Assembly (NCBI GenBank): GCA_963675755.2
Contig: CAXXMD010000003.1
Coordinates: 1,664,001-1,728,000 of the forward strand
Origin: a bacterium
GTDB taxonomy: Bacteria; Zhuqueibacterota; Zhuqueibacteria; Residuimicrobiales; Krinioviventaceae
Length of the DNA: 64,000 nucleotides
Reading direction: 5' to 3'
Position 1 is the stretch's first letter, and every line of letters starts with the position of its first letter. Under the pieces are notes generated by a model, which was given only the letters and a program-made list of their open reading frames with translations, made no database searches and was not told the origin of the DNA. Shown piece after piece: positions 1-64,000 of the stretch. Both the position numbers and the translations under genes were made by a program.

Positions 1-49
1 ATTTTTAATGTAATTTTGTTAAATATTATTTAACCTTATCCAATCAGGC

Positions 50-625
50 ATGACTAACCAGACTTTTTCATTAATAAATCAGGCGCTTGAAGGTGATCAA
101 AAGGCGTATGCTGAAATTGTAAATCAGTATCAGGAAAAGATTTATAATTTTGTATTCCGAATGGTCAAAGACCGCCCCCTGGCTGAAGATATTACGCAAG
201 AGACCTTTATAAAGGCCTTTCGTGCATTATCTTCATTCAATTCTGAATATGCGTTTTCTACCTGGCTTTTTAAAATTGCCGCCAATAATTGTATTGATCA
301 TTTTCGAAAGAAAAAGTTGAAAACATTTTCTTTGGATACTCCCATAAGCGTTAAAGAGGGTGATATTCAAAGAGATTATCCGGATACTACAAATGTTGGC
401 CCTGAAGACGGCATGATTTCTCAGGAAAAGCGTTTTCAGATCAAGGATGCAATTGATTCGTTACCCAGAAAATACAGAGATGCTATTTTATTACGCCACA
501 CTCAGGACAAATCTTATGAAGAGATTGCTGAAGAGTTGGACATTCCGCTGGGAACAGTCAAAGTGCGTATATTCAGGGCACGGGAAATGCTAAAAAAGAA
601 ATTGCGCGATCAACTACGTTCTTAA
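50..625 (+). CDS. ECF RNA polymerase sigma factor (SigW/RpoE-like)
   Basis: Region 2 (AEDITQETFIKAF, FSTWLFKIAANNCIDHFRK) and region 4 HTH (SYEEIAEELDIPLGTVKVRIFRAR). Confidence 0.93.
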   Translation: MTNQTFSLINQALEGDQKAYAEIVNQYQEKIYNFVFRMVKDRPLAEDITQETFIKAFRALSSFNSEYAFSTWLFKIAANNCIDHFRKKKLKTFSLDTPISVKEGDIQRDYPDTTNVGPEDGMISQEKRFQIKDAIDSLPRKYRDAILLRHTQDKSYEEIAEELDIPLGTVKVRIFRAREMLKKKLRDQLRS

Positions 626-648
626 AGCCGTGACCATGTCGCGGCTTT
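624..648 (+). terminator. Hairpin after sigma factor (possible intrinsic terminator)
   Basis: aaagccgtgac-cat-gtcgcggcttt, one G-U pair, short T-run. Confidence 0.5.
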
Positions 649-687
649 GTTGGTTAGGGCTGGTTCGATTTAAATTGAGGTCGTCTA

Positions 688-1647
688 TTGTCATTTGTTC
701 GTCAAATGGAAAAAGCTGAAATAGCGGAGGTAAATCATCTGCTATCCAGGGCTTTTACCCAGGGGAGGATTGATGATGGTTATCATCAGACACATATTCC
801 TCTTTGCCGCCCACAGTTTTTGGAAATGTATCAGGAAGAATGTCCTGAAGGTTGTCTGGTTATTACAGAACATGACAGAATCCTCGGTGTATCTTTTAAC
901 CATATTTGGGGTAAAACCGGTTGGATAGGGCCCCTGGCGGTTGATCCGGATTTTCACTTGTCCGGAATTGGCAAAAAGATAACAACAGAATCCATACAAT
1001 TCCTCAAATATAACGGATGCACAACCATAGGTTTGGAAACCAATCCCAGAAGCGCTAGAAATATTGGGTTTTATGGCAGACTTGGATTTGTGACCGGTTC
1101 GTTAACTGCCGATATGATTCGGGCTGTTCCCATAAATGCGGATAACAATTCACAACCATTGAAAATTATTTTCTATTCTGAATGTTCTGATTCTGACCAG
1201 AACGTTTTTTGTGATATTGTAAAAAAACTGGTGGCCCCCAATGCCGCAAACATTGAGTTTGATCCCTTGATAAACAGTTTAACCAATTTTGGATTTGGAG
1301 ATTCTGTGCTTTTTATGAATGGATCTGTACCGGTTGCTTATTGTTCATTTCAAACCCGATCTACATCCATAGAAGAAGAACATTATATATTACGAATTGT
1401 TGCATTTGCTGCTAATCCTCAAACCCCTCTAACTTATTTTGAACATTTTTTTACCGCACTGGAAAGTATAGCACGCAACCGGGAACTGGACCAGTTGTTG
1501 TTACGCCTGCCTCTCGAAAATACCGCTTTATATCATCATTTTCTGGGAATGAATTTCAAAGTCATACATACAGACCAGCGCATGACTCTCAAAGACTTTC
1601 CCGAGCGTTTGAATAAAAACGCGATTTATTTCAACCGTTGGGTGTAA
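688..1647 (+). CDS. GNAT family N-acetyltransferase (tandem GNAT fold)
   Basis: Motif A IGPLAVDPDFHLSGIGK and motif B NIGFYGRLGF; TTG start with gagg upstream. Confidence 0.82.
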   Translation: MSFVRQMEKAEIAEVNHLLSRAFTQGRIDDGYHQTHIPLCRPQFLEMYQEECPEGCLVITEHDRILGVSFNHIWGKTGWIGPLAVDPDFHLSGIGKKITTESIQFLKYNGCTTIGLETNPRSARNIGFYGRLGFVTGSLTADMIRAVPINADNNSQPLKIIFYSECSDSDQNVFCDIVKKLVAPNAANIEFDPLINSLTNFGFGDSVLFMNGSVPVAYCSFQTRSTSIEEEHYILRIVAFAANPQTPLTYFEHFFTALESIARNRELDQLLLRLPLENTALYHHFLGMNFKVIHTDQRMTLKDFPERLNKNAIYFNRWV

Positions 1648-2447
1648 CTGTGTCTAACTCGCTTGATGGAATCGTTGTTTCTGCCAGTAGACGTACTGAT
1701 ATGATTGCCGGAAACCCGGATTTGTTAGTGGAACGTTTAAAGCAGGTGATGCATGAACAACCGGTCCATTCTGTGGTTTTTTGGACCAAAGATCCCTCAA
1801 ATCTGTTTAATCACTATGAATTAAATTCTCTGTTGAAAACACTGGACCAGGTGTTTGTGTTATATTCCATTACCGGTTTGGGTGGTACCGAGCTGGAACC
1901 CATGGTCCCGGATGCAGATTCAGCTATCGATATGCTGCCACAGCTTGTAGAATTGGTAAAAAGCCCCAAGCGAGTACGGATTCGGTTTGATCCCATTGTT
2001 CATCTTAAAATGCCGGATAAAAGAGAGATTTGTAATCTGGATTTTTTTGAAATCCTGGCTCCTCAAGCTGCTGCACAGGGTATTTATCATATTATAACCA
2101 GTTGGGTAGAAATTTATACCAAAGTTGAAAAGCGGTTGTCAAAGCGAGGTATTTCTGTTATAGATATTGACGATGCCCAAAAAACCCGGGAAACAGAATG
2201 GCTTGAGAGTATTGCGGAAAAGTATGGGATAGAACTGGACGGATGCTGTGTGCCCGGTTGGCAGCGTTCACGTTGTATTGATGGGTATGTGTTGAATGAA
2301 TTACATCCCAAAGGATTCAAGGCTACTGTGAGCAAGGCCTCGGGGCAGCGAACTTTGTGCGGGTGTACAAAGAGTAAGGATATTGGCTGGTATCATAAAT
2401 GTCCGCATGGGTGTTTGTATTGTTATGGAAATCCTGATCTTAGATAA
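1638..2447 (+). CDS. DUF1848 family protein (radical-SAM-like Fe-S motif)
   Basis: VSASRRTD, VFWTKDP, RFDPI and C-terminal CGCTKSKDIG..CPHGCLYCY; start may be GTG at 1650. Confidence 0.85.
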   Translation: MGVTVSNSLDGIVVSASRRTDMIAGNPDLLVERLKQVMHEQPVHSVVFWTKDPSNLFNHYELNSLLKTLDQVFVLYSITGLGGTELEPMVPDADSAIDMLPQLVELVKSPKRVRIRFDPIVHLKMPDKREICNLDFFEILAPQAAAQGIYHIITSWVEIYTKVEKRLSKRGISVIDIDDAQKTRETEWLESIAEKYGIELDGCCVPGWQRSRCIDGYVLNELHPKGFKATVSKASGQRTLCGCTKSKDIGWYHKCPHGCLYCYGNPDLR

Positions 2448-3567
2448 AAGACCTGCTTTTTAAATCAAATTCAATATTAAATATGGTGCCGTCTGAAGCT
2501 GTTATATCCAGCTTTCCATCCAATTGTGATATAACAAGCGAGTTAATTAATTTCATGCCTAAATTTTTACTGCTTTTCCCTTTTTCATCTATACCAATTC
2601 CATTGTCTTTGATTGTAAGAAAAACTCTGTTATTGTTTTGGGCCATTTCCAGTGAAATGGTATTGTTCAAGTTGGTTGCATCTTTGAATGCATACTTTAA
2701 TGAATTTGAAATAATTTCATTCAAGGTTAAACACGCGGGTATTGCCTGGTCGAGATCTAGAATTACCGTGTCCATTGAAAATTGAAAAGATAAATTTTCA
2801 ATGGTTGGTTGCATATCGCTTTGTAAAGAATAACAAAGTTCTTTGATATAATCCGTAAAGTTGATTTTTGTAAAGTTTTTAGATTTATAAATCATTTCAT
2901 GAACAAGTGCCATGGAGCGGATACGGTTTTGACTGTTTTTAAAAAAATTAACAATAATGGGATCTTTGAATCCTCTTGATTGTAAATATAACAGACTTGA
3001 TATTATTTGAAGGTTGTTTTTTACCCGATGGTGCACCTCTTTAACAAGAGTTTCTTTTTCTCTCAAAGATTCCCGTAAAAAATGTTCGGCATTTTTTTCC
3101 ATAGTTATATCATGAAATTGAACAGCAATCCTATCGGGTTGAGGGCAGAAGATATTGATAGAAAACCATTTATCCATATCTTTAAAATATTCTTCAACGT
3201 TTTTTGCAATATTGTCTCTAAAAACAGTTTGACAGTTTTTGTACAAGCTTTTGTTTTTTGAAAAAAACGTTGAAAGGTTAGTGTTTAAAAGAGAGGACTT
3301 TTCCCAGTTTGTTGATTTTAAAAGGGCAGAATTCACATCAATTATTTTCAAGTCTGGTATTTTGTTACCGTTTGAATATTCGGCCTGGCAAACAAGTAAT
3401 CCGTCAAACATGTTTTCAAACAAAAAACGATAATTCTGTTCGCTTTTTTCCAGCTTTGCAATTTGTTCCTGCAACTGAGGGTAGTAGCTTTTTTTATGGG
3501 ATGATTTGCTTACACCTATAATACGATCAAGCATTTCCTTATGATCAGGTGGCAAAGATTTTTTCAT
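2440..3567 (-). CDS. PAS-domain sensor histidine kinase (HisKA_2/HWE-type)
   Basis: H-box EVHHRVKNNLQII, N-box LNEIISNSLKYAF, G-box DNGIG; ATG at 3567 preferred over 3636 because it minimises overlap with the upstream gene. Confidence 0.88.
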   Translation of the reverse strand: MKKSLPPDHKEMLDRIIGVSKSSHKKSYYPQLQEQIAKLEKSEQNYRFLFENMFDGLLVCQAEYSNGNKIPDLKIIDVNSALLKSTNWEKSSLLNTNLSTFFSKNKSLYKNCQTVFRDNIAKNVEEYFKDMDKWFSINIFCPQPDRIAVQFHDITMEKNAEHFLRESLREKETLVKEVHHRVKNNLQIISSLLYLQSRGFKDPIIVNFFKNSQNRIRSMALVHEMIYKSKNFTKINFTDYIKELCYSLQSDMQPTIENLSFQFSMDTVILDLDQAIPACLTLNEIISNSLKYAFKDATNLNNTISLEMAQNNNRVFLTIKDNGIGIDEKGKSSKNLGMKLINSLVISQLDGKLDITASDGTIFNIEFDLKSRSFI

Positions 3568-4714
3568 ACAGGCTCCGGACGTTATCAACAGTAGGTCTGT
3601 AGGGATTTGTAACAGAACACGGATCATTACAGGCATTTTTACTCATTTGTAAAATTTGATCTGGCGTTACGGAGCTGTTCAGTTTATCGCTTGTGATGTT
3701 TAGAGAATGTCTGAGTGATTGAATAGCTTTTACAAGTATATCCTTTTGATGTTCTGCTGCTTTTCCTGATATTTTTAATCCCAGTGCTTTGCTGATTTCA
3801 TTATATTTTTCAACAGATGATGAATAATTAAAATCTACTACAACTTCGAGCAAAAGTGCGTTGCATAAACCATGGGCAAAATCCAACAATCCCCCCATAC
3901 TGTGGGCCATACTGTGAACGAGTCCCAGGCTGGCATTGGAAAATGCCATGCCCGCATAGTGGCTCCCCAACATCATCATTTCACGCGCATGGATATTATC
4001 CGGTTCATTATAGGCAATTGGTAGATATTCCCAAATGAGCTTGATTGCATGTAGCGCGTGCAAGTCTGTAATAGGAGAGCTGCCTGTAGAGACAAAGGCT
4101 TCAAATGCGTGCACCAGTGCATCCATGCCGGTTTCAGCCGTTAATTGCGGATCCATAGTGCTTGTTAATAGTGGATCAATTAAAGCAACGTCAGGAACTA
4201 CGGATTTACTGATTATAGCAATTTTAACATTTTCTGTGGTATTGTTTATTATAGCAAATTGAGAAATGTCTGCAGCTGTACCGGCTGTTGTTGGTATACA
4301 AATAAGAGGAGGACCTGGCTTTGGAACTTCATCTACACCTTCAAATTCCAGAACATGTTTTTTGTTGCAACTCGCAATGCCAATCCCTTTTGCACAATCC
4401 ATCACACTGCCGCCGCCTATTGCTACAATGATATCACATTTTTGTTCAACGCAAATTTGGGCGCCTTCCATTACCTCATAGTCTTTGGGATTTGGAGTGA
4501 TATTTTTGAATAAATGATAATGAATACCGGCATCTTTTAGAATATCTTCAACCTGGCCTGTCCAACCTGCATTTATCAGGCCGTCGTCGGTTACCAGCAG
4601 AACATTTTCCCCGGAAAAATTATTAACAAAATTTGCTGTATGATCTACAGCGCCATCCCCAAAAATAAACTCGGGAACAACAAATTTTCTCAATTCCAGC
4701 CGGTTTTTTGTCAT
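3545..4714 (-). CDS. ercA: Iron-containing alcohol dehydrogenase-like regulatory protein (ErcA-like)
   Basis: LRKFVVPEFIFG N-terminus, GGGSVMD, IPTTAGTAAD, metal ligands DALVHAFE/VHSMAH/HGLCN; overlaps a downstream kinase. Confidence 0.75.
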   Translation of the reverse strand: MTKNRLELRKFVVPEFIFGDGAVDHTANFVNNFSGENVLLVTDDGLINAGWTGQVEDILKDAGIHYHLFKNITPNPKDYEVMEGAQICVEQKCDIIVAIGGGSVMDCAKGIGIASCNKKHVLEFEGVDEVPKPGPPLICIPTTAGTAADISQFAIINNTTENVKIAIISKSVVPDVALIDPLLTSTMDPQLTAETGMDALVHAFEAFVSTGSSPITDLHALHAIKLIWEYLPIAYNEPDNIHAREMMMLGSHYAGMAFSNASLGLVHSMAHSMGGLLDFAHGLCNALLLEVVVDFNYSSSVEKYNEISKALGLKISGKAAEHQKDILVKAIQSLRHSLNITSDKLNSSVTPDQILQMSKNACNDPCSVTNPYRPTVDNVRSLYEKIFAT

Positions 4715-4877
4715 TTTTTTAAATTTTTGTTGTTTGAATCACAAACGTTGTTATATTAATATCTTAACATTAAAAAAGCGGAATAGTATTTCTTAAATAT
4801 AAGTTAATACTTGAAATAGTGCAATAAATAATTGACTAATTAATTAAATCGCATGATCCTTCATTGGAGGTAATTAA

Positions 4878-5774
4878 ATGCAGTTAAAACTAAAGTTATG
4901 GCCGTTATATCTTTCACTGTTTATTCTTTTATCCAGTGTTCCGGGTTTTTCTCAGATTGAAGATAACCTGAAACGTTATACAGGGGATAATGCAGAAGGA
5001 TATATGAAGCCTATCGTAAGTGGATTGGGTGTAAATATGAACCGAGGCTGGTACCAGTCCGCTAAAATTCCTGTAGTTGGTTTACGTTTGCGTGTGGGCG
5101 TTGTTGCCATGATGGCGCCTATTCCGGATGATGATAAAACCTTTATGGCAAAAACGGAAGGAAATTTTAATCCTCAGCAAACTGCTGAAGCTTCTACTGT
5201 TGTAGGTAGCGAAGAAGCTGCGTTGGTAACCGGTACAGGCGGGTCCATTTATGCATTTCCGGGTGGATTGAATATGAATGCTACCGCATTTGCTGTACCC
5301 CAGGTAACTGTGGGTATTCTGGGCTCGGAAGCAATTTTACGCTATTTCACCGCGGATTTTGGTGATTCCGAGATTGGTAGTATTACATTAAAAGGTATTG
5401 GTATCAGACACAGTATAAGCCAGTATCTGTTCATGTTTCCCATTGATATTTCTGTTGGTGCTTTCTGGCAGGATGTGGATGTAGATGAAGATCTGATTAA
5501 TATGACAACTTTGCACTATGGTGTACAGGCAAGCCGTGGCTTTGGTCCCCTGATGCTTTATGGTGGTGTTGGCTTTGACAAAACCAGTGCTTCTGTCAAA
5601 TATACTTATGAAGACAATTATACTAAAATGCCAATCGAGCTGGATATTGACGGAGATACCGGCATGGAGATTACAGCCGGTGTGGGCTTTAATCTTGTTT
5701 TGGTACATTTATCTGCTGACGCGTCATTTGGTGCTCGCACTGCGTTTGCCTTGACTGCCGCGTTTGGGCTTTAA
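4878..5774 (+). CDS. Outer-membrane beta-barrel protein (DUF6588-like)
   Basis: Signal peptide, NMNRGWYQSAK motif, amphipathic beta-strands, terminal AFGL; ggagg RBS. Confidence 0.65.
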   Translation: MQLKLKLWPLYLSLFILLSSVPGFSQIEDNLKRYTGDNAEGYMKPIVSGLGVNMNRGWYQSAKIPVVGLRLRVGVVAMMAPIPDDDKTFMAKTEGNFNPQQTAEASTVVGSEEAALVTGTGGSIYAFPGGLNMNATAFAVPQVTVGILGSEAILRYFTADFGDSEIGSITLKGIGIRHSISQYLFMFPIDISVGAFWQDVDVDEDLINMTTLHYGVQASRGFGPLMLYGGVGFDKTSASVKYTYEDNYTKMPIELDIDGDTGMEITAGVGFNLVLVHLSADASFGARTAFALTAAFGL

Positions 5775-5791
5775 TCTTTGGAGGATATAAT

Positions 5792-6370
5792 ATGAGAGCA
5801 ATTGTATATACATTATTATTAGGCGCATTGGCCATGATGACCATTGGTGCTTCTTGCGAAGAACGTCTTGTTCAACTGCCGGTTGTTGGTTATGTTGAGC
5901 AAGTTGTTCCGGTAAACAGCTCAAACGGTTCGTTTGTGAGCACCGATATGATAAATTTTGCCAACGAGGTGAATAAACTGCAGCAGGAAAACGCATTTGA
6001 AAATATTATTGCAATCTCTATTGAAAGTGTTTCTTTTACAATATTGAATAATAATAGCGCGGCAGGTTCGGTTATTGATGGCGTTGCTCAGGTTAGCGCA
6101 ACATCTTTCTCTAGTCTTAAAGATTTGGCAACCTTGTCCGGTTTGGACCTGGATGCGGTAGAAAATGTTGAACAAGTACCCGGTCTGGAAACAGATGGTG
6201 TTGCAGAAATTAACCAGGCTATCAATATTGATGCCGGCACCAACCAGATCTTTTTTAATATTAACGGTATTGTTACACCAACACCTCCACCCAATCTTGA
6301 TTTTGATGTTAAAGTCAAAGTCTCTTTTAATATTGTGGGTGAAGTTAAAACCGAAGTTCCTGTGATTTAA
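5792..6370 (+). CDS. Hypothetical lipoprotein
   Basis: Hydrophobic N-terminus ending in lipobox IGAS-C; ggagga RBS; beta-rich. Confidence 0.6.
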   Translation: MRAIVYTLLLGALAMMTIGASCEERLVQLPVVGYVEQVVPVNSSNGSFVSTDMINFANEVNKLQQENAFENIIAISIESVSFTILNNNSAAGSVIDGVAQVSATSFSSLKDLATLSGLDLDAVENVEQVPGLETDGVAEINQAINIDAGTNQIFFNINGIVTPTPPPNLDFDVKVKVSFNIVGEVKTEVPVI

Positions 6371-6376
6371 TTCAAG

Positions 6377-6407
6377 GGCCGCTGTTAATCAACAGCGGCC
6401 TTTTTTT
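6377..6407 (+). terminator. Rho-independent terminator
   Basis: ggccgctgtt-aatc-aacagcggcc followed by T7. Confidence 0.88.
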
Positions 6408-6527
6408 ATTTATAAACAGTTTTCCCTCAAGATGTTGTATTTCCTGTCGATACATATATAATAACCTGGTCTTTTATTGTACATATCCTGAAAATTAATC
6501 TGAAAAATCACAAACGGAAAAGGACGC

Positions 6528-6977
6528 ATGATGAAGAAATTGTCTATCATATTATCTATATTGTTTTTGTTTTCAACCTTGGTTATAGCTCATGATTCAA
6601 CCTCGCCCAATGTTCAAGTGCTGGTAAAATCAACAAAAAGCTGGGATGGCCAGGAACTGCCCAATTATGAGACCGGAAAGCCCGAGATCACCGTATTAAA
6701 AATTACCATTCCGCCACACTCGGAACTACCTGTGCACAAACATCCCATCATCAATGTGGGCGTATTGACTAAAGGTAAACTCACTGTTGTAACCAATGAA
6801 AATGAGACATTATACCTTGAAGAGGGATCACCAATTATTGAAGTGGTAGACAAGTGGCATTATGGTAAGAATGAGTCTGATGATCCGGCAGAGATCATTG
6901 TGTTTTACGCAGGTGTTAAAGAGAAACCTTTGAGCGAATATGCCCCGGTTGAAATTGAGGAACTTGAAGCTCACTAG
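6528..6977 (+). CDS. Secreted cupin domain protein
   Basis: Signal peptide; cupin motifs LPVHKHP and EVVDKWHYGKN. Confidence 0.85.
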   Translation: MMKKLSIILSILFLFSTLVIAHDSTSPNVQVLVKSTKSWDGQELPNYETGKPEITVLKITIPPHSELPVHKHPIINVGVLTKGKLTVVTNENETLYLEEGSPIIEVVDKWHYGKNESDDPAEIIVFYAGVKEKPLSEYAPVEIEELEAH

Positions 6978-7305
6978 AGTGGGAAATATAAATTTATAAC
7001 AGTTTGATTTTGAAATGAAAAACGGGCCGGCAGGTATGAGACCTGATCCATTATATTTGGTTTTATACCTGCCTGTTCTGTGTTGGGGCCGCTTGAAGGG
7101 AAATTGCTTAATTCCTGGCGTTTGACAGCCATATTTTGTTTTTTATTCCAGTCTCTCACCTTAATTATTTACATTGTTAAAAATTTTACTATATTGAATT
7201 ATAGCCTGAATTGTCTGGAGTTATAAATAAAAGTTCGACAGGGTATGCTATATTTTGACACCATTCCGGGAAGCAGTTTTTCAAATTTTTATAGAGGAGG
7301 GAGTA

Positions 7306-8658
7306 ATGAAAGTAAATCAAACATCTAGAAGACGTTTCCTTTCAACTGCATGCGCGGGTACTATGGCTGTAGCACTGGGTTCTTTTCCCGCAATTGCAAA
7401 AAATGAAGCCTCTAAATTGGCAATACTGGGCGGGCAGCCGCTCCGAACAAAACCCTATCCTCACTGGCCGGTCTGGGACCAACGGGACCAGGATGCAATA
7501 CTCCCGGTGCTAAAAAGCGGAGTATGGTCGCGAAAAAATGTGGTATCTCAAGCAGAAAAGAAATTTGCGGATTTGATGGGTGCAAAACATTGTTTGTTGA
7601 CCACAAATGGTACCCACGCGCTTATAACCGCGTTGCGCGCGTTAGGCATTGAAGGTGGGGATGAAGTCATTACCACTCCTTATACTTTTGTGGCATCAAT
7701 TGATGCCATTCTCCTCAATAACGCTTTGCCGGTATTTGTAGATATTGATCCCGAAACCTGGCAGATGGATCCCGATCAGATTGAAGCACAAATTACCCCC
7801 AACACCAAAGCGATTCTCCCGGTCCATATTCTTGGCGGTCTCTGCAATATGGACAAGATTAATAAAATTGCCAAAAAACACAATCTGGTTGTTGTAGAAG
7901 ATGCCTGTGAAGCGCACATGTCTGAATGGAAGAATAAAAAAGCCGGTACCCTGGGAGATTTGGGATGTTTCAGCCTGCAAAACGGCAAGCAGATCACCTG
8001 TGGCGAAGGCGGCGCGATTCTGGGCGATGACGAGCGGATTATGGATCTTTGTTATTCTTTTCATAATTTTGGGCGTTCACGCGGCAAATATATGCCAAAG
8101 GACAAGGGCGGCAGCCCCATTCTGGGTACCAAATGCAGAATGGCTGAATACCAGGCTTCTATCCTGATGACCCAGATGCAATCGGTTGAGGAAGAAGTGG
8201 ACCGGCGAAGCGAGAATGCTGCGTATTTGACGGAAAAGATCAGACAGATTCCGGGCATTATTCCCCGTAAGGATTATGAGCAGGTCACCCGTAAATCCTT
8301 TTATTATTACGGATTCAGGCTGGATGAAAAAACATTCGGATTGCCCCGCAAAATATTCATCAAAGCGCTGGAAGCCGAGGGCATTCCTGCAAACACCGGT
8401 TTAGGTGTAATTGAGGGATTTGCCATGCACCAGGAAGGGGTTGTAGAGTCTACTATCTCCTCCAGGACGTTTACAAAGCTGTTTGATAAAAAGAGACTGG
8501 ACGAATACCGTGCGGGACTGCATTTCCCCAAAGCTGAAAAGCTGGTAAAAGAGACCATTGGTATCAAACATGAAAATTTTCTGGGCACTCTAGAAGACAT
8601 GGATGATATTTACCGCGGTATTTTAAAAGTATATGAAAATAGGCAACAGTTGTTGTAA
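7306..8658 (+). CDS. Tat-exported DegT/DnrJ/EryC1/StrS PLP-dependent aminotransferase
   Basis: SRRRFL twin-arginine signal, EDACEAH, FSLQNGKQITCGEGG (PLP Lys); ATG 7306 follows gaggag RBS. Confidence 0.9.
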   Translation: MKVNQTSRRRFLSTACAGTMAVALGSFPAIAKNEASKLAILGGQPLRTKPYPHWPVWDQRDQDAILPVLKSGVWSRKNVVSQAEKKFADLMGAKHCLLTTNGTHALITALRALGIEGGDEVITTPYTFVASIDAILLNNALPVFVDIDPETWQMDPDQIEAQITPNTKAILPVHILGGLCNMDKINKIAKKHNLVVVEDACEAHMSEWKNKKAGTLGDLGCFSLQNGKQITCGEGGAILGDDERIMDLCYSFHNFGRSRGKYMPKDKGGSPILGTKCRMAEYQASILMTQMQSVEEEVDRRSENAAYLTEKIRQIPGIIPRKDYEQVTRKSFYYYGFRLDEKTFGLPRKIFIKALEAEGIPANTGLGVIEGFAMHQEGVVESTISSRTFTKLFDKKRLDEYRAGLHFPKAEKLVKETIGIKHENFLGTLEDMDDIYRGILKVYENRQQLL

Positions 8659-8800
8659 GAGAAAGTTTAATACCTGGTTTTTGTGTAAATTGTTTGTATT
8701 CTATCATTTTTTTAATTAATGCTAGAACAAAGAGGGAGCGTAATCGTTTTATTTAGAGTTACTTTTCATTTAATGATTTCAGAAGTAAAGGATTAAAAAA

Positions 8801-11215
8801 ATGAGCAAAGTACAAATACTCTATTTATTATTATTACCCATAACATTATTCGCACAATTGAATACATCTCTCTCCGGTTTGGTTGTTGAAAAAGAAACCG
8901 GAAAGGTACTACCTTTTGCACAAATCGTTTTAACCATGCCGGAAAATCCTGTAATTATTGTTGGTGATTTATCTGATGAAAATGGACGATTTACTTTATC
9001 CGGGATGAAAAGTGGTAATTATACATTAACCTGTTCATTTATTGGATATAAAACAAACAAGGTGCCTGTTTTTATTGGCACCAAAAACAATATTTATAAT
9101 ATAGGTACTATCGCTCTTGAAGCTCAGGTGCTTGAAGGCGAGTCCGTATTTGTAGAAGCAAAACGCTCAATAGTTTCAGAAGGATTGGATAAAAAAACAT
9201 TCAGTGCAGAAGAGTTATTCAACCAATCCGGAGGTTCCGTACTCGAAGCTATGAAATCATTGCCGGGTGTTACAGTGAATCAGGAAGGAAAAGTCCTTTT
9301 GAGAGGTAGTGACAAAGTAGCTGTTTTGATGGATGGTGAGCAATCCAGTTTGACAGGTTTTGGCAATCAAAAAAGTTTGGATAATATACCGGTATCCAAT
9401 ATTGAGCGTATGGAGATTATTAACAATCCTTCCGCAAAATATGATGCATCAGGCATGGCGGGAATTATCAATATTATAAATAAAAAAGAGAAACGTTCGG
9501 GGTTAAATGGGGAAGCCGGTTTTTCGTGGGGTTTAGGCGTTTTGTCTACTCGAAAAGATGACTTGCCAACGCCCCTGGGAAGTTATTCAAAAAATCCGAT
9601 TTATGCACCGAGTTTGAATCTGAATTACAGAAAAAATGATATAAATGTATTTTTGCAATCAGAAGTAATAGATCAGAAACGTCTTCCCAATAACGAATTT
9701 ACCACAAGGATCTATAAAAATGGTGAAAAGATAGTGTCTCAAGTGCCTGAAAACCGGTCACAAACACATTATATTTTTAGTGGTGGTATGGACTGGAAAT
9801 TAAATGACCAGGATTTGCTGACAGTTTCTTCAATTTTTGATTATGAAGGGCATATTGATACTGCTCAAGTACCCTATATTAACCTAAATTCAAATACGCG
9901 AAATCGTCTATGGCATTGGAATGAAGATGAAGTAACCGGTTATGTGAATTATCGGGTTAACTATAAACATCAATATCAGGAAAGAGGTCACGAGTTAAAT
10001 GCAACTTTGCAATATACGCGAGGTTGGGAAGATGAGCAGTATTTTCTAAATGATAGTTCGTATGTGCGTGAATCTGTTGACAATACACATATAGATGCTA
10101 CAGAACACGTAACAACCGCATCATTAGATTATGTAAAACCGACAAGACGGGGTCGAATGGAATCCGGAATTAAAACTCAAATACGGTCCATTCCTGTAAC
10201 CTATGTTACGATTAAAGGAGTGAATTCGATCATTTATCCGGGATTGGGAGACTGGTCAGATTGGGGTGAAAATATTTATTCAGGTTATCTGAATTATATT
10301 TATGAACGCCCCCGATATGCAATTGAAGCCGGTTTCCGGGTTGAGCAGACAAATGTATATTATGAGATTTCTCCAGAGAATATATATTATAACCAAAATG
10401 ATAAATATGATTATCTCGAGCTATTTCCCAATGTTCGTCTCTCATACAGAATGAATTCAGATAACAACATATCTGTATTTTTCAATCGCAGGGTTGACAG
10501 ACCGGATGAAGCAACATTGAGGATTTTCCCAAAATATGATGATCCTGAACTCTTGAAAGTGGGAAACCCCTATTTACGTCCCCAGTTCACCCGGACCATG
10601 GAACTGGCTTATGAGCATAGTTGGCAGAGAGGTTCGTTTTTTCTTTCAGGATATTACCGTCTCATTGATGATCCTTTTACCCGCGTATATAGTATTGATG
10701 AATCCAATGATGAATATGATATAATCAACAAGATATATCAAAATGTTGGCAGTGGCAGTAATTCCGGAGTTGAACTTCTTTTATCACAGCAGATCAAAAA
10801 GAATTTGAAAATTAACGGAAGTTATAATTATTATAACAATATCATAGATGCATATAGCGGTGAATTATTGTTTCCTTATCCCAGGGAGTTTAATATACAG
10901 AAAACTACGGATCTTACCTGGGATATGAAATTGTCAGGACTTTTAACGCCGGCTAATGGCTGGCAAGTTCAGTTAGTTTATATATATTATGCGCCTAAAA
11001 ATATTCCTCAAGGACGACAGTTGTCACGCTCATCTCTTGATTTGGCAGTCAAAAAGAGTGTTTTGGCAAATCGTGCTGAACTGGCGTTTTCTTTTACAGA
11101 CATCCTGAATCAAAACGGAATCCGTCAGGAATTGCATGAAGATACTTTTGACGCAGTGTATGAAAATTATTATGATACCCAGGTTATGAGACTCGGATTC
11201 AAGTATAAATTTTAA
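8801..11215 (+). CDS. TonB-dependent receptor / outer-membrane beta-barrel with N-terminal CarboxypepD_reg-like domain
   Basis: Plug motif IERMEIINNPSAKYDASGMAGIINII, GNPYLRPQF, terminal aromatic LGFKYKF. Confidence 0.88.
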   Translation: MSKVQILYLLLLPITLFAQLNTSLSGLVVEKETGKVLPFAQIVLTMPENPVIIVGDLSDENGRFTLSGMKSGNYTLTCSFIGYKTNKVPVFIGTKNNIYNIGTIALEAQVLEGESVFVEAKRSIVSEGLDKKTFSAEELFNQSGGSVLEAMKSLPGVTVNQEGKVLLRGSDKVAVLMDGEQSSLTGFGNQKSLDNIPVSNIERMEIINNPSAKYDASGMAGIINIINKKEKRSGLNGEAGFSWGLGVLSTRKDDLPTPLGSYSKNPIYAPSLNLNYRKNDINVFLQSEVIDQKRLPNNEFTTRIYKNGEKIVSQVPENRSQTHYIFSGGMDWKLNDQDLLTVSSIFDYEGHIDTAQVPYINLNSNTRNRLWHWNEDEVTGYVNYRVNYKHQYQERGHELNATLQYTRGWEDEQYFLNDSSYVRESVDNTHIDATEHVTTASLDYVKPTRRGRMESGIKTQIRSIPVTYVTIKGVNSIIYPGLGDWSDWGENIYSGYLNYIYERPRYAIEAGFRVEQTNVYYEISPENIYYNQNDKYDYLELFPNVRLSYRMNSDNNISVFFNRRVDRPDEATLRIFPKYDDPELLKVGNPYLRPQFTRTMELAYEHSWQRGSFFLSGYYRLIDDPFTRVYSIDESNDEYDIINKIYQNVGSGSNSGVELLLSQQIKKNLKINGSYNYYNNIIDAYSGELLFPYPREFNIQKTTDLTWDMKLSGLLTPANGWQVQLVYIYYAPKNIPQGRQLSRSSLDLAVKKSVLANRAELAFSFTDILNQNGIRQELHEDTFDAVYENYYDTQVMRLGFKYKF

Positions 11216-11341
11216 TTTCTGTTTTCTCTGTTTCGTTTTCGTATAGATTAAAGCACATGAATGATGGGGGCTTTTCAATGTATAATTCAAATATATTGAT
11301 TCTTTTGCGATATTACAGGCTTTTCCTGAAAGAAGTAAAAT

Positions 11342-11743
11342 ATGATTGATCTTACGCTGGAACAACTGGATGATTATTTAAAATTTCTTTATGAACAATT
11401 GAAAGAATTTAAAAATGATTATTGTATAAATGAAAAAGAGCTGAATCAATTTAATATCGAATTGGCAAAGTTGAAAGAACATGTGTTAAAATCCATTTAT
11501 ATTCCAAAATCCATTAAAGAGCGAATCAATCAACTGGAAATATTTGATTATTCCCGATTATCAAATATTGAAAAGACCAAAAAAGGAATAATTGATTTTA
11601 TTTCAAGGCATAGTTACTATGATCAAGAATCTGAATCGAATGCTGTTGTTTCGTCAAGAGAGATAGAATATATTGAATATTTTTTAATCAATACCAGCCG
11701 GTTAGTTCATATAGAAATTGAAAAGAGAAATGAACGACAATAA
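11342..11743 (+). CDS. Hypothetical protein (AT-rich orphan)
   Basis: 133-aa ORF filling the gap between the receptor and glnS; no recognised motif. Confidence 0.5.
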   Translation: MIDLTLEQLDDYLKFLYEQLKEFKNDYCINEKELNQFNIELAKLKEHVLKSIYIPKSIKERINQLEIFDYSRLSNIEKTKKGIIDFISRHSYYDQESESNAVVSSREIEYIEYFLINTSRLVHIEIEKRNERQ

Positions 11744-11762
11744 TATATTTTCAACTCCTCTC

Positions 11763-11791
11763 TTGCTCTCACCCGAAAAAATCCGTATATT
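11763..11791 (+). promoter_or_regulatory. Sigma70-type promoter of glnS
   Basis: TTGCTC-N17-TATATT. Confidence 0.55.
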
Positions 11792-11839
11792 ACCAGTTTA
11801 ATTCTTGTTTTGCATCAATTCATATACAGGAAATACATT

Positions 11840-13573
11840 ATGTCAGAAAATGAAAACAAACCCGCAGAAACGGAAAAACCGGAAAACGGTGCAACGCCGC
11901 CGCCCCATTTTATCCGTTATATCATTCAGGAAGATATGAAATCCAACAAGTGGGAAGGACGTGTTGTTACCCGTTTCCCGCCCGAACCCAACGGTTATTT
12001 GCATATTGGTCATGCCAAGTCTATATGTCTCAATTTTGGTATGGCGAAGGAAAACGGCGGCAAAACCCATTTGCGTTTTGATGATACCAATCCCATCAAA
12101 GAAGAGCAGGAATATATAGATTCTATTAAACAGGATGTGCAATGGCTCGGTTTTTCGTGGGGTGACCATGAATATTATGCGTCTGATTATTTTGATCAGC
12201 TTTACGAATGGGCAATTCGTCTTATTAAAAAGGGCAAAGCCTATGTGTGCGAACTGACCCCGGAAGAGATGCGTGAATACCGTGGGACCCTCAAAGAACC
12301 CGGCAAAGAAAGCCCGTACCGTAACCGCAGCATTGAAGAAAATCTGGATCTGTTTGAACGCATGCATGCCGGTGAATTCCCGGATGGCTCTAAAACCTTG
12401 CGCGCCAAAGTGGATATGGCATCACCCAATATAAATTTGCGTGATCCTATCATGTATCGTATTTTGCGTGCAACACATCCGCGTACCGGTGACAAGTGGT
12501 GCATTTATCCCATGTATGACTGGGCGCACGGCCAGTCCGATTCTATTGAGCGCATTACCCACTCTATTTGTACTTTGGAATTTGAAGACCATCGTCCCTT
12601 GTACGACTGGTTTCTGGACGAGCTGGAAGAATACCATCCCCAGCAGATCGAGTTTGCGCGCCTCAACCTTACCTATATGGTCATGAGCAAGCGCCGTTTG
12701 TTACGTCTGGTCAAAGAAGGACATGTACGCGGTTGGGATGATCCCCGAATGCCCACCATTTCCGGGTTCCGCCGCAAGGGATTTACGCCGTCATCTATTC
12801 GTACATTTTCAGAACGTGTGGGTGTAGCCAAGCGTAACAGCATGGTAGATTATGCCTTGCTGGAATTCTGTTTGCGTGAAGAGCTCAACAAAACCTCACA
12901 GCGGGTAATGGGTGTATTGCGTCCTTTAAAAGTGACCATAACCAATTATCCTGAAGATCAGGTTGAAGAGATGGAAGCCATCAACAATCCCGAAGATGAA
13001 AGTATGGGCACCCGCAAGGTACCGTTCTGCAAGGAATTGTATGTAGAACAAACCGATTTTATGGAAGACGCTCCTAAAAAGTTTTTCAGACTGAAACCCG
13101 GTGGCGAAGTTCGGTTGCGTTACGCGTATTACATCACCTGTAATGAGGTTATCAAAGATGATGATGGTAATGTTGTTGAACTCAAATGTACCTACGATCC
13201 GGAATCCAAAGGCGGTGGCACACCTGATGGACGCAGAGTAAAAGGAACCATTCACTGGGTTTCTGCACGTCATGCTGTACCAGCTGAAGTTCGTTTGTAT
13301 GAGCACTTGTTGACCATCGCAGATGCTGCCGGTGATGTTGAAGAAGGCAAAGACTTTTTGGATTATATGAATCCCAACTCTTTGGAAGTACTTGAAAACG
13401 CTCTGGTAGAGCCGTTTCTGAAAAATGTTAAACCGGGTGTGAATCTGCAGTTTGAACGACACGGATATTTCTATACAGACCCCGATACGACTGATGATAA
13501 AGCAGTATTTAATCGTACTGCAACCCTTCGCGATACCTGGGGTAAAATGGTTCAACAGAATAAACATCAATAG
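11840..13573 (+). CDS. glnS: Glutamine--tRNA ligase
   Basis: [54 protein letters not shown]; ATG 11840 after agga. Confidence 0.97.
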
Positions 13574-13581
13574 TTTGTAAT

Positions 13582-13617
13582 AAACAAGCCCGGTCTTTCA
13601 TGACCGGGCTTGTTTTT
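13582..13617 (+). terminator. Rho-independent terminator after glnS
   Basis: aaacaagcccggtc-tttcat-gaccgggcttgttt, then T-run. Confidence 0.85.
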
Positions 13618-13626
13618 AGGCTGCTT

Positions 13627-14832
13627 ATGAAATCAATCGTCACAATATCTATGCTTTTGTGCGTGTTTGCAACGGGTATATATTCTCAAATACCCCAATT
13701 CGGCAGCAGGCAGAACCTGGGTGAAATAGAGAATGCGGATATTGATGAAGCTTCCGGTTTGGCTGCCAGCCGTAAAAATTCTGGTGTGCTCTGGACACAT
13801 AATGATTCAGGCGACAATGCCAGAATATTTGCTTTGGATTTGCAGGGCAGACACGTGGGGGAATTCAAGATCGAAAACATCAGCAATCGTGATTGGGAAG
13901 ACCTTGCCATTGGTCCCGGCCCGGTTGAGGGTGAGGTTTATCTGTACATTGCGGATATAGGGGACAATGATTATGAACACAATAATAAGTACATTTACCG
14001 TATCCCGGAGCCGGGTGTAAATCCTGCGGCGGAAGCTATTGATACGGTTTTGACGGGTGCGGAAACCATTACCTTTCGCTATCCGGGTGCCCGTTACAAC
14101 GCGGAAACCCTGATGCTTGATCCATTAACCCGAGACCTTTACATTGTAACCAAACAATCAGGATCTGCCGATGTGTTTCGCCTGCCTTATCCGCAATCCA
14201 CAACCGAGACGATGATTGCCGAACATCTCATCACCCTTGATCTGTATGGTGGCGATTTTGGGACGATAGTGGGGGGAGACATTTCTGCAAACGGTCTGGA
14301 GATGCTCATCAAATCCTATTACCAGATATTTTACCGCAGCAGGACGGACAGTACAACCTCCTGGCAGAAAGTACTGCAAACCGAGGCGGTCAGTGTACCC
14401 TATATCGCTGAACCGCAGGGAGAAGCGGTTTGCTGGGCTGCTGACGGATCAGGGTATTATACGCTTAGTGAAGAGACTCTGGATATGGAAGCAGATCTTT
14501 ATTTTTATCCGCGATTGAATGAAACCGGATTACAGGAGCCAGCAGAAACACCGGAACGTTTTGTGTTGAATGCAAACTATCCCAATCCTTTTAATTTATC
14601 CACAACCTTATCATATCGATTGAACGAGACCGGAAAGACCTCATTTGAAATCTATTCTATCACAGGGGAATTGATACGTATTCTGGTATCATCAATTAAA
14701 ACTCCGGGGGAATATAGCGTTCATTGGGACGGGTGTGACAATTTCGGGGACCCGGTTGCGAGTGGGGTGTACTTGTATCGTCTGCAATCCGGTGGTTTTA
14801 GCCAAACACGTCGAATGCTGCTTTTGAAATAA
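13627..14832 (+). CDS. Secreted beta-propeller protein with C-terminal T9SS-type A/FlgD-Ig sorting domain
   Basis: Signal peptide; EASGLAAS, WTHNDSG, DWEDLAIG, YIADIGDN, QGEAV; CTD NYPNPFN...ASGVYLYRL...RRMLLLK. Confidence 0.75.
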   Translation: MKSIVTISMLLCVFATGIYSQIPQFGSRQNLGEIENADIDEASGLAASRKNSGVLWTHNDSGDNARIFALDLQGRHVGEFKIENISNRDWEDLAIGPGPVEGEVYLYIADIGDNDYEHNNKYIYRIPEPGVNPAAEAIDTVLTGAETITFRYPGARYNAETLMLDPLTRDLYIVTKQSGSADVFRLPYPQSTTETMIAEHLITLDLYGGDFGTIVGGDISANGLEMLIKSYYQIFYRSRTDSTTSWQKVLQTEAVSVPYIAEPQGEAVCWAADGSGYYTLSEETLDMEADLYFYPRLNETGLQEPAETPERFVLNANYPNPFNLSTTLSYRLNETGKTSFEIYSITGELIRILVSSIKTPGEYSVHWDGCDNFGDPVASGVYLYRLQSGGFSQTRRMLLLK

Positions 14833-14908
14833 GAATCCTGAAAACCAATCTCATAACTGAAATAATCCGACAGTGAAAAATCGTTTAATAGATGTAATGG
14901 AGACGGTT

Positions 14909-16063
14909 ATGAAAACAATAATACTTTTAATTACAATGTTGCTGTTGGGGAGTTCTGTAGTGTCTGCAAGTGAGCAGGTACCGGTAATTTTGCATGATGA
15001 ACCGGGGTGGGTGATTGATGCAAATGAGAATAACATATATACAATTTTTGGAGAAATTCAGGGCTTTTCTGCAGCCCGGTTTTACTTGAAAAAAGAGACG
15101 GTAATATTGCATGTTATCCGTAATAATGATAGCCATGCTCAAATTGTTATTACAGATATGCCGTTGACAGTATATGAACAGTTGGTTAGTGCTGCCGAAA
15201 AGAGAATAAATGCTGTGAAAAAAGGGGACTCTTTTATTGATGCTTTGTACACCCTGGATGATGATATCTGGCAGGAACAATCGAGTATGAAGCGCATCAC
15301 GCTGACCGATGGTAGCAAGCTGGTGGTGACTTTTCAAAAAGCCAAACAGGATACCCTGTTTGCCCAGACTCGGGGTGGAGTGGTTATGACCATACCGGAT
15401 GTTAGTATTGTATCTGTACAGGACCTGGAAAACGAGTTGTCAGATAGTAAATATTACCGTATAGATCCCAATACCTCACGAATGTTCTTTGCACCTACAG
15501 GGCGGGGTGTACCCAAAGGCACAGGTTATTTTGCGGATTACTGGGTGTTTTTTCCTACCGTGGCTTATGGCATAACCTCTCATTTTACCCTCAGTGGAGG
15601 AATGTCTATTTTGCCGGGAGCGGACGAACAAGTGTTTCATTTGGCACCCAAACTCGCTTTTAATATTTCACCCACTGTGGATATTGCAACCGGTATTCTT
15701 TATTTGACAGTACCCGGTGAAGAGGATGCGGATCTGGGACTCGGATTTGCAGTAGCTACATTTGGGAATGAACTCAAAAGCTTGACCCTGGGTGTGGGCA
15801 TACCCATAACAGATTTTGATAGCGATAGTCCTTTGCTGCTTATCGGTGGAGAAACCCAGGTTTCCAACAGTGTTAAGCTCATTACCGAAAACTGGATTTT
15901 CCCGGGGGGAAATGACGGCACTATACTGTTTTCGGGAGGGATTCGGTTTTTCGGTGATAAAGTCGCAGTAGATTTGGCATTGCTCACAGCTATAGAAGCC
16001 TTTGAAGAAGGCGGCTGGCCATTTTTTCCCTGGGTAGATTTTTCCTATTGCTTTGGAAAGTGA
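14909..16063 (+). CDS. Hypothetical outer-membrane protein (C-terminal beta-barrel-like)
   Basis: Signal peptide after ggag RBS; C-terminal half with alternating beta-strands ending WVDFSYCFGK. Confidence 0.6.
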   Translation: MKTIILLITMLLLGSSVVSASEQVPVILHDEPGWVIDANENNIYTIFGEIQGFSAARFYLKKETVILHVIRNNDSHAQIVITDMPLTVYEQLVSAAEKRINAVKKGDSFIDALYTLDDDIWQEQSSMKRITLTDGSKLVVTFQKAKQDTLFAQTRGGVVMTIPDVSIVSVQDLENELSDSKYYRIDPNTSRMFFAPTGRGVPKGTGYFADYWVFFPTVAYGITSHFTLSGGMSILPGADEQVFHLAPKLAFNISPTVDIATGILYLTVPGEEDADLGLGFAVATFGNELKSLTLGVGIPITDFDSDSPLLLIGGETQVSNSVKLITENWIFPGGNDGTILFSGGIRFFGDKVAVDLALLTAIEAFEEGGWPFFPWVDFSYCFGK

Positions 16064-16182
16064 GAAAATCATTTTTCAAAATACTGTGATAATGAAATCC
16101 TGTTAAAAATTTTCCAAGCTTTAAATGTTAGAATTTTTTATATTGGCTTTGTAGGAAGAGATGTGATATTCAAGAGGTTGAG

Positions 16183-18324
16183 ATGAAAAGAATTCTAATG
16201 TTGCTGCTGATAGCAGTTTCGGCAAACGTGTATGCACAAGCGAATGTTAGAGCGGTTTTTACCAACGAAAACATTGACATTGACGGGTATCTGGATGAAG
16301 CTGTATGGACGTCAGCTGAACCCATTACCGAGTTTTACCAGCGGGAACCGGATGTAGGTGAACCTTGTTCCGAAAAAACAGAAGTCTATGTTTTGTACGA
16401 CAAGGACAATCTTTACATCGGCTGCAAGCTGTATGATGATCCCAAACTGATCACCGCCAAAGAAGTGGCGCGTGATGCCAGCCTGGGAAGTGAAGATGCC
16501 ATTAAAATCATTATCGATACTTTTTTAGACAAGCGAAATGCATTCTGGTTTCAGATCAATGCCCGTGGCTGTATGGGTGATGCGCTTATTTCGCAAAATG
16601 GTGCTGTATTTAACAAGTCGTGGGACGGCATCTGGATTGGTCGTTCCAAAGTTGTTGAGGATGGCTGGACCACCGAGATTGCCATACCTTTTAAAACATT
16701 CAGTTTTAATAAAAACCAGACTACATGGGGATTCAAGCTTAATCGAAATATTGCAAGAAAGCAAGAGAATGCATTCTGGCCTGTTGCCAATGTAGATTCT
16801 TATAAATTCCAGGTATCAGACGCAGGCCCACTTGAAGGATTAAAAGATTTGTCACAGGGCATTGGACTGGATATCAGTCCCTATGCTTTGTTTGGAATGG
16901 ATAATGAACCCTCGGAGGATCGCGAGTATCCTGTTGATGCGGGTGTGGATATGTTTTACCAGATCACTCCTTCAGTCAAAAGCGCGTTGACCGTAAATAC
17001 GGACTTTGCCCAGACCGAAGTGGATGACCGTATGATCAACCTGACCCGTTTCCCCCTGCTTTTCCCGGAAAAACGTGATTTCTTTTTGGATGGTGCGGGC
17101 TATTTTAATTTTGGATTAGAGCTGGACAACCGAGATAATCCTTATGCCAACAAGCTGATCCCGTTCTTCTCCCGACGTATCGGGTTGGACGGCAATGGAA
17201 ATCCTGTACCCATCAAATGGGGCGGCAAAGTAACCGGACAAATTGGTCAATGGAACATGGGCTTGCTGGCAATTGCAGACGAGCGTGACGACAAAAACCA
17301 GGAATATGCGGTAGCGAGAATCTCACGTAATATTGGCGGGCAATCCTCTATTGGGTTTATCGGGACGACTGGTAATTCCGTTGGTGATGCAGACAATCAT
17401 GTGATAGGCGCGGATGTTAAACTGGCAACTTCGAATTTCAGAGGAAATCAGAATCTGGGTGTAATACTGTTTGGATTAAAATCCTCAACTGACGGTTTGT
17501 CTGGTAATGATATGTCGTGGGGTGGTGATATTATTTATCCCAATGATTTTCTTTACATCCGTACCGGATTCCATGAAATTGGCGACAATTTTCTGCCCGG
17601 AATCGGTTTCCAGAAACGCAGCGGAATCCGGGAAACCTATGGAAATATTGCTGTGGGACCGCGACCCAATCGTTGGGGCATTATGCAATATTATATAAAG
17701 ACGGGTTATGATTATATCACCAACATGGACAATGAGTTGGAAACACGTGAACTTGAGCTGACGCCCTTGAGCGTCCGCTTTAAAACCGGAGATCAGTTCG
17801 AGGTCGCTATGCTGCCCACGTATGAGCGGTTGAGCAGTGATTTTGCAATTCATACCGATCACACCATACCAACAGATATATATGAATTTAACCGTTTTCA
17901 AACGAGTGTAACCAGTGCGCAGCACAGAAAAGCCTGGGTGGGCTTGTCTTATGAATGGGGCGATTTTTATACCGGCAACCGTCAGGAAACTGTATTGGAA
18001 TCGGGATTCAAAATAGGTGTACCATTTTATCTGGGTGTTGCGTATGAGCACAATTCGGTGTCACTGGCTACCGGTGATTTTGATACGGATGTGATGCGCG
18101 TAAATTTCAACTTTTTGTTCAGTCCCAATGTAACATTGTACAATTTTGTTCAATATGATAATTTATCCAAAAAAATGGGAATTCAATCCCGCTTTGTGTG
18201 GATCATGAAACCCGGGAATGAAATTTTACTGGTTTGGAGAACTATTGCTCAGGATCCGTTTGATCACTGGGAAACTCAGGAAGATAACGCGCGTATGAAA
18301 CTCAGATACAATTACAGGTTCTAA
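16183..18324 (+). CDS. Carbohydrate-binding family 9-like / DUF5916 outer-membrane protein
   Basis: IDGYLDEAVW, GWTTEIAIPF, NTDFAQTEVD..NLTRFPLLFPEKRDFFLDG, terminal YNYRF. Confidence 0.85.
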   Translation: MKRILMLLLIAVSANVYAQANVRAVFTNENIDIDGYLDEAVWTSAEPITEFYQREPDVGEPCSEKTEVYVLYDKDNLYIGCKLYDDPKLITAKEVARDASLGSEDAIKIIIDTFLDKRNAFWFQINARGCMGDALISQNGAVFNKSWDGIWIGRSKVVEDGWTTEIAIPFKTFSFNKNQTTWGFKLNRNIARKQENAFWPVANVDSYKFQVSDAGPLEGLKDLSQGIGLDISPYALFGMDNEPSEDREYPVDAGVDMFYQITPSVKSALTVNTDFAQTEVDDRMINLTRFPLLFPEKRDFFLDGAGYFNFGLELDNRDNPYANKLIPFFSRRIGLDGNGNPVPIKWGGKVTGQIGQWNMGLLAIADERDDKNQEYAVARISRNIGGQSSIGFIGTTGNSVGDADNHVIGADVKLATSNFRGNQNLGVILFGLKSSTDGLSGNDMSWGGDIIYPNDFLYIRTGFHEIGDNFLPGIGFQKRSGIRETYGNIAVGPRPNRWGIMQYYIKTGYDYITNMDNELETRELELTPLSVRFKTGDQFEVAMLPTYERLSSDFAIHTDHTIPTDIYEFNRFQTSVTSAQHRKAWVGLSYEWGDFYTGNRQETVLESGFKIGVPFYLGVAYEHNSVSLATGDFDTDVMRVNFNFLFSPNVTLYNFVQYDNLSKKMGIQSRFVWIMKPGNEILLVWRTIAQDPFDHWETQEDNARMKLRYNYRF

Positions 18325-18332
18325 GAGATTGT

Positions 18333-18986
18333 ATGTATACAGAACTCGATATACAAAGCTGGCCGCGCAAGGACCAGTATAATTTTTTCAAGGATTTTGA
18401 TATTCCGTTTTTCAACATCTGCGCCGATATTGATGTAACGTCTTTGGTGCAAATGTCTAAATTAAAAAAAGTCTCTTTTTTTATAGCGTCATTATATGCT
18501 TCCACCCGTGCTGTGAACGAGGTGGAAGCGTTTCGCTATCGTATCAAAGACGATAAGGTCATTGTTTACGATGTGATCCATGCCGGATCAACAGTGCTTT
18601 ACAAGGATGAAACCTTTGGATTTTGTTATTTCCCCTGGGACCCGGATTATAAAACGTTTTCGGAACAGTCTTTAAAAATCCTGCAAGAATTTACAGGAAA
18701 AAAAGAAACCCTGAATCCCCGTGTCGAACAGGATGATCTCATTCATTATTCAATAGTACCCTGGATCCGCTTTACCAGCATCTCTCATGCCCGCAAGTTC
18801 AGAAGCGGTGACTCTATCCCCAAGATAGTTTTTGGCAAGTATTTTCAACAGGAGGGCGTTTGGAAAATGCCCGTCTCTGTTGAGGTCCATCACGCGCTTT
18901 TGGACGCGCTGCATGTGGCCAAATATTTTGATGTGTTTCAAGAGACGATCTGTAATTTTTCATCCATGGTTAAAAGCTCTGTGTGA
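18333..18986 (+). CDS. CatA-like O-acetyltransferase (chloramphenicol acetyltransferase family)
   Basis: WPRKDQYNFF, SIVPWIRFTS, PKIVFGKY, VHHALLDALH (catalytic His region). Confidence 0.85.
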   Translation: MYTELDIQSWPRKDQYNFFKDFDIPFFNICADIDVTSLVQMSKLKKVSFFIASLYASTRAVNEVEAFRYRIKDDKVIVYDVIHAGSTVLYKDETFGFCYFPWDPDYKTFSEQSLKILQEFTGKKETLNPRVEQDDLIHYSIVPWIRFTSISHARKFRSGDSIPKIVFGKYFQQEGVWKMPVSVEVHHALLDALHVAKYFDVFQETICNFSSMVKSSV

Positions 18987-19046
18987 TTGAAATATTCATA
19001 TTACTCAGGATATGGATTGTCGATTCTTATAACCAAGGGGGAGTAA

Positions 19047-19484
19047 ATGAAAAAAGGACAAATTTGTTTATTAATAATCATTCTGTTAGTATGGCCGTAT
19101 CTTTCAAGAAAAAATTTGTATCTTGTAAATATGCGACATTATATTATTCCTGTTGAAGTGAGAACAAGTATTATCAATGCCGGATTTATTATTCCTCATT
19201 TTACAAATATTACATTAAAAGATATCAAAAAAATATTTACCCTTTGTGATAATGTTATGATGATCACAATGGAAGAATCAAATGAATATTGTAGAATAAG
19301 TGCGTCAACACCGGTATTTTATTCAGCAATATTGCAAATATCTTTTTATGCGAGGATAGAGAATGAAACTTTTTATGGAGATGATATGGGGTCTGGAAGA
19401 GAGCATTATATTTGGACACCATGGCGATGGTATCATGTAAAAAATGATTATTTTTTCAATACACCTGATTTAAAGTTGAATTAG
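19047..19484 (+). CDS. Hypothetical membrane-anchored protein
   Basis: ggggag RBS, hydrophobic N-terminus, AT-rich, no recognised motif. Confidence 0.5.
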   Translation: MKKGQICLLIIILLVWPYLSRKNLYLVNMRHYIIPVEVRTSIINAGFIIPHFTNITLKDIKKIFTLCDNVMMITMEESNEYCRISASTPVFYSAILQISFYARIENETFYGDDMGSGREHYIWTPWRWYHVKNDYFFNTPDLKLN

Positions 19485-19498
19485 AAACAGATAATCCC

Positions 19499-19527
19499 TT
19501 GTACTTTTTCCACAATCCCTGTATCTT
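19499..19527 (+). promoter_or_regulatory. Putative sigma70-type promoter of the GH31 gene
   Basis: TTGTAC-N17-TATCTT. Confidence 0.4.
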
Positions 19528-19565
19528 GATTTGAATATTATTTTACCCTGTAATTGGGAGACAAT

Positions 19566-21725
19566 ATGAGATCAGGTATTATATCTATTCTTTTTTTTGC
19601 AATACATCTTTATTCTGCAGGATTGGATTCCTTATCCCCGGTTGAGAATTGGCAGCAGCTTGCTCCGGGTATCTGGAAAGCAGAGATTGGAAATATGGAT
19701 AATGAGTTGCGTTATACCGATCTTGCCGCAGAGCCACCTATGATCAATGCGCTTGAATCCTTTACCCAAACTTTATTTCCATTTAACGATGGAGAGATTG
19801 GCTGTTACTGTTCCGAAGATCAGATGATCATGGTGCGGATTCCAACTGACGCGGAGGAAAATATTTATGGATTTGGATTGCAGCTGGATGGTATCCGTAA
19901 AAATAAAAAAGTGCTTACACTCAATGTAGATCACTGGTCCCGTGGCGGGGGACGTACACATGCACCGGTTCCCTTTTATATTTCGAGTAAAGGGTACGGT
20001 GTGTTTTTCAATACCGCGCGATTTTTAAAAGCTTATGTCAAAGTTGGGAACCGGAAAGATTCACCCAATCTGCCCCCCAGAGTGGACCGGAACCCTGCTC
20101 CCGGTGATGAGCAGCCCGGTCCCTGGCAGGCAGTACCCGAGGCTGATGCCGTAGAGGCCATGGTGCGGGCAGAGGGGTTGGAAGTGATTGTTATTTCCGG
20201 AGCATCTCTGCTGGATGTTGTGCAGCGATACAATCTCTATTGCGGAGGTGGTGCAATGCCGCCTTTATGGGGATTGGGATTCTGGCACCGGGTGCCAGCC
20301 GTTTTTGATGAACAACAGACACGGGACGAGATAGAGCAATTCTATAAGCACGATTTTCCTCTTGATGTAATTGGCTTGGAACCTGGGTGGATGTCCAAAT
20401 CTTATCCTTGTACCTTTGAATGGCAGACCAAACGCTTTCCTGATCCGAAAGCATTTGCATCGGATTTGCTTGAGCAGGGAATTCGACTGAACCTTTGGGA
20501 AAATCCTTACATCTCTCCGGCAAGTCGGATTTATAAGGATATGTATCCACTGTCTGCTTCACATCTGGTATGGTTGGGTCTGGTACCGGATTATACGTTG
20601 AAAGCAGCACGTGACCTTTTGACAAAACAGCATGAGCAGGACCATACAAGTATTGGTATCAGCGGTTACAAGATTGATGAAGTAGATGGTTATGACCGAT
20701 GGCTCTGGCCAGATCACGCACAATTTCCTTCCGGCACTCCGGCGGAAACCATGCGTCAGGCGTATGGTTTGATCATGCAAAACATGATTTATCATGATCT
20801 GTTTAAAAAGCACAATGTCCGTACTTACGGGCTGGTACGCTCGAGCAACGGAGCAGCCTCCGGCTATCCCTTTGTGATATACAGCGACTCTTATAATCAT
20901 GAGCAATATATCACTGGACTTTCTGCAGCCAGTTTGTCGGGTATTTTATGGACACCAGAAGTCCGCAGTGGTGGAGATGCGCGTGACTGGCTTAACCGCA
21001 TTCAGACGGTTTGTTTTTCTCCCATGGTTAACTTGAATGCCTGGGCTTCGGCAAAGAAACCATGGAGTTATGGTGATGTTACAGATGATGTGCGAAATGT
21101 AATCAATCTGCGCATGCAGCTTTTGCCTTATATTTATACCGCTTTCGCGGATTACCATTTCAAAGGTATTCCGCCCATCCGGGCGATGGTGTTGGAGAGC
21201 AGCAGTCCGGCTGGAAATGTGAAACAGATAAAGGGCAAACTGGATGATACCTACGATCCTTATGCCGAGACAAAAGTTGTGGAAAGCACAGACCAGTTCA
21301 TGTTTGGCCCCTCAATCCTGGTGGCTCCGTTTTATACTGCGCATCCGGTTGAGCGGGAGGTGGTCCTGCCGTCGGGAAACTGGTATGATTTTTACTCCGG
21401 AAAGCTTGTCGGGAATGGAGAGACGATTACGGTTAATGCGGACAGCAACCGCGTACCGCTGTTTGTCAAAGAGGGAGCGGTTATTCCCATGCTGACAGAA
21501 CCGGTGAACAATACCCGTAAAGCATATGGTCACCCGCTCCAGGTACGGATTTATGGCTCGGATTCCGGAGTTTTTGATCTCTATGAAGACGACGGGAACA
21601 GTTTTGATTATCAGCAGGGAAAATACCGAATCCGGCGCATTCGTGTGGAAAAGAGCAACGTCACGGAAGAAGTAATATGGGATAATTCTCCTGCGATGTT
21701 TGGGCCGGTGGTTAGTGTCTGGTAG
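19566..21725 (+). CDS. Glycoside hydrolase family 31 (secreted)
   Basis: HAPVPFYISSKGYG, PPLWGLGFW, YKIDEVDG nucleophile region, LRMQLLPYIY, DQFMFGPSILVAP, LYEDDG. Confidence 0.88.
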   Translation: MRSGIISILFFAIHLYSAGLDSLSPVENWQQLAPGIWKAEIGNMDNELRYTDLAAEPPMINALESFTQTLFPFNDGEIGCYCSEDQMIMVRIPTDAEENIYGFGLQLDGIRKNKKVLTLNVDHWSRGGGRTHAPVPFYISSKGYGVFFNTARFLKAYVKVGNRKDSPNLPPRVDRNPAPGDEQPGPWQAVPEADAVEAMVRAEGLEVIVISGASLLDVVQRYNLYCGGGAMPPLWGLGFWHRVPAVFDEQQTRDEIEQFYKHDFPLDVIGLEPGWMSKSYPCTFEWQTKRFPDPKAFASDLLEQGIRLNLWENPYISPASRIYKDMYPLSASHLVWLGLVPDYTLKAARDLLTKQHEQDHTSIGISGYKIDEVDGYDRWLWPDHAQFPSGTPAETMRQAYGLIMQNMIYHDLFKKHNVRTYGLVRSSNGAASGYPFVIYSDSYNHEQYITGLSAASLSGILWTPEVRSGGDARDWLNRIQTVCFSPMVNLNAWASAKKPWSYGDVTDDVRNVINLRMQLLPYIYTAFADYHFKGIPPIRAMVLESSSPAGNVKQIKGKLDDTYDPYAETKVVESTDQFMFGPSILVAPFYTAHPVEREVVLPSGNWYDFYSGKLVGNGETITVNADSNRVPLFVKEGAVIPMLTEPVNNTRKAYGHPLQVRIYGSDSGVFDLYEDDGNSFDYQQGKYRIRRIRVEKSNVTEEVIWDNSPAMFGPVVSVW

Positions 21726-21747
21726 TTATTTTTTAAGAGGAGAATTA

Positions 21748-21772
21748 GTAGGGATGGGTCTTTGACCCATCC
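21748..21772 (+). repeat. GTAG-tagged palindrome (REP-like) between convergent genes
   Basis: GTAG-ggatgggtc-ttt-gacccatcc; single copy in this window. Confidence 0.4.
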
Positions 21773-21933
21773 TAACAATCAGATGTGTTAATGAAACATT
21801 GCAAAAAGAGTACTGTTTTGCGGGATTAAAATACAAAATGTACTTTTACTTTAATACAAGGCTTAAAGTAAAACAAGAGACTAACAGCATATTAGCAAAT
21901 CCGGAAACAGAGTCATTTCTGTAAAAAAAAGTA

Positions 21934-22980
21934 TTATAACGTTGACATTTCCTGATTATCAAAATTTTTTCTATAATAGGTCATATAATCCACTTTTCGT
22001 TCCAGTGCTTGAATCGTTGCATGAGAAAAATTCACGTTTTCAAATTTTTGTGCACTTCCCAGTCCACCAGGACTGAAAACGTTAATTTCCATTAATTTAT
22101 CTCCAACAATATCCAGACCAACCATAAACATTCCATCCTGAACCAGTTTAGGGCGAACAATTTCTGCCAGTTTAAAGTGTTCGTCTGTAAGTTCTGCCTT
22201 TCTCAATTTTCCACCGGCGTGAATATTACTTCGAATATCATCACCTGTTCGAACTCGTCTGAAAGCAGCGTATTTGCCTTTATAGCGAAACGGAACACCA
22301 TTCATCAAAAACAATCTTGTATCACCATCGACAGCTGCTGGCAAATATTCCTGTGCAATGACATAACCATCGCGGGTAACAGCATCAACCATTTGGTTAA
22401 GATTGCCAAGATCGTCTTTACGTACAATAAATACATTTGCACCACCGGAACCTTGTAATGGTTTTAAGACAATACTTCCACCAAGATCTTTAGCAAAGCT
22501 TTTTATTTCAGACCGATCACGTGTAATTAATGTTTTTGGACGAACTTCTTCAGGGAAAAGTTGAAAATACATTTTATTCATAGCTTTTGCAAGACCATTA
22601 GGATCATTTAAAACAATTACTCCATGGCGCATAGCAGCACGACCAAAAATAATTCCAGATTGCTGTGCCCATGAGCGCATGCCTGTGTCTGTTGAAGGAT
22701 CACTGCGCAGCATTAAAACATCCAAATCATCAACTGTAATTCGCTCTGTTCTGGCTTCTTTACCTTGTAAATGCCGGAGATATGTTTCAGACGATTTATA
22801 TTGTGATTTAGGTGTTGAGCGTGCCCTGGCATGGATCTTTTCATCTATATCGTACGCAAAGTCACCAGCACCAATCACCCATGCTTCATGGCCTCTGTTA
22901 ATAGCAGCCATAGCTAAACGGGTTGTAGTATAGCCGGGTTCTTCTGTTTTGATATCATTTACAACAAAACCAATTCTCAT
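21934..22980 (-). CDS. Glutathione synthetase-like ATP-grasp ligase
   Basis: LDVLMLRSDP, VLKPLQGSGG, QEYLP..GDTR, IRSNIHAGG, GLDIVGDKLMEINVFSPGG. Confidence 0.88.
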   Translation of the reverse strand: MRIGFVVNDIKTEEPGYTTTRLAMAAINRGHEAWVIGAGDFAYDIDEKIHARARSTPKSQYKSSETYLRHLQGKEARTERITVDDLDVLMLRSDPSTDTGMRSWAQQSGIIFGRAAMRHGVIVLNDPNGLAKAMNKMYFQLFPEEVRPKTLITRDRSEIKSFAKDLGGSIVLKPLQGSGGANVFIVRKDDLGNLNQMVDAVTRDGYVIAQEYLPAAVDGDTRLFLMNGVPFRYKGKYAAFRRVRTGDDIRSNIHAGGKLRKAELTDEHFKLAEIVRPKLVQDGMFMVGLDIVGDKLMEINVFSPGGLGSAQKFENVNFSHATIQALERKVDYMTYYRKNFDNQEMSTL

Positions 22981-22985
22981 TCTAT

Positions 22986-24917
22986 TTATCCTCCAATTAA
23001 ATTTATGACCAACATTCCATCTTTTAATTTTTTTAATTTTTCTTTTGCCAGATCGTTTTCGAGATAGCGCGGCCGAAGAGGAATAGGATGTAATACTTTA
23101 CGTAATTGTAATTCTTTAATAATTTCAACGTGTTCAAGGCCAATTTTGCCAACAAATAATGGATCTAGCTCTTTATGTTTTTTTAAATAGTTTAATAATT
23201 TTACCAATCCCCTCAAGTATACAATATCCTTTGTCAGTCCTCCAGCGCGATAAATTCGAGTTGTGATAATAAATGAAGTTCGTTGTGTAAATCCATAGTC
23301 ATGATTTAGAATTCGAAAGGTATCAATGAATGTAGCATTGTTTATCATATGATATGCGGCTATAACTCTACCGGCGAGAATTCTAAATCGCATTTTATTT
23401 AAGCCTCCGGCAAAATATTCCGCCAGTACTGCAATGCCTTCCTGTAACTCTTCATATCCTGTTAGACCGCAATATAATAATTTAAAAGGTTGTGAACGGC
23501 CATTAAAATATGTTAAAATATGAGTTCCAATTTCATGCTGTAAAAGGGCATTACAACGTGTTACTGGAATTGCAACTTTTGGGCTTATCAGTAAGTTGCC
23601 ACGCGACACCATTAATCCAACGGTATCATTGCGTATTTGAACTGTAGAAGTTATTTGAGAATTAAATTGACGATAATATTCAATCTCCTGTTTTGCATAT
23701 TCTGCAAATTTAGTTGCATTCAGAAAACCATCAGCGGATTTCTCGTGACTATGAGGCGGGATAGCATGTAACAAATCTTCGGCTAATTGTAATAGGTCTT
23801 CATCAACTACACCATAAAGTTGAAGACTGCCATAAAAAAAAGATTTGCTGTCGCGATCTGTTAACATAGACAAATGTCTATCAATTTCTCTTCGTTTTTC
23901 ATAAAATATGTTAGCCAGTGTAGGGTCTTCTATTCGTCCAATTTGAATATCATGTAGTTTGTATTTTAACCGAGAGGGATCTATAGATCTGGGTCGGTAA
24001 TAAAATACTGGAGATTTATTGAATCGGTTTTTTTGAAACGCCCTAAATGCAGCTTCAGTATTTACCGGTGTTGAAAGTAAAAGAAAATCATAAAGACTGC
24101 TAATTTCTGCAAGTTTTGTATCAACGTCCCAAACCGCCTTAACAACCGCTCGCCTACCAAGTGATTGGTAATGATAGGGACGCATATTGGTTTGATTGAA
24201 GGAGAATTCAAACAGTGCTTTTTTTAAAGCCCGGGAAACACCCTGGTGTAATTTTCTGAGAATTAAAGGGTAAACTTGTCCGGTTTCGGGATTACGAAAA
24301 ACTGGTTTTACCTCTAATCCAAAAATAAAACAGTCAAGCTTTCTGGCAGTAAATTCGGATATTATATTATTAAATCCTCTCGGTTCATATTTTTTATCAT
24401 AAACGATTTCTACTGATGCGGGCTGTCTGTTAATTTGAATTCTTTTTAATGCTTCTTCAAAAACTTCAATTGATCGGGTTGGTGGATGATCTGGTGAGGT
24501 AATAATGCGAAAAAAAGGTTTAAAAAAATCCGGATTGTCTGTTGTTATTGTCTGCTCATCCGGATTTGTCCAGATTTCAATAATTAAAAATCCGTTGCAT
24601 TTTTTGGAAAGGGTTTCTACAATTGTTTTAACAAGTTTTATAAGAGTTAACTTGTATTTTGGCCGTCCTGGGGCAATCAAATATGAAGCCTCGCCCTTTA
24701 CAAGTACGTCCGTTCCAGTATCCGTTTTATTGACGGGTCTTCGATATACTATTAAAAAGGGCAATGTACGATCAATATGCAAACGACCATTCATTGGCAA
24801 AGTACGTCTGACAATTTTTCCCTGGTCTAGGCGACTCCTGATCGATTCTATAAAATAAGAAGAAATGTTGTTATCTATGGGCTTTTTGCTCTTTATTGAT
24901 TTTATTCCTTTTTTCAT
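22986..24917 (-). CDS. QEGLA-motif / DUF1704 zinc metallopeptidase (MATCAP-like)
   Basis: HEIGTH (HExxxH), LQEGIAVLAEY, RIYRAGGLTKDIVYLRG. Confidence 0.88.
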   Translation of the reverse strand: MKKGIKSIKSKKPIDNNISSYFIESIRSRLDQGKIVRRTLPMNGRLHIDRTLPFLIVYRRPVNKTDTGTDVLVKGEASYLIAPGRPKYKLTLIKLVKTIVETLSKKCNGFLIIEIWTNPDEQTITTDNPDFFKPFFRIITSPDHPPTRSIEVFEEALKRIQINRQPASVEIVYDKKYEPRGFNNIISEFTARKLDCFIFGLEVKPVFRNPETGQVYPLILRKLHQGVSRALKKALFEFSFNQTNMRPYHYQSLGRRAVVKAVWDVDTKLAEISSLYDFLLLSTPVNTEAAFRAFQKNRFNKSPVFYYRPRSIDPSRLKYKLHDIQIGRIEDPTLANIFYEKRREIDRHLSMLTDRDSKSFFYGSLQLYGVVDEDLLQLAEDLLHAIPPHSHEKSADGFLNATKFAEYAKQEIEYYRQFNSQITSTVQIRNDTVGLMVSRGNLLISPKVAIPVTRCNALLQHEIGTHILTYFNGRSQPFKLLYCGLTGYEELQEGIAVLAEYFAGGLNKMRFRILAGRVIAAYHMINNATFIDTFRILNHDYGFTQRTSFIITTRIYRAGGLTKDIVYLRGLVKLLNYLKKHKELDPLFVGKIGLEHVEIIKELQLRKVLHPIPLRPRYLENDLAKEKLKKLKDGMLVINLIGG

Positions 24918-24929
24918 CTGGCATATACC

Positions 24930-25718
24930 TTAAAAAGATAATTCTGTCAGAATATCAATCACTCCCGTAACTGTAGATTCAAGAGCATTTCGTATTGTTT
25001 TCAATTGTATATTATCAATTTCGCCTGTCCACTCGTTCATAAAGAATTTTTTAAATTCAATAGACAATACACAAGCCGAATCAGGAAAGTTTTCATGACT
25101 CCAGCGAGCGAAATGCCCCCCCTTAAATTTTATATTCTCACGCACATCAAGATTTCTTCCTAAATAATCATATGATTTTAAATCATAAATAAATCGGTCA
25201 ATGATTGATGACCATTTTTTACGCTCCATAGTACCTGTCCCAATATTTACTTCTGGATTATATGCAGGATCAGCGGCAGATTTATCCATTCCATCTCTAT
25301 AATGATTATAGGAGTGGAGATCATACACAACAAATTTTTTATATCGGTGCTGCATTTCGTTGAAAAGATGAAAAATTGTTTTGTAAAAGTCATCATAGAT
25401 CCGCAGTGATTTATTTATTTGATCTTGGGAAGGTTTTTCTCCCCAGACGTTTAATCCCCAGGAATCCTCGGGCTCCAGATATACAGCCTTATGACGAGGA
25501 CGATTTAAATCAAGCTCAAAACGGGAATGTGATGCGATTATTTGTGTTTCAGCAATTTTTGTAAAAAAAGATGTGTAAGGATCTTCTTCCCGCTGACGAT
25601 CTTTCTCATTCAATACCATCAACTCAACAAGTTCTTTTCGAATATCATGTCCGTCATGAATTGCAGCAGCAACAAACGGTTTGCTTCCCACGGTTATGTT
25701 CCAATAAGCAGTATTAAT
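24930..25718 (-). CDS. N-formylglutamate amidohydrolase family protein
   Basis: AAAIHDGH, REEDPYT, SRFELDLNRP, YDLHSYNH, ENIKFKGG, SIEFKKFFM; start GTG 25691 or more likely ATT 25718 (AGGAGG 6 nt upstream). Confidence 0.85.
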   Translation of the reverse strand: MNTAYWNITVGSKPFVAAAIHDGHDIRKELVELMVLNEKDRQREEDPYTSFFTKIAETQIIASHSRFELDLNRPRHKAVYLEPEDSWGLNVWGEKPSQDQINKSLRIYDDFYKTIFHLFNEMQHRYKKFVVYDLHSYNHYRDGMDKSAADPAYNPEVNIGTGTMERKKWSSIIDRFIYDLKSYDYLGRNLDVRENIKFKGGHFARWSHENFPDSACVLSIEFKKFFMNEWTGEIDNIQLKTIRNALESTVTGVIDILTELSF

Positions 25719-26040
25719 TAGTTACCTCCTAATTCCAAAACGAAAACATAAAGTCCCCCATTACTACAATTTTCCAGGAACGTGAAAAATTTTCAAGAAA
25801 AAGTGTAATAAATAGTATTTGAAAAGCAGACCTGACTCATCTTTCAGCCTCATAAAAACTGGCAATACTATATAAATTATTTAAGGATTTATTTTTCGAC
25901 AAGAGATTTTTTGAAAGCATGCATATCTGAAAAAAATCTATACCGTTTTTCTTTAGAATAACAACACTGTTGAAGCAATTATTCAACAAAACATAATATT
26001 CAAGATAACATTTCTAATACTACCAGGATTTAATTAACAA

Positions 26041-28206
26041 TCAGACCAGTGCGTTTTCCTGTCCCGAGTCTTTGACGAAAATACAGGAGGAGCGGGTGGT
26101 CTCTTCGATCTGCCTGATAAATTCAAAAGATTTTGTGTTTTCTGCCAGTCCGAATATATTGATGTCTCCACGGGGAGCGGTTTTCAGGGCTTCGGAGAAC
26201 GGACCGGGCAGCACATAAAAATCGGTCAGTGAAGGCAGGCGCACCTGATCATTCAGGTTTTGCAGAAATTCCTGTAATCGTTTTTCTTCTTTTGGGTTTT
26301 CCGTAACGGTGATCAGATTGATCTTTCCTTCCCAGTTCATTTGTAATTGCAGTGTAATGAGCATTGCCAGGTGCCAGTTTGGACTTTTGTCCCGCAGCCA
26401 GAGATTGATGGTCTGCTGCATACCAAACGCCGTACGCGGATGTTGTCTCAAAATCACCACGCCCAGTATATATTTTTCAGCCTGATTGACCAGTTGTTCA
26501 ATGATATTGTCTTTACGATTGTCATCCCCAATGGTTAAAAACAGAATGTTGGGCCGGAAGGAACTGCCCTTTAAGGTCTGAATAACCAGTTTAGCACCAT
26601 GAATAAAATCATTGTCCTCAAGTACTACCGAGTTTACGAGAACGCCCTGATCCTCTATGGGTGCGAGTAGTTCTTTTAAAGCGGATTGTGATTGTTCGGT
26701 ATTGTTGTCTTTGACGCTGAAAGCAAAGATACTGCCTGAAGGATAAATAATATTCCGGATGAACAATAGAGAGCCAGACCACAATTCCGGATTTTCAAGG
26801 GGTAGCAGAAAATCGGGTTTCCAGGTAATCTGGTGTCTCGGGTATTTAGCAGACAATCGGGATGCCCGTTCAGCCAGTACCAGAAACATACCACCGCGAA
26901 TATCGCCCCAGTCTGCTTTGAGTTCGATTTTGGTCAGCCATACATACAGTGCAACGATGGTAATAATTGCAATAAAGCTAAAGACAGGGTCTATCAGAAA
27001 CATGATAACCACACAGCTTATACCCCCGAAAAAGGATACAAAGCGAGGTATTTTAAATGTAGGCCGAAAGCTGATGATTTTCATACTCTGTTCAATAAAG
27101 ACCACCAGGTTAATCATGCCATAGGTGATGAGAAAAAACATGGTAATGAGAGATGCTAAAAAGTCCAGGTTACCAAAGATCAAGGCTGTTTCTATCATGA
27201 TACCGGTAAAAATGATTGCATTACGGGGTTCGTTGGTTTTGGATTTAACGGCAAAAAACGAATGAAATGGCAGTGTTTTTTGTTCTGCAAGGGCCTGCAT
27301 AACCCGCGGGGCGCCAATCATGCTGCCCAGAGCTGAAGATAAAGTGGCTCCCATAATACCGGCTATAACCAAGGGACCCCAAAAGGCCTTTTCTACCATA
27401 ATCATTTGATTGCCGCGCAATTCATCTACAGTAGCAATTCTGCTTAAAACATAGGCAATACCAATATAGACCACCATGGTAACCAGGATAGAGCTGATAG
27501 TACCGAGGGGGATTGATCTTCGGGGTTGTTCAAGATCACCGGACATGTTTGCGCCGGCCATAATACCTGTAACAGCCGGAAAGAATATAGCAAACACCTG
27601 CCAGAAACTGGCATCTTTGAAACTGCCAATAAGAACGGTGCTGGATACCGGTGCCGCGGGAGTAGCGAAAAATGATAATAGCGAAAGACCCATAATCAGC
27701 ATGATCAGGTATTGCACCCGGATTGCGAAATGCGCGCTGATGTACGAGATTGTGATCAGGCACATCCAGGCCAGACTGGAGATTAAAACAGGGGGATGTG
27801 TAGGAAAGATCAGGAGCCAGGCTTCTGTGAAACCGATAATATACAATGCCGCGGATAAGGTCTGTGCGATATACAGGGGAATGCCAATACTGCCGCCGGC
27901 TTCAAGACCCAATGATTTTGAAATTATGGAATACGCACCGCCTGCACCAATTTTGATGTTGGTGGTGATAGACGCCATAGAGAGTCCCGTACAGATTGTT
28001 ACGGTTTTGGCAAGAAGGATAATAACAACCGCTCCCATAAATCCTGCGTTACCTACAACCCATCCCAGGCGCAGGTACATAATAACGCCAAGGATTGTCA
28101 ACACATCGGGAGTGAAAACACCGCTAAAGGTGCCAAATTTTTTCACATGGGTGGTGGTATCAACCGTTTTGTTTTTTCTCATCAAATCGGACAACTGTGC
28201 AGGCAT
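26041..28206 (-). CDS. APC-superfamily permease, cation-chloride cotransporter (SLC12)-like
   Basis: FGTFSGVFTP..ILGVIMYLRLGWVVG, GGAYSIISKSLG, FAIFFPAVTGIMAGANMSGDL, cytoplasmic C-terminal domain. Confidence 0.88.
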   Translation of the reverse strand: MPAQLSDLMRKNKTVDTTTHVKKFGTFSGVFTPDVLTILGVIMYLRLGWVVGNAGFMGAVVIILLAKTVTICTGLSMASITTNIKIGAGGAYSIISKSLGLEAGGSIGIPLYIAQTLSAALYIIGFTEAWLLIFPTHPPVLISSLAWMCLITISYISAHFAIRVQYLIMLIMGLSLLSFFATPAAPVSSTVLIGSFKDASFWQVFAIFFPAVTGIMAGANMSGDLEQPRRSIPLGTISSILVTMVVYIGIAYVLSRIATVDELRGNQMIMVEKAFWGPLVIAGIMGATLSSALGSMIGAPRVMQALAEQKTLPFHSFFAVKSKTNEPRNAIIFTGIMIETALIFGNLDFLASLITMFFLITYGMINLVVFIEQSMKIISFRPTFKIPRFVSFFGGISCVVIMFLIDPVFSFIAIITIVALYVWLTKIELKADWGDIRGGMFLVLAERASRLSAKYPRHQITWKPDFLLPLENPELWSGSLLFIRNIIYPSGSIFAFSVKDNNTEQSQSALKELLAPIEDQGVLVNSVVLEDNDFIHGAKLVIQTLKGSSFRPNILFLTIGDDNRKDNIIEQLVNQAEKYILGVVILRQHPRTAFGMQQTINLWLRDKSPNWHLAMLITLQLQMNWEGKINLITVTENPKEEKRLQEFLQNLNDQVRLPSLTDFYVLPGPFSEALKTAPRGDINIFGLAENTKSFEFIRQIEETTRSSCIFVKDSGQENALV

Positions 28207-28350
28207 GTATTGTTTCCTTTTCTAAACGTTCAAAAAGGGTGGATGTAATTTAAAATAGAATTGATAATTTAAAATAGGGGATTCATAATTATTGTACAAC
28301 AAGAAAATACAAAATCTTTCAACAATCAATAAAGCCCTACCTTAAAACCC

Positions 28351-28379
28351 TTGATTTTGCCCCACAATCAACGTATATT
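28351..28379 (+). promoter_or_regulatory. Sigma70-type promoter of tex operon
   Basis: TTGATT-N17-TATATT. Confidence 0.6.
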
Positions 28380-28424
28380 TACAGCCGCAATTCTATGTAA
28401 ACTGATTTACCGGAGGAAACACCC

Positions 28425-30590
28425 GTGGACGAGAAACAAATGTTTGCGCTCATTGCGCAAGAGCTCAATATATCCGTGAACCAGGTCCGTAATACCGTAG
28501 ACCTGCTGGACAATGACAATACCGTGCCCTTTATCGCCCGTTACCGTAAAGAGGTGACCGGCAGTCTGGATGAAGAGCAGATTCGGGATGTATGGGACCG
28601 TATTCGCTATTTGCGCAATCTGGAAGAACGTAAACAGACCGTGCTGAAAAGCATCGATGAGCAGGGCAAACTGACCCCCGAGCTGGCAGATAAAATCAAT
28701 GCCGCTGAAAAATTGCAGGAAGTAGAAGACCTGTACCTGCCTTATAAACCCAAACGCCGTACACGGGCCACCATAGCCAAAGAAAAGGGACTTGAACCGC
28801 TGGCAGAATTGATCCTGAAACAGGAAACTACAACCGGTACACCCGAAGAATATGCCGCAGCGTATATTAATGAAGAAAAAGAGGTGACCTCAGCGGATGA
28901 CGCACTACAAGGAGCGCGCGATATTGTTGCCGAAATCATTTCAGATAATGCCGAGGTCCGCAAGACCATCCGTGAGCGTACTTTTGAAAAAGGCGTGTTG
29001 GCCTCCGAAGCACGAAATATCAATGATGTGGGTGATTATGATGTATATAAAGAGTTTTCTGAGCCGGTAAAATCCATTCCCGAATACCGGGTACTGGCCA
29101 TCAACCGCGGAGAGCGGGAAAGCTTTCTGCGAGTTGAAGTAGAGGTGAACGAAAGTGAAATGATCTACGAGATTGAACAGGCTTTTGTCAGCAATCCTAA
29201 AAGCATCTTTACCGATGATCTTAAGGCCGCTATTGCAGATGCTTACGGCAGACTCATTTCTCCGGCAATCGAGCGCGAAGTGCGAGCGGCGTTGACAGAA
29301 AAAGCGGACGAGCATGCTATTGCTGTTTTCGCACGCAACCTCAAAGCCTTGCTCATGACACCACCCCTGCGTGACAAGATGATTGTGGGTATTGATCCCG
29401 GTTACCGTACCGGATGTAAAGTGGCAGTCATTGATGGTACCGGCAAATACCTGGAAGGCGAGACCATTTATCCTCATCCACCACAGAATCGTTGGATGCA
29501 GGCCAAAGATACAGTACGGACATTGATTGAAAAATACCATGCGGATATCGTTGCTATTGGTAACGGTACTGCGAGCCGTGAAACAGAAAAATTGGCAGCA
29601 GAGCTGATTGGAGAAATGGACCGTGAAGTATATTACACCATTGTAAATGAAGCGGGCGCATCTGTTTATTCTGCATCTCCGGTAGCGAAAAAAGAATTCC
29701 CCGAGCTGGAAGCATCCATGCGCGGGAATATATCCATTGCACGTCGGTTGCTTGATCCCATGTCTGAATTGGTGAAAATTGATCCCAAATCCATTGGCGT
29801 AGGACTCTATCAGCATGATGTAAACCAGGGACATCTTTCAGAAGCGTTGGACCAGGTTGTAGAATCCGCAGTGAACCAGGTGGGTGTAGATCTCAATACC
29901 GCTTCCGCGTCTTTGTTGAAATATGTTGCTGGTGTTAACAGTCGCGTTGCTGATAATATTGTAAAATACCGTGAAGAAAACGGCAGGTTTCACAGTCGTA
30001 TTGAGCTGAAAAAAGTCAAAGGATTGGGAGACAATGCGTTTGTTCAGTCGGCGGGATTTTTACGCATTCCGGAAAGCGATGTGTTTTTTGATCGTACTGC
30101 TGTTCACCCTGAATCTTATCCTGCTACGGAAAAGTTGCTTTCTGAATTGCAGGTGCCTGTAGAATCTATTCGTTCTGATGGTCAGGTCATTAAACTGAAA
30201 ATGAAATCGTCTAAAAAATCCATCAGAGATCTTGCAGAGGTTTGTGGCTGTGGTCCTGAAACGCTGAGCGATATTATTGACAGTCTCGAAAAGCCCAATC
30301 GGGATCCCCGTGACGATATGCCGAAACCCATTCTTCGCAACGATGTACTGAGTATGGACGATTTGTCCGAAGGCATGGTATTAAAAGGCACCGTGCGCAA
30401 TGTTGTGGATTTTGGAGCGTTTGTGGACATTGGCGTAAAACAGGATGGTCTGGTGCACCTCAGCCGCATGGCCAAACAGTTTGTGAAAAATCCATTGGAT
30501 ATTGTCAAGGTAGGTGATATTGTAGAAGTTAAGGTTATTACTATTGACAGAGAACGCGGACGTATCGGTCTCAGTATGGTGATGGACTGA
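28425..30590 (+). CDS. tex: Tex family RNA-binding transcriptional accessory protein
   Basis: NTVPFIARYRKEVTG, GIDPGYRTGCK, NEAGASVYSAS, IGVGLYQHDV, C-terminal S1 domain. Confidence 0.95.
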   Translation: MDEKQMFALIAQELNISVNQVRNTVDLLDNDNTVPFIARYRKEVTGSLDEEQIRDVWDRIRYLRNLEERKQTVLKSIDEQGKLTPELADKINAAEKLQEVEDLYLPYKPKRRTRATIAKEKGLEPLAELILKQETTTGTPEEYAAAYINEEKEVTSADDALQGARDIVAEIISDNAEVRKTIRERTFEKGVLASEARNINDVGDYDVYKEFSEPVKSIPEYRVLAINRGERESFLRVEVEVNESEMIYEIEQAFVSNPKSIFTDDLKAAIADAYGRLISPAIEREVRAALTEKADEHAIAVFARNLKALLMTPPLRDKMIVGIDPGYRTGCKVAVIDGTGKYLEGETIYPHPPQNRWMQAKDTVRTLIEKYHADIVAIGNGTASRETEKLAAELIGEMDREVYYTIVNEAGASVYSASPVAKKEFPELEASMRGNISIARRLLDPMSELVKIDPKSIGVGLYQHDVNQGHLSEALDQVVESAVNQVGVDLNTASASLLKYVAGVNSRVADNIVKYREENGRFHSRIELKKVKGLGDNAFVQSAGFLRIPESDVFFDRTAVHPESYPATEKLLSELQVPVESIRSDGQVIKLKMKSSKKSIRDLAEVCGCGPETLSDIIDSLEKPNRDPRDDMPKPILRNDVLSMDDLSEGMVLKGTVRNVVDFGAFVDIGVKQDGLVHLSRMAKQFVKNPLDIVKVGDIVEVKVITIDRERGRIGLSMVMD

Positions 30591-30594
30591 TTTT

Positions 30595-31731
30595 ATGAAA
30601 GTTTGTGTATTTACAACCGTTCATCGTCCCTTTGATGTACGTGTATTTCATAAACAGGCCTGTTCACTTGCAAAAGCCGGACACCAGGTAACACTGCTGG
30701 CCCATGCCGATTTTGAGCAGGAAGAACGTTTTGGCGTAACGGTCAAGGGTGTGAAACGACCGACAAACCGGTTTTTCAGGTTGTTAAATGTGTTCCGTTT
30801 TGCGTCACTCTGCATCAAAGAAAAAGCGGATGTCTATCATTTTCATGACTTTGAATTGCTGCCCGTTGGCGTTTTCCTGAAATGGGTCACACGAAAAAAC
30901 GTAATCTATGATTGTCATGAGAATTTTCCCGAAGCGGTGTATGAGCGGGTTTGGTATCCCAACTGGCTCAAGCCCATGCTTTCACGCTTTATTGCATTTA
31001 TAGAACCGGCCATGGCAAAGAAACTGGATGCGGTGGTTTGCGTTGTACCTGACCAGCAAAAGCGATTTGATGACAAGGGCTGTAAAACCATCATGGTACG
31101 AAACCTGCCCAAACTGGACCAGTTTGATAAAGCTTTGGCAAAAAATCTGCCCCGACAAAACCGGTTAATTTATCTGGGTGGTCTTACAATCGTCCGGGGT
31201 GCCAGGGTTTTAGTGGACATGATTGCAGAGCTGCATAAAACCCATCCCGATGTAAAGCTGTTGCTGTTGGGACCATTCAATGAACCTCATGTTGAAACCG
31301 AGACTAAAGCCTATATACAGGAAAAGAATCTGGATACTGTTATAGAGCACATCAACTTTGTACCTCACGAAGAGGTGCCGGAATACCTGGTACAATCCCA
31401 AATTGGACTTATCCCCTGGCAAAAGAACCAGCAAATGCTGCGGATGATTTTTCCCAACAAAGTTTTCGAGTATATGGCTTGCGCGTTACCGGTAATTGCC
31501 AGTGACTTGCCCAGCCTGGTCAGGATATTCGGAGAATCCCAAAGTGGAGTAGTAGTCGGTTCGGATGATATAAAAGCTTATGCAGAGGCGGCGGCATCAT
31601 TACTGGATAATCCTGCAAAACTAACTGAAATGGGCGAGCAGGGAAGAGAATATTGTAAATCCACATACAATTGGGAGCTGGAAGCAGCCACGTTATTATC
31701 TTTTTATGAAACCTTAAAGCCGGCATCTTGA
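30595..31731 (+). CDS. Glycosyltransferase family 4
   Basis: DVRVFHKQ, YHFHDFEL, YDCHE, PNKVFEYMACALPVIASD. Confidence 0.92.
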   Translation: MKVCVFTTVHRPFDVRVFHKQACSLAKAGHQVTLLAHADFEQEERFGVTVKGVKRPTNRFFRLLNVFRFASLCIKEKADVYHFHDFELLPVGVFLKWVTRKNVIYDCHENFPEAVYERVWYPNWLKPMLSRFIAFIEPAMAKKLDAVVCVVPDQQKRFDDKGCKTIMVRNLPKLDQFDKALAKNLPRQNRLIYLGGLTIVRGARVLVDMIAELHKTHPDVKLLLLGPFNEPHVETETKAYIQEKNLDTVIEHINFVPHEEVPEYLVQSQIGLIPWQKNQQMLRMIFPNKVFEYMACALPVIASDLPSLVRIFGESQSGVVVGSDDIKAYAEAAASLLDNPAKLTEMGEQGREYCKSTYNWELEAATLLSFYETLKPAS

Positions 31732-32432
31732 AATTAACCGTTTTACAACCCGCGTATTTTCCTTCTATAGACCAGATCGGCAAGCTATTGTCAGCGGATA
31801 AAGTGATTTGGGCGGACCCGTTTTATTTTCATAAACATGGCAATATTAACCGCACACGCATTAAAACCATTGCCGGTCCCAAGTGGTTGACCATTCCGGT
31901 TTTATCTCCCGGAATCAAGACACCTATTACAGAGGTGTTGATCGATAACCATGAAGACTGGCAGCAGCGGCATCGTCGTTCACTCGAACTGAATTATAAA
32001 AATTCGGCTTATTATTATTTCTATTGTGACGCATTGATGGCTATGCTGCAATCACCCCAAAACGCGCTAAATCCTTTTCTTATAAAGGGATTGAAGTTGG
32101 CTTTATCCTGGCTCAAAGTGGATTCAAAGATTGTAGCTTCTACAGGATTACCTCAAATTTCAGATCGTAATGAGCGAATTGTTGCCTGGTGTGAGCAAAC
32201 AGGCTGCGATACGTTTATAATCGAGCCCTTTGAAAAAGACCTGCTTGACCTGGAGTGGCTCTCTAAAAAGGGGATTGTTTTGAAGGAATTTTCTATAGAA
32301 ACAGTAACCTATTTTCAGCAATATCCGGATTTTTATTTCCCATTATCCGTTCTTGATTTGCTGTTCAATGAGGGAGAGATGGCACCTGCATTGATTAAAG
32401 CAAAAAGTATTCTGAAAAAAATAGTTATATAA
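31728..32432 (+). CDS. WbqC family protein
   Basis: LQPAYFP, NRTRIK..WLTIPV, YFQQY..LSVLDLLFNEG; TTG start overlaps the upstream stop. Confidence 0.85.
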   Translation: MKLTVLQPAYFPSIDQIGKLLSADKVIWADPFYFHKHGNINRTRIKTIAGPKWLTIPVLSPGIKTPITEVLIDNHEDWQQRHRRSLELNYKNSAYYYFYCDALMAMLQSPQNALNPFLIKGLKLALSWLKVDSKIVASTGLPQISDRNERIVAWCEQTGCDTFIIEPFEKDLLDLEWLSKKGIVLKEFSIETVTYFQQYPDFYFPLSVLDLLFNEGEMAPALIKAKSILKKIVI

Positions 32433-32452
32433 AATCTAGCCTGTCAAAGCAC

Positions 32453-35400
32453 TTATTTTAAAAGTATCATTTTTTTAACATCTAAAAAATCCCCAGCCTT
32501 GATTTTAACAAAATATAAACCATTTGAATAGTTTGTTGCATCCCAGTGTGTTTTATAATGACCCCCATGTTTGTAACAAGATAAAAGTACTTTTACTAAT
32601 TGTCCATTACTGTTGTAAATAGAGAGCTCAACAAATTCCGATTTTGGTAAATCAAAACTGATATGTGTAACCGGATTAAAGGGGTTGGGATAATTTTGAT
32701 ATAAACCAAAGGATTTGGGTAATAGAGTGTTGTCGTCAAGACCAGTTGTAGTATTTACGACAATTAATTTCTTTTTAACCATTGAGTCAATGTTATCTAA
32801 ACCCGAGATTTCAAGAGAGACCGTAAAAGTGTCCGTTTTTTCAAATGTATGAGAAGGGTTTTGTAGCCTGCTGGAGAATCCATCACCAAAGTCCCAAAGC
32901 CAGGATTTTACTGTACCCTTTGAGGTGTCTTGAAATTTTGCAGGAAACGGTAAAGTACCACCGGTTGTATCAACAGTAAAATCTGCAATTAATGATTGTA
33001 ATGGTACAGAACCTGTGTTTTGACTATTAAATTGATATTCCGGCCATTGGCCTCTACTTTGCGTGTTTGTTTGAAGAGCGTGTACTATACCTTCTGAAGT
33101 TATAAAAACAAGTAAACCCTTATTGTTGATAGCGGCAGATGTCGATATTTCCCCCTCGGTTTGATAAGAAAATAGCTCCTCCCCTTGTGGATTGATGGAA
33201 TAAAAAATCCCATCAACAGTTCCAAAATATATATTCCCTTCTTCATCAATAACAGGAGGAGTTTTTATAAATCTTTCTGTGTCAAAAACCCATCTTGTTG
33301 TCCCATCGGGATTCAAAGATAAAAGTCTGCCAGTAAAGTTATTGTTGAATATTCCAATGTAGAGTGTTCCATCTGCTGCTATTACAGGCATTGTAAATGA
33401 ATCCAGATAAAAAGCATAATCCCAATAAAGAGTGCCATCTGGATTTAAAGCTATGAGTTTATTATAACTATTTCTATTATAAACATATTTAAGGCAATAA
33501 TATATGGTTCCATCTGCACCAATGGTTGGTGGATGAGAAAATGACACGAATTCTTTAATTCCTTTGTTCCATTTTAAAGAACCATCAGAAGAAAGGGCAT
33601 ATAATTTATCATTTTTACAACTAAAATAAATTGAACCGTCTTTCGCCAATGCGGGAGTTGATTCAAGATTGTGTAAGATGGGTGATTGCCATTTTAAATT
33701 TCCATCGCTGGTAAGGCAATAAAAATTTTTATCATTAGAACCGAAATATATCAAGCTGTCAGGCCCAACTAAAGGAGAAGTCTCAATGTTGCCTCTAGTT
33801 AAATATGACCATTTTTCAGTTCCATCTTGATTTAAAGCATATAAATTATTGTCGTTCGTACCAAAAAATATTGTTCCATCATGTCCAATTGCAGCAGAAG
33901 CAGTAACAAATCCGCCCACATTTTTTGTCCATTTTACGGTACCATCTTCATTTAATGTTATAATACGTTCATCAGGATATGAGCCGTTACCACCAAAATA
34001 TGTTATAGAATTATCATTGTTTATGACAGGAGCTGTGACAACTTTTAATCCTGTTTCATACTTCCATTCCAGATTATTATAAAATAAAGTAATGGTTTCT
34101 GAACTTTTATGGTTTTGGTTGTCTGATACAGTTAATCCTACAAGATAATTACCATATTTTTTATTTGTAAAAGAAACGTTTATAGTACTTGAAGTCGAGT
34201 CGACAAGCTTTATTGAACTCCCTTGAGGTTGTTGTACAATTCGCCATAAATACGATAATTCACCACCATTGGAATTTATTGAACTCCTCCCATCCAAGGT
34301 AAATTCTTCACCATTTTTAACCAGTATCGTATCTTGAGTTAGTATTGCTTTTGGATTGTTGATCAATTCACCACAACCTGTATTTTGATTGTTTCTCATA
34401 AAAGTTGGCCAATTACTTGCCAGTAATCCCTTACTGCTACTCGACAAGGCATAATTGGTATTGCTCAAAGTCCTAAAATATAATGTTCCATTATCTCCTA
34501 TTAAGGGGCTGCTTATAATACTACTATCTGCTTCAAATGTCCACCGTGTTGAACCATCTGGATTCAGAGCGTACAAAATATTTTTTGAAGAACCAAAATA
34601 TATCGTGCTATCGGAGCCTAATGTTATTTGATTTTGGATTATTCCATCTGTTTCAAAGGTCCATTTTAACAACCCGTTGTTGTTTAAGACATTTAATAAT
34701 CCTTTTGCTCGATCAACAAAATATACTGAACCCTCTAAATCAATAACCGGGGGAATAAAAATACCTTGTTCTATGAAATATGACCATTTAATCGAACCAT
34801 CCGGATTTAATGCATAAAGATAGTTATTAAAAGAGCCAACATATAGAGTACCATCTTTTCCTATTGCTGGTGTTAGCAATTTCCCTTGATTCGAAAAAGA
34901 CCATTTTTCATTTCCATCGGAATTAAATGCAAGCAATAGGTAGTTTTCAGATATACAATAAATACTTCCATCAGTTCCAATAACAAATGATGTCAAGTTT
35001 ACATAATTTGTAGTTTTGTCCCATTTTAAAGATCCATCAGAATTTATTGCATAAATATTACCATTAGTAGAACCAAAATATAATGTTCCATCATTAGATT
35101 GAGCAAGGGTTGAAAGTATCATGCTATTTGTATGAAAGGACCATTTTTCAGTAAAATCTGTATTTAGAGCAAGTATATCATAACCATTTACAATGTAAAT
35201 TGTTTCATTGTTACCAATTAATAGATTCTGGTAACTTTCCATATTTTCAGATGAATAAATTTTATTACCATCACTATCTAAAACAAAAAAGCCTTCATCC
35301 AGGCTGCATAGATAAAGATTTCCATTAGTATCTAAAATGGGTGATAATGTTTGGTAATTACCACAATTATATTCCCATTTGACAGTCCCTTCTTGAGAGA

Positions 35401-35455
35401 ATATCTGGATTGAAAATAGTAAAATGAATAAACAAAACTTGAAAAAAGTATTCAT
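32453..35455 (-). CDS. Secreted protein with two PQQ-like beta-propellers, PKD-like domains and a T9SS-type CTD
   Basis: Many IGxDGTLYxG..LYALNPDGSxKW repeats in two blocks, SWLWDFGDG..QNPSHTF PKD, NYPNPFNP CTD. Confidence 0.88.
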   Translation of the reverse strand: MNTFFKFCLFILLFSIQIFSQEGTVKWEYNCGNYQTLSPILDTNGNLYLCSLDEGFFVLDSDGNKIYSSENMESYQNLLIGNNETIYIVNGYDILALNTDFTEKWSFHTNSMILSTLAQSNDGTLYFGSTNGNIYAINSDGSLKWDKTTNYVNLTSFVIGTDGSIYCISENYLLLAFNSDGNEKWSFSNQGKLLTPAIGKDGTLYVGSFNNYLYALNPDGSIKWSYFIEQGIFIPPVIDLEGSVYFVDRAKGLLNVLNNNGLLKWTFETDGIIQNQITLGSDSTIYFGSSKNILYALNPDGSTRWTFEADSSIISSPLIGDNGTLYFRTLSNTNYALSSSSKGLLASNWPTFMRNNQNTGCGELINNPKAILTQDTILVKNGEEFTLDGRSSINSNGGELSYLWRIVQQPQGSSIKLVDSTSSTINVSFTNKKYGNYLVGLTVSDNQNHKSSETITLFYNNLEWKYETGLKVVTAPVINNDNSITYFGGNGSYPDERIITLNEDGTVKWTKNVGGFVTASAAIGHDGTIFFGTNDNNLYALNQDGTEKWSYLTRGNIETSPLVGPDSLIYFGSNDKNFYCLTSDGNLKWQSPILHNLESTPALAKDGSIYFSCKNDKLYALSSDGSLKWNKGIKEFVSFSHPPTIGADGTIYYCLKYVYNRNSYNKLIALNPDGTLYWDYAFYLDSFTMPVIAADGTLYIGIFNNNFTGRLLSLNPDGTTRWVFDTERFIKTPPVIDEEGNIYFGTVDGIFYSINPQGEELFSYQTEGEISTSAAINNKGLLVFITSEGIVHALQTNTQSRGQWPEYQFNSQNTGSVPLQSLIADFTVDTTGGTLPFPAKFQDTSKGTVKSWLWDFGDGFSSRLQNPSHTFEKTDTFTVSLEISGLDNIDSMVKKKLIVVNTTTGLDDNTLLPKSFGLYQNYPNPFNPVTHISFDLPKSEFVELSIYNSNGQLVKVLLSCYKHGGHYKTHWDATNYSNGLYFVKIKAGDFLDVKKMILLK

Positions 35456-35612
35456 TTCCCCGCCTTTACAATACTATATAATTGATTTGATTGTTAGAGA
35501 GATATAAATTCCCATTGATCAATTATACTAATAAAAAGTAATAAAACAAATAGATTTTAAGGGTAAAATATGGTGGTAGATAACTTAATTATTTAGGTAA
35601 AAACTACAATAT

Positions 35613-36533
35613 TTAATCCTGGCTGGCATGGACTGCGCGCACAATGCTTTCCGCAACCAATTCACAAGCCATTGCACCTGCAAGGTTAATATCCAGTTGT
35701 TTTTCCCCACAAGACATTGCAAAAACAATATCCCCGTCATAAAGGGTATGTGCCGGCCGAATAGTTCTTGCAAATCCATCCTGAGCCATTTGTGCGATTT
35801 TGATGCAATCTTCTTTATTAAATTCAGCGTTGGTAGCTACAACAGACAGGGTTGTGTTTGCCGATGGAAAGTTGGGATCTGACATTTGTTCCATAAGCTT
35901 GAGCGATTCAACATAATCGGTACCGTCATTGGTTTTGGCTCCCGCAAGAATGGCATTGGTTTCGGGATCTATGACTTCACCCAGGGGATTAACCACGGTC
36001 AGTACGCCAATGACAACACCATTTGAAAAGGAATGAGAACAGGTCCCAATTCCGCCTGCTGAGGCATAGGCTTGTCCACGAATCTTGCCAACGGTAGCAC
36101 CGCAACCCGCACCAATGAGGCCTTCACGAAATTCTTTGTGAGAAGCATTAATACAGGCGTCATAACCCATCTTTTCATCAGGTCGAACAGATGCGTCGCC
36201 TACGGCAAGATCAAAAATTACGGCAGCCGGAACAATGGGTATTTTCGCTACGCCTACATCATAACCCATTTCAATGGATTCCAGGTAACGTTGAACACCT
36301 GCGGCAGCATTTAAACCAAAGGCACTGCCGCCTGTCAATAAAATACCATGAATGTGATTGATTAAACGTACAGGCTGAAGAACTTCTGTCTCCCGGGTAC
36401 CGGGTGCTGATCCCCGAATATCTATACCGGCTACAGATTCTTTTTCAGGAAGAATAACCGTACATCCTGTTTTTGCAGATGTGTTTTGAGAGTGCCCAAC
36501 CCGAATCCCCGGTACGTCACATATTGAACTCAA
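35613..36533 (-). CDS. P1/S58 family peptidase (DmpA/NylC/ThnT-like)
   Basis: VPGIRVGH, RGSAPGTRET, LTGGSAFGL, GAGCGATVGK, N-TTL autoprocessing site, HTLYDGD. Confidence 0.88.
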   Translation of the reverse strand: MSSICDVPGIRVGHSQNTSAKTGCTVILPEKESVAGIDIRGSAPGTRETEVLQPVRLINHIHGILLTGGSAFGLNAAAGVQRYLESIEMGYDVGVAKIPIVPAAVIFDLAVGDASVRPDEKMGYDACINASHKEFREGLIGAGCGATVGKIRGQAYASAGGIGTCSHSFSNGVVIGVLTVVNPLGEVIDPETNAILAGAKTNDGTDYVESLKLMEQMSDPNFPSANTTLSVVATNAEFNKEDCIKIAQMAQDGFARTIRPAHTLYDGDIVFAMSCGEKQLDINLAGAMACELVAESIVRAVHASQD

Positions 36534-37684
36534 TTTATCATTCCTGAACCGTTTTCCTGGTCCTTTTTAGTAACAATATTAAATTTTTTACGGCTTGGCA
36601 GTTCAAGTATCAGGCTTTTATCGTTAAAGAAAAAGAGATCGCTAATGGCAAGGCCAATTTGTTTGCGAAGGGGTTTCCAGTTGTCACGATATGCCTGGGT
36701 ATCGATGTTGGTGCCGTTTTTGTCTTTACTGATCAGGAAAACCCGTTCCGGGTGGCGCCGATCAATAAGAAATGGTGAGTGGGTCGTATATAGAATCTGA
36801 TTATTTACAGATAATTCTTCAAGAACCTGAATTAAATCTTTTTGTCCTGCCGGATGCAAATGAATGCCTGGCTCATCGATTAAAAAGACATAGTCGGTTG
36901 AACGGTCTTCAAAGGTTTTGGTGATAAAGTTGACATAAAAAGAGAGGTACCAGCGAAAGCCCAGACTGCGTGATTCCGGTGGATCTAATACCGTCGTTGA
37001 ATCCGCAAAGTCAATATACAGCACATTTCCGTTGATATGGAGTTTAATCTCTATGGACTGTTCCTGAGACCATACCCTGCGAATTTGTTCTGTAATAATA
37101 CGGCTTGCTTCTTCAGCTGCACGTCTGCCTCGTGAGCTGTCTTCAAAAATCAGATCGTAATCATCAATATTGCCAATTCTTAACAGATTCTTTTCTGTTG
37201 AAAATTCTGCACTGTTAGATATCAGGCTTTCATAGTTGACCTTGTTTTTAAGCAGAGGTATTTCACTGAAATAAATGATTTTTGGCAAAGCCTGCATCAG
37301 TTTTTTCATGTCTACTTTATCAAACTCTTCATCTCCAATATAGAGATGATAGTTTGATATATCCGGGCCATCTCTTTTAATTCGAAAGCTGGTTACATCT
37401 TTGAATACGTCGGAAACTAATAATAATTTACGACGATTTTCTTTGGAAAAATTTGAAAATTCGAGTATAATTTCGGGGCATTTGCCTTCATGATAATGAC
37501 TTGAATATTGGCAAGTAATTGAACTGTCAAAGGGCACATCGGTACGGAATGCTTCAACAGATTTTAACAGATTTGTTTTTCCATTTTCGTTTGCGCCAAT
37601 GAAAACATTGATCTTGGGATCAAGGGGTACGGAAAGATCGTAAATCGACTTGAACGCTTTGACCGATATTTTACTAATATTCAT
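36530..37684 (-). CDS. ABC/AAA_15-type ATPase (OLD-family-like, no Toprim domain)
   Basis: Walker A GANENGKT, signature SRSLGFRW, Walker B LIDEPGIHLHP, TTHSPF. Confidence 0.82.
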   Translation of the reverse strand: MNISKISVKAFKSIYDLSVPLDPKINVFIGANENGKTNLLKSVEAFRTDVPFDSSITCQYSSHYHEGKCPEIILEFSNFSKENRRKLLLVSDVFKDVTSFRIKRDGPDISNYHLYIGDEEFDKVDMKKLMQALPKIIYFSEIPLLKNKVNYESLISNSAEFSTEKNLLRIGNIDDYDLIFEDSSRGRRAAEEASRIITEQIRRVWSQEQSIEIKLHINGNVLYIDFADSTTVLDPPESRSLGFRWYLSFYVNFITKTFEDRSTDYVFLIDEPGIHLHPAGQKDLIQVLEELSVNNQILYTTHSPFLIDRRHPERVFLISKDKNGTNIDTQAYRDNWKPLRKQIGLAISDLFFFNDKSLILELPSRKKFNIVTKKDQENGSGMIN

Positions 37685-37715
37685 ATACTGGTCCCCATTT
37701 ACCTCAGTTTAATGA

Positions 37716-40274
37716 TTAACCCTTGTACCAGGTGATCAGGCCCATTTCGTGCGGGTTTTTCAAGTTCTCATGGAAAGGCAGTACCCGCAGAGAAAAGCCA
37801 TGCTGTCCGGTATGATTACAGGGTATTTCTGCTTTGTAGTTATAAACACTGTCAGTGGGTGTGCCTTCAGGTTTCATAGAAACCGTTTCACCGGCGGTGA
37901 TTTCACCTTCACTGTCCAGTCTTCCGTAATAAATCTCTATATTTACATCTTGTGGTTTAATGTTTTTCATGTCCAAAGTTGCGGTAATTGAAAAATTATC
38001 ACCAACAGAGATTTCCTGGAAATTATCTGATGTTACTTTTACTATTTTAATATGGTTCCAGTTTTTAACCATATTACTTTTCCATTTGGAAAGGCCTTTG
38101 GTTATTGCGAAATTATTTTCGCTGAATTGGAACCATTGTTCGGCAGAGGGTTGGTAATATTTTTGTAAATATTCACGAACCATTCTGTTTGTATTATAAA
38201 CGGGTGATACCTCTTTGATGATGTTTTTCATCATACTGATCCAGTCTCTTGGCAGATTATTCTTGCTGCGTCGATAAAAAGTAGGTATCACGTCATTTTC
38301 AAGTAAATGATAAAGAGCCGCAGATTCTAAAAGATCCTGTTCTTCTGTGTCTGAATATTCTTCGCCTTGGCCAATTGCCCAGCCAATACCGGTGTTGTAT
38401 GCTTCATCCCACCAGCCGTCAAGAATGCTCAGGTTTAATGCGCCATTCGCGCCAGCTTTCATTCCGCTGGTACCACTTGCCTCACGGGGACGTCTTGGGT
38501 TGTTGAGCCAAACATCCACACCTTGCACCAGGTATGAACCTAGTGTAATGTCATAATTTTCTAAAAAGACAATCTTGTGTCTGAATTCTTCCTGGCGAAT
38601 AACACTAGTAATATCCTGAATGATTCCTTTACCTATCTTGTCTCTTGGGTGTGCTTTACCCGCAAAAATAATCTGAACAGGCATATCTTTATTATTCAGG
38701 ATCTTGTCTAATCGTTCTGTATCTTTAAAGAGCAAATACGCGCGTTTATATTGAGCAAAGCGCCTTGCAAATCCAATAGTTAGTGCTTCAGGATCAAGAA
38801 CTTCGCTTGCAATTTCAATTTCTTTTTTGCTTGCACCTGACCGCACCATGTGTTTGTGCAGTCGGTTTCGGGCAATGGCAACCAACCGTTCCCGGCGTCT
38901 TTCATGTGTTCGCCACAACTCTTCGTCAGGAATAAGATCAATCTTGGGCCATTGCGATTCGTCCAATGGATTTCTGTACCAATAAGGTCCCAGATAACGG
39001 CTGAACAATTCGGCCATATCTTCTGATATCCATGAACGGATATGAACGCCATTGGTAACATGCCCAATAGGAACTTCGTCTTTGGGAAGTTCGGGCCATA
39101 AATAATGCCACATGTCGCGTGCAACCTGGCCGTGTAGTTTACTAACACCATTGCAGGCACCGGCAAAGTTTATAGCGAAAATTGCCATATTGAACTTACC
39201 ACCAGTTTCCTCAAAGTGCGTACCACCAAACCGATAAAATTGTTCTCTGGATAAAGATAGCGCATCTATATAGCTGCCCAAATAAGTATCCATTAACTGA
39301 ATGTCAAATTCGTCTATACCTGCAGGTACCGGGGTGTGGGTTGTAAAAACACTGCTAACCTTGACCGCTTCGGTAGCTTCGGAAAAATTCATTTTTTGCT
39401 CTTGCATCAACTGATGTAAACGTTCAATCACAAGAAACGCAGAGTGACCTTCGTTCATGTGGCAAATATCTGGTCTTATTCCAAGGGCATCCAGGGCTCT
39501 TACGCCTCCTATACCCAAAAGCAGTTCCTGTTTGATACGGTTTTCATTGTCTCCACCGTAAAGCTGTGCGGTTATGGTGCGGTACTGCGGATCGTTATCT
39601 TGAATATTAGTATCTAAAAGGTAAAGGGGTACACGGCCTACCTGACATCTCCAGATTTGCGCATAAACTTTACCTTCAGGATAGTCGACAGAGATTTTTA
39701 CTGGCTCACCGTTTTCGTCCCGTTCCAGTTTGACCGGAAGATTGTAAAAATCATTCAGAGGATATGTTTCCTGTTGCCAGCCATCCCTGGCAAGGTATTG
39801 TTGAAAATATCCCTGTTGATACAACAAGCCCACACCTACAAGTGGAATCCCCAAATCACTGGCTGATTTTAAATGGTCACCAGCCAGAATTCCTAATCCA
39901 CCGGAATAGATGGGAAGGCCGTTTGCCAGACCAAATTCCATGGAAAAGTAAGCAAAGCGGGTATTTTTTAATTTTATATTTTCAGAGTACCATGTCTTTC
40001 GTTCCATATAGTCAGACAGTTTGTTCTGTACTCTGTTAAGAAAAGCCAAAAATCCTTCGTCCTGGGAAAAGGTTTGCAATTTTTCCTGATCAAGCTGCCC
40101 CAGCAATACAATGGGGTTACGGTTTGAGGCTTCCCACAAATCAGGATCCAGACGTCTGAAAATGGAACGGGATTCATGGTCCCAACTCCAATACAAGTTA
40201 TATGCAAGTTCTTTGAGAAATTCAAGGTTTTCCGGTAGCGTAGACACTACTTGATAATTTTTAATAGTATACAT
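37716..40274 (-). CDS. glgP: Alpha-glucan (glycogen) phosphorylase
   Basis: YFSMEFG..YSGGLGILAGDHLKSASD, HMNEGH, FARRFAQYKR, EASGTSGMK; ATG 40274 after agga. Confidence 0.95.
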   Translation of the reverse strand: MYTIKNYQVVSTLPENLEFLKELAYNLYWSWDHESRSIFRRLDPDLWEASNRNPIVLLGQLDQEKLQTFSQDEGFLAFLNRVQNKLSDYMERKTWYSENIKLKNTRFAYFSMEFGLANGLPIYSGGLGILAGDHLKSASDLGIPLVGVGLLYQQGYFQQYLARDGWQQETYPLNDFYNLPVKLERDENGEPVKISVDYPEGKVYAQIWRCQVGRVPLYLLDTNIQDNDPQYRTITAQLYGGDNENRIKQELLLGIGGVRALDALGIRPDICHMNEGHSAFLVIERLHQLMQEQKMNFSEATEAVKVSSVFTTHTPVPAGIDEFDIQLMDTYLGSYIDALSLSREQFYRFGGTHFEETGGKFNMAIFAINFAGACNGVSKLHGQVARDMWHYLWPELPKDEVPIGHVTNGVHIRSWISEDMAELFSRYLGPYWYRNPLDESQWPKIDLIPDEELWRTHERRRERLVAIARNRLHKHMVRSGASKKEIEIASEVLDPEALTIGFARRFAQYKRAYLLFKDTERLDKILNNKDMPVQIIFAGKAHPRDKIGKGIIQDITSVIRQEEFRHKIVFLENYDITLGSYLVQGVDVWLNNPRRPREASGTSGMKAGANGALNLSILDGWWDEAYNTGIGWAIGQGEEYSDTEEQDLLESAALYHLLENDVIPTFYRRSKNNLPRDWISMMKNIIKEVSPVYNTNRMVREYLQKYYQPSAEQWFQFSENNFAITKGLSKWKSNMVKNWNHIKIVKVTSDNFQEISVGDNFSITATLDMKNIKPQDVNIEIYYGRLDSEGEITAGETVSMKPEGTPTDSVYNYKAEIPCNHTGQHGFSLRVLPFHENLKNPHEMGLITWYKG

Positions 40275-40386
40275 AAAAATTCCTGTAAAAATTTTCATAT
40301 TTTTATCTGCAAATCGAGCAAACTAAAGGTAAATAAAAATAACCCTTGATACAATAGAAAAATGGTAAAAAATTAATAGTGTCGGG

Positions 40387-40700
40387 TTGTTAAAAAGTGT
40401 TGTGATAAATTGTGGCATAACCCTTGCTTTAATAGGGTATGGAATGAGACACAATACAAGGTAAACGCTTGTTCCGGATTAATAGAAAAAAGGCCAAGAT
40501 AGAAACCGCCATAAAACAATAAAAAACAAATAATTATAAATATGAAAAAAATAAGGAAAAATATCGAATGGAAGGAGGTGGGGAACAAGAGTTCAATTAC
40601 TAATTTGTGATTGTATCACTTTAGAGTTACCGTTTCAACAAGAAACACTTTTTTAACAAAACCGCTTGTACCATTAAATCGTAGTTACTTTTTAACAAAA
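40387..40700. promoter_or_regulatory. Divergent intergenic region with repeated TTGTTAAAAAGT motif
   Basis: ttgttaaaaagt at 40387, exact reverse complement at 40687, near copy (one extra T) at 40647. Confidence 0.3.
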
Positions 40701-40706
40701 TTATAA

Positions 40707-42131
40707 ATGGAGGGTATGATGAAACACTCATCAACCATACCAGTCCTGATTATAACCCTGATTCTGATCGGAACGATGCTGGTTCCGGGTTTTTCGGCAA
40801 CAACCGATACACTGAGAGTTACAGACAGTTACGGGTTACCGGGTCAGGCAGGTACTTTTGCTATAGTACTTTCAAACACGACGACAATTAAGGGTTTGTA
40901 TTTTACCCTTACGGACTTTCCAGATTCTTTATCGGTAACCGATGTTGCTTTAACAACAAAGTCTGCCAACTTTCGGGTAGATACTACACAAGCTGATGGA
41001 ACATTAAAAGTATTAATGCTTCCCGTTGATCCTGCTGGAACATTGCTTGTACCTAAGACAAATGCAACTGGTGACACAATTTTGATGGTCACTGTAGATG
41101 TTGCTGATGGTGCAACCGGTGGAACAACAGCAAACATGACTTTGAATAATGTTAAAATGGCAAACGGGACAAATGGCGTAATGACCTTTATTAAAGATAA
41201 TGGAAAATTTTGGTTTGGTAAAAAATTGGATGTTATCTATAACGGTGTAGTAGATTTGTTTGACGTTTTGCGTATTGTTGACATTGCACTTGATCGTGGT
41301 GACCCACCCACTTCTTATGAACTTTGGGCAGCCGATTGGGATGATGACGGTTTAATTACCGTTGTTGATATTGGTGAAGCCATGGACCAGGCAGTTGCTC
41401 CTTCTTCTGCCAGAGTAACTCCATTGAGCAAATCTGCCGGCAGTGTAAAAGTTTCTTTACCTGCATTGCCTGCCAACTTTGTAGGTAAAATTGATGTACC
41501 CGTTACTGTCAATACTTCAGCAGCATTACATGGTTTACAGTTTGAGCTCGAGATGGAATCTGATAATTATGTTGTTGGATCACCCAGCACAACAAGTGCT
41601 TCTTCAGGTATGAGTATTGTCAGTAGAAAAGCTGGAAAAAAATTAAATGTAATTATGTGTGGCCTTGAAGGACAATCCGTGTCTATGGGTGAATCAACAG
41701 TTATGACAATTCCTGTTACAATCCGCAAGGCTTTGAATGAAACATCTACAATTTCTATCAATAACGCAATTGCTGGTTCTGCCAATGGAACTGCTCTGCA
41801 GACCATGACCGGACAAAGCTCTGATGTTTCTATTGTTCCTCAAACATTTGCTTTGCATCAGAACAGCCCGAATCCGTTCAATATGAACACAACAATTACT
41901 TTTGATGTGCCAAGCCTTGAAAATGGCTCAGTACCCGTTAAAATGGAAATCTTTAACACCCGTGGTCAGTTGGTAAAAACACTGGTAGATCATAGCAAGT
42001 CAGCTGGTCGTTATACTGTTCATTGGAATGGTTCTGACGATTATGGCAGAGAAGTTTCTTCAGGTGTTTATTTTTACAGATTTTCAGCCAGAGACGTGGT
42101 CTTGACTAAAAAACTGGCAATCATGAAATAA
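40707..42131 (+). CDS. Secreted cohesin-dockerin-cohesin protein with T9SS-type CTD
   Basis: Cohesin-like IKGLYFTL and LHGLQFEL domains; dockerin repeats DVIYNGVVDLFD and DWDDDGLITVVD; NSPNPFN...SSGVYFYR CTD; true start may be 40716 or 40719. Confidence 0.75.
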   Translation: MEGMMKHSSTIPVLIITLILIGTMLVPGFSATTDTLRVTDSYGLPGQAGTFAIVLSNTTTIKGLYFTLTDFPDSLSVTDVALTTKSANFRVDTTQADGTLKVLMLPVDPAGTLLVPKTNATGDTILMVTVDVADGATGGTTANMTLNNVKMANGTNGVMTFIKDNGKFWFGKKLDVIYNGVVDLFDVLRIVDIALDRGDPPTSYELWAADWDDDGLITVVDIGEAMDQAVAPSSARVTPLSKSAGSVKVSLPALPANFVGKIDVPVTVNTSAALHGLQFELEMESDNYVVGSPSTTSASSGMSIVSRKAGKKLNVIMCGLEGQSVSMGESTVMTIPVTIRKALNETSTISINNAIAGSANGTALQTMTGQSSDVSIVPQTFALHQNSPNPFNMNTTITFDVPSLENGSVPVKMEIFNTRGQLVKTLVDHSKSAGRYTVHWNGSDDYGREVSSGVYFYRFSARDVVLTKKLAIMK

Positions 42132-42182
42132 TTAGCAGGTATAACGAATTGGTAAAAATTAATAAAGAGATAGAGGTTAACA

Positions 42183-43967
42183 ATGAGAATTAAATCCATT
42201 TTCTCGATCATGCTCGTCATCCTGCTTGGCGCATCTATATTGCCTTTGGGTGCTGTCACCATAGTGGATGATTTTAACCGGGCTTCATTAGGATCAAACT
42301 GGTCTGCTGATCCCGAATATGCTATTGTAAGTAATACATTGTCAAACACTTCAACCGTTGGTTCCTGGGAATATGTTGCTGTATATACAGCCCAGGCAAG
42401 TCCTTCTGAAGTATCTATGACATTTGCTTCTACCGCTACAACAGCAGGTGCAAACGCATCTGGTCTTTGTATGTTCTTGTCTTCTTCAAACGTATCAAAT
42501 GCTGAAGGTTACATGGTAATGCGTCGTAATGAATACCTGTACCTGCTTCCTGTTGTAAATGGTGATGTAATTCGCGAGACTGAAATTGCCAAAGTTACAG
42601 CTACACTTACTTCACCAACTGCTGGTGACAAGATTACGGTTGCTGCATCATCTGACGCTAGCGGTTACCACTTTGATTTTTATATCAATGGTAATTTAGA
42701 CGGTCGTGTTACGGATGCCGGCAAATTGTACGGAAACAGCTATTTCTATTATTCCGGTGTTGCTCTTTTTGGTAATTCAAGCAATAATGTTGATGATTTT
42801 ACACTCCGTGCAGAAACAATCGATGTTACTTCACCTTCAGGTGGAGAAGTTTGGTTGGTTGGTTCTACTGAAACTATTTCCTGGGATATTTCCGAATTTT
42901 CTGATGATGTTCAGATTGAATATTCTACAGATAGCGGCGCAACCTGGAACGATATTGTTTCTTCTACAACCAATACCGGTACATATGCATGGACTATTCC
43001 TAATGCTCCCTCTGAGAACTGTCTTGTAAGAGTTTCTGATGCTGCTGATGGTGTTCCGTGGGGCATTAGTACAGCTACTTTCCAAATTACCGCAGAAGTT
43101 CAAACAGTAACGGTTACCAGTCCTAACGGTGGCGAAACATGGGCATCAAGCTCTGTTCATGAAATTACCTGGACCTCTGAAGGTACAATTGCAAATGTTG
43201 CAATCTCTTATTCAACTGATAGCGGAGCCAACTGGAGCTCTATTGTTGCCAGCACACCGAATGATGGTAGCTACTCTTGGACAGTTCCAACAGTTACTAC
43301 TGCTGCAGCGTTAATCAGGGTTCAAGATACTGATGCAACCCCAACTGATCAGAGTGATGCAGTATTTAATATTTCATCTTCTCAGGTTGTATTGTCAGTA
43401 CAGAGCGGTAGTGGTGAACAAGATGAAGATGTAACAATCAATGTTTTGCTTGAAAACCAGGTTCCTATTCGTGGTGTATTGTTCCGTTTGACAGACACTC
43501 CTAACGAATTGACTGCAACAGATGTGCTTGGTGTTGGCCGTGCATCTACTTTTGATGTAACTTTTGATGAATCTGGAACTTATGTACAGGTTCTGATAGC
43601 CAATACAACATCATTTACTTCTATTGCTGCAGGCTCAGGCGCTATTGCTCAAATTAATTTCCACATTGATGCTGGTGTTACTTATGGTACAACATCATCT
43701 TTGACTTTTTCAAATGTAGCATTGTCTGATGACAACAACCAGGCCGTTGTTCCTTCACTGGTTTCCGGTTTGTTCCATTACGTTCTTACCGGTGATATTG
43801 TACCTACTGGTACTGTTGACAACGATGATATCGATCGTATGGCTGAAATCATTTTGGGAACCGGAGATCCGGCGACTGATATTGAACGTTTGGCTGGTGA
43901 TATTGATCAGGACGGTGACATTGATGTTTACGATGCGCTTGCAGTAGTAGATTTGGCTAATCCATAA
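42183..43967 (+). CDS. Secreted protein: lectin-like domain, two Ser/Thr-rich Ig-like repeats, cohesin, C-terminal dockerin; no CTD
   Basis: DDFNRASLGSNW; two VTSPxGGExW..YSTDSGAxW repeats; IRGVLFRLTD cohesin; GDIVPTGTVDNDD and GDIDQDGDIDVYD dockerin. Confidence 0.75.
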   Translation: MRIKSIFSIMLVILLGASILPLGAVTIVDDFNRASLGSNWSADPEYAIVSNTLSNTSTVGSWEYVAVYTAQASPSEVSMTFASTATTAGANASGLCMFLSSSNVSNAEGYMVMRRNEYLYLLPVVNGDVIRETEIAKVTATLTSPTAGDKITVAASSDASGYHFDFYINGNLDGRVTDAGKLYGNSYFYYSGVALFGNSSNNVDDFTLRAETIDVTSPSGGEVWLVGSTETISWDISEFSDDVQIEYSTDSGATWNDIVSSTTNTGTYAWTIPNAPSENCLVRVSDAADGVPWGISTATFQITAEVQTVTVTSPNGGETWASSSVHEITWTSEGTIANVAISYSTDSGANWSSIVASTPNDGSYSWTVPTVTTAAALIRVQDTDATPTDQSDAVFNISSSQVVLSVQSGSGEQDEDVTINVLLENQVPIRGVLFRLTDTPNELTATDVLGVGRASTFDVTFDESGTYVQVLIANTTSFTSIAAGSGAIAQINFHIDAGVTYGTTSSLTFSNVALSDDNNQAVVPSLVSGLFHYVLTGDIVPTGTVDNDDIDRMAEIILGTGDPATDIERLAGDIDQDGDIDVYDALAVVDLANP

Positions 43968-43991
43968 TAGATTAATGAATAGATGAATTTG

Positions 43992-44017
43992 GGGAGCAGT
44001 AAGTAAGTGCTGCTCCC
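43992..44017 (+). terminator. Intergenic hairpin (weak terminator or mRNA stabiliser)
   Basis: gggagcagta-agtaag-tgctgctccc; no T-tract. Confidence 0.45.
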
Positions 44018-44060
44018 ATATATATTAACCAATCAATTTTAAATTGTTTTGGGGTGAGAG

Positions 44061-44846
44061 ATGAAAGTTTACAAGATACTGATTTTATTAATGATTGCTG
44101 CAGGCAGCGTCTTTGCAGGAGTCAACTCGTTAAGTTTAAGTAACGGAAGCGGTACACCCGGAAGTGTTGGTAATTTGGTGTCACTGAATCTTACAAATGA
44201 AGATACAATACGGGGTATTCAATTCCGTTTAATAGATAATAGCGATTATTTGACAGTTGATTCTGTTTGGACAGAAAACATTCAGAGATCTCAAGTGTTC
44301 TCTTATAACTATTATTCTGAAATAAACACATCGGAAATTCTTTTATTACAAAGTAAAACCAGAACCATTGAGCCACAAACAGGTAATATTCTTTATATCA
44401 CCTATAGTGTGTCTGAGGATGCACCAGCCGGTCAGGAATATGAATTAATCTTTGAAGAGGTTACTGTTTCTGATGTTGATAATAAAAAATTACCTTACAC
44501 CCTGTCTAACAGTAGTTTTTTAATTAAAACGATTGATACAGGCATTAATGATGGTTCCAAAACCGTTACACAATTTGAACTTGCACAAAACTATCCCAAT
44601 CCGTTTAATCCCAATACACGTATTCAGTACAGTATTGCTGCTGCTGAACATGTAAAGTTGGAGATCTTTAATGCATTGGGACAAAAAGTACGCTCTCTGG
44701 TAGACCAGCCCATGCAAGCCGGAAAGTATAGTGTAATGTGGAATGGTATGAATGACAAAGGATTTCAGGTACCTTCAGGAGTATATTTTTACAGCATTCA
44801 CGCTGGAGATTTTAAAGATACTAAATCTTTAACCTTGATGAAGTAA
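44061..44846 (+). CDS. Secreted single-cohesin protein with T9SS-type CTD
   Basis: Signal peptide; IRGIQFRL cohesin-like domain; NYPNPFNP...PSGVYFY..KSLTLMK. Confidence 0.75.
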   Translation: MKVYKILILLMIAAGSVFAGVNSLSLSNGSGTPGSVGNLVSLNLTNEDTIRGIQFRLIDNSDYLTVDSVWTENIQRSQVFSYNYYSEINTSEILLLQSKTRTIEPQTGNILYITYSVSEDAPAGQEYELIFEEVTVSDVDNKKLPYTLSNSSFLIKTIDTGINDGSKTVTQFELAQNYPNPFNPNTRIQYSIAAAEHVKLEIFNALGQKVRSLVDQPMQAGKYSVMWNGMNDKGFQVPSGVYFYSIHAGDFKDTKSLTLMK

Positions 44847-44850
44847 ATTT

Positions 44851-44880
44851 AGCCCGGTGATAGTGAATCATCGGGCTTTA
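44851..44880. terminator. Probable bidirectional terminator
   Basis: agcccggtgat...atcatcgggct between convergent genes. Confidence 0.6.
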
Positions 44881-45693
44881 TTATTTAGACAGGGTTGATT
44901 TCAATGTAGTAAATTCCGGGGTGTTTTCTACAAGAGATGATGTTATAACTAGCTTGTCAATATCCTGATTGATATTTGCCATCCTGCGCTCTGGAAAGGG
45001 ATGTGTTTTTTGTAAAAGAGCAACAAGACTGGGGCTGTTTACGATAGCCGTTTTTATGTTATCCAGATATTTTACAACACCTTTAGGATTATAGTTTGCA
45101 CGAAAAACGTATTCAATGGCTTTTTCATCTGCCGCTAGTTCAGATTCTCGGGAATAGTTTAATATTGATTCGTTTGTAGACAGTTTTTCAATAATTTGCA
45201 GTGTAATTTCCGGATTATATCCCAACACACTCTGAGCTGCAAATGCATACGGATACATGCTGTAAATTCGCAAAAGTCCGTCCCGGGCAGAGATATGGGC
45301 GATTTCATGAGCAATTACAAATGCTATTTCGTTCAGATTTTGAGATGCTTCAATCAAGCCCCGGTAAATATAAATATGACCTCCCGGAAAAGAAAAGTGG
45401 TTCAAATCCGGTTTGTCAACAATATATACCTGACAATCAAAACTTTGGACTTCAGCATACTTGCTCAGACTATCTGCAATGACGTTCAGGTATTGAACCA
45501 GCGGCTCGTTATTCACCAGAGTGGTGTTTGCATTGTATTCCTTTGAAAGTTCTGTACCCATAAATATTTCTTCAGATACCGGAACAAATCCGGGTAATGA
45601 AGATGTGTCTTGATTTGTACCTGCGCAGGAAAAGGTTAAAACAGCAGCTGTTGTTAGCGCTGCAAAAAGGATTAATGTTCTTTTTATTTTCAT
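44881..45693 (-). CDS. M48 family metallopeptidase lipoprotein
   Basis: Lipobox LTFS-C, FPGGHIYIYRGLI, HEIAH, YSRESELAAD, THP..ERR. Confidence 0.88.
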   Translation of the reverse strand: MKIKRTLILFAALTTAAVLTFSCAGTNQDTSSLPGFVPVSEEIFMGTELSKEYNANTTLVNNEPLVQYLNVIADSLSKYAEVQSFDCQVYIVDKPDLNHFSFPGGHIYIYRGLIEASQNLNEIAFVIAHEIAHISARDGLLRIYSMYPYAFAAQSVLGYNPEITLQIIEKLSTNESILNYSRESELAADEKAIEYVFRANYNPKGVVKYLDNIKTAIVNSPSLVALLQKTHPFPERRMANINQDIDKLVITSSLVENTPEFTTLKSTLSK

Positions 45694-45697
45694 ATTG

Positions 45698-47716
<2,019 letters not shown>

Positions 47717-47770
47717 TCAGTTTGATTTGCAGAGTTAATAAATAAAAAAACAGAGACAATTTCAACCTAT

Positions 47771-48685
47771 TTATTTGCCGCGTTTAAACACTTTACCGAT
47801 TAATGCTTTAATAATATACATGGCTATTTTAGGATTCTCTTTAAGCCGGCGCATGGAATAAGCATACCATTTTACTCCATAAGGAACATAAACTCGCAGC
47901 ACATGTCCTTCATCGATAAGGATTTTACGCAACTCTTCTTCCACACCCAAAAGCATTTGAAATTCGTAATCGTCATGTTCAAGACCAAGCTGATCGATTA
48001 ATTCAAGGGTTTCCCATACAATCTGTTCGTCATGTGTGGCAACCCCCACATAGCACGAAGTGGAAAGCGCTTTGTAAAGCAAATAGCCAAAATTCTGGTT
48101 TACAATTCTGGGATCTTTGAATGCATGTGCACGGGGTTCGTTGTAAATACCTTTGCACAATCTGAAATTTGTACCCAGACCAATCAGATCATTTATGTCA
48201 GCAACACTGCGACGCAAGTAGGCTTGCAATACAATGCCAACATTATCAAATTCACTTTCCAATCTTTTGAATAGCGCAATAGTGTCTGATGTGCAGGTAA
48301 CATCTTCCATGTCAATACGCACAAAGATATCCAGTGATTTTGCCTTTTCAACAATTATCTTGATGTTTTGATAACATGCTTCTTTGTCAATCAAGAGTCC
48401 TAGTTGAGTAGGTTTGAGAGAAATGTTACAGTTTAGGTTTTCGGTGATGATGGTGTCTAGAACGGTTAGGTATTCGGTAACTGCTGCTTTGCACTCGTCA
48501 AGTTCTTTTGCGCTTTCCCCCAGAACATCCATTGTACAGACGGCACCCTGAGAATTGAGGTCTTTGACGGCAACGACCGCATCCTTGAGGTGAGGACCCG
48601 CAACATATGGTTTGGATACAATACGGACTATAGGTTTGGGAACAAGAGGCATTAACCTGACGATGAGATGATGAAGAATCTGCAT
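47771..48685 (-). CDS. Proline dehydrogenase (monofunctional)
   Basis: ISLKPTQLG, VRIDMED, LQAYLRR, RLCKGIY, ATHD, RVYVPYG..WYAYSMRRLKENP. Confidence 0.92.
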   Translation of the reverse strand: MQILHHLIVRLMPLVPKPIVRIVSKPYVAGPHLKDAVVAVKDLNSQGAVCTMDVLGESAKELDECKAAVTEYLTVLDTIITENLNCNISLKPTQLGLLIDKEACYQNIKIIVEKAKSLDIFVRIDMEDVTCTSDTIALFKRLESEFDNVGIVLQAYLRRSVADINDLIGLGTNFRLCKGIYNEPRAHAFKDPRIVNQNFGYLLYKALSTSCYVGVATHDEQIVWETLELIDQLGLEHDDYEFQMLLGVEEELRKILIDEGHVLRVYVPYGVKWYAYSMRRLKENPKIAMYIIKALIGKVFKRGK

Positions 48686-48724
48686 TATACGCACCTCATA
48701 TTTCTACAGGAAAGGAATATTCCA

Positions 48725-48753
48725 AACATACACGATTTTTAATTCAGAGTCAA
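48725..48753 (-). promoter_or_regulatory. Putative sigma70-type promoter of proline dehydrogenase
   Basis: Minus strand TTGACT-N17-TATGTT. Confidence 0.5.
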
Positions 48754-48818
48754 GAAAAATCCCGGATCATTTGGCTGTTTTGAGCGTTAGATTGAAAAAA
48801 GTGAATGAAAACTTTTTA

Positions 48819-48847
48819 TTGATTTTGTACCCTAAATGCGTTATATT
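48819..48847 (+). promoter_or_regulatory. Sigma70-type promoter of parA
   Basis: TTGATT-N17-TATATT, same hexamers as upstream of tex. Confidence 0.6.
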
Positions 48848-48883
48848 TTAATTTCTTAAGAATAATGGAGAACACCTGAATAA

Positions 48884-49663
48884 ATGGGCAAAATAATATC
48901 AATAGCAAATCAAAAAGGAGGGGTTGGCAAAACAACAACCTCTGTGAATCTGGCTGCCTGCCTTGCGGTAGCTGAATTCAATACATTGCTTGTTGATATG
49001 GACCCACAGGCTAATAGTGTCAGTGGTTTGGGCTTTAATTCCAAAGATATGAGCAAAACCATATATGACGCAATTATAAATGAAGACAAGCCTCAGGATA
49101 TAATTATTGATACAGAGCTTGATTATTTAAAGCTCTTGCCATCGTCAATCAACCTGGTTGGCGCTGAAGTTGAACTGGTATCTGCAATTTCACGCGAGCA
49201 CAAATTAAAGCAAGCGTTAAAGCAGATAAAAGATGACTTTGATTATATCTTGATTGATTGTCCACCCTCATTGGGTTTATTGACAGTTAATGCATTAACA
49301 GCATCGGATTCTGTGTTGATCCCTATCCAGTGTGAATATTATGCTTTGGAAGGATTGGGTCAACTGTTAAACACTATACGTTTGGTGCAAAAGCACTTGA
49401 ATAAAGAGCTAGAGATAGAAGGTGTGTTATTGACGATGTACGATTCTCGCCTGAATCTATCACGCCAGGTTGCAGAAGATGTACGAAAATATTTTGATGG
49501 ACGAGTGTTTAATTCCATAATTACCCGAAATGTACGGTTAAGCGAAGCACCCAGCTTTGGTAAGCCAATTATTTTGTATGATGCTGTTTCCGCAGGAAGT
49601 GAGAACTATATGGGTTTGGCTGAGGAAATAATAAAACATGGCGAACAGAAAAGCGCTGGGTAG
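48884..49663 (+). CDS. parA: Chromosome partitioning ATPase ParA/Soj
   Basis: NQKGGVGKTT, DMDPQAN, IDCPPSLG, QCEYYALEG, RLSEAPSFG. Confidence 0.96.
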   Translation: MGKIISIANQKGGVGKTTTSVNLAACLAVAEFNTLLVDMDPQANSVSGLGFNSKDMSKTIYDAIINEDKPQDIIIDTELDYLKLLPSSINLVGAEVELVSAISREHKLKQALKQIKDDFDYILIDCPPSLGLLTVNALTASDSVLIPIQCEYYALEGLGQLLNTIRLVQKHLNKELEIEGVLLTMYDSRLNLSRQVAEDVRKYFDGRVFNSIITRNVRLSEAPSFGKPIILYDAVSAGSENYMGLAEEIIKHGEQKSAG

Positions 49664-50531
49664 AGGTTTACAGGCGCTGATACCAGATGCGCCTCCGGCT
49701 GAAAGCCCGGAACAACAGCAAGCACCGGCAGAAAGTACAAGTACCAGCAATATCCGGTTTATAGCGGTTTCAAAAGTATCTCCAAATCCGTTTCAACCCC
49801 GGGAGACTTTTGATCCTGTCAAACTGGAAGAGCTTCAGAATTCAATATCCGAAAAAGGTGTTGTACAGCCAATTACTGTACGTCCTTATGATGGCGCTTA
49901 TCAGTTGATTGCCGGAGAGCGGCGATTACGGGCAGTAACCGGTTTGGGTATTGAAGAAATTCCTGCTTACATCCTTGAAATTGACAGCGATGAAGAAATG
50001 ATGGAGTTGTCTATCATTGAGAATATTCATCGCGAAGATTTGAATCCTATAGATATTGCTCACAGTTATCAGCGTTTAATCAAAGAATGTAATCTAACTC
50101 AGGAAGTTGTTGCCCAAAAAGTGGGTAAAGACCGGGCTACAGTTGCAAACTTTTTAAGACTGCTGAAATTACCCAAACTTATCCAGGAAAGTGCCCGTTC
50201 AGGAGATTTATCTATGGGGCATGCAAAAGCTTTGTTGGCGTTGAATGACAAAGAAGATCAGCTTGCCATATGGAAAAAAATTCTTAATGAGGGTCTTTCT
50301 GTCCGTAATACGGAAAAAATGGCCAGGGATGCTGCGAATCCCATCAAAAAAGAAAAGAAAACCGCTCCAACCAAAAAAGATTATTATCTGGAGGAGATGG
50401 AAAATAAATTACGCATCAAGCTTGCAACGAAGGTAAATATTAAACCACGAGCTAAAGGCGGCGTAATCGAATTAGAGTATTATGATAGTGATGATCTTGA
50501 CCGCCTGGTCAACGTTATAAATGAAGATTGA
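49638..50531 (+). CDS. parB: Chromosome partitioning protein ParB/Spo0J
   Basis: LGRGLQALI, NPFQPR, IAGERRLRA, IENIHREDL, HTH. Confidence 0.96.
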   Translation: MANRKALGRGLQALIPDAPPAESPEQQQAPAESTSTSNIRFIAVSKVSPNPFQPRETFDPVKLEELQNSISEKGVVQPITVRPYDGAYQLIAGERRLRAVTGLGIEEIPAYILEIDSDEEMMELSIIENIHREDLNPIDIAHSYQRLIKECNLTQEVVAQKVGKDRATVANFLRLLKLPKLIQESARSGDLSMGHAKALLALNDKEDQLAIWKKILNEGLSVRNTEKMARDAANPIKKEKKTAPTKKDYYLEEMENKLRIKLATKVNIKPRAKGGVIELEYYDSDDLDRLVNVINED

Positions 50532-50539
50532 GATAATAT

Positions 50540-51442
50540 ATGAATAAAGCCAGAAAGCATCGCAAGTCTCTGCAAATCCTCGTTATCCCTGACGACAAGG
50601 ATGAGCCCAAGGCCTATAGTATATCCATTCGAAGATTAAAAGTACTGCAATTCCTGGCAGTTTTGCTGGTGTTGCATATTGTTGCCGGCGCAGTTTTTTA
50701 TTTTCAGTATTATCGAGTGTACAGTAAAAACAAAGAGTTGAGGCAGGTAAATCTTCAGCTCGAGGATAATAATAAAAGAATTTACGAGCTAATTGCCAAA
50801 TTTGAAGATCTTGAAAGCTCACAAACCAAGATTCGTGGCGCGTTAGGTCTGGATTATAATAATGGTACGGGTAATACTACTGTTTCAATACAGGAAGAGC
50901 TTTCTCCCGAAGTTGTTCCCAGTGTGGTGCCGGTTGTAAGAGAGGCACCAACTCCGGTTATGCGAGATATGTCTTCGACTCCAAAGACAACCGAGCGTTT
51001 TGGGCGATTAACCCGAACAAAAAAAATAATACATGACAATTTTGTAAAAAGTGTTCCCACATATCTTCCCGTACAAGGCGTGCTTAGCAATGATTATGAG
51101 TTCATGAATCAGAGTGGCAAGTCAAGTCACCGCGGCATAGATATTGCAGGTGAACGTGGGGCCCCAATTAAGGCTGCTGCTGATGGAATTGTGATTTTTG
51201 CAGGCTGGACCTATGATTTGGGCAATTTGGCAATTTTGTATCATGGCGGCGGATATTTTACCTATTATGGTCATAATCAGCAGCTATTGGTTGATAGAAA
51301 TTCTGTTGTGAGAAAAGGTGACAGTATTGCTCTACTGGGCAATTCAGGTATTAGTTCGGGACATCATTTGCATTTTGAAATATGGAAAGATGGCGTTTCA
51401 TTAGATCCGAAAGAATATCTGCTGGCGTTTGCAGATTATTAA
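50540..51442 (+). CDS. M23 family peptidoglycan endopeptidase with N-terminal TM and coiled coil
   Basis: HRGIDI, YGHN, GNSGISSGHHLHFEI. Confidence 0.92.
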   Translation: MNKARKHRKSLQILVIPDDKDEPKAYSISIRRLKVLQFLAVLLVLHIVAGAVFYFQYYRVYSKNKELRQVNLQLEDNNKRIYELIAKFEDLESSQTKIRGALGLDYNNGTGNTTVSIQEELSPEVVPSVVPVVREAPTPVMRDMSSTPKTTERFGRLTRTKKIIHDNFVKSVPTYLPVQGVLSNDYEFMNQSGKSSHRGIDIAGERGAPIKAAADGIVIFAGWTYDLGNLAILYHGGGYFTYYGHNQQLLVDRNSVVRKGDSIALLGNSGISSGHHLHFEIWKDGVSLDPKEYLLAFADY

Positions 51443-51484
51443 TAGATAATAATAATTAACCATTCATATATTTCTGGTAGGCTT

Positions 51485-51904
51485 ATGAAAAATTTAGACA
51501 AACCTGGTGAATTAAACACCATACTTGGAAAAGGCGCCTTGTTTGAAGGTGTCATCTCTGTGGAACACAGCCTGCGAGTAGACGGCCGTGTAAAAGGAGA
51601 TATCAAAACATCTGATACCCTGGTAGTCGGCAAAGAGGGTGAGATTGAAGGAAATGTAAAAGCCAAGAATTTGGTAGTTGGTGGAAAGTTGAGCGGAATT
51701 GTAGATGTAGACGGAAAAACCGTTCTTGAAAGCCGCTCCGAATTTCATGGTGACATGAAAACCCGAAAACTCGTAATTGACGAGGGTGCAACCTTTGATG
51801 GCAAATGTTCAATGCTTGGCGAAGAGAAAAAAGGTATTGACGTTCTAAAAAAGAACGATAATATAAACAAGATTGAACCAACATTTAAAGTGCAATCTCA
51901 TTAA
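51485..51904 (+). CDS. Bactofilin (polymer-forming cytoskeletal protein)
   Basis: TILGKGALFEG..LRVDGRVKGDI..IDEGATFDGKCSM beta-helix pattern. Confidence 0.93.
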   Translation: MKNLDKPGELNTILGKGALFEGVISVEHSLRVDGRVKGDIKTSDTLVVGKEGEIEGNVKAKNLVVGGKLSGIVDVDGKTVLESRSEFHGDMKTRKLVIDEGATFDGKCSMLGEEKKGIDVLKKNDNINKIEPTFKVQSH

Positions 51905-51919
51905 GCACAGGTTTTATTC

Positions 51920-52138
51920 GTGAAGAACAATGTCGCCCGTTCGTTTGATTTAGGCTTGCAGTTAGCTGTGGCAATAGGTCTATGTACGTACGGGGGATAT
52001 TTTTTGGACAATAAATTAAATACTATGCCCCTGTTTTTGGTCCTCGGACTTTTGTTAGGAGCAACGGCAGGGTTTTTGAATGTTTACAAAGAGGTTTTCT
52101 CAAAAGACAACAAAAATGACAGCTCTAAAAAAAAATAG
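51920..52138 (+). CDS. AtpZ/AtpI family protein
   Basis: GYFLDNKLNTMPLFLVLGLLLG; first gene of the atp operon. Confidence 0.85.
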   Translation: MKNNVARSFDLGLQLAVAIGLCTYGGYFLDNKLNTMPLFLVLGLLLGATAGFLNVYKEVFSKDNKNDSSKKK

Positions 52139-52523
52139 TGACAGCCCATCTCTAGTCTGGTTCCTATTGTTAACTTTTGTAATATTTGTGTTGGGACAGG
52201 CGGGCTTGAATTTTTTTTCTGGCATTTCTGTTTTTAAATCCGTACTTTTAGGGTATCTAACCAGCGTCGTAAGTATTATAGCGGGTTATTATTCCTTGCA
52301 ATGGGCGTTTAACAAAAACGCCAAAACATTCTATATAGTTCTTTACGGCGGTATGGCTCTTCGATTTTTATTGTTTATTGCCATCATGTTTGTTCTTTAC
52401 TTATTTTTTCCCGAGTGGTCATTAATTGCATATGTAATATCCTTTGTGGTGTTTTACGTTTTAATGCAAATTTTTGAAATTAATATTATAAATCGTGAAC
52501 TGAAAAGGAATAAATTAGTCTGA
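52116..52523 (+). CDS. atpI: ATP synthase protein I-like 4-TM protein
   Basis: Four hydrophobic segments, GMALRF, positioned before atpB. Confidence 0.65.
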   Translation: MTALKKNSDSPSLVWFLLLTFVIFVLGQAGLNFFSGISVFKSVLLGYLTSVVSIIAGYYSLQWAFNKNAKTFYIVLYGGMALRFLLFIAIMFVLYLFFPEWSLIAYVISFVVFYVLMQIFEINIINRELKRNKLV

Positions 52524-52525
52524 TT

Positions 52526-53389
52526 ATGGTCGAAAAATTCACAGAACATGTAGCTGAACACGGTGCAAACGCTCATCAGGCTGCTGAACATGTAGCAAAT
52601 GCTGCAGAACACGCTGCCCATGCTGCGGAACATGGAAGCGGCGGTGGTGCGGATTTTGTGATGCATCACCTTTTGGCACACCCCGTGATCAAATTACCCA
52701 CAGTTTTTGGTATAGATCTTACCATTACCAATCATATTTTGATGATGTGGATTGTTTCCGCAATATTGATTTTGGCATTCTGGTGGTCCTTTCGCAAGAA
52801 AAAACTGGTTCCCACTGGTCTGGCAAATGCATTAGAAGCAACAGTTGAATATTTAAGAGATGATTTGATTTTGCCCAATATGGGACATCATGGAATGATT
52901 TATGCGCCCTATCTGTTAACAGCATTTTTCTTTATTTTGTTGTGTAACCTGATGGGACTGGTTCCCGGAGCTGCAACCGCAACAGGTAATATTGGTGTTA
53001 CCGGAGCGTTGGCTCTGTTAACCATGGCAATGGGACAAATCGCCGGTATACGGGCACATGGCGTGATTGGGAATTTTAAGCACTTGATTCCCGGTGGACT
53101 ACCAATCTTTATTATACCCATCATGATTCCGGTTGAAATTGTAAGTTTAATGGCAAAACATATAGCTCTTGCTATTCGTTTGTTTGCCAATATGATTGCC
53201 GGTCACATTACCATTCTGGCAATTATGTCTTTGATCTTTATGTTTAAAAGCTGGCTTGTTGCGCCAGCGCCTTTGCTGATCATTGTGTTCAGCGCGATGT
53301 TGGAGATTTTAATTGCATTTATTCAGGCCTACGTATTTACAATATTGTCGGCCGTGTTTATTGGCGCAGCAATGGCCTCTGAACATTAA
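52526..53389 (+). CDS. atpB: F0F1 ATP synthase subunit a
   Basis: LCNLMGLVP, ALAIRLFANMIAGH, IQAYVFTILS; His/Ala/Glu-rich N-terminus. Confidence 0.96.
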   Translation: MVEKFTEHVAEHGANAHQAAEHVANAAEHAAHAAEHGSGGGADFVMHHLLAHPVIKLPTVFGIDLTITNHILMMWIVSAILILAFWWSFRKKKLVPTGLANALEATVEYLRDDLILPNMGHHGMIYAPYLLTAFFFILLCNLMGLVPGAATATGNIGVTGALALLTMAMGQIAGIRAHGVIGNFKHLIPGGLPIFIIPIMIPVEIVSLMAKHIALAIRLFANMIAGHITILAIMSLIFMFKSWLVAPAPLLIIVFSAMLEILIAFIQAYVFTILSAVFIGAAMASEH

Positions 53390-53440
53390 AAAAACAAAAA
53401 ATAATAAAACGTTTAACTTATCTCTATTACAGGAGGAAAA

Positions 53441-53668
53441 ATGGAAGCACAAGCAATGGCCTATTTGGCAGGTGGAATTGGAGCAGCAGGTGTAACTTTT
53501 GCAGCAGCATTTGGTATTAGTAAACTTGCAAGCGCAGCTATGCAGGGAATCGCAAGACAACCTGAAGCAACTGGCGAAATTCGTGGTGCTATGATTATTA
53601 CCGCAGCGATGATTGAAGGTGTTGCTTTGTTGTCAGCTGCTATCTGCTTTTTGTTAAGTGTAAAATAA
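53441..53668 (+). CDS. atpE: F0F1 ATP synthase subunit c
   Basis: ARQPE loop, MIEGVAL. Confidence 0.96.
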   Translation: MEAQAMAYLAGGIGAAGVTFAAAFGISKLASAAMQGIARQPEATGEIRGAMIITAAMIEGVALLSAAICFLLSVK

Positions 53669-53695
53669 TAAACTAAAAAAAAGCGAATTTATAAT

Positions 53696-54190
53696 ATGGA
53701 ATTAATGACACCTCAGGTCGGAACACTGTTTTGGACCTTCGTTACATTTATTATTTTGCTGCTTATTTTGAGCAAAGTTGCCTGGAAACCGATTATACAG
53801 GGTCTGGCTGAAAGAGAAACCAAAATTAAGGAAGCTCTTGAAGCTGCTGAAACTGCAAAACGAGAAGTACAGGACGCATCCGGCAAGCAAGAAGAAATTC
53901 TGGATCAAGCCCGCAAAGAGGCCCAGGATATTATTGCAAAAAGCCGAAAATCTGCTGAATTGGTGAAAGATGAAATTGTTGAAAAAGCCAATTCCGAGGC
54001 TCAAGGAATGCTTGAAACAGCCAAGCGAGAAATTGAATTAAGCCGCGATAAAGCGCTTGAAGATATTCAAGCGCTGGCTGTAGAGTTGTCAATGGCAGCT
54101 ACTCAAAAATTGATTGGTAAATCGCTGGATAAAAGCGAACATGAAACCATCATTCAAAGTTCATTGAAAAAAATGGAAGATATGAATTGA
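53696..54190 (+). CDS. atpF: F0F1 ATP synthase subunit b
   Basis: FWTFVTF TM, AWKPI..ERE coiled coil. Confidence 0.95.
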   Translation: MELMTPQVGTLFWTFVTFIILLLILSKVAWKPIIQGLAERETKIKEALEAAETAKREVQDASGKQEEILDQARKEAQDIIAKSRKSAELVKDEIVEKANSEAQGMLETAKREIELSRDKALEDIQALAVELSMAATQKLIGKSLDKSEHETIIQSSLKKMEDMN

Positions 54191-54738
54191 GAATACATCC
54201 GGTTGCTAAAAGATATGCCAGGGCTTTTTTTGAGCTAGCTGAAGGAAAAAACAAATTTGATTCACTTTATGGTGAAGTCAAATCTTTTGCGACTATTCTT
54301 GAGCAAGACAAAAGTGTTGCAGAATATTTCTATTCTCCCAATACTGAAAAAGCTCATAAAATTGAAACCCTGGATAAGATATTTAAAGAAAAGTTAGACC
54401 CTATGGTCTATCAATTTATATTGTTATTGTTGCAGAAAAACAGAATCGAGTTTTTTGAACAGATTGTGTTTTTCCTTGAACGCTTTGCAGATAAAAAACA
54501 CAACCGCTTAAACGCGGTTGTTACCACGGTTATACCTGTTTCAGACACTCAAAAGCAAGATATTACCAAGCTTTTGTCTGAATCTTTTAAAGCAAATATT
54601 GTTTTAGAAAACAAGGTAGATCCGGAAATTCTTGGCGGAATTATAGTACAGGTTGAAGGACAGATTGTTGATGACAGTTTGTTGTCACAGTTGAAAACAT
54701 TGCGTCATGAATTATTAAAATCAGAAGCGTTTGCTTAA
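54187..54738 (+). CDS. atpH: F0F1 ATP synthase subunit delta
   Basis: VAKRYARAF, VDPEILGGIIV..DDSL. Confidence 0.95.
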   Translation: MRIHPVAKRYARAFFELAEGKNKFDSLYGEVKSFATILEQDKSVAEYFYSPNTEKAHKIETLDKIFKEKLDPMVYQFILLLLQKNRIEFFEQIVFFLERFADKKHNRLNAVVTTVIPVSDTQKQDITKLLSESFKANIVLENKVDPEILGGIIVQVEGQIVDDSLLSQLKTLRHELLKSEAFA

Positions 54739-54822
54739 TAAAATTGGTTATAATTACAAAGAACATCGTTGTTCTGGTTTATTATTATAAACATTTGACC
54801 TCATGGAGGTATTAGAAAGCAT

Positions 54823-56334
54823 ATGGAAATAAGACCAGAAGAAATTACCTCAGTCTTAAAAAAACAGATTGAACAATTTGAGAAAAAGGTAGACGTCCAG
54901 GAAGTTGGAGAGGTTCTTCAGGTTGGTGATGGTATTGCCCGTGTATATGGGTTAGAAAACGTTATGGCAATGGAGCTTGTAGAGTTCCCAAATGACGTTT
55001 TTGGAATGGCATTAAACCTTGAAGAAGATAATGTAGGTTGTGTATTGTTCGGTGAAGACCGTAAGATTAAAGAAGGTGATATTGCCAAACGTACCAACCG
55101 CGTTATTGAAGTTCCTGTAGGCCCTGAAATGTTGGGTCGCGTTGTTAATCCCTTGGGTCAACCTCTGGACGGTAAAGGACCTATCAATACAAAACAAACC
55201 TACCCCGTTGAGCGTAAAGCGTTGGGTGTTGTTGCTCGTCAGCCGGTAAACGAACCGTTGCAGACAGGTATTAAAGCTATTGACTCTATGATCCCCATTG
55301 GCCGCGGCCAGCGTGAATTGATCATTGGTGACCGTCAGATTGGTAAAACCGCGATTGTGGTAGATACCATCATTAACCAGCGTAATACAGACGTTTTCTG
55401 TATTTATGTTGCTATCGGTCAGAAAGCTTCTACTGTTGCCCAATTGGTACAAACCCTTGAAGAAGAAGGCGCATTAAAGCATACGATAATTGTAGCTGCA
55501 CCAGCCGATTCACCGGCACCTATGCAGTACATTGCTCCTTATGCCGGTGCAGCCATGGGTGAGTATTTCCGTGATAACGGTCAGCATGCCTTGATTGCTT
55601 ATGACGATTTAACCAAGCACGCTTGGGCATATCGTCAATTGTCACTGTTGCTTCGTCGTCCTCCGGGTCGTGAAGCGTATCCTGGTGATGTGTTTTATCT
55701 TCACTCACGTCTCCTTGAACGTGCATCTAAACTGAGCGACAAACTGGGTGGTGGTTCATTGACCGCGTTACCGATCATTGAAACCCAGGCTGGTGACTTT
55801 TCAGCATATATCCCTACCAACGTTATTTCAATCACCGACGGCCAGATTTACCTCGAACCCAACCTGTTCTTTGCGGGTGTTCGTCCGGGCGTTAATGCCG
55901 GTATCTCTGTATCCCGTGTTGGTGGTAACGCGCAAATCAAAGCGATGAAAAAGATTGCGGGTAGTCTGCGTATGGACCTTGCCCAGTACCGTGAACTTGA
56001 ATCTTTTGCGAAATTCGGTTCTGATCTGGACAAAACCACACAGCAGCAATTGAACCGTGGTCAACGTTTGGTAGAGTTGCTGAAACAAAATCAGTATCAG
56101 CCATTGACTGTAGAAAAACAGGTCGCCGTTATTTATTTAGGTGTTAACGGTTATCTCGATGAAATTCCGGCAGACCAGGTAGTTCGCGCAGAAGCGGAGT
56201 TCCATAAATTTATGGAATCGAGTCATGATGATATATTGCGTGACATCCGTGAAAAACAAGAACTAACGGATGATATTGTTGGAAGTTTGAAAAACGCATG
56301 CGCCGAATTTGTTAAAATGTTTAGAACGGAATAG
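54823..56334 (+). CDS. atpA: F0F1 ATP synthase subunit alpha
   Basis: [31 protein letters not shown]. Confidence 0.98.
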
Positions 56335-56338
56335 ATAA

Positions 56339-57199
56339 ATGGCAACATTACGAGAGATTAAAGGTCGTATTGCCAGTGTAAAAAGCACAATGCAGATTAC
56401 ACGCGCTATGAAAATGGTGGCAGCGGCAAAGTTGAATAAATCTCAGCTCAGACTGATTCGTACCCGGCCATATTCACAAAAGCTTGAGCAGGTTTTAGGG
56501 AATGTGGCAAGAAAGTCAAAACAAAACAAGCATCCGATGTTGAAAAAACGTAATCCCAAACGTGTTTGTTTTGTTTTACTAACTGGTGATAAAGGTTTGT
56601 GTGGTAGTTTTAATACCAATTTAATACGTAGAGCACAGGATGAATGGTCTGCAAGTGAAGCAGATCAAAAGTATTTAATTACTATTGGTCGAAAAGGATA
56701 CGAGTTTTTTAAACGTCGTTCATATCCTATTGCTGCCCATTATATTGATGTGTTTAACAATTTAGAGTTTTCAAACGCTCAAAAAGTTGCTAACGTATTG
56801 ATGAACGATTTTAAAACCGGTAAATATGATCGGGTCTATTTTATTTATAATAAATTTTGCAATGCCGTTCAGCAAGAATTGACAGTTGAACAGGTATTGC
56901 CGGTAGTGCCCAGTTCATCTGATGAAGAAACTACTTCCGCAGGGTATGTATATGAGCCGAATCCTGAAGTTATTCTGGATACCCTGATACCGATGAGCTT
57001 GAAATTCCAGATATGGAAAATTCTATTAGAGTCTGCTACTTCGGAATTTGGCGCTAGGATGACTGCAATGGAAACAGCATCCGAAAATGCTCAGGAAATG
57101 ATTAAAGAATTGACATTATTTTATAATAAAGCGCGGCAGGCAGCGATTACGACAGAGCTGAATGAAATTGTCAGCGGCGCTGAAGCACTTAAAGGTTAA
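56339..57199 (+). CDS. atpG: F0F1 ATP synthase subunit gamma
   Basis: ITRAMKMVAAAK, DKGLCG, NKARQAAITTEL. Confidence 0.97.
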   Translation: MATLREIKGRIASVKSTMQITRAMKMVAAAKLNKSQLRLIRTRPYSQKLEQVLGNVARKSKQNKHPMLKKRNPKRVCFVLLTGDKGLCGSFNTNLIRRAQDEWSASEADQKYLITIGRKGYEFFKRRSYPIAAHYIDVFNNLEFSNAQKVANVLMNDFKTGKYDRVYFIYNKFCNAVQQELTVEQVLPVVPSSSDEETTSAGYVYEPNPEVILDTLIPMSLKFQIWKILLESATSEFGARMTAMETASENAQEMIKELTLFYNKARQAAITTELNEIVSGAEALKG

Positions 57200-57219
57200 C
57201 CCTTAGTCGAGCTTATTAG

Positions 57220-58656
<1,437 letters not shown>

Positions 58657-58676
58657 CAGGATAAATAAATACGACC

Positions 58677-59081
58677 ATGGCAGAAAAACAATTTAAACTG
58701 GAAATTATTACTCCTGAAAAGGTCGTTTACTCGGCTGACGTTGAGCATGTTAAGGCGCCTGCCAAAAACGGATATTTTGGTGTCAAAGTAAACCACATTC
58801 CGTTTTTAACAGTACTTAAAATTGGCAGGGTTGAAATAACAGCTGGTAAAGAAGAACTGGTTTATGCGATTAGCGGTGGTTTTGTTGAAGTTGCAGATAA
58901 TAAGATGACCATTCTGGCAGAAACTGCTGAAGCTTCCGGTGATATTGATGTTGATCGTGCTCAAAAATCACGTGAACGTGCTCAAAAACGCCTTGATGAA
59001 AAACAAGCTGAAACCAGCATGGCAAGAGCTAATGCCTCTTTAATGAGAGCATTAAATCGTCTGGAGGTTGCTTCAAGATAA
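58677..59081 (+). CDS. atpC: F0F1 ATP synthase subunit epsilon
   Basis: EIITPE, ISGGFVEV, ILAETAE, C-terminal helices. Confidence 0.96.
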   Translation: MAEKQFKLEIITPEKVVYSADVEHVKAPAKNGYFGVKVNHIPFLTVLKIGRVEITAGKEELVYAISGGFVEVADNKMTILAETAEASGDIDVDRAQKSRERAQKRLDEKQAETSMARANASLMRALNRLEVASR

Positions 59082-59123
59082 TTAGCCTCTTGTTATATTT
59101 TGGTATAATAATTGATACGTATA

Positions 59124-59163
59124 AAGCGGCATTGAATTTATTTGGTGCCGCTTAATTTTTTTT
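59124..59163 (+). terminator. Terminator of the atp operon
   Basis: aagcggcatt...ggtgccgctt followed by aa and a T-run. Confidence 0.7.
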
Positions 59164-59188
59164 GGTACTGTTAAACACAAACTTTTAG

Positions 59189-59217
59189 TTGCTTTTCAAT
59201 TATAAAAAAATTACTTT
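59189..59217 (+). promoter_or_regulatory. Putative sigma70-type promoter of the GldLM-like operon
   Basis: TTGCTT-N17-TACTTT. Confidence 0.4.
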
Positions 59218-59300
59218 AAAAAATTGGGCTGGGAAGTATAAAATCCTTTTTAAAATATTATGTTCACTGATACAACAAACTGTCTATATGAGGTAAAAAA

Positions 59301-60386
59301 ATGGGTAAATTAAACTCAATGTTTGGTTTGATAAAGTATGATCTTTCAAAGGACAATTTATTGAAATTGACCAGAAAAAAAGCATATTTTCATAATCCGG
59401 CTATTGCAAAAGAAGTTGTTGATATATTTGAAGAAAATATTTATAAAAAACAACGAGAAGATCATCAAAAAAGAGGGTTTTTTACCGGTTTATGGTTTCT
59501 TGTCAAGTATTTAGTGCCTTTTTTAAAGTCCCCGGAAAAAGCTGATCTGTTAAATGAAATTCAAATCCGAAAATTGCTTGAAGCTCATGGCAGTGATCAG
59601 GTTAGACTTGATATGAAAAATATCATCGATGGTTTAACCAGTGAATATAATCTTGGTGAAATGGGCAAGATTGTAGATGTTACCGCCGTTGTTAAAGTGA
59701 TCTTGCTGGTTCTTTTCCTCATGCTGGTGATACTTGTTTCCGGTTTTGGTGAAAGAATTCGCATTTTAACAGAGGTTATGAACCCAACTGCCGAAGTGTA
59801 TCTCTTTCAAACAGTAATTGGAATAACGTTTCAAGTTGTGGCAATAGCGGCATTCTTTTGGGGTATCTTTGTGATTCCTATTCGCAAGTTGGTACAATTT
59901 AGAAATAATAATTTAATGGAAAAAGATAAACGATTTAGAGAAAACTTTTTATATTCAGCTCCTACCCAGATTATGAATTTGGGTATTATTACCATGATTT
60001 TTGCAATTGTAGGTATTATTTACTTTGAAAAGAACCAACTCCTTGATATGAGTGTTTATTTTCATTGGCAGTTGTATGATATCTTTCACGCATTTAACCC
60101 AGATCAATTTTTGAATTTCTCTAAATGGGGTTTTAATATGTTGACCTTTTTGGTTGTTGCCGGTGGCTTTACCGAAGCAGCAGCTTTTTATCTGGGATAC
60201 AAATTCCCGGATAAATTTAAAACCCACGATGAAGAAAAAGAATTGAAAATTGATGAAGCTTTTGCTGACAAATTGGCTCAGGCATTAAAAGATAAACAAG
60301 TTGTAGCGGATAAGGTTGATGCAGAAATGATCGCCCAGGGTGTTCTTGATGCATTGAAAAAAGTTAATTTTATTGTTGAAAAGTAA
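59301..60386 (+). CDS. Multi-pass membrane protein with C-terminal GldL/PorL-like two-helix motor module
   Basis: ENFLYSAPTQIMNLGII and AGGFTEAAAFYLGYKFP match GldL TM1/TM2 patterns, including the intramembrane Glu (E292); gagg RBS. Confidence 0.6.
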   Translation: MGKLNSMFGLIKYDLSKDNLLKLTRKKAYFHNPAIAKEVVDIFEENIYKKQREDHQKRGFFTGLWFLVKYLVPFLKSPEKADLLNEIQIRKLLEAHGSDQVRLDMKNIIDGLTSEYNLGEMGKIVDVTAVVKVILLVLFLMLVILVSGFGERIRILTEVMNPTAEVYLFQTVIGITFQVVAIAAFFWGIFVIPIRKLVQFRNNNLMEKDKRFRENFLYSAPTQIMNLGIITMIFAIVGIIYFEKNQLLDMSVYFHWQLYDIFHAFNPDQFLNFSKWGFNMLTFLVVAGGFTEAAAFYLGYKFPDKFKTHDEEKELKIDEAFADKLAQALKDKQVVADKVDAEMIAQGVLDALKKVNFIVEK

Positions 60387-60405
60387 AAAAGTGGTAATAT
60401 AGATT

Positions 60406-62280
60406 ATGGATAGGAATCGAATAGTATTACTCTTGTATGTATTGACATTTTTAATGTCAGTATACCTCAAATTTGTTGACCCGAACAGACTTGATCCGCA
60501 CAATACTCAGGAATTGTTCAGAGAAAACAATGTGATGGATATTGGCGGTATGGCCAATGATTTCCTGCAGTATTCCTGGACGACTGAGCAATCAGATGCA
60601 GAATTTGAATATAGACTTGCCCGTCAAATTGGAGACACCCTCAGCTTTACTTCTGCAAATTTTGAGCAGGGTGCCGGTAGATACCAGATAAATTACTCAC
60701 AAACATCAAATAATTTTGACGTTCAATATATGGGGCCCTCTCAGGATAGTAATGTCTATATTCAATTTGATTCCGGGAACTATTATTTTGTGCACATTAT
60801 TGAAAAAGATGGATTCTCGAAACGTATAGTAAAAAAGCAGGATAGAAATTTTGGCTATTTGTTAGATCAAGGCATAAAGTTACTTATATTCAGTGAAATA
60901 CCATTGAATAAAGATGGAAGTGCTTTGACAATTAACTATAAATACCTGCGAAGAGGTAATGATGTACTGCCAGATTCTTCAATGATCAAGAGTGTTGAGA
61001 TTAATCTGGCAGATTCAACCTGGCAGGAATTCGATGCAGGTAACCTGGCGAGTACCTTTGGCATTGACAAATTTACTTTTGCGGTTAAATATTTAATTCC
61101 TGATTCTCTTCATGGTGCTCGTGGAAATTATCTGGATGTTATTACAGAGAAGAAGCGCAAAAGATTAAATCTGAACAATCCAGGTCAGGAACCCAATGTA
61201 TTTACAGTTTCCGAAGAGATTGTAAACAAGTTTAAAATATTACACCCGCCCGAAAATTATGTTGAGAAATTAAATACCCCTGTAGGTATGCCATTTAAAC
61301 AGGTTATTTCGGCAAACTTTCCGGTTGAATACATTACCTTGTATATTGATAACAAGGAAGTTTTAAATAATGAATCTATAACGAATATTCAACTTGGAAA
61401 CAGGGAAGCACTTAAAAACAGCATTTTTGTTACGCCTACAAATAATTACCAGGTTTTTGATCTTGAATTTCCAATCACTACAAACCGTAACTTGAATGGA
61501 TTTTCTAGTCTTCAGGTTCCAATTCGGTTGGTTGCAAGATCAGGTATGTCTGTTGATGAACGAAACTGGCTGATTGAAGTTATACCCTTCCGTTTCCAGG
61601 TATGGCCGCCTATTCGCCCCATGTTTCAAAGTGAGCTAGATGATCCTGGCAACCAATTTACTGATGAAAAAGAATTGTTTGAAAGATTTATAAAAAAGTA
61701 TCCTGATGAAGAGAGTTATATCAAAGATTCTCCGGCAAATCAGGCTAAATATCCAATAGTTTATGAATCGAGACCGGTGAACTTTTTCTATTCCTTACAG
61801 AATGTAAATGCAAATCATATCCGGAATTGTGTAGTTAATGGAAATCAATCACCCAGGAATCAACTGGGTAATGTAAAATATTCTATTGATGCTGATGTGC
61901 GCAATCTGAATTTGCGGGTAAATACAAATACGAACCATTATAAACAAATTCAGTTTTATGTTGCCCAGGTACCGGATGATTATCGCATCAACATTAAAGA
62001 TAATGACTATGTTGCTTCAACAACCTTTGTAACTTTTTATCTTCACGACTTTTTTGGTGACCCCATAAAGTCTATATTGGAATTTAATGTACGTCCATTT
62101 AAAGCTACGTATGCTAACCCGGCAACATCAGAAACACAGTTTGTTTTTAATACAAAATTTTCACCAGGCTCTATTGTGAACATTGATGGTTTGAGAGTGA
62201 ATGTACCATATTCTAAACAACCGATCTCTTTAAACAGTCAAAACAGACAATTAATCATTCGTCAATTAGGTGTAGATTGA
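60406..62280 (+). CDS. Single-pass membrane protein with large periplasmic domain, GldM/PorM-like N-terminal helix
   Basis: MDRNRIVLLLYVLTFLM has the R-x7-Y-x5-M pattern of the GldM TM helix; 624 aa, beta-rich remainder. Confidence 0.5.
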   Translation: MDRNRIVLLLYVLTFLMSVYLKFVDPNRLDPHNTQELFRENNVMDIGGMANDFLQYSWTTEQSDAEFEYRLARQIGDTLSFTSANFEQGAGRYQINYSQTSNNFDVQYMGPSQDSNVYIQFDSGNYYFVHIIEKDGFSKRIVKKQDRNFGYLLDQGIKLLIFSEIPLNKDGSALTINYKYLRRGNDVLPDSSMIKSVEINLADSTWQEFDAGNLASTFGIDKFTFAVKYLIPDSLHGARGNYLDVITEKKRKRLNLNNPGQEPNVFTVSEEIVNKFKILHPPENYVEKLNTPVGMPFKQVISANFPVEYITLYIDNKEVLNNESITNIQLGNREALKNSIFVTPTNNYQVFDLEFPITTNRNLNGFSSLQVPIRLVARSGMSVDERNWLIEVIPFRFQVWPPIRPMFQSELDDPGNQFTDEKELFERFIKKYPDEESYIKDSPANQAKYPIVYESRPVNFFYSLQNVNANHIRNCVVNGNQSPRNQLGNVKYSIDADVRNLNLRVNTNTNHYKQIQFYVAQVPDDYRINIKDNDYVASTTFVTFYLHDFFGDPIKSILEFNVRPFKATYANPATSETQFVFNTKFSPGSIVNIDGLRVNVPYSKQPISLNSQNRQLIIRQLGVD

Positions 62281-62317
62281 GAAATAGAATAAAGAATAGA
62301 AATAATTCGGAGATGTC

Positions 62318-64000
62318 ATGAAAGGTAAATTTACGTGTTTGATTTTGGTTTTATTGGTGTTCGTTTCTATTGTTTTTTCACAGACAAATGAAGAAGCTGA
62401 TAACATCCGAACTTACATAACCACGCCAAGAGATTATGAAACTAATCCGCAGGTGTTTCAGGACTTTATCAATACATTGAGAGAAGTAATTAACGACCCC
62501 AATGATGCATCGCGGGCTACATGGGAAAGTCCCATGACATTGATTGATAATGTGGGTATTCTTGTTAATTACAATTCTACAGAAAACCGTTTAAAGATTG
62601 AATCGATCTATATAGATGATAATACGCCAACAAACATCGAGATCGATATTTCAAAATTTTTGAATTCAATTAATGCCCCCAGTGACAACTATATGGGTGC
62701 TATTGATTCTTATATTCAATCATCGGGCTTGGTATTCAGAAGAGCTTCTTCAATCTCAATACCTATTACCCAACTGGAAGAAGATATTACATCTTCGGAT
62801 TACGCGGGCCTCTGGTCAAAACGAAAAAATGCTGAAGAGTTTAATACCCTTCTCGATGTACTGGTTCAGATCAGCTCTGACGTGGAAGCAAAGGTTGACT
62901 CTATTGATGCTATAAAAATTCTTTATACAAATTCCGGTCGAGATAATTCTCCTGCGGTTAAAGCAATACAGGTAGGTTACATTGAGCGCGACCAGTTTGT
63001 TAAAATCCACACATTACCTGCGGAACAGTTTATTAATGATTTGAGCAAGATTGACATTTCATCAAATAAAGAGCCTTCATTACCCAAATATATTTTCCAA
63101 CAATATTTCTGGGATGAAGAAGGAGAGATGCCAAATAATCTGCCAGATAATTGGAGTTTTGGTGTGAATTTGAAAAAGACACCATCCGGAAAATACTCCA
63201 AAGAGATTACAGTTTATCGCAATGGGTCTCAGGCAGTATTACAAAACGATGAATTACGTATGCAGCGCCTGGAACGTAAAACAAAATTAAACTTTACAGA
63301 TATTGCTAACAAGATTATTGATATTGCTGTTTCAGCGGCAGTAGATAAAGAACAAGCCAGTTTTGTTTCAGCTCGCTTGTACATGAATTATGATATGGAA
63401 CTCGAAACCAATAAACTGGACAGAATAGAGTATTCCATACAGTCAAACAATTTTCAGGTATTGTCATCACATGAAAATCATAATGATTTAGGTAATTATT
63501 ATGTTGCTTCTCTGTTTGGTTTGGTACCTTTGTCCAATACCGTTAGACCCGGACAAAAACATATCGAACCTGCTCAGGTAGATGGTAGCCAGATAGGCGT
63601 AGTTGAGTCAATGGAATCTTATGCATTCCCCAAGGCGGAAAATGCTTATCCTGTAACATTGAGTGTAGACGAGCTGAATTTTCAATTCTCTTTATTGAAT
63701 CAGCGTTTCAAATTAGGTACAGAGTTCGGTCAGGACGAGTTTAATTATCCGTTTGTATGGTCTGGAAGTATGGCCTATTATTTTGAATGGAATTTTAATG
63801 AAGTTCCACCTATCACCTGGCTGGTTGATGATATTCGGGTCAGTTATAGACCGTATAATTATGCAAACAGAACTTTGATCAATTTTGTTGATTATAAATT
63901 GGACAATCGTTTTTTTGAAAAGAATGAAGGCGATGCAAGACTTGCAATCAATAACATTCAATTTGTATTGAACAAGAGTTGGGACTATAACGCAATAAAT
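62318..64000 (+). CDS. Large secreted hypothetical protein, 3' end beyond window (absent from ORF track)
   Basis: ATG 62318 after ggag; MKGKFTCLILVLLVFVSIVFS-QTNEE signal peptide; my translation is open for 561 codons to the window end. Confidence 0.8.
   Translation, partial: MKGKFTCLILVLLVFVSIVFSQTNEEADNIRTYITTPRDYETNPQVFQDFINTLREVINDPNDASRATWESPMTLIDNVGILVNYNSTENRLKIESIYIDDNTPTNIEIDISKFLNSINAPSDNYMGAIDSYIQSSGLVFRRASSISIPITQLEEDITSSDYAGLWSKRKNAEEFNTLLDVLVQISSDVEAKVDSIDAIKILYTNSGRDNSPAVKAIQVGYIERDQFVKIHTLPAEQFINDLSKIDISSNKEPSLPKYIFQQYFWDEEGEMPNNLPDNWSFGVNLKKTPSGKYSKEITVYRNGSQAVLQNDELRMQRLERKTKLNFTDIANKIIDIAVSAAVDKEQASFVSARLYMNYDMELETNKLDRIEYSIQSNNFQVLSSHENHNDLGNYYVASLFGLVPLSNTVRPGQKHIEPAQVDGSQIGVVESMESYAFPKAENAYPVTLSVDELNFQFSLLNQRFKLGTEFGQDEFNYPFVWSGSMAYYFEWNFNEVPPITWLVDDIRVSYRPYNYANRTLINFVDYKLDNRFFEKNEGDARLAINNIQFVLNKSWDYNAIN

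Follow-up and report, generated by a model that had tools for sequence, protein, structure and literature searches.

Three genes downstream of the ATP synthase operon of a KSB1 bacterium: a proposed rare envelope module with a candidate ion-coupled membrane core

Three co-directional genes (g1, g2, and g3) follow the ATP synthase genes at the end of the window, i.e., the whole 64,000-nucleotide stretch of DNA that was analysed. The genes occur together and in a fixed order, their products are laid out as a multi-pass membrane protein, a single-pass membrane protein and a secreted protein, and conservation in the first two is concentrated in the membrane helices. The trio is tentatively interpreted as a rare envelope-spanning module of an undescribed family, in which work at the outer membrane would probably be driven by ion flow through an inner-membrane core. 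This is the reading that we prefer, with confidence somewhat short of even.

The genes were delimited from the open reading frame list, and all three lie on the forward strand. g1 occupies positions 59301–60386 (361 aa) and g2 positions 60406–62280 (624 aa); g3 starts at 62318 and is cut by the window end at 64000. In the extended locus (L002), the complete g3 protein has 749 aa, and its stop falls at window-equivalent position 64567. The intergenic gaps are 19 nt (g1–g2) and 37 nt (g2–g3). A terminator-like hairpin 3′ of atpC (59124–59153, forward strand; 13-pair stem, then a T run) sets the trio apart from the ATP synthase operon, and a second terminator-like hairpin (11 pairs) was detected 56 nt beyond the g3 stop, so that g1, g2, and g3 are bracketed as one unit by hairpins on both flanks. 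The arrangement given in the original prediction, three genes with these gaps after the atp terminator, was thus confirmed from the reading frames and the hairpin. The promoter that had been proposed to drive them was not: the weak sigma-70-like match at 59215–59244 (forward strand; TTTAAA, 18 nt, TAAAAT; 9 of 12 matches) is no better than chance, as the promoter scan returned 27 sigma-70-like sites versus 24.5 ± 4.5 in shuffled sequences. The G+C content of the trio is 33–37%, compared with 39.5% for the genome, and the third-position G+C resembles that of the neighbouring genes; base composition gives no clear sign of a recent transfer.

Close relatives belong to candidate division KSB1, in agreement with the non-Bacteroidota lineage that had been suggested. 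Of 167 KSB1 genomes, five (5 of the 105 high-quality ones) carry the trio, and none of the three genes was found outside these five, which represent 2 of 100 genera. With a wider g1 profile, 7 of the 167 genomes were recovered at E ≤ 0.01 and the same five at E ≤ 1e-124; the two additional genomes were marginal (one at E 0.002, its match interrupted by six stops, the other at E 0.008). The order g1-g2-g3 is retained in four other KSB1 genomes (G081, G082, and G083 among them) and on a 6.9-kb metagenome contig, L040, where the proteins have 248, 621, and 870 aa, respectively. On three further contigs (L041, L043, and L044), g1 is followed by g2 as far as the contigs extend. Given the order conserved in the four genomes and on the metagenome contigs, g1, g2, and g3 are real genes. 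ATP synthase genes precede the trio in most places where it was found; L040 carries no atp genes, and its trio is flanked on both sides by transposase or integrase genes. Only 10 relatives of g1 were present among 1.84 billion representative proteins, and searches for paralogues of the trio in the host genome and for relatives among viral contigs gave none. The family samples comprise 16 g1, 8 g2, and 5 g3 sequences, many of them close kin, and the word invariant below refers to samples of this small size.

The rare and patchy occurrence of the trio, its transposase-flanked copy on L040 and the lack of host paralogues could also be explained without a single complex, if the genes were co-transcribed and their products were accessory proteins of the envelope, each with its own role, maybe acquired as a mobile cassette. 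One could be a permease or small channel, for example, another a protein that serves in binding or adhesion in the periplasm, and the third a porin of the outer membrane. We consider this quite unlikely, because the three-way co-occurrence is strict, and both the co-occurrence and the fixed order persist across trio sequences that are just 20–30% identical. A membrane helix conserved to the extreme degree seen in g2 (see below) would also be hard to explain as a mere anchor.

g1 is predicted to be a four-helix inner-membrane protein. In the AF2 model (mean pLDDT 60.5), the membrane helices are placed at residues ~127–148, 166–192, 220–242, and 277–300; in the long forms they are preceded by an N-terminal cytoplasmic helical domain (residues ~1–120), and a tail of ~60 aa follows. 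Short forms of 230–250 aa exist. By hydropathy, the window protein has three segments above the threshold, and a short relative has four. The loop between helices 2 and 3 contains seven Lys and Arg residues versus two in each outer loop, and this charge distribution fits a predicted N-in/C-in topology. The most conserved stretch of g1 is helix 3 (residues 219–243; 59955–60029, forward strand), with a mean pairwise identity of 0.66 and with P221, M225, G228, I233, I236, G238, and I239 invariant in the 16 sequences. Helix 4 together with the F-P-[DE] motif (residues 277–304; 60129–60212, forward strand) has an identity of 0.55, and the other regions of g1 have mean pairwise identities of 0.21–0.40. 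E292 (codon 60174–60176) lies inside helix 4, approximately eight residues from its cytoplasmic end, and all 16 sequences have Glu at this position. A polytopic first protein with an intramembrane Glu had been predicted, and the four helices and the position of E292 bear this out.

In g2, both AF2 and hydropathy place one membrane helix at the N-terminus (residues 3–24 and 6–24, respectively), and no other hydrophobic segment follows in the ~600 residues beyond it, as anticipated for a single-pass protein with a large periplasmic region. The membrane helix (residues 1–25; 60406–60480, forward strand) has an identity of 0.61, versus 0.20–0.37 for the periplasmic parts. Nine of its positions do not vary among the eight sequences (R3, I6, L10, Y11, F15, L16, Y20, K22, and F23), and no Asp or Glu occurs in helix columns 6–24 in any of the eight. 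Conservation of E292, R3, and Y11 among homologues, on which the original prediction had placed weight, was therefore found for all three residues. According to a helix angle count, the invariant positions of g2 are spread over all faces of the helix, which is expected of a helix buried in protein and not of a lipid anchor. In the AF2 model of g2 (mean pLDDT 65.5), the membrane helix is immediately followed by an all-beta region, which includes an Ig-like sandwich at residues ~265–400 and is interrupted only by a short helical piece at 420–440; the last ~70 residues have a pLDDT under 50.

The third gene had been described as encoding a large secreted protein, and its 749-aa product indeed has a predicted signal-peptide-like hydrophobic segment at the N-terminus. 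The N-terminal half is variable, and the C-terminal ~300 aa are conserved and rich in aromatic residues (Phe, Trp, and Tyr make up 20% of the C-terminal part and 9% of the N-terminal part). The C-terminal motif of three of the five orthologues alternates in hydrophobicity and has Tyr as its final residue. When the last 310 residues were compared by language model, the top three matches were unnamed (0.93–0.94), and the nearest named look-alikes were NfrA_C, DUF1207, DUF6850, and BcsS (0.88–0.90), which serve as a lead only. Strand alternation in the C-terminal part was detected in 0.10 of windows versus 0.068 ± 0.027 in shuffled sequences, a difference that is not significant. On the aromatic content, the C-terminal motif and the look-alikes, the C-terminal ~300 aa may form an outer-membrane barrel.

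In the preferred reading, the g2 membrane helix would pack against helices 3 and 4 of the four-helix g1 protein, and the two would constitute the functional core. The ~600-residue g2 chain of beta-sandwich domains would span the periplasm to the outer membrane, in which g3, bearing a signal and a probable C-terminal barrel, would be placed. With the N-in/C-in topology of g1, we infer that E292 and g2 R3/Y11 lie at similar depth near the cytoplasmic face. Since the core would hold the invariant E292, buried near the cytoplasmic side, together with R3, Y11, Y20, and K22 of g2, an ion-driven movement of g2 is thought most likely: proton or ion flow through the core would lead to a conformational or rotary movement of g2, which would perform work on g3. 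The principle of ion flow causing periplasmic movement and, through it, outer-membrane work is shared by GldLM, ExbBD-TonB, and TolQRA. Several points weigh against an ion-coupled machine. Neither sequence nor profile nor fold searches linked the proteins to a known ion-driven motor, the AF2 confidence is modest for both g1 and g2, and a buried Glu-Arg pair can be purely structural. Moreover, the sequences are few in all three families, many are close kin, and the strand alternation of g3 is not significant.

A passive module would have the same anatomy and the same co-occurrence. In that case, g1 and g2 would be a static anchor, g2 and g3 would serve as a scaffold, tether or conduit (used, for instance, by a surface structure or in the traffic of lipids or proteins), and the Glu-Arg pair would only stabilise packing. 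This explanation, with which the lack of a motor signature in any search agrees, is possible, and we lean against it, as the strongest constraint falls on the membrane helices and their ionisable residues, not on the periplasmic parts. Conservation centred on membrane helices and on ionisable residues within them is typical of energy-transducing cores such as MotAB, ExbBD and GldLM, and is not proof of such a core.

It had been expected that standard profiles would miss the trio. No match to g1, g2, or g3 was obtained in Pfam, NCBIfam or PDB sequences, which leaves a three-gene unit outside the named families; PADLOC gave no match for 7 of 7 proteins scanned, PHROGs none for 4 of 4, and three profiles (A1, A2, and A6) run against PDB sequences retrieved nothing relevant. 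When the g1 model was compared with 48,161 chains (VIA), the best match was a designed helical bundle (Z 7.5), and ZorA (Z 6.1) and MotA (Z 6.0) chains scored at a level which, for helical models, is within noise. The best Foldseek E-value for the g1 model was 0.4, and the top protein atlas score for g1 (0.78) was uninformative. The g2 model matched generic strings of Ig or macroglobulin-type domains, with Z up to 8.6 on residues 273–394 and TM-scores of 0.10–0.20 among the best 50 listed (0.13–0.15 for the top five). A 4:2 complex model of g1 residues 118–310 and g2 residues 1–70 scored 0.01 versus a mark of 0.32 and has no bearing either way.

The plan of g1 is MotA-like, with four helices, an N-in/C-in topology and the last two helices most conserved. 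This would be accounted for if g1 belonged to the MotA/ExbB/TolQ family and g2 to the MotB/ExbD/TolR family, both as very divergent members. The one stretch aligned by hhalign, G-G-x-x-E-A at E292 against the last helix of the host ExbB proteins, points in the same direction, as does the presence of the MotA and ZorA chains in the fold list. However, the hhalign alignment covers 11 columns with a probability of 0.5% and an E-value of 0.12, further local runs reached at most 0.3%, and the fold scores of Z ~6 are inside the noise, below that of the designed bundle. PF01618 exceeded its cut-off at six other host loci and not at g1. The membrane helix of MotB, ExbD, and TolR is defined by a conserved Asp, and that of g2 has no acidic residue. 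Membership of these families is accordingly regarded as very improbable.

The trio had been proposed to be a motor of the type IX secretion kind that exports CTD proteins, and some of its surroundings suit a remodelled GldL/GldM (PorL/PorM) motor powering such secretion, or gliding. CTD proteins are encoded in the window, and the host genome has SprA (518 bits, over the cut-off) and a PorV-like gene (240 bits versus a cut-off of 250), yet no GldL, GldM or GldN was matched. The best GldK score was 110 bits versus a cut-off of 350, and for GldN the controls gave no match either. Canonical gldKLMN, the presence of which would have spoken against the prediction, was thus not detected in the genome. 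Likewise, no gldK precedes the first two genes, and neither gldK-like nor gldN-like genes flank the trio in the extended locus, which for a remodelled GldLM is a point on the opposite side.

The distribution of SprA argues against this reading. SprA is over the cut-off in 163 of the 167 KSB1 genomes and in 105 of the 105 high-quality ones, and the trio is confined to its five genomes, so at least ~158 SprA-bearing genomes are without it. The anticipated phyletic co-occurrence with SprA did not hold, and a trio as rare as this in the phylum is ruled out as the missing general motor of type IX secretion in KSB1. In addition, the trio of L040 lies between transposase genes on a contig that has no type IX gene in its 6.9 kb. 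Recognisable GldL was found in 0 of 167 KSB1 genomes; the only weak match in the phylum (G026, 24 bits) proved to be an unrelated 300-aa enzyme-like reading frame. In the literature, no paper on type IX secretion in KSB1 was found, and KSB1 was absent among the matches listed for T9SS, gliding, SprA, and PorV. That SprA is nearly universal in KSB1 and a recognisable GldL is lacking is a side result, which perhaps matters more than the rare trio itself.

The expected structural similarity to GldL and GldM did not appear as a profile, PDB-sequence or fold link. The GldL profile TIGR03513 gave nothing at E ≤ 1 against g1 and nothing at E ≤ 10 against five short relatives; its best score in the host genome was 12.7 bits, elsewhere than at g1 (cut-off 68.3), and as the controls included no genome known to have GldL, this search had no positive control. 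Against g2, TIGR03517 and the profiles of the first (PF12081) and fourth (PF12080) GldM domains gave nothing, and none of them matched genome-wide at E ≤ 1. No GldL or PorL chain was among the matches listed for the g1 model, and no GldM or PorM chain among the best 50 listed for g2. A possible resemblance between the residues around the GldL Glu and those around E292 is given no evidential weight. In GldM/PorM, the periplasmic part begins with a helical domain, which three beta domains follow; in the g2 model, of modest confidence (mean pLDDT 65.5), no helical first domain is seen. Membership of g1 and g2 in the GldL and GldM families is not supported, and a remodelled GldLM motor is scarcely credible as an explanation of the trio.

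Several features are shared with GldLM/PorLM, which powers type IX secretion and gliding in Bacteroidota as a proton-driven 5:2 complex, with a GldL pentamer ringing two GldM helices. The gene order, a multi-pass protein followed by a single-pass and mostly periplasmic one, is the same, conservation is highest in the membrane core, and Ig-like domains occur in the periplasmic part. In the GldLM preprint, GldL is described with two membrane helices followed by a long tail and with an essential acid, E49, GldM has in its helix R9, which is important for function, and the invariant Y17, and the pair is reported to have no detectable sequence similarity to other ion-driven motor families. Relative to that description, the acid of the multi-pass subunit is in both cases in the last helix near the cytoplasmic side, with the equivalence of E292 and E49 assumed and unaligned, and the Arg-Tyr spacing of g2 R3/Y11 is eight residues, as in GldM R9/Y17. 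The intramembrane E292 and this spacing are in keeping with the GldL-like and GldM-like membrane motifs of the original prediction; the four helices of g1 and the lack of any family match do not fit them. GldL is also unlike g1 in its long tail, the g1 tail being ~60 aa. GldL has a conserved Tyr, Y13, in the helix before that of E49, and no Tyr is among the invariant residues of g1 helix 3, g1 being unaligned to GldL. In place of gldK and gldN partners, the trio has the 749-aa secreted protein beside it.

With MotAB, ExbBD, and TolQR, the trio has in common a four-helix N-in/C-in subunit in which the last two helices are most conserved and a single-pass partner; where a TonB or TolA arm is present, the link from inner to outer membrane would also be shared. 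The differences are that no homology was detected for g1 or g2, that the charge is reversed, with the acid on the multi-pass g1 and no Asp on the g2 helix, and that the periplasmic arm is all-beta and built into the single-pass g2. ZorAB (Zorya) and other non-flagellar 5:2 motors of accessory islands resemble the trio in being rare and patchy, one copy of the trio lying between transposase genes. The trio is unlike ZorAB in having no PADLOC match among the seven proteins scanned, the ZorA fold score against the g1 model is within noise, and we know of no counterpart in Zorya of the secreted g3 or of the long beta-domain arm.

To our knowledge, MotAB, ExbBD/TolQR, GldLM, ZorAB, and AglRQS are among the few families that use ion flow across the inner membrane to perform mechanical work in the envelope. 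The trio is rare, and its ecological weight is therefore small; as a compact unit of three genes free of paralogues, it is a candidate for a new family of ion-driven motors. In a more specific version, which we hold to be unlikely and state as a speculation, g1 and g2 would add an independent family to the ion-driven 5:2 motors, working by rotation or by power strokes. Such a motor would combine a GldLM-like charge logic, in which the ring subunit bears the acid and the axle helix bears Arg and Tyr, with a MotA-like plan of four helices. The module would be self-contained and mobile, with a beta-domain axle hard-wired to a dedicated outer-membrane g3.

The three adjacent + strand genes downstream of the ATP synthase operon (g1, g2, and g3; together, the trio) were analyzed in a 6.48-Mb KSB1 genome (G000; three contigs, completeness 98%), in which the window spans C3:1664001–1728000. 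The ATP synthase subunit genes, named from translations, ended with atpC (58677–59081), which was followed by a terminator-like hairpin (59124–59153; 13 pairs, then a T run). The open reading frames (ORFs) of g1 (59301–60386, +, 361 aa) and g2 (60406–62280, +, 624 aa) were separated by 19 nt, and g3 (+) started after another 37 nt at 62318, was open at the window end, and had a full length of 749 aa in the extended locus L002. There, a second terminator-like hairpin was found 3′ of g3, and beyond it a 587-aa ORF, putatively aspS as read from the translation. The original prediction had thus described the sequence correctly; the promoter-like match at 59215–59244 was not above chance expectation. 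A pair of short, overlapping ORFs with hydrophobic products (72 and 147 aa; 51920–52523, +) immediately precedes the ATP synthase a-subunit gene and may be AtpZ/AtpI-like. Elsewhere in the window (21937–25691, −), a three-gene cluster encoding an N-formylglutamate amidohydrolase-like protein, a 643-aa MATCAP (tyrosine carboxypeptidase) domain protein, and a glutathione-synthetase-type ATP-grasp protein may serve to ligate and trim peptides.

Standard profiles missed the trio, as had been foreseen: Pfam gave no match for any of the three proteins at E ≤ 1, and NCBIfam gave noise alone, far below its cut-offs. PADLOC and PHROGs gave no match, PDB sequence searches with three profiles returned nothing relevant, and no paralogues were found in the genome. 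In a word-based homologue search of 5.8 billion proteins, five relatives were retrieved for g1, one besides itself for g2, and one (98% identical) for g3. The HMMER profile of g1 matched just 10 of 1.84 billion representatives at E ≤ 0.001, five of them at E ≤ 1e-30. Four of the 10 were short proteins (230–246 aa), the common part being the four-helix core alone, and the eight that were scanned (P0008–P0015) had no Pfam family. A literature search on the gene set found no paper.

According to hydropathy and the AF2 model (mean pLDDT 60.5), g1 starts with a helical domain, which is followed by four long helices, all hydrophobic. Seven K+R lay in the helix 2–3 loop, compared with two in each other loop, and this concentration fits an N-in/C-in topology. 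In the AF2 model of g2 (mean pLDDT 65.5), a single membrane helix (3–24) was followed by beta structure throughout, including a well-modelled Ig-like sandwich at about 265–400 (pLDDT 85–90), with short helices at 420–440 and about 70 C-terminal residues at pLDDT under 50. Among 16 g1 sequences, mean pairwise identity reached 0.66 for helix 3 and 0.55 for helix 4 plus its adjoining F-P-[DE], compared with 0.21–0.40 in the other regions; F185, P221, M225, G228, I233, I236, G238, I239, L281, G288, E292, A295, F296, G299, and P303 were invariant. Among eight g2 sequences, identity was 0.61 in the first 25 residues versus 0.20–0.37 in the periplasmic regions; R3, I6, L10, Y11, F15, L16, Y20, K22, and F23 were invariant and distributed over all helix faces, and the membrane helix had no acidic residue. 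The residues singled out originally (E292, R3, and Y11) therefore held up across both alignments. Because constraint is concentrated in them, the three membrane helices appear to be the functional heart of the trio, with g1 contributing a single buried acid and g2 contributing an Arg, a Lys, and two Tyr. Given the topology proposed for g1, E292 would be about eight residues into helix 4 as counted from its cytoplasmic end, at a depth similar to that of Y11 and with R3 within reach.

The third protein is a candidate outer-membrane barrel on the basis of its signal-like hydrophobic N-terminus, its C-terminal part, richer in aromatic residues than the N-terminal part (20% versus 9%), an alternating motif at the C-terminus that closes with Tyr (3/5 orthologues), and language-model look-alikes of the last 310 residues. 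The nearest named families were NfrA_C, DUF1207, DUF6850, and BcsS (scores 0.88–0.90), which we take to be outer-membrane barrels. Conservation sat in the C-terminal ~300 residues, and a strand-alternation test for a barrel was not significant. The signal-like segment ended in F-S-Q in four of the five orthologues; in the Bacteroidota group, secreted proteins typically have a Gln just past the cleavage site.

Only five of 167 KSB1 genomes carried g1 (5/105 high-quality genomes; 2/100 genera), and exactly the same five were matched by the g2 and g3 profiles. A wider, 16-sequence g1 profile added two marginal matches, which were regarded as noise. The order atp operon, g1, g2, g3, aspS was the same in G081, G082, and G083 as in the window, and other genera of the family had different genes 3′ of atpC. 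On the metagenome contig L040, a short g1 (248 aa), g2 (621 aa), and g3 (870 aa) kept their order between a DDE transposase fragment (1–294, −) and an rve-type integrase gene (6116–6892, +), and the module may be mobile; on L043, a 327-aa g1 was followed by g2. The genes thus travel together, and the place beside ATP synthase is not essential.

The trio had been read as a remodelled GldL/GldM motor powering type IX secretion. SprA was present in the genome (518 bits, C3:1879310–1885596), where it reads as two overlapping ORFs (C3:1879310–1881247, 645 aa, and 1881241–1885596, 1451 aa), either by frameshift or by assembly error; in the sister genome G085 it is one 2107-aa frame. A PorV-like gene, adjoined by a 957-aa ORF, scored 240 bits (cut-off 250), and no GldK-like protein was found at cut-off. 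GldL, GldM, and GldN were not found in this genome, nor GldL above cut-off in any of the 167, by profile searches for which the control genomes gave no positive control. SprA was above cut-off in 163/167 genomes and matched in 105/105 high-quality ones, in contrast to the 5/167 with the trio; two genomes flagged unpublished (G158 and G162) count in these tallies, both with a SprA match and neither with a trio match listed. This phyletic pattern, a check suggested originally, argues against the type IX role, because the motor of SprA should follow SprA, and the trio does not. The accessible text of the TXSScan preprint places complete type IX systems in Bacteroidetes only, within its data set. 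Searches for KSB1 with 'type IX secretion' found no paper, and a broader search gave none naming KSB1 among the matches listed. Secreted proteins with Por_Secre_tail or FlgD_ig-like C-terminal domains are encoded at 13600–14829 (+), 32456–35455 (−), 40707–42128 (+), and 44061–44843 (+), one of them a 1000-aa beta-propeller/PKD protein; domain matches were to Por_Secre_tail (CTD) at 32456–35455 and to Por_Secre_tail and cohesin at 44061–44843, and a further cohesin-domain protein lies at 42183–43964.

The four-helix plan of g1, in which conservation peaks in the last two helices, is MotA-like. The six PF01618 genes of the genome, including a flagellar motAB pair, did not include g1, however, and aligning the g1 family with four of these genes by hhalign gave a probability of 0.5%. 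The sole stretch aligned was one of 11 columns, pairing the surroundings of E292 with the final ExbB helix; local runs gave ≤ 0.3%. Homology to MotA/ExbB is thus unsupported. At C2:1041990–1045707, outside the window, the MotA gene (PF01618 match) adjoins ORFs read as MotB and flagellar hook protein, and four to five ExbB/TolQ-type genes occur besides it. The organism is probably flagellated, which would already provide it with one or more ion-driven motors of the classical type.

Our leading reading, possible rather than probable, is a self-contained, energised machine spanning the envelope. In it, g1 and g2 would form the inner-membrane core, for which the Glu and Arg/Tyr network suggests coupling to a flow of protons or ions; g2 would transmit movement across the periplasm through its beta-domain arm, and g3 would be the outer-membrane partner. 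That the same genes encode a passive scaffold or conduit seems rather unlikely, and the remaining probability goes to a type IX motor, a divergent MotA/ExbB, or three separate proteins. As a motor, the trio would represent a new family within an established type of machine; otherwise, it would be an envelope complex of a new sort, and it is rare under either reading.

The available text on GldLM (10.1101/2020.05.11.089193) describes GldM as mainly periplasmic with an N-terminal helix, finds in GldL and GldM no sequence resemblance to other motors, and considers an R9-E49 salt bridge possible. No profile or fold search connected g1 or g2 to GldL or GldM. Unlike GldL, g1 has four helices and a short tail; no invariant Tyr was seen in its helix 3, the g2 model shows no helical first domain, and gldK and gldN are missing from the setting. 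The trio is nevertheless like GldLM in gene order, in having the acid on its multi-pass protein (E292; E49 in GldL), and in the Arg-Tyr spacing on the single-pass helix, which is exactly 8 residues (R3/Y11; R9/Y17 in GldM).
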